This document shows, in pieces, positions 1 through 24,000 of a stretch of 24,000 nt of DNA. Made by a program: the position numbers and the translations under genes. How positions within the stretch are numbered: position 1 is the first letter of the stretch; every line of letters starts with the position of its first letter. The stretch covers positions 198,938-222,937 of the forward strand of contig CAWUJH010000002.1 of NCBI GenBank assembly GCA_963922875.1, read 5' to 3'. Origin of the DNA: an uncultured Ketobacter sp. (lineage in GTDB: Bacteria > Pseudomonadota > Gammaproteobacteria > Pseudomonadales > Ketobacteraceae). The notes under the pieces were generated by a model. That model searched no databases. It saw only the letters and a program-made list of their open reading frames with translations, and was not told the origin of the DNA.

Positions 1-68
1 TGAGCTACATCTCGTTCCGGTTTTAAATCGATTTCATCGACATCAATATTGGGTATCAATCTGGCCAT
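1..68 (-). CDS. 5' end of an unidentified sixth operon gene that runs off the left edge. Visible N-terminus: MARLIPNIDVDEIDLKPERDVA
   Basis: Minus-strand ATG at 66-68, 9 nt after the helicase stop (78-80), with a purine-rich AAGGA stretch upstream. The frame stays open to the window edge. Only 22 codons are visible. The MARxIP...PERxVA start resembles N-termini I associate with NERD or nuclease-helicase proteins. It does not look like a DUF1998 (DrmB) start, but that is recollection based on 22 aa only. Confidence 0.4.
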   Translation of the reverse strand, partial: MARLIPNIDVDEIDLKPERDVA

Positions 69-77
69 CTGAACCGC

Positions 78-3000
78 CTAATCCTTTATTTCTTCAGCAT
101 GGAGTGTGATTGAAGCCCAATCACCGTCCGGCAAATCGAATGAAACGTTGGCTTCCGGGTAACGTAGTTTCACACGAGTGGTTATGTTTCCGTTTTCATC
201 TTGTAATTCACTCCAACTCAATGTTCCCGCAAGTGTACCCTTGGGAAACTGTCCCTGTTGTACATCCGAAACGGACATCACCACGAACGTATTCTTTCCT
301 GGCTTTTGATCTTTCGACCTAGTTATGGTCAGCTGCTTGGATTGTCCATCGACTTCGATTTCGACGACCGTTTCAGATTCATATTTGCCTTTTGCGATAT
401 CGACCACTGAAACGAGTGATCCGGGAGCAGATGTCGGGGAATTTGTTCTTCTTCTAGCACTTCTTCCAGATCCTGCTGAATTTGCATCATTGTCGTTAGG
501 GATAACGACCCTGGGAGTCCAATTTGGACTATCCGCAAACTTCCTTGTATTCATGACGAGACGGACACCGGGTTCCACCTCCCGCATGGACATCGGCACG
601 GTGAAATCATCCCACGCTTGAACGCCGGGCGCCTTGATGAGGGCGACCATGGTGTCCTTATTGGGACCTTTCTTTTCATAACCCAGCAAGCGCCCACCTT
701 TTCTTACTTGTTCTGCCCACTCGTCTATTCGCGCTTTCAATTCCAGCTTTGCCAAGGCTTCGATATCCGAACGATCCGTGACGCTCCATGCTCGCTTGGT
801 CAGAATATCCATGGCCGTCTTGGCCTCTGGTTTGTCAACCTTATCCATCGACATGGCGCCAGTATTTGGATTGAACGGTTCGTTCTCCAAACGCATGAGG
901 CTCAACATCGTACCGGTGAGCCCACGGTCGATTGCTCGCGGCGAGAAGGGTGTAACCGATTGTGCTTCTACGTGTTTGTAGAAGGTTGCGTGGTAATGTT
1001 CGAAAGTTTCGTAATGCGATAGGTCTCGGGGACGAGCCCAAGTAAGCACCGTGCACACCAAACCAGGGAATTGTCGACCGACGCGGCTAGTGGCCTGGAT
1101 ATATTCGGCCGTACCTTTGGGTTGCCCATTGACGGCCATCAGCCCCAATCGATTCACGTCGACACCTACCGACAACATATTCGTAGCCAGCACCACATCA
1201 ATGGCTCGAATGTCGCCTTCTTGCCAGTCGGTCACGTATTTTCCTGTAGGAGCATCAAATCTCGCTTTGAAAGGCACTTCCAGCTGATCGAGATTCTTAG
1301 GGATATCACGATTGGAGATTCGTGAGGTCAACTCTTTGATATTCTGAACACTACGTTGAGCCAGCCCGGGGCGGTCGACCAAGCTCATCTGTACGCGGTA
1401 GGAACGTGTCTGCACGTCATCCTCCGCCAGTCGTTTCATTCCGCCCAGCTCTCGGAGTGAGTTGAAGTAACCCACCGTCGTCATGTAAGGATCGGCTGCC
1501 GGTCCGAAACGATCGAACAATCCCTGCGATGCTGTCAGGAATGCGGTATAGACCCGAATAAGCATGGCAGGGCGTGAACTACCCGGCGAACAGACACCAA
1601 GGTATCGTCGCCCAGGATGCTCTTGAATGGGACGTTGGACGGAGAAAAAGTTGTCCTCTACATCCAATCCGTGGGGTGGAAAGACGGAAACCTTGCGCAT
1701 GAAAACGCCATTGACCTGTTCCGCCGCTTTGCGCACTGTTGCAGTCGAGGCGATGATCTTTGGTTTGACCAGCTTGCCATCCAACTCCCAAGATGAAAGC
1801 TCGTCCACAGCCGTCTCATACAAACCAACCATGGTACCCAATGGCCCACTGATGAGATGGAATTCGTCCTGAATGATCAAATCGGGTGGGCGGATAGGCA
1901 TGATCTGCCGCACCTTGGTCGGAGCCAACCCTTTCAACGCACGATGGTTACCTTCGCACTCTGCACCGGGCCACAATAGACCGTGACGTGGACACTCCTT
2001 ATTAGCTCGACCAAATAGAGTTCTTACCTGGCCGCGCCAGGCCATCATGGCGAATTTGTCGACCGTCGCGATCATCATCGTTGGTGGGCGATGGTAGATT
2101 TCTTCGTCGACCACTTTCACCGGAATTCCGGGATGGGGCAAATTCGAGGTCTTGCCGCGCGAGAACTCGCAGTGGCTCTTCTTGTCACCACAGTAAATGA
2201 TGGTTTGACCTACCAGTTTGTTTACTTCGATATCTCGACCGGGCGCAACCTCACCTCCGCACCAAGGGCAACTGGTGAGTTGAGCAGGCGAAGTACTGCC
2301 GGCATCCCACTTGTCCGGGTCCCGGATATCTTGAATGGCCCGATGGCTATCGTCAGTCGTGCCTGGAGTAACCTTGTTACCCACCCACAGTCCAATAGTG
2401 AATGGCTCCTTGCCCAATGACTCGTCACCTTTGGCTAGCGCCTCCCGCCTTAAAACTTCCATTGCGCAAATCAGTGTCGTGGCACGCTGGAACTGCTGCA
2501 ACGTCAGCAACCTCAGCGTATAGCGCATGATCACGGACAGCCCGCGAGAGCTATCGTAGCCCCCCAAGTTTCCCTGCAACCTCCGTATGAACATGGTAAA
2601 TGCGGCAACGCCTAGATACGCTTCGGTCTTACCACCACCGGTGGGGAACCACAGCAAATCGGCATAGGCTTCTATGGGTTTGGTACGGTCCTTGTGATTC
2701 GGATCGGCCAACGAAGGGATCGACAACAGCATGAAAGCCAGCTGAAAAGGTCGCCAAGAACGATTCTTTCGTTCTTGAAAGTCCGACAACGTCTTGGATT
2801 GATTTCTGCGCTGAGAGAGTGCGTACAAGCTACGAATACGTTGATTCGCCATCGCCAGGTTCGCCGTACGGAAGGCTCTCAATGCGTTGTTATTTTCCGC
2901 GAGCACCTGAACGCCTTCCACCAAACGCTGGTGAATATCGGTACATTTATTCAGTGCCTCTTTGGCTTCCTGATCATGACCGGCGACATCCTTCCCGATA

Positions 3001-4637
3001 CGATCACGCTGCTCATTGATCCAAGCGTGATAATCGTCCGTTAATATCGACAAGGCTGAAACCAGTTCCCCTTTCGATAGATCCGCTAATACTTCCATGT
3101 CCAAGTAGCCTTTCTTGACCATTTCGCACATAGCCAAGCGATCAGGGCTATGGCTGTTGTTCTCCGGCCAATACTCGTTCCTGCTACCGGGAATATCGGT
3201 AATCGGCACCTCGTATTGCGGCATGATGGTAGTGCAAACCTCGGTCGCATACTCGACAGTTTCCGTATCGCTCACCGCGTGTACGGCTACACCATGGCCA
3301 ACCGCAAACTCCACCTTTTTACGGTAGACCATTTCCAGGGCTTTACGCTCGTGGTCATCGGAATCATCAAGTGCCAAAGGCCTGCGTCGGAAGATTGCCT
3401 TGTCTGTCGAGCCCTGGGCAGCTCGAATTCGAATCTCAGGCTGGAACAACCATGCAGTATCCTTGTTGGATTCCGGCTCTTCCTGGGCATTGACCAGGAA
3501 GAGTGTAATCAAGCGATCGCCATCGGCGTTTTTGGCCCGGACACTTCCTTGAATTCGGACTTCAGGATGCTCCTTGTCGGGAGCTTGGTGTGGTACGACC
3601 CCTTCCTTCATCGGCAGAGTAATGCGGCCACCACAGGAAATACGTTTCCAGACCTTGGGCTTCATCTCGGCTTCAACTGAGAACAGCTCATCACCCGCGG
3701 CGTTCTTCGTGCCCAGTGATACGCAGTTGACCCGTTCTAGCCCTTTCTTTTCTTGATAGGCTTCGACTTCCTGCTTGGTCATCTTGCGTTTTATGGGTTT
3801 GGAATGCTCGTGGTCATAGAGCCGCTCATAGCGACCCCATAGCGCTTCGACTTCAATAGCCTCGACGTCCCCGCTTACACAGAACGTGATGCCCATACTG
3901 GATGGAATCAAAGACTGATTACTGGCAGCATCGATCTCATCTGCACTATCAGACTCAGCCTCGACCTTGCCCGTAGTGGAGTTGAACTCTGCTCCCGGTT
4001 CATGACTCAAGCGATTTGGCACGTTCTTGTCATGAGTATCAATGGACTCATCTGGTTCTTCGCCTTCCTCATTGGCAAGAGGGCCTTCTAACCCTTCAAT
4101 CGAGCCGTCTTTCCTGCTGTCGCGGGGGGCCAACTTCCCAACCAAATAGCGGTCACGAACACTCATATCGACGATCTCTTCGTAAGGACCATTGGCTGGG
4201 CCTAGAAGATCGTCTACCACCGCAAGTTGCAACAGTTCTCTTATGTAAGCCTGATCATTGATCAATGGCACATCGGCAATGGTCTTGCCCGAAAGTTTCG
4301 GCAAGTTCTCAAGGAAGTCAGTCCACTGAATTCTGGATATCCGGCCACTTGGTGCAGACAGTGGTGTTTCAAATAGTGATGAAGGTGCGTCAAAGGAAAG
4401 GTATTTATCGAAATAGACGGTGGTGCTATCGAGAGATGAACGGATTCGATAGACTCGACCTACACCAATAGCTTCGGCAGAATCGTTTAGAGCCAAGATC
4501 CAATCATTTTCTCGAATGGCCTGATATTTCGTGACTTCACCAGCAAGCGAGAGGGAATAGTGCTCGAAAGGCAAGCCTAACGAAGTTTTTGAAGTAACTG
4601 CGACCCACGCATTGTTGGTCTCCATGCTATTGTTCAT
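78..4637 (-). CDS. Giant SF2 DExH-box helicase (1519 aa), DrmA-like (DISARM helicase family)
   Basis: Uninterrupted 1519-codon ORF. Helicase motif I PTGGGKT is at 2625-2645 and motif II DEFH at 1857-1868. Motif III-like IIASTAT is at aa 961-967. Motif V/VI LATNMLSVGVDV...QATSRVGR has its QATSRVGR part at 1074-1097. Its ATG overlaps the upstream MTase stop (ATGA at 4634-4637). The position after SNF2 and N6-MTase genes, the long non-helicase N-terminal region and the acidic loop fit DrmA. That family assignment is an inference without an HMM search. Confidence 0.8.
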   Translation of the reverse strand: MNNSMETNNAWVAVTSKTSLGLPFEHYSLSLAGEVTKYQAIRENDWILALNDSAEAIGVGRVYRIRSSLDSTTVYFDKYLSFDAPSSLFETPLSAPSGRISRIQWTDFLENLPKLSGKTIADVPLINDQAYIRELLQLAVVDDLLGPANGPYEEIVDMSVRDRYLVGKLAPRDSRKDGSIEGLEGPLANEEGEEPDESIDTHDKNVPNRLSHEPGAEFNSTTGKVEAESDSADEIDAASNQSLIPSSMGITFCVSGDVEAIEVEALWGRYERLYDHEHSKPIKRKMTKQEVEAYQEKKGLERVNCVSLGTKNAAGDELFSVEAEMKPKVWKRISCGGRITLPMKEGVVPHQAPDKEHPEVRIQGSVRAKNADGDRLITLFLVNAQEEPESNKDTAWLFQPEIRIRAAQGSTDKAIFRRRPLALDDSDDHERKALEMVYRKKVEFAVGHGVAVHAVSDTETVEYATEVCTTIMPQYEVPITDIPGSRNEYWPENNSHSPDRLAMCEMVKKGYLDMEVLADLSKGELVSALSILTDDYHAWINEQRDRIGKDVAGHDQEAKEALNKCTDIHQRLVEGVQVLAENNNALRAFRTANLAMANQRIRSLYALSQRRNQSKTLSDFQERKNRSWRPFQLAFMLLSIPSLADPNHKDRTKPIEAYADLLWFPTGGGKTEAYLGVAAFTMFIRRLQGNLGGYDSSRGLSVIMRYTLRLLTLQQFQRATTLICAMEVLRREALAKGDESLGKEPFTIGLWVGNKVTPGTTDDSHRAIQDIRDPDKWDAGSTSPAQLTSCPWCGGEVAPGRDIEVNKLVGQTIIYCGDKKSHCEFSRGKTSNLPHPGIPVKVVDEEIYHRPPTMMIATVDKFAMMAWRGQVRTLFGRANKECPRHGLLWPGAECEGNHRALKGLAPTKVRQIMPIRPPDLIIQDEFHLISGPLGTMVGLYETAVDELSSWELDGKLVKPKIIASTATVRKAAEQVNGVFMRKVSVFPPHGLDVEDNFFSVQRPIQEHPGRRYLGVCSPGSSRPAMLIRVYTAFLTASQGLFDRFGPAADPYMTTVGYFNSLRELGGMKRLAEDDVQTRSYRVQMSLVDRPGLAQRSVQNIKELTSRISNRDIPKNLDQLEVPFKARFDAPTGKYVTDWQEGDIRAIDVVLATNMLSVGVDVNRLGLMAVNGQPKGTAEYIQATSRVGRQFPGLVCTVLTWARPRDLSHYETFEHYHATFYKHVEAQSVTPFSPRAIDRGLTGTMLSLMRLENEPFNPNTGAMSMDKVDKPEAKTAMDILTKRAWSVTDRSDIEALAKLELKARIDEWAEQVRKGGRLLGYEKKGPNKDTMVALIKAPGVQAWDDFTVPMSMREVEPGVRLVMNTRKFADSPNWTPRVVIPNDNDANSAGSGRSARRRTNSPTSAPGSLVSVVDIAKGKYESETVVEIEVDGQSKQLTITRSKDQKPGKNTFVVMSVSDVQQGQFPKGTLAGTLSWSELQDENGNITTRVKLRYPEANVSFDLPDGDWASITLHAEEIKD

Positions 4638-7600
4638 TCTTCTTCCTGTCCGAAGATATCCATTTGCGGTGTTGGTTCAGTAACCTTATTCAACGCCATA
4701 TCTCTCGATTGTCGTTTGTGGTGCTGAGTGATTGCAGTTACGTTGCCCTTTTCAGATTTATTAGATATTTCTGCTTCATGTCGTTCTTTGTTGAGCATTG
4801 CCAAACGATGCAGCAATTCCATCCTGGCGCACTCACTTATTGTATAACGAGTATTTTGCCCCTCAGGAAGATATCCCACCTGATGAAATCCATGCTCAAG
4901 TCTTATATCCTGCCATTCATAAGCTCTTAAAAGTTCAGAATCTATCAGTTCACTTATGTTGCGAAGTTTTACTACCGTATCATCGTGACATTCCTGGCCA
5001 TGAAAAAAGTTATAAAACGTAGTCAATCCGACTTGGTTGGTTTCCATATATTTTTCGCGTAATGAATGGAATTCCCAAGCAGATCGTTCTACCGATGAAC
5101 TATATTTAGGGAAAGGGAATGTCTCGAATGTGTCGCTTAGGCTGTAGCGTAAATCATTTTTTAATTTTGATGAATATTGCCACGCATAAATGCAATGGAG
5201 ACTTGACTGTAAAACACCAAAACTCCAATAGTCATCAAGAACAAAAACGACAGTAGCATCCGAGAAAATAATGCCACTATCCACCATGCAAAAAGCCAAC
5301 GCCTTGCCATGCCTGCTCAACGCAATCACTTTATTTTTGGATGGCAATTCAATTCCTGGGTAGGTGCCAATAGCTTTGTATAGGTCTATTGTCGGCCTTT
5401 TATAAATCCACCATTTATTTCGTAATGCTGTAATTTTTTGAGTGTTTCTATACGGCTTAACCTGATCTAATATTTTTTGATAAGCACTTCCATACTTGGA
5501 TGCTTGATCAAGTGTCCAATCCCAGAAATTGATAACTCTTCTAGAAGGAGATTGCGTTGGGCTAGAGTTGAGATCCTTTCCGTTCAGAAACGGAAATATT
5601 ACATCCTTCGAATCTTGATAATTATCAATCTCGGACTCATCTACCAAGAAGCCGTCCCCTAATAAACACGAGCCGTTATATGCAATTCCTATATTACTTT
5701 TCAATCTCTTTGGAACCCATGACTCACCGGTTGTCAAAAAAGATGTTATTTGGTGTACATCTTTTTCAAAAATCTGCCTTGCACCACTCCATGCTCCTTT
5801 GAATAAATGAACTCTGCTAGTGACTACAGCTGCTTTTCCTGGCCAGCTTTCGTTGGGGTGACAGCTATATATTTCCCCTCCTGAAGACAAAATTCTTTCA
5901 AGTCCAACTCTTCGAGTATCTCCTTCAGATATCGTGTTTACTGACAAAAGACCTAAACAGGATTCATCACCAAGAACCGAAAAAGCGCGTAGGAAAAAGT
6001 AGGCAACGAAATCTGCTAGGCCTCGATCATTAGCCCCAACCTGAAGAACAAGGTACTCTCGATAATTTCCTCCAAAGCTTCCCGATATTTTTGATCCACC
6101 AACGAAAGGGGGATTTCCAACAACTGCATCAAATCCGTATTTTTTTCCTTCAAATACCTCTGGAAACTCCAAGCACCAATGGAATGGTTTTCGATTCTGC
6201 TTGCCCTTCGGCAAATCAGTATTCAAACCATCAGTAGCGAGAAGTCTTAAATACTTAACCGCATCTGAATCGCCCTCAAATACTCGGCCAGATTCGACCG
6301 ATAATATGGTGACGTCAGCCTTCTTCCCCCCAGCTTTAAGGGTCTCTCCAACCAAAGCATCTGCAACTAATTCCGGCAGCTCTAATTTCTCACGGGCTTT
6401 TTGATCCAAGTGAGCCATTATTTCGACATCATGAATATCCAAAATCGGCCGCTTTCGTAATTCCAGACGGAGTTCTATCGCCTCCTTGACTGACTCCTCA
6501 ATTTCTTGAGCAAAGAGCTTCTTCTCACTACCTTTGCCAACGTTCATATCCAGATAATACAGTTGTTCCAGATTGGTAATCCCGAGCAAGCTGTCACCAT
6601 GACGAAGGTTGTGATCCAGGAAGCCAAAGGGGCGGCCTTTAGCCAAGGTAATCAACCAGATCGAAAGCTTCGCCAATTCGACAGCGAGTGGATTGATGTC
6701 CACCCCATATAGGCAGCGCTCACTAATCAGGCGTCGCGCAGCTACCGAACGTTCTTCAGCATCGCCAGCCATTGGTTCTTGATTGGTAATGTTATCGACG
6801 ACGATTCCTTCGCCAGTGATGAACTTGCCTAGAGATTCGGCTTGAGACCAACTTTCTAACAATCTTTCCGATAACCAGCGGCAAACCTGAACCAAAAATG
6901 CACCCGAGCCCATGGCCAGATCGCAAATCTTGAGATCCAGCAGCTCTTCCGGAGTCTTCAGTTTCCAATCCTTGCGTTCCGCACCTTCGGCGGGACCCAC
7001 ATAGACGATCGGTTCCAGCGTCTCCTTGACGATGGATTCCGTCAGGGATTTAGGCGTGTAGTGGGTACCTGTTTCTCGACGATCGGAACCCGTTGCCACC
7101 ATGAAAGCACCCTTGGGGTATATCAGCGGGTAACCCCAGGGGTCGATTCGTAGAAAGTGATAGTAGGGAGCCAACCTATCGCGCAGGGCTTGGTCGCCCA
7201 AGCAAACGACCAACAGCTTTTCTTTGTTGGCATCGCTAACGACTTTATCGAGATCATTATTGATGCGAGAAGTGGAGCTGCCCGTTCGCTCTTCCAGAAG
7301 CGTTTTTACTGCCTTCTCACCACTCAGGCGCGCGTCTTCCAATTCACCCCAAGTCACCCAGGGTTTCTTTGATTTCTTGGTAGCTTCCAATTCCAGCGTG
7401 ACGTCCTTGGCACGAACTACGGTTCGCTCCAACAAACCTTCATAGACGTAGCCAATTTGCTCTACATCCAGTGCCCGATAGGACAGTGTCCTCCCCTGAA
7501 ATAGTTGAATAGCATCTAGCAGTAACAGAACTGTGCGGTTGTCGATTGGTAACGGTTGCGCGGGATCGTAACGCCAGTTCGAATCTTTTGTGCGCCCTTC

Positions 7601-8722
7601 AAGAAAGGGGAATCGATCGGGGTCGAACAGAGAGCCCCCCAGCGCTGGCATGCGCAGCGTTTCATGGTCCACGCCGCCATACACGGCGCGGAATATCGCG
7701 AGTAGGCGCGACCAAGCGTCACGGCGATGGGATAGGATTTCTTCCGAGTGCAAGCCTGCTTGCTCACGCAATTGCATTCGCAAGCTCGAAACGGCGTAGT
7801 AGGCTTCGTAGCGTTCATCACCCAATAGCAACAAACCGCGCTCTTCGGCACTCAACAAAAATACGAGACGCATCATCACCGTCAAACCGGCCTCGTAGAG
7901 TTCGGCGGATTCTACGTCTTTGAGTAACTCACGTTCACGATCCTGGTCTGCTTTGTCCAGAGCCTGAACCAGCACTTCGACTGCACGCCTGACTTGATCG
8001 CCAAGGGCATCGGTGACTTCATCCTGATGCTTGAGGGACTCATCCAGCAAGGCAGGTAATTGCTGGCTTGAATCCAGGAAAAAGCGGCGAATTCCCAATA
8101 GATTGATGAAGGCCTGTAACGTGACCGGTTCCTGCCCCCATAAGCGGGCATACCAACTGGCATAGGTAGTGACGCCGCCCTCGGGTGCATCGATCAGCAT
8201 CCAGCGTTCACCGTTGGTGAGCAGCCCCAGTCGCACCTTCGTGGCTCGACAGAGTTGGAGCATTCTCTCCACAGGGCTCGCAGCCCATCCATCTGACTTG
8301 TTAATAGTCTCGAGATCAATGCCAGCAGGCAACGTTTTAATCAGCAAGCTAGGCGGATGATCACTACCGGTGACTACGGCATAGTCCGGTTTGATCACGA
8401 CGCCATGCTCTGGGGCTTCGAATGAGACTCCATCAATGCTGTTCGCCGGTTTCAGTACATCCTCATCGTCGTCTTCATCCAGCTCCAGACCTTGCTTGAG
8501 AACCAAATCAATCCAGGCCGCATGTAGCTCTGAAAACGAAGGATCGGCATCGTCTTGGGCTTCCCGCCATTCTTCATAAGCCTGGCGTAATAGCTTTTTC
8601 TTGGCTGGATTCAGTTCGTCCAGACCTTGAGGAAAGTGCGACTCCAGAACGGTCTCGGCGAGAAAGGGACCTGAGATTTCCAGAAGTGATAGCCATTCAC
8701 CGTGAGTCTTCTTATCGTACAT
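4634..8722 (-). CDS. Large gamma-class N6-adenine DNA methyltransferase (1362 aa), Eco57I / type IIG-IIL / PglX / DrmMI-like
   Basis: 1362-codon ORF. It carries THYTPKSL (aa 553-560), the SAM-binding motif I ICDLAMGSGAFLV (aa 599-611) and the catalytic motif IV VVGNPPFVGG (NPPF at 6104-6115). GGAG lies 8 nt upstream of the ATG at 8722. The gene starts 5 nt after the SNF2 stop. A long C-terminal region after NPPF is consistent with a target-recognition domain. Confidence 0.85.
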   Translation of the reverse strand: MYDKKTHGEWLSLLEISGPFLAETVLESHFPQGLDELNPAKKKLLRQAYEEWREAQDDADPSFSELHAAWIDLVLKQGLELDEDDDEDVLKPANSIDGVSFEAPEHGVVIKPDYAVVTGSDHPPSLLIKTLPAGIDLETINKSDGWAASPVERMLQLCRATKVRLGLLTNGERWMLIDAPEGGVTTYASWYARLWGQEPVTLQAFINLLGIRRFFLDSSQQLPALLDESLKHQDEVTDALGDQVRRAVEVLVQALDKADQDRERELLKDVESAELYEAGLTVMMRLVFLLSAEERGLLLLGDERYEAYYAVSSLRMQLREQAGLHSEEILSHRRDAWSRLLAIFRAVYGGVDHETLRMPALGGSLFDPDRFPFLEGRTKDSNWRYDPAQPLPIDNRTVLLLLDAIQLFQGRTLSYRALDVEQIGYVYEGLLERTVVRAKDVTLELEATKKSKKPWVTWGELEDARLSGEKAVKTLLEERTGSSTSRINNDLDKVVSDANKEKLLVVCLGDQALRDRLAPYYHFLRIDPWGYPLIYPKGAFMVATGSDRRETGTHYTPKSLTESIVKETLEPIVYVGPAEGAERKDWKLKTPEELLDLKICDLAMGSGAFLVQVCRWLSERLLESWSQAESLGKFITGEGIVVDNITNQEPMAGDAEERSVAARRLISERCLYGVDINPLAVELAKLSIWLITLAKGRPFGFLDHNLRHGDSLLGITNLEQLYYLDMNVGKGSEKKLFAQEIEESVKEAIELRLELRKRPILDIHDVEIMAHLDQKAREKLELPELVADALVGETLKAGGKKADVTILSVESGRVFEGDSDAVKYLRLLATDGLNTDLPKGKQNRKPFHWCLEFPEVFEGKKYGFDAVVGNPPFVGGSKISGSFGGNYREYLVLQVGANDRGLADFVAYFFLRAFSVLGDESCLGLLSVNTISEGDTRRVGLERILSSGGEIYSCHPNESWPGKAAVVTSRVHLFKGAWSGARQIFEKDVHQITSFLTTGESWVPKRLKSNIGIAYNGSCLLGDGFLVDESEIDNYQDSKDVIFPFLNGKDLNSSPTQSPSRRVINFWDWTLDQASKYGSAYQKILDQVKPYRNTQKITALRNKWWIYKRPTIDLYKAIGTYPGIELPSKNKVIALSRHGKALAFCMVDSGIIFSDATVVFVLDDYWSFGVLQSSLHCIYAWQYSSKLKNDLRYSLSDTFETFPFPKYSSSVERSAWEFHSLREKYMETNQVGLTTFYNFFHGQECHDDTVVKLRNISELIDSELLRAYEWQDIRLEHGFHQVGYLPEGQNTRYTISECARMELLHRLAMLNKERHEAEISNKSEKGNVTAITQHHKRQSRDMALNKVTEPTPQMDIFGQEEE

Positions 8723-8727
8723 CGTGA

Positions 8728-11700
8728 TTACTCCGGCTGTGCGCTGAGTGATTGCGGAACGAGAATGATCGCAGCCACAGGAAAGGCGTGTTGGCTGGGG
8801 TCGCTGAATCGCATGGCGATGGCTTCGATTTCGCTTTCACGTTCTTTGGGAATGCGGGCCAACCGTGCTTCCAGCGCTTGGTTATCACGCTTGAGCTGCG
8901 TACGCTCTACCTCGTTGAGGTCTTCGAATACGAATCCCAGCTGCTCCGGCTGCCTCTCGAATTCCAACTCATGTCGAATGGTCTTTTCGAGTTCATTGAG
9001 GACATCATTGATGTCCTTTGATTCTTTCTCTTGTTGAATACGTAGAGTGTTCGCCAAGGTCTTCAAACGCTCGTTGGCCCGGCTGGACACAGCGGATTTG
9101 ATGGCTTCGAGATGCCGATCGAATCGTGTCGCAAGGGCGACCGTCGTGGGTTCATCGACATTACAAGGCGCGGATTCCTCTAACCACCGGCGCACTTCTC
9201 CTACACGTGTTTCACGTTTAAAGGAGGTGTCGCTGAGAAGGCCTCCTGACTCTATCAACTCTTCGTGAAGTCGATGATGTTTCCCACCGGTGATCACCAG
9301 CCGAGAAACGACCACCAAGGCTGGACCTTCCAATTGATCATCGGGCAGTGCTTTTACGCTGACCCGGTGTAATTTTTTGACATCTTCCTGAGCCCAAACC
9401 TCTGCCCGTAATAGTCGTAAGCACATCTGCACCAAACGATGATTCATGTGGACCAGCACGATTTCGTCTCTACCTTTGGCCACCTGGTGGTCAAAGGTGA
9501 TCGGTCTTATTTGGTGAGTATGTGGATGTTCCAGACCTTCGGCACATCGCGCCCATGAGCCTGTCAATGCGGGCATCTGATAAATAGTGACCGACGGCGT
9601 GTCGGGCAATTCGATCGGCTTCAGGGGAGGCTTTCCAGCAAGCAATAGAGCAGTATCGACAGCCGCTTTTATACGCTCTGGTGTAAGATGGAAGTCCTCT
9701 TGCGTTTCCAATAATCGACTGTGCAGCCTTTCGATCCTTTCCCTCAAACGGGCATCGGCACGCATGTACCGTTTGGCAGAAGCCATCTTTTGCTCTGCCA
9801 CGGCTGTTTCCAATTCGGTTCTGGTGCCTTCCAGCACCTGGGAGATTTGTGGCTCAATGAGCGCATTAACGCTCCCCAGGTCCTGGCGCATGGAATCGAT
9901 CTTGCGGAGCGCGCGCAATATGTCATCGGCATGGCCACCAATCGCGCCCTTGGACGTATCGGCATCGACCGGATGCCAAATGAAAACTTCTTTCTCGCGC
10001 TGGCCATGACGATCGATACGGCCATTGCGCTGTTCCATGACGTTGGGGTTATAGGGTATTTCAAGGTGGATGAGATAATTACAGTAGTTCTGTAAATCGA
10101 TACCCTCAGAAGCTGCGTCGGTGGCCAATAATATGCGGACATTGGATTGGGTTGGGTGCGCTTGGAAAGCGGCTTTTATGCGCTCTCGGTCCTGATGATC
10201 AATACCGCCATGTAAGATGGCCAAGCGCTCTCCACCATAATCGTGGGTAGCCAGGATTTTATGGAGCCAATCTAGGGTCGTTCTGTATTCAGTAAATAGA
10301 ATGACACGCTTGCCGTTCCAATCGCCATTTTCTTTGAGGTGTGACTCCAACCAATTCAGTATGGCCTTGGCCTTACTATCTACTTGGTTCATGGCACTTT
10401 GCGCCCAGTCACGCATGGGAACCAAGAGCGCGCGTTGTTCATCCGTCAAAGGCGGCACACGGCGACTTGCTTCTTCAACCGCTTCGGTTTGAGCCGATTC
10501 ATAACCGATGTCATCGCGATAATCTTCTTCCGTCTTGGCGATCAATTTCCGCAGAATCCGATCATCTATATCGCTCTTTTTCTTGCTATAGCCCTTGTGG
10601 ATATTTTCTACGTGTCTTTCAAGTGTCGACGCAAAGGCTGCCGGTGAGGAAAACAGACGCTTCTTGAGCAGATTATTGATGAATTTGGTACCAAACTGAG
10701 CTTGTCCATCTTCGGCAGATTCCAACCTGGATAGGGCATAAGCCTCAAGTTGTTTATGGATCTGTCGCTCTGCATCCGTATAGTCGATCTTCAGTGCTTG
10801 CAGGCTTCGCTTCGGATAAAGGGGATTGCCATCTTTGTCGACAAGATCACTCTTCAACCGCCTGATCATGACCTGAGCGAGCTGAGCCTCATCGGGAAGA
10901 ATGTTTCGGGCGAAGCGTTGGTCGTCCAGCAGTTCAAGTAAGGAAGTAAAAGATTCGGTATACCCATTGTGTGGCGTTGCCGTCAGGAAGAGGCGGTGCT
11001 GAAAATGCGGCGACAGTGTGCGAATCAGTTTCGTACGCTGGCTTTCGACGGCATAACTTCCAGACCCAGACGGCGCTATATTGTGTGCTTCATCCACCAC
11101 CAACACATCGAATTTTCTTGGGTAGGTGGGATAGACCGGCAATATGTCGCGCATGAGGCGCAGCCCTTCGCCACTCTTCATCCAATCCATAGAAGTAATC
11201 AATCGGGGAAACGATGTCCAAGGATTAACGTGAATTCCCCGTTCGCGGCGCAATTTCTTGACGTAGTCCGTATCGACAACCTTGAACTCAAGCCCGAATT
11301 TCTCGAGCATTTCGCCGCGCCACTTCTCTTGCAAGGACGCGGGGCAAACAACCAATACACTACGTGCTCTATGTCGCAGCAAGAGTTCTTGAATCACTAG
11401 ACCTGCTTCGATGGTTTTGCCAAGACCAACATCATCCGCAATAAGGAGATTGGCTCGTGCTAGATCAATAGCCCGCACCAGAGGATCAAGCTGAAAGTCT
11501 TCTATGCTAACACCGCTTCTGAAGGGAGCCTGTAGAAAGCCGCGGTCGGCATTGGTTGCGGCGCCCCACCGGACGGCATCAAGGAAAGCTTCGAGACGCT
11601 TCGATTCGTCGAACCCCGTTATTGAGGGAAGCCCTTTGTTTTCGATGACATGGGCACCAGGCTCGATTTCCCAAACCACTTCAAGCTCTTCGCCGAGTCC

Positions 11701-11877
11701 ATCTTCATCAATCGAAGACAACTTGACATAGTGTTGACCCGTCTTGCCGATATCTTCAACGTCGGAGCGCTGTATATCAGCGACAACCCACTGCCTACGA
11801 CGCACCTCAACCAATTGTCCTGGTTCAGGCGGTGTCGAGTATCTTCCACTTACTCTTTGCGTCGTATTGTCCGTCAC
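8728..11877 (-). CDS. SNF2-family helicase/ATPase (1049 aa), DrmD-like
   Basis: Motif I DDVGLGKT (GLGKT at 11413-11427), motif II VVDEAHNI, motif III LTATPHNG. Helicase-C motifs ATDAASEGIDLQ and QRNGRIDRHGQ are present. GTG start at 11877, 3 nt after the vsr stop, with GGGG 6-7 nt upstream. Confidence 0.9.
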   Translation of the reverse strand: MTDNTTQRVSGRYSTPPEPGQLVEVRRRQWVVADIQRSDVEDIGKTGQHYVKLSSIDEDGLGEELEVVWEIEPGAHVIENKGLPSITGFDESKRLEAFLDAVRWGAATNADRGFLQAPFRSGVSIEDFQLDPLVRAIDLARANLLIADDVGLGKTIEAGLVIQELLLRHRARSVLVVCPASLQEKWRGEMLEKFGLEFKVVDTDYVKKLRRERGIHVNPWTSFPRLITSMDWMKSGEGLRLMRDILPVYPTYPRKFDVLVVDEAHNIAPSGSGSYAVESQRTKLIRTLSPHFQHRLFLTATPHNGYTESFTSLLELLDDQRFARNILPDEAQLAQVMIRRLKSDLVDKDGNPLYPKRSLQALKIDYTDAERQIHKQLEAYALSRLESAEDGQAQFGTKFINNLLKKRLFSSPAAFASTLERHVENIHKGYSKKKSDIDDRILRKLIAKTEEDYRDDIGYESAQTEAVEEASRRVPPLTDEQRALLVPMRDWAQSAMNQVDSKAKAILNWLESHLKENGDWNGKRVILFTEYRTTLDWLHKILATHDYGGERLAILHGGIDHQDRERIKAAFQAHPTQSNVRILLATDAASEGIDLQNYCNYLIHLEIPYNPNVMEQRNGRIDRHGQREKEVFIWHPVDADTSKGAIGGHADDILRALRKIDSMRQDLGSVNALIEPQISQVLEGTRTELETAVAEQKMASAKRYMRADARLRERIERLHSRLLETQEDFHLTPERIKAAVDTALLLAGKPPLKPIELPDTPSVTIYQMPALTGSWARCAEGLEHPHTHQIRPITFDHQVAKGRDEIVLVHMNHRLVQMCLRLLRAEVWAQEDVKKLHRVSVKALPDDQLEGPALVVVSRLVITGGKHHRLHEELIESGGLLSDTSFKRETRVGEVRRWLEESAPCNVDEPTTVALATRFDRHLEAIKSAVSSRANERLKTLANTLRIQQEKESKDINDVLNELEKTIRHELEFERQPEQLGFVFEDLNEVERTQLKRDNQALEARLARIPKERESEIEAIAMRFSDPSQHAFPVAAIILVPQSLSAQPE

Positions 11878-11880
11878 TTT

Positions 11881-12342
11881 TCACCCCATATTTTTTGTTC
11901 TGTTGTAAACCGCCTCAATGATTCTTTTGACGGCTATCTCCGGGTCTTCGTGCTCCCAGATTCTAACGACATACCATCCGATATTAGTGAGGCTTTGATC
12001 CGTGTCTCTATCACGTTCACGATTGGTCTCGATTTTGTTTCGCCAAAATTCGGCGTTGGCTTTCGGCCAAGAACCATGTTCAAGACACCCATGCCAAAAG
12101 CATCCATCCACGAATACAGCGACCTTTGCACGAGCAAATACAATATCGGCTTTTCGCCTTGGCTTGCTGAGGACTGGGTAGTCGACCCTATACCGCAACC
12201 CTTGCGCAAATAAGCGCTTACGAATTCTGGTCTCTGCAGACGTGTCTCTCTGCCCGGTTGCAGCCATTCGCTTGCTTGCAGCAGCGGACGATGGAGCGGG
12301 TGAGGTTCTTTTACGAGGCACACCCATTCTCCCAGCTAACAA
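11881..12342 (-). CDS. vsr: Very-short-patch repair endonuclease (Vsr)
   Basis: Classic Vsr signatures: RSK-like ASKRMAATGQRDTSAETRIRKRL, VAVFVDGCFWHGC, FWRNKIETNRERDRD and VRIWEHE. The start is uncertain: TTG at 12342 (overlapping the dcm stop by 7 nt) or ATG at 12327. Confidence 0.9.
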   Translation of the reverse strand: MLAGRMGVPRKRTSPAPSSAAASKRMAATGQRDTSAETRIRKRLFAQGLRYRVDYPVLSKPRRKADIVFARAKVAVFVDGCFWHGCLEHGSWPKANAEFWRNKIETNRERDRDTDQSLTNIGWYVVRIWEHEDPEIAVKRIIEAVYNRTKNMG

Positions 12343-13376
12343 ATCAATTCGTATTCTTCCAGGTGAGCCTTGATACTTTTAGCGATGGCTTGGCCCAGAC
12401 CTACGGGAACTGCGTTGCCGATCATCCTTCCCAGGGTTCTAAACTCAACGGATGCTCCTCTCTCAATAAATTTATAATCTCGAGGAAACCCCTGAATCAC
12501 TGCCGCTTCGCGTAAAGAAATAGCACGGTCTTGTTCTGGATGTCCAAACCGCCCGTTTCCATAACCGTAGCATTGAGTGGTCATGGTCGGGGCTGGCTTA
12601 TCCCATTCCATTCGGCCATAGACACTGGGATATGTTTTACCTGAACCCTCTTTGTGGCAGTCAGCTACCAGTTTCTTAGGCCAGTCTCGCCACGTGCCAC
12701 CCGGTTTCGATGCTCGTATTCGTTTTAGATTAATTTCACTCAAAGTTGCAGAAACATGGAGCTTGTCTCGCTCGGAGCTCTCACCAGCTGCTATTGGTTT
12801 TAGTCGACCGATTACTTGTTTAACAGTCCTCGGCTTTTCATGCGTCTTTTCGATCATCTTGATAGGGCCGTACTGCGAAGCGAGTAAGACCAACCTTTTT
12901 CGAGTCTGAGGGACACCATAATGAGTGCTATCGACGACGCTATACCAAACGTGATAATCAAGCTTCTTGAGATCAGAAACAAAGTCATGAAAGACTTCAT
13001 GCTTTTGTACACTAGGTACGTTTTCCATCGTAATGACTTCTGGTCGAGTCCCTTCCGCCAATCTTGCAAATTCGTAAAGAAGCCCCCAACGTTCGTTTCG
13101 ATCTAATTCATATCTTTGTGAATAGGTAGAGAACGGCTGGCAGGGTGCGCAACCCGCCAGGACTCGTATTTCCGCCTCACCAAACAATGCCTCAATCTCC
13201 TCGGGCTCAAGTTCAGAAACATCCCGCTCCAAGAAAACGGAGTTATTATTCTTTTCATATGGATAGCGGCAGGCAGCATCCAAATCTATTCCTGCAACGA
13301 CGGGTAACCCTTCCTTTACAAAGCCATGAGTCAAGCCACCCGCACCACAAAATAAATCGACACATGAAACTGTCAT
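12336..13376 (-). CDS. dcm: DNA (cytosine-5) methyltransferase, Dcm-like (346 aa)
   Basis: C5-MTase motifs are present in canonical order. These are motif I DLFCGAGG, motif IV GCAPCQPFS (PCQ at 13137-13145), motif VI TMENVP, motif VIII QTRKRL and motif X GNAVP. The gene lies immediately upstream of, and overlapping, vsr, which is the classic dcm-vsr arrangement. Target specificity is not inferable by eye. Confidence 0.9.
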   Translation of the reverse strand: MTVSCVDLFCGAGGLTHGFVKEGLPVVAGIDLDAACRYPYEKNNNSVFLERDVSELEPEEIEALFGEAEIRVLAGCAPCQPFSTYSQRYELDRNERWGLLYEFARLAEGTRPEVITMENVPSVQKHEVFHDFVSDLKKLDYHVWYSVVDSTHYGVPQTRKRLVLLASQYGPIKMIEKTHEKPRTVKQVIGRLKPIAAGESSERDKLHVSATLSEINLKRIRASKPGGTWRDWPKKLVADCHKEGSGKTYPSVYGRMEWDKPAPTMTTQCYGYGNGRFGHPEQDRAISLREAAVIQGFPRDYKFIERGASVEFRTLGRMIGNAVPVGLGQAIAKSIKAHLEEYELIC

Positions 13377-13438
13377 GGATTAGTGCTCTCTATCTAAAAA
13401 CAAAGTTTGTGAAATATATGCCATTTGTTTTTTTACCA

Positions 13439-13651
13439 TCAGGTTTCGTTAGAATTTCGTGGTTCATCTTCACTAGGCTCGGCGGCTTGACCGGAGCGAA
13501 CCCACTCATCCACCTCGGATGCTTTAAACTTCCATAGACGTCCAACTCGATGCGCAGGCATACCTTTCTTGTTCCGCCATGTGTAGATCGTATCCTTGCT
13601 AACCCCGAGGTGTTCGCTGATTTCTTCTACAGAGAGCCATCTGTCAGTCAT
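13439..13651 (-). CDS. Excisionase-family (MerR-superfamily) helix-turn-helix DNA-binding protein, about 70 aa
   Basis: MTDRWLSVEEISEHLGVSKDTIYTWRNKKGMPAHRVGRLWKFKASEVDEWV matches the excisionase-family HTH pattern (LsveEaaexLgVS..TiY.w...g.p..rvGr.w.f...evdeW). ATG at 13651, with an alternative TTG at 13669. No good SD for either. It lies 62 nt upstream of dcm on the same strand. Confidence 0.75.
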   Translation of the reverse strand: MTDRWLSVEEISEHLGVSKDTIYTWRNKKGMPAHRVGRLWKFKASEVDEWVRSGQAAEPSEDEPRNSNET

Positions 13652-13708
13652 ATGGAGGTGCCCAAGCAAATTGTTTACGGATTTTTCCTAGTATGCTGAT
13701 ACTGGCAT

Positions 13709-13720
13709 AGGTTTAGTGGT
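13709..13720. repeat. Copy 1 of an exact 12-bp direct repeat, AGGTTTAGTGGT
   Basis: The identical 12-mer recurs at 13882-13893, within the same 346-bp non-coding stretch. Confidence 0.7.
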
Positions 13721-13738
13721 ATTAAAATAGAACAAGCA

Positions 13739-13786
13739 GGATTTGGCAAGAATAAGTAGGGTTTGGCCGGGCATTTGCCGGTTTGG
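13739..13786. repeat. Three phased direct repeats, GG(A/G)TTTGG / CGGTTTGG, spaced exactly 20 bp apart
   Basis: TTTGG occurs at 13742-13746, 13762-13766 and 13782-13786, each preceded by G-rich bases. A related CATTTGCC lies at 13772-13779. The 20-bp phasing is about two helical turns. Confidence 0.6.
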
Positions 13787-13881
13787 ATTTTAGGTAAAGC
13801 AAAATGAAAAGGTGGGAAGGGCGAAAATTGAACTGAAGGTTAAGTTTAATATTGAGTCCGAGCTTAACTTTGTTAATAAGG

Positions 13882-13893
13882 AGGTTTAGTGGT
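13882..13893. repeat. Copy 2 of the exact 12-bp direct repeat AGGTTTAGTGGT
   Basis: Identical to 13709-13720, 173 bp away. Confidence 0.7.
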
Positions 13894-13997
13894 GGGGTAG
13901 GCAGAATTGAATACAGGGGGAGCGTGCCAGGGGAGGTCAACCCAGCCCTAGCTTCGTGTATGCGTTTTGATGAACAGATGAAGTTCGGGTTGCTGGG

Positions 13998-14867
13998 CTA
14001 CAGTTCTATGATTTTGATTTGTGCTGCTTGATTGGGTGGAACTGGAGTTGATTCTTTCTCAACAAAATCATTTGGATCGGTTCTTACGAAGCCGTCTTCC
14101 AAATTATTAAAGTCGAATAAGTTTCGGTCAGCTAATTGGGAAGGGGACACATTAGTCAAGGCCTTAAGCATGTTATACACCGCTTGAGGGTGTTCCTTCT
14201 CCATATTTGCAAGCATCGCTTTGGTAGCTTGTCGTTGGAGGTTTTCTTGGGAGCCGCAAAGGTTGCAAGGAATGATCGGGAATTCGCGAGCTGCAGCGTA
14301 GCGCTTGATGTCTTTCTCTCGACAGTAGGCTAATGGGCGAATCACAATGTTTCGCTTGTCATCGCTCAGTAGCTTTGGAGGCATCGCTTTTAAAGCTGCT
14401 CCGTGGATCATATTTAGAAACATGGTTTCCACTATATCATCCGCATGGTGACCAAGAGCCACTTTAGTAGCGCCAAGAGCATTGGCTGCATTGTAGAGAA
14501 TGCCTCGTCGCATTCTGGAACAGAGCCAGCAGGTTTTCTCTCCCTCAGGAATTTTTTCTTTTACGATGGAATAGGTGTCTTTCTCAATGACCTTATACTC
14601 GACCCCTAATTCTTCTAGGTATGTTGGGAGTACGTGTTCTGGGAAGCCTGGCTGTTTTTGATCCAAGTTGACCGCGATGATGCTGAATTCTATCGGCGCT
14701 ACCTTTTGCAGGTGCATCAAAGCGTCTAGCATTGTATAGGAATCGGCCCCTCCAGAAAGGCAGGCCATAATCTTGTCGCCATCCTGGATCATTGAGTAGT
14801 CTAAAACTGCTCGACCCACTTCGCGGTTGATCATTTTACGGAGTTTGTTGAAATTCTTGCTGCTCAT
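13998..14867 (-). CDS. ttcA: tRNA 2-thiocytidine(32) synthetase TtcA, full length (289 aa)
   Basis: PP-loop CLSGGADS, Cys pairs TCWLCS and PCNLCGSQ, and LGHHADD...ETMFLN. Start ATG at 14867. Confidence 0.9.
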
Positions 14868-15064
14868 TTGGTCTACGTCGTGAAAAAGGGTATATTCTGC
14901 CTGAAAATCAGCTGGTTTTCTTCAAAAGAAGGGTCTTCTTTTACAGAAATGGGCGATATTGTAAAGGTTAAGCGGGTATTAGCATAATAGAAAGGTGAGT
15001 AAATACAAAGGGTTAGAGTATTTGCTGGGACTAATTGGGTGCAGGTTATTCAATATAAGGCAAG

Positions 15065-15820
15065 GATTCCTACACGATGCTGGAAATATTGCGCAATCTG
15101 CAAAAAAGTGCCCCCATTGATTTCGAACTGGTGGCGGTGAATATGGATCAGAAGCAACCGGGATTTCCAGAACATGTGCTGCCGGAGTATCTGGATGGTT
15201 TAGGGATTGAGTATTATGTAGTGAATCGTGATACCTATAGTGTGGTCAAAGAAAAGATTCCCGAAGGGGCGACTACATGCGGGCTCTGTTCGCGCTTACG
15301 TCGTGGCACATTATATGGCTTCGCCGAAGATATTAACGCCACAAAAATTGCCCTTGGTCATCACCGGGATGATATGGTGGAAACCATGTTTCTGAATATG
15401 TTTTATGGTTCCAGACTCTCTGCAATGCCACCAAAACTGTTGTCTGATGATGGCCGTAATATTGTAATTAGACCACTTGCTTATTGCCGGGAAAAGGATA
15501 TCGAAGCCTTTGCGCAGCATAAGCAATTTCCTATTATTCCCTGTAATTTATGCGGTTCCCAGGAAAATTTGCAACGACAGAATATTAAGGTCATGTTACG
15601 CCAATGGGAGCGCGAACAGCCGGGTCGTATAGAGCATATTTTTAGTGCGATGCAAAACATAAAGCTTTCACAAATGGCCGATACGAGTTTATTTGATTTT
15701 GCTAATTTAACTCTGGATCGCAGCCAGCCTCGTCCTGAATATGAATTCTCCTCTGATAAGACCGTTGTGGGAAAGACCGCTATCAACGGGGCGAAAAAGC
15801 TTTCATTGATTAATTTGTAG
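15065..15820 (+). pseudogene. ttcA: 5'-truncated second ttcA copy lacking the PP-loop ATP-binding motif
   Basis: The ORF at 15077-15820 aligns with residues 47 onward of the full-length TtcA. My hand alignment gives about 70% aa identity over the first 180 positions. Homology continues upstream of the ATG only as far as (G)KDSYTM, compared with GADSYTM in the intact copy. An in-frame TAA lies at 15056-15058. The roughly 40 N-terminal codons, including SGG of the SGGxDS motif, are absent. Confidence 0.75.
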
Positions 15821-15911
15821 TGGATTCAGGATTTCTCCACTGGTTTTCCTTAGTTAAAAAATTCTGGATTGGATGGTTGATCACAGGGTTGCTTAAATCG
15901 TTGATTGGCGC

Positions 15912-17141
15912 TTGGGGTACTGTTTGAACTATATCTGGGCTGGGTTCTTTTTCGTCGCGGTTATATCGAGCTTTTATCAGTGGTTTCTTGGTGACACTGC
16001 GATATTGCAGGCGGTCGTGCAAAGCAGCTTTGAAATGGCAAAGTTGGCAGTAGAGATCGCCTTGGGATTAATTGGTCTGTTGGCGCTTTGGTCGGGATTG
16101 TTTCGCATCGCCGAGCAAGCGGGATTAGTAGCAAAGCTGAGTGTACTGTTAGGGCCCTTGTTTCGACGCTTAATGCCTGAGGTGCCGACCGGTCACGAGG
16201 CCCATGGCGCTGTGACCATGAATCTAGCGGCCAATATGCTGGGTTTGGATAATGCGGCTACGCCATTGGGTTTGAAAGCAATGGAAGCATTACAGAAACT
16301 GAACCCGGATAAACAAACGGCATCAAATGCTCAAATATTGTTTCTGGTACTCAATACCTCTTCGGTAACTTTGATTCCGGTGACAATTTTTATGTACCGG
16401 GCACAATTGGGTTCGGTTGATCCCACTGCTGTTTTTGTTCCCATATTACTCGCTACGCTGGCCTCTTCAACGGCGGGGTTAGCGAGTGTTATGTGGATTC
16501 AAAAAATTCCTTTTGACCGTGTCATAGCAGCTTATCTGGGTGGTTTTCTTGTTTTGATGAGCTCGACATTTTATGGATTAAGTAGTTTGTCTAAGGCTGA
16601 TTTGAGCTCGGTCTCTCAAACCTTGGCCAACGGTTTATTGTTGGCAATGATCACGGTTTTTTTAGGGATAGGTATAAAACGGAAATTAGCCGTTTATGAG
16701 GTGTTTGTCGATGGGGCCAAGCAGGGCTTTGACACGGCGGTAAGGCTCATTCCCTATTTGGTGGCAATGTTGGTAGCTATCGGTATGTTTCGTGCGAGTG
16801 GAGCCCTAAATACCCTTGTGCAGGGCATAAGTGATCTGGTGGCCTGGTGTGGACTTGACACTCAGTTCGTGGAAGCATTGCCCGTGGCCTTTATCAAGCC
16901 GTTTAGTGGCAGCGGCGCACGAGCGATGATGCTCGATGTTATGAATGCTCAAGGTGTTGATTCCTTTGTAGGGCAATTGGCTGCTGTCATGCAGGGCTCC
17001 ACAGAAACCACCTTCTACGTTCTAACGGTGTACTTTGGTGCCGTGGGTATTACCCGTATGCGTTATGCAATATGGGCGGGGTTGTTATGTGATGTCGTAG
17101 GAATAACTTCAGCAATCTTTTTAGCCTACTGGTTTTTCTAA
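15912..17141 (+). CDS. Nucleoside-recognition (Gate) domain membrane protein, fused SpmA/SpmB-like
   Basis: Polytopic hydrophobic protein with LNYIW... at the N-terminus. It also carries MPEVPTGHEAHGAVTMNLAANMLGLDNAATPLGLKAMEAL and ASNAQILFLVLNTSSVTLIP, typical of this family. The start is uncertain: TTG at 15912 or TTG at 15924, the latter giving MNYIW. Confidence 0.8.
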   Translation: MGYCLNYIWAGFFFVAVISSFYQWFLGDTAILQAVVQSSFEMAKLAVEIALGLIGLLALWSGLFRIAEQAGLVAKLSVLLGPLFRRLMPEVPTGHEAHGAVTMNLAANMLGLDNAATPLGLKAMEALQKLNPDKQTASNAQILFLVLNTSSVTLIPVTIFMYRAQLGSVDPTAVFVPILLATLASSTAGLASVMWIQKIPFDRVIAAYLGGFLVLMSSTFYGLSSLSKADLSSVSQTLANGLLLAMITVFLGIGIKRKLAVYEVFVDGAKQGFDTAVRLIPYLVAMLVAIGMFRASGALNTLVQGISDLVAWCGLDTQFVEALPVAFIKPFSGSGARAMMLDVMNAQGVDSFVGQLAAVMQGSTETTFYVLTVYFGAVGITRMRYAIWAGLLCDVVGITSAIFLAYWFF

Positions 17142-17171
17142 GTCTAAATTGTGCCATAATTCACGAGTTTT

Positions 17172-18146
17172 ATGTTTTTTTCTTTGGGTATTGATTTAAT
17201 GAATGTTGGCAAGGTGGATCTAAATCTATTGGTGTACCTCGACGTATTGTTGCGGGAGCTGAATGTCACTCGAGCAGCGGAGCAGTTGGGGATTACTCAG
17301 CCCGCTATGAGCAATGGACTGAAGCGCTTGCGGGATCTCTTTAACGACCCATTGTTGATTCGTTCCAGCGAAGGAATGAAGCCGACGGAGAGAGCCTTAG
17401 AGCTGCAGCCAAAGGTTCGTCAAATATTGGCAGACACCTTTTATCTTTTGGAGCCTAAACAGGAATTTAAACCGCTAGCCAGTCGTCGAGTGTTTCGGGT
17501 GATGGTGAGCGACTATGCTGAGGCCACTTTGATCCCTGCCTTGATCAAACATATTCGCAGTGAAGCTCCCAATATTATTCTCGATTTTTTAACGCCCAGT
17601 GACGTGAGCTATCAAGATATGGAGCAAGGGCGAATTGATATGGCCATTAATCGGTTTAATGAAATACCACAATCCTTTCACCAAAATACCATCTGGGAAG
17701 ATAGCTTTTCTTGCCTGGTAAATAAAAATAACCCTATTGCAGAAAACTTTAATTTAAAAACCTATTTAAATGCCCAGCATATCTGGGTGAGTAAAACGGG
17801 AATAGGTGTTGGGTTTGGCGTGAACCCTGAGAAATCGGGAGGCTTGGGCTGGATTGATCAGGCATTACAAAGAATCGGCAAAAAGCGAAAAATAACGATT
17901 TTTACTCGCCACTACCAAATGCCTGGATTATTGGCTCAAAATAATGACTTAGTGGCGACCTTGCCGACCAAAGTGGCAAGAATGCAAGCAGAGAATTCAC
18001 GTTTGGTTATTTTAGATCCACCGTTTTATATACCTAATTTTGAATTGAAAATGGCTTGGAGTCCTTTGTTGCATCAGAATGCTGGTCATCAATGGCTACG
18101 CCGCTTAATCATGTATACTGCAGAGAGATTAGCTGAAGACGGCTAG
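17172..18146 (+). CDS. LysR-family transcriptional regulator
   Basis: N-terminal wHTH VDLNLLVYLDVLLRELNVTRAAEQLGITQPAMSNGLKRLRDLF, followed by a substrate-binding domain of LysR length. The real start is probably the ATG at 17199 (MNVGKVDLNLL). Confidence 0.85.
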   Translation: MFFSLGIDLMNVGKVDLNLLVYLDVLLRELNVTRAAEQLGITQPAMSNGLKRLRDLFNDPLLIRSSEGMKPTERALELQPKVRQILADTFYLLEPKQEFKPLASRRVFRVMVSDYAEATLIPALIKHIRSEAPNIILDFLTPSDVSYQDMEQGRIDMAINRFNEIPQSFHQNTIWEDSFSCLVNKNNPIAENFNLKTYLNAQHIWVSKTGIGVGFGVNPEKSGGLGWIDQALQRIGKKRKITIFTRHYQMPGLLAQNNDLVATLPTKVARMQAENSRLVILDPPFYIPNFELKMAWSPLLHQNAGHQWLRRLIMYTAERLAEDG

Positions 18147-20620
18147 TTTCCGAATCCAGCCTCAAGTAGCATGCGAAGGTGGCGAGGTTGCTCAATGGCA
18201 TTGGCCTCAATAGCGGCAGTAATGAACTCATTGATACTCGGCAGGTCGTCAAACAAGCCGTTAAAGATCCCGCTGGCGTCAGCTTGCAGTAGAATATTAT
18301 TAAGCATGGTAAAGGCGAGTATTTTATTGCCGATTTGAAATTCTATCCAACCCAAGGCCATGTTGATACTGAGATAACGAACCGGGAAGCCATGATCAAT
18401 GTTGTCATAGAGTAATTGTTTGCAAAGTGTTTTTGCTTGTGCCAGTTCCTTTTTATTGGCTAGATAGATGATCTGACAGAATACCCAGCGTTCACGTATG
18501 CTCCAGTTTATTGAACGCTCACTATCCAGGTAATAGGCTAGTTTTTCTGGTGGAAGTAATTGCCGGCTGAGCATTTCCAGCCGGTCATTATCTTGCATAA
18601 TGCTAGCCAAACGAAAACGTTCAAAAGTAATATGCGCGAATAAATTCATAGAGCCACTATTTTGTACAGTGACGCTTAAGTGTTTCAGTAAATCTTCAGC
18701 TAAAGCAAATTGTTTAGAGCGAATTTTCTCACGAATGGTTGGCAAAAATAAGGCTATCTGAATTTCGTTACTTATGCCAATACGCGATTCACCGATGACA
18801 CGTCGAGTAATGGATTCTGATTGCTCTGGTTGACTGCCTATAAACTGAAAATACGCTTTAACAATTTCAACTAATGATCTGCCACCCAATCCATGTGCCA
18901 TAGTGCTTCGACGCAAATATTGCTCGCAAATTTGCGTGGCAGTATGTAAGTCGTTCTTGAAATAGCTCAATCGCGCTTGCACATAAACTGATATTGCCAA
19001 TCCAAACTCGTTGTCGCATTGTTCTGCCAATCCCTGCGCTCGATGAGCATAATTCAATGCAGTGGAAAAACGGCGTTCATTGGTTTCGTAATACGCTAAA
19101 ATATTGTCGATACACACCCGAACTTCCCGTCGAGTTGTGGTGTTATTATAGAGTTTCTTTAAACGATTAATACTGTCTTGAGAGACTGTATCGCGCATTA
19201 AATCAACCAGAACGAAGAGGACTAGAATGTTGGCTTGCAATTCGTTGTTAGGCTCGCTAGCGCTGGATCCGCATAATGTGGGGTCCATTTCGAACAATGC
19301 ATCATAGACTTGATTGAGTTGGCCGGATAAGGTTAGAACCCAAAGCCAAGCGATTTTGACTTCATTGAGTTCTATTAGTTGACGATTTTGAGGGTTTTGA
19401 ATAGCTGTTGCCAGGGTTTCAATGTTGCCGGATTTTAACCAAAATGAAACATGTTGTCGGATTTGATCATGATAGAAAACCGCCTGACTATGATAGCCTG
19501 CAATGCCCAGTACTTCTTCTCTTTGGTTGTGTTCCGTCAGCCAAGTACAAGCCCTGCTCACTAGGCGGTCATTATTTTCAGTTTTTTGTTGATTGAAGTA
19601 TTGTAACAGAACGCCACGTATTGTCGGATGAAATTGATAGTATAAGAATTCATTGTCAAATTTTTGCAGTAGAAAATTGGTTTTTTCCAGGAAGTGTAGT
19701 TCTTGTGAACAGCTCGGCTTATTAAGCACGAACTCACAAAGCTCATCATTAAATCGTCCAAGGAAGGCTGTGTCGACCATCAATTGGCGAATGTTTGGCT
19801 GTAAACTATCAATAATTAAATGCGTGAGCTGAGACTGAAGAGCAGTACCTTGTTCCAGAATCGATAAACAATCATGGGTTATGTTGTCAGCGTCCATAAC
19901 CATGCCCAATTGTATGAGCTTGAGGGTGCCGGGATGACCTTTAGTATGCTTGAAAACGAACTCATTGACTGACTCATTGATTCTTTGTGGGACAGTGCAT
20001 GCTAAGAATTCCTCACTTTCCGCGCCGTTAAAGTTGAGATGTTTGGCGTGCAGTACCTTAGGGGTGATATCGGTAAATGTTCTCAGACGGATGAGGAATT
20101 CCGGATCACTGCTGGCGAAAATCCATCGCACTCGACACCTTGGGTTGAACAGCTCGGCTAAGGCTTGGAGCCAGTCTGCACCTGCTAACGATTCACAGTT
20201 ATCAATGATAATGGTGATGTGTTTATTAAGGTCAAACAGAGCTTGCTTGAAGATTCCTACATAAGGTAGACCTTCCGCTGAATTACCATAAGCTGATAGA
20301 TTAAGAGTGTAGCCGTCAAAATCAGGAACAGCGGTTCTAATGGTTGTCGTCAAACGGTTGAAGAAGCGAGAGGCGTTATCATCGGCGGGGTGCAGAGTAA
20401 GCCAACAAATTGGCTGATTACGTTTGCGGTTATTGTAGTATTGTTGGAGGAGAGTTGTCTTGCCATTGCCCGATGGTGCTATTAGCGTCGTTATTGAACT
20501 TTCGTTAGTATCTTGTAAATATTGGTTTAACTGAGGTCGAAAGATGATGTGATCTATCGATTGAAAGCTATTGGCTTTGGGCGCTAATTGTTGGTTTACT
20601 GGTATCAGTATTCTCGTCAT
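18143..20620 (-). CDS. MalT-like STAND NTPase with a helical-repeat C-terminal region and no LuxR-type HTH (825 aa)
   Basis: Walker A APSGNGKTTLL, then WLTLHPADDN (compare MalT WYSLDEGD), then Walker B ITIIIDNCE. A long alpha-helical/TPR-like region follows. The C-terminus (...RMLLEAGFGN) has no recognisable LuxR HTH. Confidence 0.65.
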   Translation of the reverse strand: MTRILIPVNQQLAPKANSFQSIDHIIFRPQLNQYLQDTNESSITTLIAPSGNGKTTLLQQYYNNRKRNQPICWLTLHPADDNASRFFNRLTTTIRTAVPDFDGYTLNLSAYGNSAEGLPYVGIFKQALFDLNKHITIIIDNCESLAGADWLQALAELFNPRCRVRWIFASSDPEFLIRLRTFTDITPKVLHAKHLNFNGAESEEFLACTVPQRINESVNEFVFKHTKGHPGTLKLIQLGMVMDADNITHDCLSILEQGTALQSQLTHLIIDSLQPNIRQLMVDTAFLGRFNDELCEFVLNKPSCSQELHFLEKTNFLLQKFDNEFLYYQFHPTIRGVLLQYFNQQKTENNDRLVSRACTWLTEHNQREEVLGIAGYHSQAVFYHDQIRQHVSFWLKSGNIETLATAIQNPQNRQLIELNEVKIAWLWVLTLSGQLNQVYDALFEMDPTLCGSSASEPNNELQANILVLFVLVDLMRDTVSQDSINRLKKLYNNTTTRREVRVCIDNILAYYETNERRFSTALNYAHRAQGLAEQCDNEFGLAISVYVQARLSYFKNDLHTATQICEQYLRRSTMAHGLGGRSLVEIVKAYFQFIGSQPEQSESITRRVIGESRIGISNEIQIALFLPTIREKIRSKQFALAEDLLKHLSVTVQNSGSMNLFAHITFERFRLASIMQDNDRLEMLSRQLLPPEKLAYYLDSERSINWSIRERWVFCQIIYLANKKELAQAKTLCKQLLYDNIDHGFPVRYLSINMALGWIEFQIGNKILAFTMLNNILLQADASGIFNGLFDDLPSINEFITAAIEANAIEQPRHLRMLLEAGFGN

Positions 20621-20864
20621 AACCTAAACTCAAGCGTTCTTTGTTGTTTTTATCGAACGAAATGCTTGTCACCAGGTAAGTCAACTTCAAACTAACTCAG
20701 TGCTAGGTCAATCCTTTGTTGATGAGCTCCCCCCCTATACTTGCTCACTCTATGTCCATAGTATGCCGTTCATCTTCTAAATCTCAAGAAAAAATGACAG
20801 AGTTCACAAAAAAAGTTAGGTTTGGCTAAAAAAAAGCCTATTTAATGGAGTTTTTGGTCGCTGT

Positions 20865-20903
20865 AACGCAAAAGGCCCGGACAATATCCGGGCCTTTTGC
20901 GTT
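20865..20903 (-). terminator. Rho-independent terminator hairpin downstream of glcB
   Basis: Perfect 17-bp inverted repeat: AACGCAAAAGGCCCGGA (20865-20881), loop CAATA, TCCGGGCCTTTTGCGTT (20887-20903). It ends 17 nt from the glcB stop at 20920. The T-run is embedded in the stem rather than trailing it. Confidence 0.75.
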
Positions 20904-20919
20904 AGTCTTGCCGGTAAAG

Positions 20920-23088
20920 CTAAGCTTGAGCTTTAGCCTCCCGTCGACGTCGATGCAAGACAGGTTCCGTATAACCACTTGGCTGTTTGCAGCCTTCAAT
21001 GACCAATTCACAGGCAGCATTAAAGGCAACACCGTTGCAGTTCGGTGCCATATTAACGTAGCCTGGATCGGCTTCATTTTGGCGATCTACAATGGCGGCC
21101 ATCCGCTTCATAGTTTCCATAACCTGCGCTTCAGTGCAAATGCCGTGGCGGAGCCAGTTTGCAATATGTTGGCTTGAAATCCTTAGGGTCGCTCGGTCTT
21201 CCATCAAACCAACGTCGTTGATGTCCGGAACTTTTGAGCAACCAACACCATGGTCGATCCAGCGAACAACATAGCCCAGTATTCCTTGTGCGTTGTTGTC
21301 GAGTTCTTGCTGAATGTCTTCGGCACTTAGTTGACCGGCATCGGGTAGCAGAGGAATTGTTAGAATATCGTCCAGACTGGCTTGTGCGCGACTCGCCAGT
21401 TCCTCTTGTATAGTTGCTACTTTCACTTTGTGATAGTGCATTACATGTAATACCGCAGCCGTGGGAGAGGGAACCCAGGCACAACTAGCACCAGCTTTTG
21501 GGTGACCGATTTTGGCTTCCATCATGGCGGCCATCTCATCGGGCATGGCCCACATGCCTTTGCCTATTTGGGCATGGCCTTTTAAGCCGCAGGCAAGCCC
21601 TACATCCACATTCCAGTCCTCATAAGCGTTAATCCACGCTTGTTGTTTCATGGCCGTTTTGCGAATCATGGGACCTGCTTCCATACTGGTGTGGATCTCA
21701 TCACCGGTACGATCCAAAAAGCCTGTGTTGATAAAAATGACTCGTTCTTTGGCTTCGCGAATACAGGCTTTCAGGTTTACAGTGGTACGGCGTTCTTCAT
21801 CCATGATGCCGATCTTCAGGGTGTTGCGCTCCAATCCCAGAGCTTGTTCAACACGTCCAAACAGCTCCACGGCAAAAGCCACTTCCTCAGGGCCATGCAT
21901 TTTTGGTTTAACGATGTAGACGCTACCTTGACGAGAATTTTGATAGGGGCCTGTTTTTAATAGATCGTGCTTGGCAATTAAGGAAGTAACCATGCCGTCC
22001 AGGATGCCTTCAGGTACTTCCTCGCCATTGTAGAGAACCGCGTCGATGGTCATTAAGTGACCAACATTGCGCACTAACAACATCGAACGGCCAGGTAGAA
22101 CTAATTGGCTGCCATCAGGTGCTGTGAATGTTCGATCGGGGTTTAAAACGCGGGTGAGAGTCTTGCCACCTTTATCAAAGGATTCCTGCAAATCTCCCTT
22201 CATCAATCCGAGCCAGTTGCTGTAAACAACGCATTTATCTTCTGCATCCACGGCTGCAACAGAATCTTCGCAATCCTGGATGGTGGTAATGGCCGCTTCG
22301 AGGTAAACATCATTCACGCCAGCATTGTCATCTTTACCGATGACGCCGTTAGAATCGATTTTTATTTCGATGTGGAGGCCGTTGTTGCGCAATAAGATGG
22401 CTGTAGGAGCCTGTTCTGAACCGCTGTAACCCACAAACTGGCTGTTGTTACTCAATTGAGTGGTGTTGCCGTCAGTCAAATCAAGTATTAGTGTCTTTTC
22501 TTTGATCGAATATCGCGCTACGTCGCTATGGCTACCGTTCTTGAGCGGAGCCGCTTCGTCTAAGAAGCTTTTCGCATAGGCTATAACTTTGCCACCACGA
22601 ACGGGATTATAGCTTCTGCCTTTTTCTGCACCGTCGCTTTCTGGGATTACATCAGTGCCATAAAGAGCGTCATACAAGCTTCCCCAGCGGGCATTAGCCG
22701 CGTTTAGCGCATACCGGGCATTCATCACCGGTACCACCAACTGAGGACCAGCGATGGTGGCAATTTCCGAGTCTACGTTCTTTGTTTCCACTGAGAAATC
22801 CGCACCTTCAGGCAGTAGGTAGCCAATTTCAGTGAGGAAGCCTTTGTATTCTTCCAGATTAATCTGTTGGCCAGCATGGGCATGGTGCCAGTCATCAATT
22901 TGCTTTTGGATAGCGTCTCGCTTTTCCAGTAAGGCTTTGTTTTTTGGTGCTAAATCAGCCAATATTTTTTCAAACTCAAGCCAGAATTGATCTGCCTCAA
23001 TGCCGGTTCCAGGTGCGATTTCCTTAGCTACAAGGTCATAAAGAACGGTAGCGATTTCTAAACCGCCAATCTTGGTGCGTTCGGTCAT
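20920..23088 (-). CDS. glcB: Malate synthase G
   Basis: 722-aa ORF of typical malate synthase G length and sequence, from [20 protein letters not shown]... to the C-terminal ...[13 protein letters not shown]. Confidence 0.9.
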
Positions 23089-23250
23089 GGGTTCGGCCTC
23101 TATTGATGCTCTGCCAAAGTGGATTCTGTGAATAAAACGGTTTTTCTAAGGGGGAGGGATGATGCAATTTCGAGGCAAGAGTGTCAAATAATTTCATCTA
23201 GACTGAGATTTAACCTTGCGAAAACTCCGGGTATTGCTCGGTCGGGCTTA

Positions 23251-23615
23251 TTTATTAGTCTTTAAGCACAAAGCTGCCTCGGTTTTTTGACCGGTCAAGG
23301 TTATGGGAGTACCGGAACCGTCCACTGTAATTCGACTGTTGTCATCTTTTACGAAAAGGTCAAAATCACCTACATGTGTGGGCTTAGAATAACGCTACCT
23401 ATACCGTTGACAATAGTGACATTCAAAATGGTGGGGTTGCCATAGCCATTGCTTAAGTTCTTGGTGGTGGCTCCGGACGCTATGTCCGGCGCAGCCACAC
23501 TGGGGGTAATTCCACTGTTAATGCGCCAGAATTTTAATGGTACGGAACCAGTGAATTTAGTGGCGGTTAGGCCGGTTGATGAATCGGACAAAAGCACAGT
23601 GTACTTAACCTGCAA
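23251..23615 (-). pseudogene. Possible frameshifted small beta-rich protein gene (unknown function)
   Basis: An 81-codon ORF with a TTG start (23370-23615) ends at TAG. A second frame continues directly as GDFDLFVKDDNSRITVDGSGTPITLTGQKTEAALCLKTNK* down to about 23251. There is no ATG, SD or signal peptide. This is weak. Confidence 0.25.
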
Positions 23616-23876
23616 TGATATTCATTGTCGTTTACTGGTTGATAGCTTCCTCCATAGTATTTGAACCCAGTGCGCCTGCCACAAAAAGTCAGTAGCAGGT
23701 CATTTCTCACTTAACCTCAATTGCAAACCCGAACAAGCCTTCAATCTAAAACCAAAACCATCATTCTAGTTGAGCTTCAATCGCCGTTTTGCCCATCATT
23801 AGACCCGATTTGAATCCGAACAATGTTTACTTTGATAATTAATTTAATCTAATTGATTCAATGCAGGTGATTTGCA

Positions 23877-24000
23877 TGACAACTTCCGCCATTCCCATTC
23901 GACACATGGAGTTTAACTTTGATGCCAAGGAAGCTGATACCCGGTTTTACATGCAGACTGAATTAGCATCGGCTTACTTTGAGGCGCTCTCTATATTTCT
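23877..24000 (+). CDS. 5' end of a putative metal-dependent hydrolase (PF10118-like), running off the right edge
   Basis: ATG at 23877. MTTSAIPIRHMEFNFDAKEADTRFYMQTELASAYFEALSIF resembles the IPxRxMxFDF...FxxALSxxFP start of that family, from recollection. Only 41 codons are visible. Confidence 0.45.

Follow-up and report, generated by a model that had tools for sequence, protein, structure and literature searches.

Does this locus carry an ordinary DISARM system cut by the edge of the sequence, or an undescribed variant with a different effector set? The window, meaning the whole 24,000-nt stretch analysed, contains five complete minus-strand ORFs (the dcm, vsr, drmD and drmMI genes of Table 1, and drmA at 78–4637) and a sixth minus-strand ORF that begins with ATG 68 and continues past the window edge. 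The six ORFs and coordinates given in a preliminary description match the ORF listing, and the catalytic motifs it quoted are all found in the five complete proteins. As it had proposed, the core is that of class 1 DISARM, with all five class 1 genes identified by profile (NCBIfam, PADLOC and Pfam). DrmA, DrmB, DrmC and DrmD pass the NCBIfam curated cut-offs and DrmMI is assigned by PADLOC. The family definitions applied were Helicase_C (pfam00271) for DrmA, DUF1998/MZB (pfam09369) for DrmB, PLD (pfam13091) for DrmC and SNF2 (pfam00176) for DrmD.

The possibility had been raised of a DISARM variant with other effectors in place of DrmB and DrmC, in keeping with the first 13.4 kb of the window, which show neither a DUF1998 nor a PLD gene and whose sixth gene encodes no DUF1998 protein. 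However, an identical 661-kb metagenomic scaffold (L001; window position x corresponds to L001 position 14638 − x) continues beyond the window, and a check of the sequence left of position 1 for DUF1998 and PLD ORFs found both, ~1.7 kb past that position. These are drmB and drmC, on the same contig after gaps of 9 and 4 nt. Their presence refutes the variant, which we now give almost no probability; the effector set is not a different one, and the preliminary alternative of a canonical system cut by the window edge was essentially correct. The locus is a complete class 1 DISARM, predicted to form a nine-gene operon (HTH, drmMII (dcm), vsr, drmD, drmMI, drmA, NERD-helicase, drmB, drmC), with its first two thirds in the window and its last genes just past the edge. 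Orthology to the Serratia system suggests that the operon would confer anti-phage and anti-plasmid activity and methylate host motifs.

Table 1 Features of the DISARM operon and the evidence for each
Feature	Window position	Strand	L001 position	Evidence
HTH_17/excisionase-type DNA-binding protein, MAD1-like, 70 aa	13439..13651	-		Pfam HTH_17 62 bits; PADLOC mad1 51 bits
C5 cytosine DNA methyltransferase (Dcm type), DrmMII equivalent	12336..13376	-		Pfam DNA_methylase 202 bits
Vsr very-short-patch-repair endonuclease	11881..12342	-		Pfam Vsr 63.5 bits; TIGR00632 120 (cut-off 97.85)
DrmD, SNF2-family helicase	8728..11877	-		NCBIfam DISARM_DrmD equivalog NF038317 1382 (cut-off 610)
DrmMI, type IIG/MmeI-like N6-adenine methyltransferase with its own target recognition domain	4634..8722	-		PADLOC DrmMI 1802 bits, full length
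Replaced target-recognition cassette in drmMI, residues ~877–1305	4809..6095	-		Comparison with M. harenosus
DrmA core, residues 1–1379, YprA-family SF2 helicase	501..4637	-		NCBIfam DISARM_DrmAS equivalog NF038325 1462 (cut-off 950)
S/N/D-rich low-complexity linker, DrmA residues 1380–1405	423..500	-		Alignment of DrmA C-termini
Tail domain of DrmA, residues 1406–1519, ~110 aa, all-beta	81..422	-		HMM matches
NERD + SF1 (UvrD-like) nuclease-helicase, 562 aa (first 22 codons in window)	1..68	-	14570–16258 (whole gene)	
DrmB, MZB/DUF1998			16268–18118 (outside window)	NCBIfam DrmB_fam 762 (cut-off 240); Pfam MZB 45 bits
DrmC, PLD family (PLDc_2 57.8 bits)			18123–18884 (outside window)	NCBIfam DISARM_DrmC_I 236 (cut-off 133); PADLOC DrmC 324 bits

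The preliminary description treated the six ORFs as one transcription unit. Three of its junctions, −4 (an ATGA overlap of drmMI and drmA), +5 and +9, are confirmed by unambiguous ATG starts, while −7 and +3 hold only for the longest ORFs, which begin at TTG 12342 (vsr) and GTG 11877 (drmD). The contig's gene caller places these starts at GTG 12321 and GTG 11805, giving gaps of 14 and 75 nt. For vsr, GTG 12321 is more likely because of its better SD spacing. For drmD, the long 1049-aa form from GTG 11877 is supported, since the NCBIfam DrmD model and the PADLOC models begin at its residues 17 and 9–11, respectively, and an SD-like GGGGTGA precedes the codon. From dcm to drmC every junction is then ≤14 nt, or 75 nt at drmD with the gene caller's GTG 11805. 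Because the gaps are small with either choice and all genes share one strand, a single operon is likely, with co-transcription predicted. A promoter scan of the locus gave fewer promoter-like sites than shuffled sequence, and a terminator scan gave no strong internal terminator.

DrmD also matches PADLOC DrmD (1480 bits) and Pfam SNF2-rel_dom and Helicase_C, and carries GLGKT at residue 151 and DEAH at 262. NCBIfam has no equivalog for DrmMI, whose membership is drawn from PADLOC, Pfam (Eco57I, MmeI_Mtase and MmeI_TRD), the NPPF motif at residue 870 and its position between drmD and drmA. Its target-recognition cassette has no nucleotide similarity to M. harenosus and a protein identity of 22–50%, in an island that is otherwise 94–96% identical; the GC content of the cassette is 0.37–0.42, against ~0.5–0.57 across drmMI residues 1–700. 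In related loci, the space between drmMI and drmA is a hypervariable slot with many unrelated defence genes.

The head of the operon had been read as a non-canonical end led by Dcm and Vsr. It is instead typical of the clade: among the 33 related species loci where this region is visible, 31 have Dcm and/or Vsr immediately before drmD. In 15 loci, this one included, dcm and drmD flank the gene for a Vsr homologue of at least 50% identity. Vsr has FVDGCFWHG at residue 77, and Dcm carries FCGAG at residue 9, PCQ at 78, ENV at 118, QTRKR at 157 and GNAVP at 320 (TIGR00675 137, cut-off 100.65). The HTH gene, absent from the preliminary description, lies 62 nt upstream of dcm and is kept there in six other loci (L002, L003, L020, L023, L037 and L049; 67–78% identity), making it a candidate controller at the operon head. 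Its product exceeds the NCBIfam cut-off for the "excise" domain (61.9, cut-off 28.8). As a MADS MAD1 protein it is rejected (NCBIfam MAD1 75.6 bits, cut-off 80), PADLOC profiles detect no other mad genes among the operon proteins, and it is merely a related small HTH protein outside MADS.

Could HTH, Dcm and Vsr be a separate solitary methyltransferase and repair module, an orphan or a type II R-M remnant that adjoins DISARM by chance? Dcm scores as high with the generic PADLOC MTase_II model (303 bits) as with DrmMII (295 bits), and 29 related loci encode a predicted type II restriction enzyme (HATPase_c_3; PADLOC REase_II 380 bits) between drmMI and drmA that could be its partner, though not at this locus. 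Yet the module precedes drmD directly in 31 of 33 informative loci from many genera, with a same-strand gap of 3 to 75 nt here. DrmMII is, moreover, an already described extra cytosine methylase of class 1 DISARM, tested in Serratia sp. SCBI, where its methylation modulates DISARM activity and drmMII adds to protection (bioRxiv 10.1101/2021.12.28.474362). A chance neighbour is therefore distinctly improbable.

The 1519-aa helicase falls within the DrmA family (PADLOC DrmA 1643 bits, in addition to the NCBIfam match). Its core comprises an N-terminal domain, a trigger-loop region, a Zn motif and RecA1/RecA2, with PTGGGKT at residue 665, CPWC at 790 and DEFH at 924. Against Serratia DrmA (PDB 7S9V chain A; 2002 bits) it aligns over residues 2–279 and 325–1379. 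The extra N-terminal domain and Cys/His insert claimed for it both match Serratia DrmA residue by residue; class 1 DrmA has been described as having an EVE-like domain, a trigger loop and RecA1 Zn-binding motifs (bioRxiv 10.1101/2025.09.15.676423). The claimed C-terminal extension stands. DrmB matches 7S9V_B at 1094 bits and is parted from drmA by one inserted gene. This insertion and the C-terminal extension of DrmA are the two genuinely unusual features of the locus.

The gene after drmA, correctly described as not DUF1998, encodes a NERD + SF1 nuclease-helicase (Pfam NERD 43.7 bits, UvrD-helicase and UvrD_C_2) and is wedged between drmA and drmB, with drmC following. It belongs to the NERD + SF1 helicase family (PADLOC RTasNERD-Hel/C3a187), with a full-length RTasNERD-Hel match of 216 bits (residues 1–554). 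Across 12 homologues (50–70% identity), D61, E75-V-K77, GSGKT 246–250, D348-E349, R405 and R544 are invariant, and the PD-(D/E)xK triad and SF1 catalytic residues are all intact. PADLOC Nhi gives only E 8.4e-8 and 29 bits, with residues 338–419 as the best stretch. The protein is thus outside the Nhi family, and is predicted to act like an Nhi-type nuclease-helicase.

The 140-aa extension of DrmA consists of a linker, missing from short-form DrmA in the alignment of C-termini, and the tail domain. The tail matched no Pfam family and no PDB fold (best E 0.07, TM 0.34), and we found no description of an upstream tail domain in the literature. Its AF2 model has seven strands and a pLDDT of 83.8, and pN (0.27–0.40) is well below pS (0.71–0.86), which marks the tail as a genuine protein domain.

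The tail tracks the helicase across hosts. A first HMM, built from seven DrmA tails only, matched the C terminus of long-form DrmC in L072, L085 and L087, as well as a DruE-like helicase (L088) and an unknown 303-aa protein (L089); in all five cases the gene immediately downstream encodes a NERD-helicase. A search of 1.84 billion proteins supplied two further tail-bearing proteins, chosen blind, one a DUF1998 protein and the other NOV_C/TmtA-like; each is followed 9–10 nt later by a NERD-helicase of 51–54% identity. With the final HMM and 95 loci, 18 of the 19 loci that have the NERD-helicase carry the tail at the C terminus of the ORF immediately before it, and none of the 76 helicase-less loci has a tail. 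This is a tally of phylogenetically non-independent loci (L085 and L092–L095 are one lineage, L001 and L002 another) that also contributed members to the HMM. Tail hosts are DrmA, DrmC, a DruE-like helicase, a DUF1998 protein, a TmtA-like protein and an unknown protein.

We consider it rather probable that this is a class 1 DISARM system with an added NERD-helicase effector, the tail serving as a docking or control domain that ties the helicase to DrmA. By orthology with the tested system of Serratia sp. SCBI, DrmMI (m6A, at a non-palindromic site) and DrmMII (m5C) would mark host DNA, and Vsr most likely repairs T:G mismatches from deaminated DrmMII-made m5C as a self-protection accessory. 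The trigger loop of DrmA would autoinhibit the DrmA–DrmB helicase complex, which would load on invader DNA having a 5′ single-stranded end, while methylated cognate sites would turn the system off. The tail may then act as an adaptor between a plug-in NERD-helicase and its partner protein, which at this locus is DrmA. According to published work, DISARM can do without DrmC, which fails to co-purify with DrmAB, and which protein serves as the DISARM nuclease is left open (PMC9142583); if our reading is true, DISARM gains a dedicated DNA-degrading effector beside this dispensable PLD protein.

Alternatively, tail and NERD-helicase could form a self-contained, Nhi-like cassette of two parts, defensive or selfish, that merely inserted in DISARM and works independently of DrmAB. 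The tail would then be the cassette's own regulator, such as an inhibitor or antitoxin-like partner, once encoded by a small gene of its own and later joined in frame to the preceding ORF at its 3′ end. The helicase family does occur beyond DISARM: in L089 it lies in a mobile or defence island, in L091 it follows a TmtA-like fragment, and in L083 its surroundings are repair-like. It is independent of DISARM, because L083 has it without a tail, adjoining AddAB-like and ExoI genes. Within DISARM its insertion point varies, after drmA or after drmC, a pattern also compatible with a self-contained cassette that inserts where genes end; on a short contig with no identified DISARM locus (L090) it follows a DUF1998 protein. 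The low-complexity linker between the canonical DrmA end and the tail is as expected from read-through of a former intergenic spacer, and tail-only proteins of 100–185 aa occur among the representatives, many of which may be fragments. Other defence genes embedded in DISARM operons are known, such as ShdA (PMC10270631), and the drmMI–drmA slot is itself hypervariable in its defence genes. Against this, 16 of the 19 sampled helicase loci are in DISARM or beside DruE-like or DUF1998 proteins of the YprA helicase group, which suggests that the helicase prefers one class of partner; in-frame fusions that recur with different hosts are easier to explain if tethering is selected, and the Nhi match is weak and partial. 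An autonomous cassette is possible, and we rate it as unlikely.

The closest known system to this DISARM locus with its putative tethered effector is that of Serratia sp. SCBI (drmMII-drmD-drmMI-drmA-drmB-drmC; PDB 7S9V/7S9W; Aparicio-Maldonado et al. 2021 bioRxiv; Bravo et al. 2022). All six of its genes are present here, DrmA and DrmB being close orthologues (2002 and 1094 bits) with the same N-terminal domain, trigger-loop region and CPWC Zn motif, and by analogy both are dual m6A and m5C systems. Unlike Serratia, the operon here has a vsr gene between drmMII and drmD, an HTH gene upstream, a different DrmMI recognition domain, a ~45-aa insert at DrmA residues 280–324, the DrmA linker and tail, and the NERD-SF1 helicase gene between drmA and drmB.

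ARMADA type II, a related system, encodes an SNF2 protein (ArmA), a PglX-like methyltransferase (ArmB), a YprA helicase (ArmC) and ArmD, a RelE-like RNase (nuclease-like domain) joined to a UvrD-family helicase and paired with the YprA helicase (bioRxiv 10.1101/2025.09.15.676423). This pairing counts in favour of the NERD-helicase as an added DISARM effector. The two systems share YprA-family and SNF2 helicases, a large N6-methyltransferase and, likening ArmD by its description, an SF1/UvrD-type helicase with an N-terminal nuclease-type domain. Here, however, that domain is NERD (PD-(D/E)xK) rather than RelE-like, DrmA and DrmB divide the YprA helicase between them, DrmC is kept, and the SF1 helicase appears linked via a tail domain on the upstream protein.

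Nhi, RTasNERD-Hel and C3a187 likewise combine an N-terminal PD-(D/E)xK-type nuclease and an SF1 helicase in one polypeptide, and such nuclease-helicases show enrichment in defence islands. The Nhi model matches our protein in the helicase part only, and RTasNERD-Hel is associated with UG34 reverse transcriptases (PMC9226505), whereas no reverse transcriptase lies nearby here; the present family is instead defined by its upstream tail domain. Finally, ShdA/RmuC homologues embedded in Pseudomonas DISARM operons (PMC10270631) also place a foreign nuclease-type defence gene inside DISARM, but they belong to another protein family and occupy another insertion slot, while here DrmA itself is modified by a fused domain.

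Scaffold L001, a 661-kb metagenomic scaffold that encodes the 1519-aa protein and is identical to the window across their overlap, continues past window position 1. Beyond the edge, on the same contig, drmA is followed by a NERD and UvrD-like (SF1) helicase gene (hereafter NERD-helicase), then by drmB, an MZB/DUF1998 protein, and drmC, a PLDc_2 protein (table). The preliminary description held that drmB and drmC directly downstream of the large helicase would mark an ordinary class 1 DISARM; both genes are present, one gene further on. The 1519-aa protein belongs to the DrmA family, as proposed, scoring 1462 bits against the NCBIfam equivalog (cut-off 950), and the equivalogs for DrmD (1382 bits, cut-off 610), DrmB (762 bits, cut-off 240) and DrmC class I (236 bits, cut-off 133) are matched as well, with DrmMI scoring 1802 bits in PADLOC. 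DrmA and DrmB also score 2002 and 1094 bits, respectively, against their Serratia sp. SCBI counterparts in the cryo-EM structure of DrmAB (7S9V). The locus is thus, with near certainty, a canonical class 1 DISARM truncated by the edge of the window, and most of what had been described as its non-canonical ends proves canonical. This is a routine call, one that PADLOC, DefenseFinder or NCBI PGAP would make from the whole contig.

The N-terminal domain and Cys/His insert of the helicase, previously regarded as extra, are canonical because the alignment with Serratia DrmA runs through that domain and through the CPWC...C Zn motif. Published accounts describe these features as an EVE-like domain, a trigger loop and motifs that bind Zn (bioRxiv 10.1101/2025.09.15.676423), the trigger loop also in PMC9142583. 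Relative to Serratia DrmA, an insert lies between aligned blocks just past the trigger-loop/N-terminal region. Two PADLOC labels are mismatched at this locus: the SNF2 protein DrmD has PDLC02572, labeled DrmA, as its top match (1639 bits, full length), and PDLC02626, labeled DrmD, matches the DrmMI C terminus.

The five complete minus-strand ORFs described from the sequence are present to the nucleotide, every quoted catalytic motif was located, and the sixth ORF exits the left edge. The ATGA overlap of drmMI and drmA, the 5-nt drmD/drmMI spacing and the 9-nt spacing after drmA rest on unambiguous ATG starts, whereas the -7 and +3 junctions hold only if the longest ORFs are taken; the gene caller of the contig places the vsr and drmD starts further in. 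For drmD, the longer form is the better choice since family profiles begin within its first 9-17 residues. Gaps from dcm to drmA are small whichever start sites are chosen. A small HTH gene upstream of dcm had been overlooked. The MADS system, prompted by the MAD1-like HTH, was rejected, as the score falls below cut-off and no further mad genes were found among the operon proteins.

The Dcm/Vsr lead had also been counted as non-canonical. Class 1 DISARM systems bearing an additional cytosine methylase, DrmMII, are known; the Serratia system is one of them and uses both marks, m6A at ACACAG and m5C at MTCGAK (bioRxiv 10.1101/2021.12.28.474362). Among 80 related loci compared, one per species, 33 show sequence upstream of drmD, and in 31 of these Dcm and/or Vsr lie there, making this lead typical of the clade. 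Vsr occurs in 15 loci, L001 included, and the same small HTH in six others. Because Dcm-type enzymes commonly travel with Vsr, this association is biologically unremarkable, and no mention of it was found in the DISARM literature examined.

Coordinates of the features discussed (L001 position = 14638 - window position)
Feature	Window position (strand)	Scaffold position	Size or placement
HTH gene	13439-13651 (-)		70 aa; 62 nt upstream of dcm
vsr start, contig's gene caller	GTG 12321 (-)
drmD	8728-11877 (-)		preferred start GTG 11877
drmD start, contig's gene caller	GTG 11805 (-)
drmMI	4634-8722 (-)
DrmMI target-recognition part	4809-6095 (-)	L001 8543-9829	residues ~877-1305
DrmA insert	3666-3800 (-)		residues 280-324; ~45 aa
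NERD-helicase (sixth ORF)	start ATG 68 (-)		562 aa; 9-nt gap after drmA
drmB			616 aa; 9-nt gap after NERD-helicase
drmC			253 aa; 4-nt gap after drmB
DEDDh exonuclease (RNase_T/KapD-like)		L001 18982-19479	165 aa; follows drmC, beyond the window
Ankyrin-repeat protein		L001 19886-20488	200 aa; follows drmC, beyond the window
Alignment to M. harenosus	1-13732	L001 906-19665	includes 5 kb past the left edge
PP-loop (ATP_bind_3) ATPase	13998-14867 (-)		divergent pair
PP-loop (ATP_bind_3) ATPase	15077-15820 (+)		divergent pair
AAA_22 ORF	18143-20620 (-)		825 aa
NERD-helicase homologue		L083 10001-11689	61% identity

The source of the operon resembles Microbulbifer. The closest genome is that of Microbulbifer harenosus (DrmA 97% identical), and a near-identity search of E. 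coli genomes with the operon returned no match. The M. harenosus alignment reaches from the HTH as far as the DEDDh exonuclease and leaves the flanks out, and at ~0.49-0.54 the operon is richer in GC than the right flank (0.42-0.48), a combination suggestive of an island gained by horizontal transfer. A tRNA scan of the window found none, hence no obvious integration site, and the ORFs scanned yielded no integrase. Two divergent PP-loop ATPase genes lie beside the island's right border. Further right, an 825-aa ORF whose sole family match is an N-terminal AAA_22 lies among ordinary chromosomal genes (LysR, malate synthase G). On the other side, the DEDDh exonuclease also lies 3′ of drmC in M. 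harenosus, ~760 nt further off, and in no other related locus. The exonuclease and ankyrin genes were rejected as parts of the system, since no loci other than the two from Microbulbifer have them, and the spacing differs between these two.

Within the island, the target-recognition part of DrmMI is swapped relative to M. harenosus: nucleotide similarity is nil across this stretch, compared with 94-96% identity over the rest of the 18-kb island, protein identity drops to 22-50% and GC falls to 0.37-0.42. The m6A motifs of the two strains probably differ. The adjacent drmMI-drmA slot is hypervariable (1.3-7 kb) in most relatives (L003-L086) and empty in L001, where the genes overlap by 4 nt. 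Its occupants are a HATPase_c_3 predicted type II restriction enzyme (29 loci), DUF7380+DUF4209/PADLOC PDC-S39 (9 loci), a HATPase_c_3 and Methyltransf_35 pair (7 loci), a KAP NTPase, an AspBHI-like Mrr or a 556-637-aa protein of unknown kind (6 loci each), GmrSD_N with HEPN (3 loci) and YhcG (2 loci).

The value of the locus lies in the module inserted between drmA and drmB, a catalytically intact nuclease-helicase accompanied by a dedicated domain on DrmA. In homologues of 50-70% identity, the D61...E75-V-K77 nuclease triad, Walker A (GSGKT), Walker B (DE) and the SF1 arginines of the NERD-helicase are invariant, and we predict that both activities are functional. Among profiles, PADLOC RTasNERD-Hel fits it best (216 bits, full length), the Nhi profile matches weakly (29 bits), NCBIfam holds no family for it, and a sequence search of solved structures gave no match. 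Nearly all relatives space drmA and drmB by ~20-55 nt; a ~2.1-kb gap containing the NERD-helicase occurs only in L001, L002, L003 and L075, together with L082, L084 and L086, which were located through the helicase search. In exactly these loci DrmA measures 1449-1519 aa, compared with ~1325-1335 aa elsewhere, the additions being a linker rich in S, N and D and, at the C terminus, a conserved domain of ~110 aa, the tail. The tail has no Pfam family, is under purifying selection (pN 0.27-0.40 against saturated pS) and is confidently predicted to fold as a seven-strand beta domain (pLDDT 83.8), for which the PDB offers no acceptable match (best E 0.07, TM 0.34).

The tail is also found on other host proteins. 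Where the helicase lies after drmC (L072, L085, L087 and L092-L095), a short DrmA is paired with a long DrmC (379-387 aa against ~253 aa), and an HMM trained solely on seven DrmA tails picks up the DrmC extensions (E 7e-6 to 7e-4). In two loci outside DISARM, the same HMM matches the C terminus of the protein whose gene immediately precedes that of the helicase: a DruE-like YprA helicase (L088, 5e-13) and a 303-aa protein of unknown kind (L089, 2e-17). As a forward test, two tail-bearing proteins (DUF1998 and NOV_C/TmtA-like) were drawn from an exhaustive search covering 1.84 billion representatives; in each case a NERD-helicase of 51-54% identity begins 9-10 nt further on. Across 95 loci, the tail stands at the very end of the upstream ORF in 18 of the 19 with the helicase and in none of the 76 lacking it. 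The sole tail-less helicase, in L083, sits between ada/ogt genes and an AddAB-like pair with ExoI and may represent a housekeeping or repair-associated form of the family. The tail occurs in at least six host contexts, with fewer independent events than loci counted because several loci are closely related. DrmC-type tails dominated the profile used in the exhaustive search; its 28 clusters include some spurious multi-repeat proteins and lack the DrmA-type hosts, so that they do not measure family size. A word-indexed protein search with the tail alignment, too insensitive for a ~110-aa domain, gave only three short matches. The PADLOC DrmC model PDLC02602 (381 positions) contains the tail in its last ~100 positions, so unrelated tail-bearing proteins match "DrmC". 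The NERD-SF1 helicase with its traveling tail is a real add-on, of which no prior description was found in the literature searched.

The DISARM nuclease question is open: DrmC, which is dispensable, fails to co-purify with DrmAB, and a "mix-and-match" use of nucleases has been put forward (PMC9142583). Orthology marks the present system as a dual-methylase class 1 DISARM in which DrmAB senses invader DNA. In our model, the tail would tether or control the NERD-helicase and so equip DrmAB with a nuclease-helicase effector. Chief among the rivals is an autonomous tail and helicase cassette that inserts at gene ends and acts alone, a reading favored by the non-DISARM contexts of the helicase and by the linker ahead of the tail; the repeated in-frame fusion and the bias toward YprA/DUF1998 partners favor tethering. 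We consider the overall explanation, DISARM identity and tethering together, moderately probable, and place tethering itself just short of an even chance. More tentatively, the tail could be an undescribed portable docking domain that plugs the NERD-SF1 helicase into DrmA, DrmC, DruE-like and other DUF1998/YprA helicases and TmtA; in the present DISARM variant it would bring the long-sought DNA-degrading effector straight to the DrmAB sensor. The same domain and helicase pair attaches to several other defense helicases, and a docking role would make it a general "plug-in effector" mechanism for modular defense evolution and a simple experimental handle on the DISARM effector. It would also be a natural, genetically tractable answer to how invader DNA is destroyed despite a dispensable DrmC; an island of 94-96% identity is present in a cultured strain, Microbulbifer harenosus CGMCC 1.13584. 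Consistent with tethering, other defense genes are known to be embedded in DISARM operons (PMC10270631), and in ARMADA II a YprA helicase works with ArmD, which combines a nuclease-like domain with a UvrD helicase (bioRxiv 10.1101/2025.09.15.676423).
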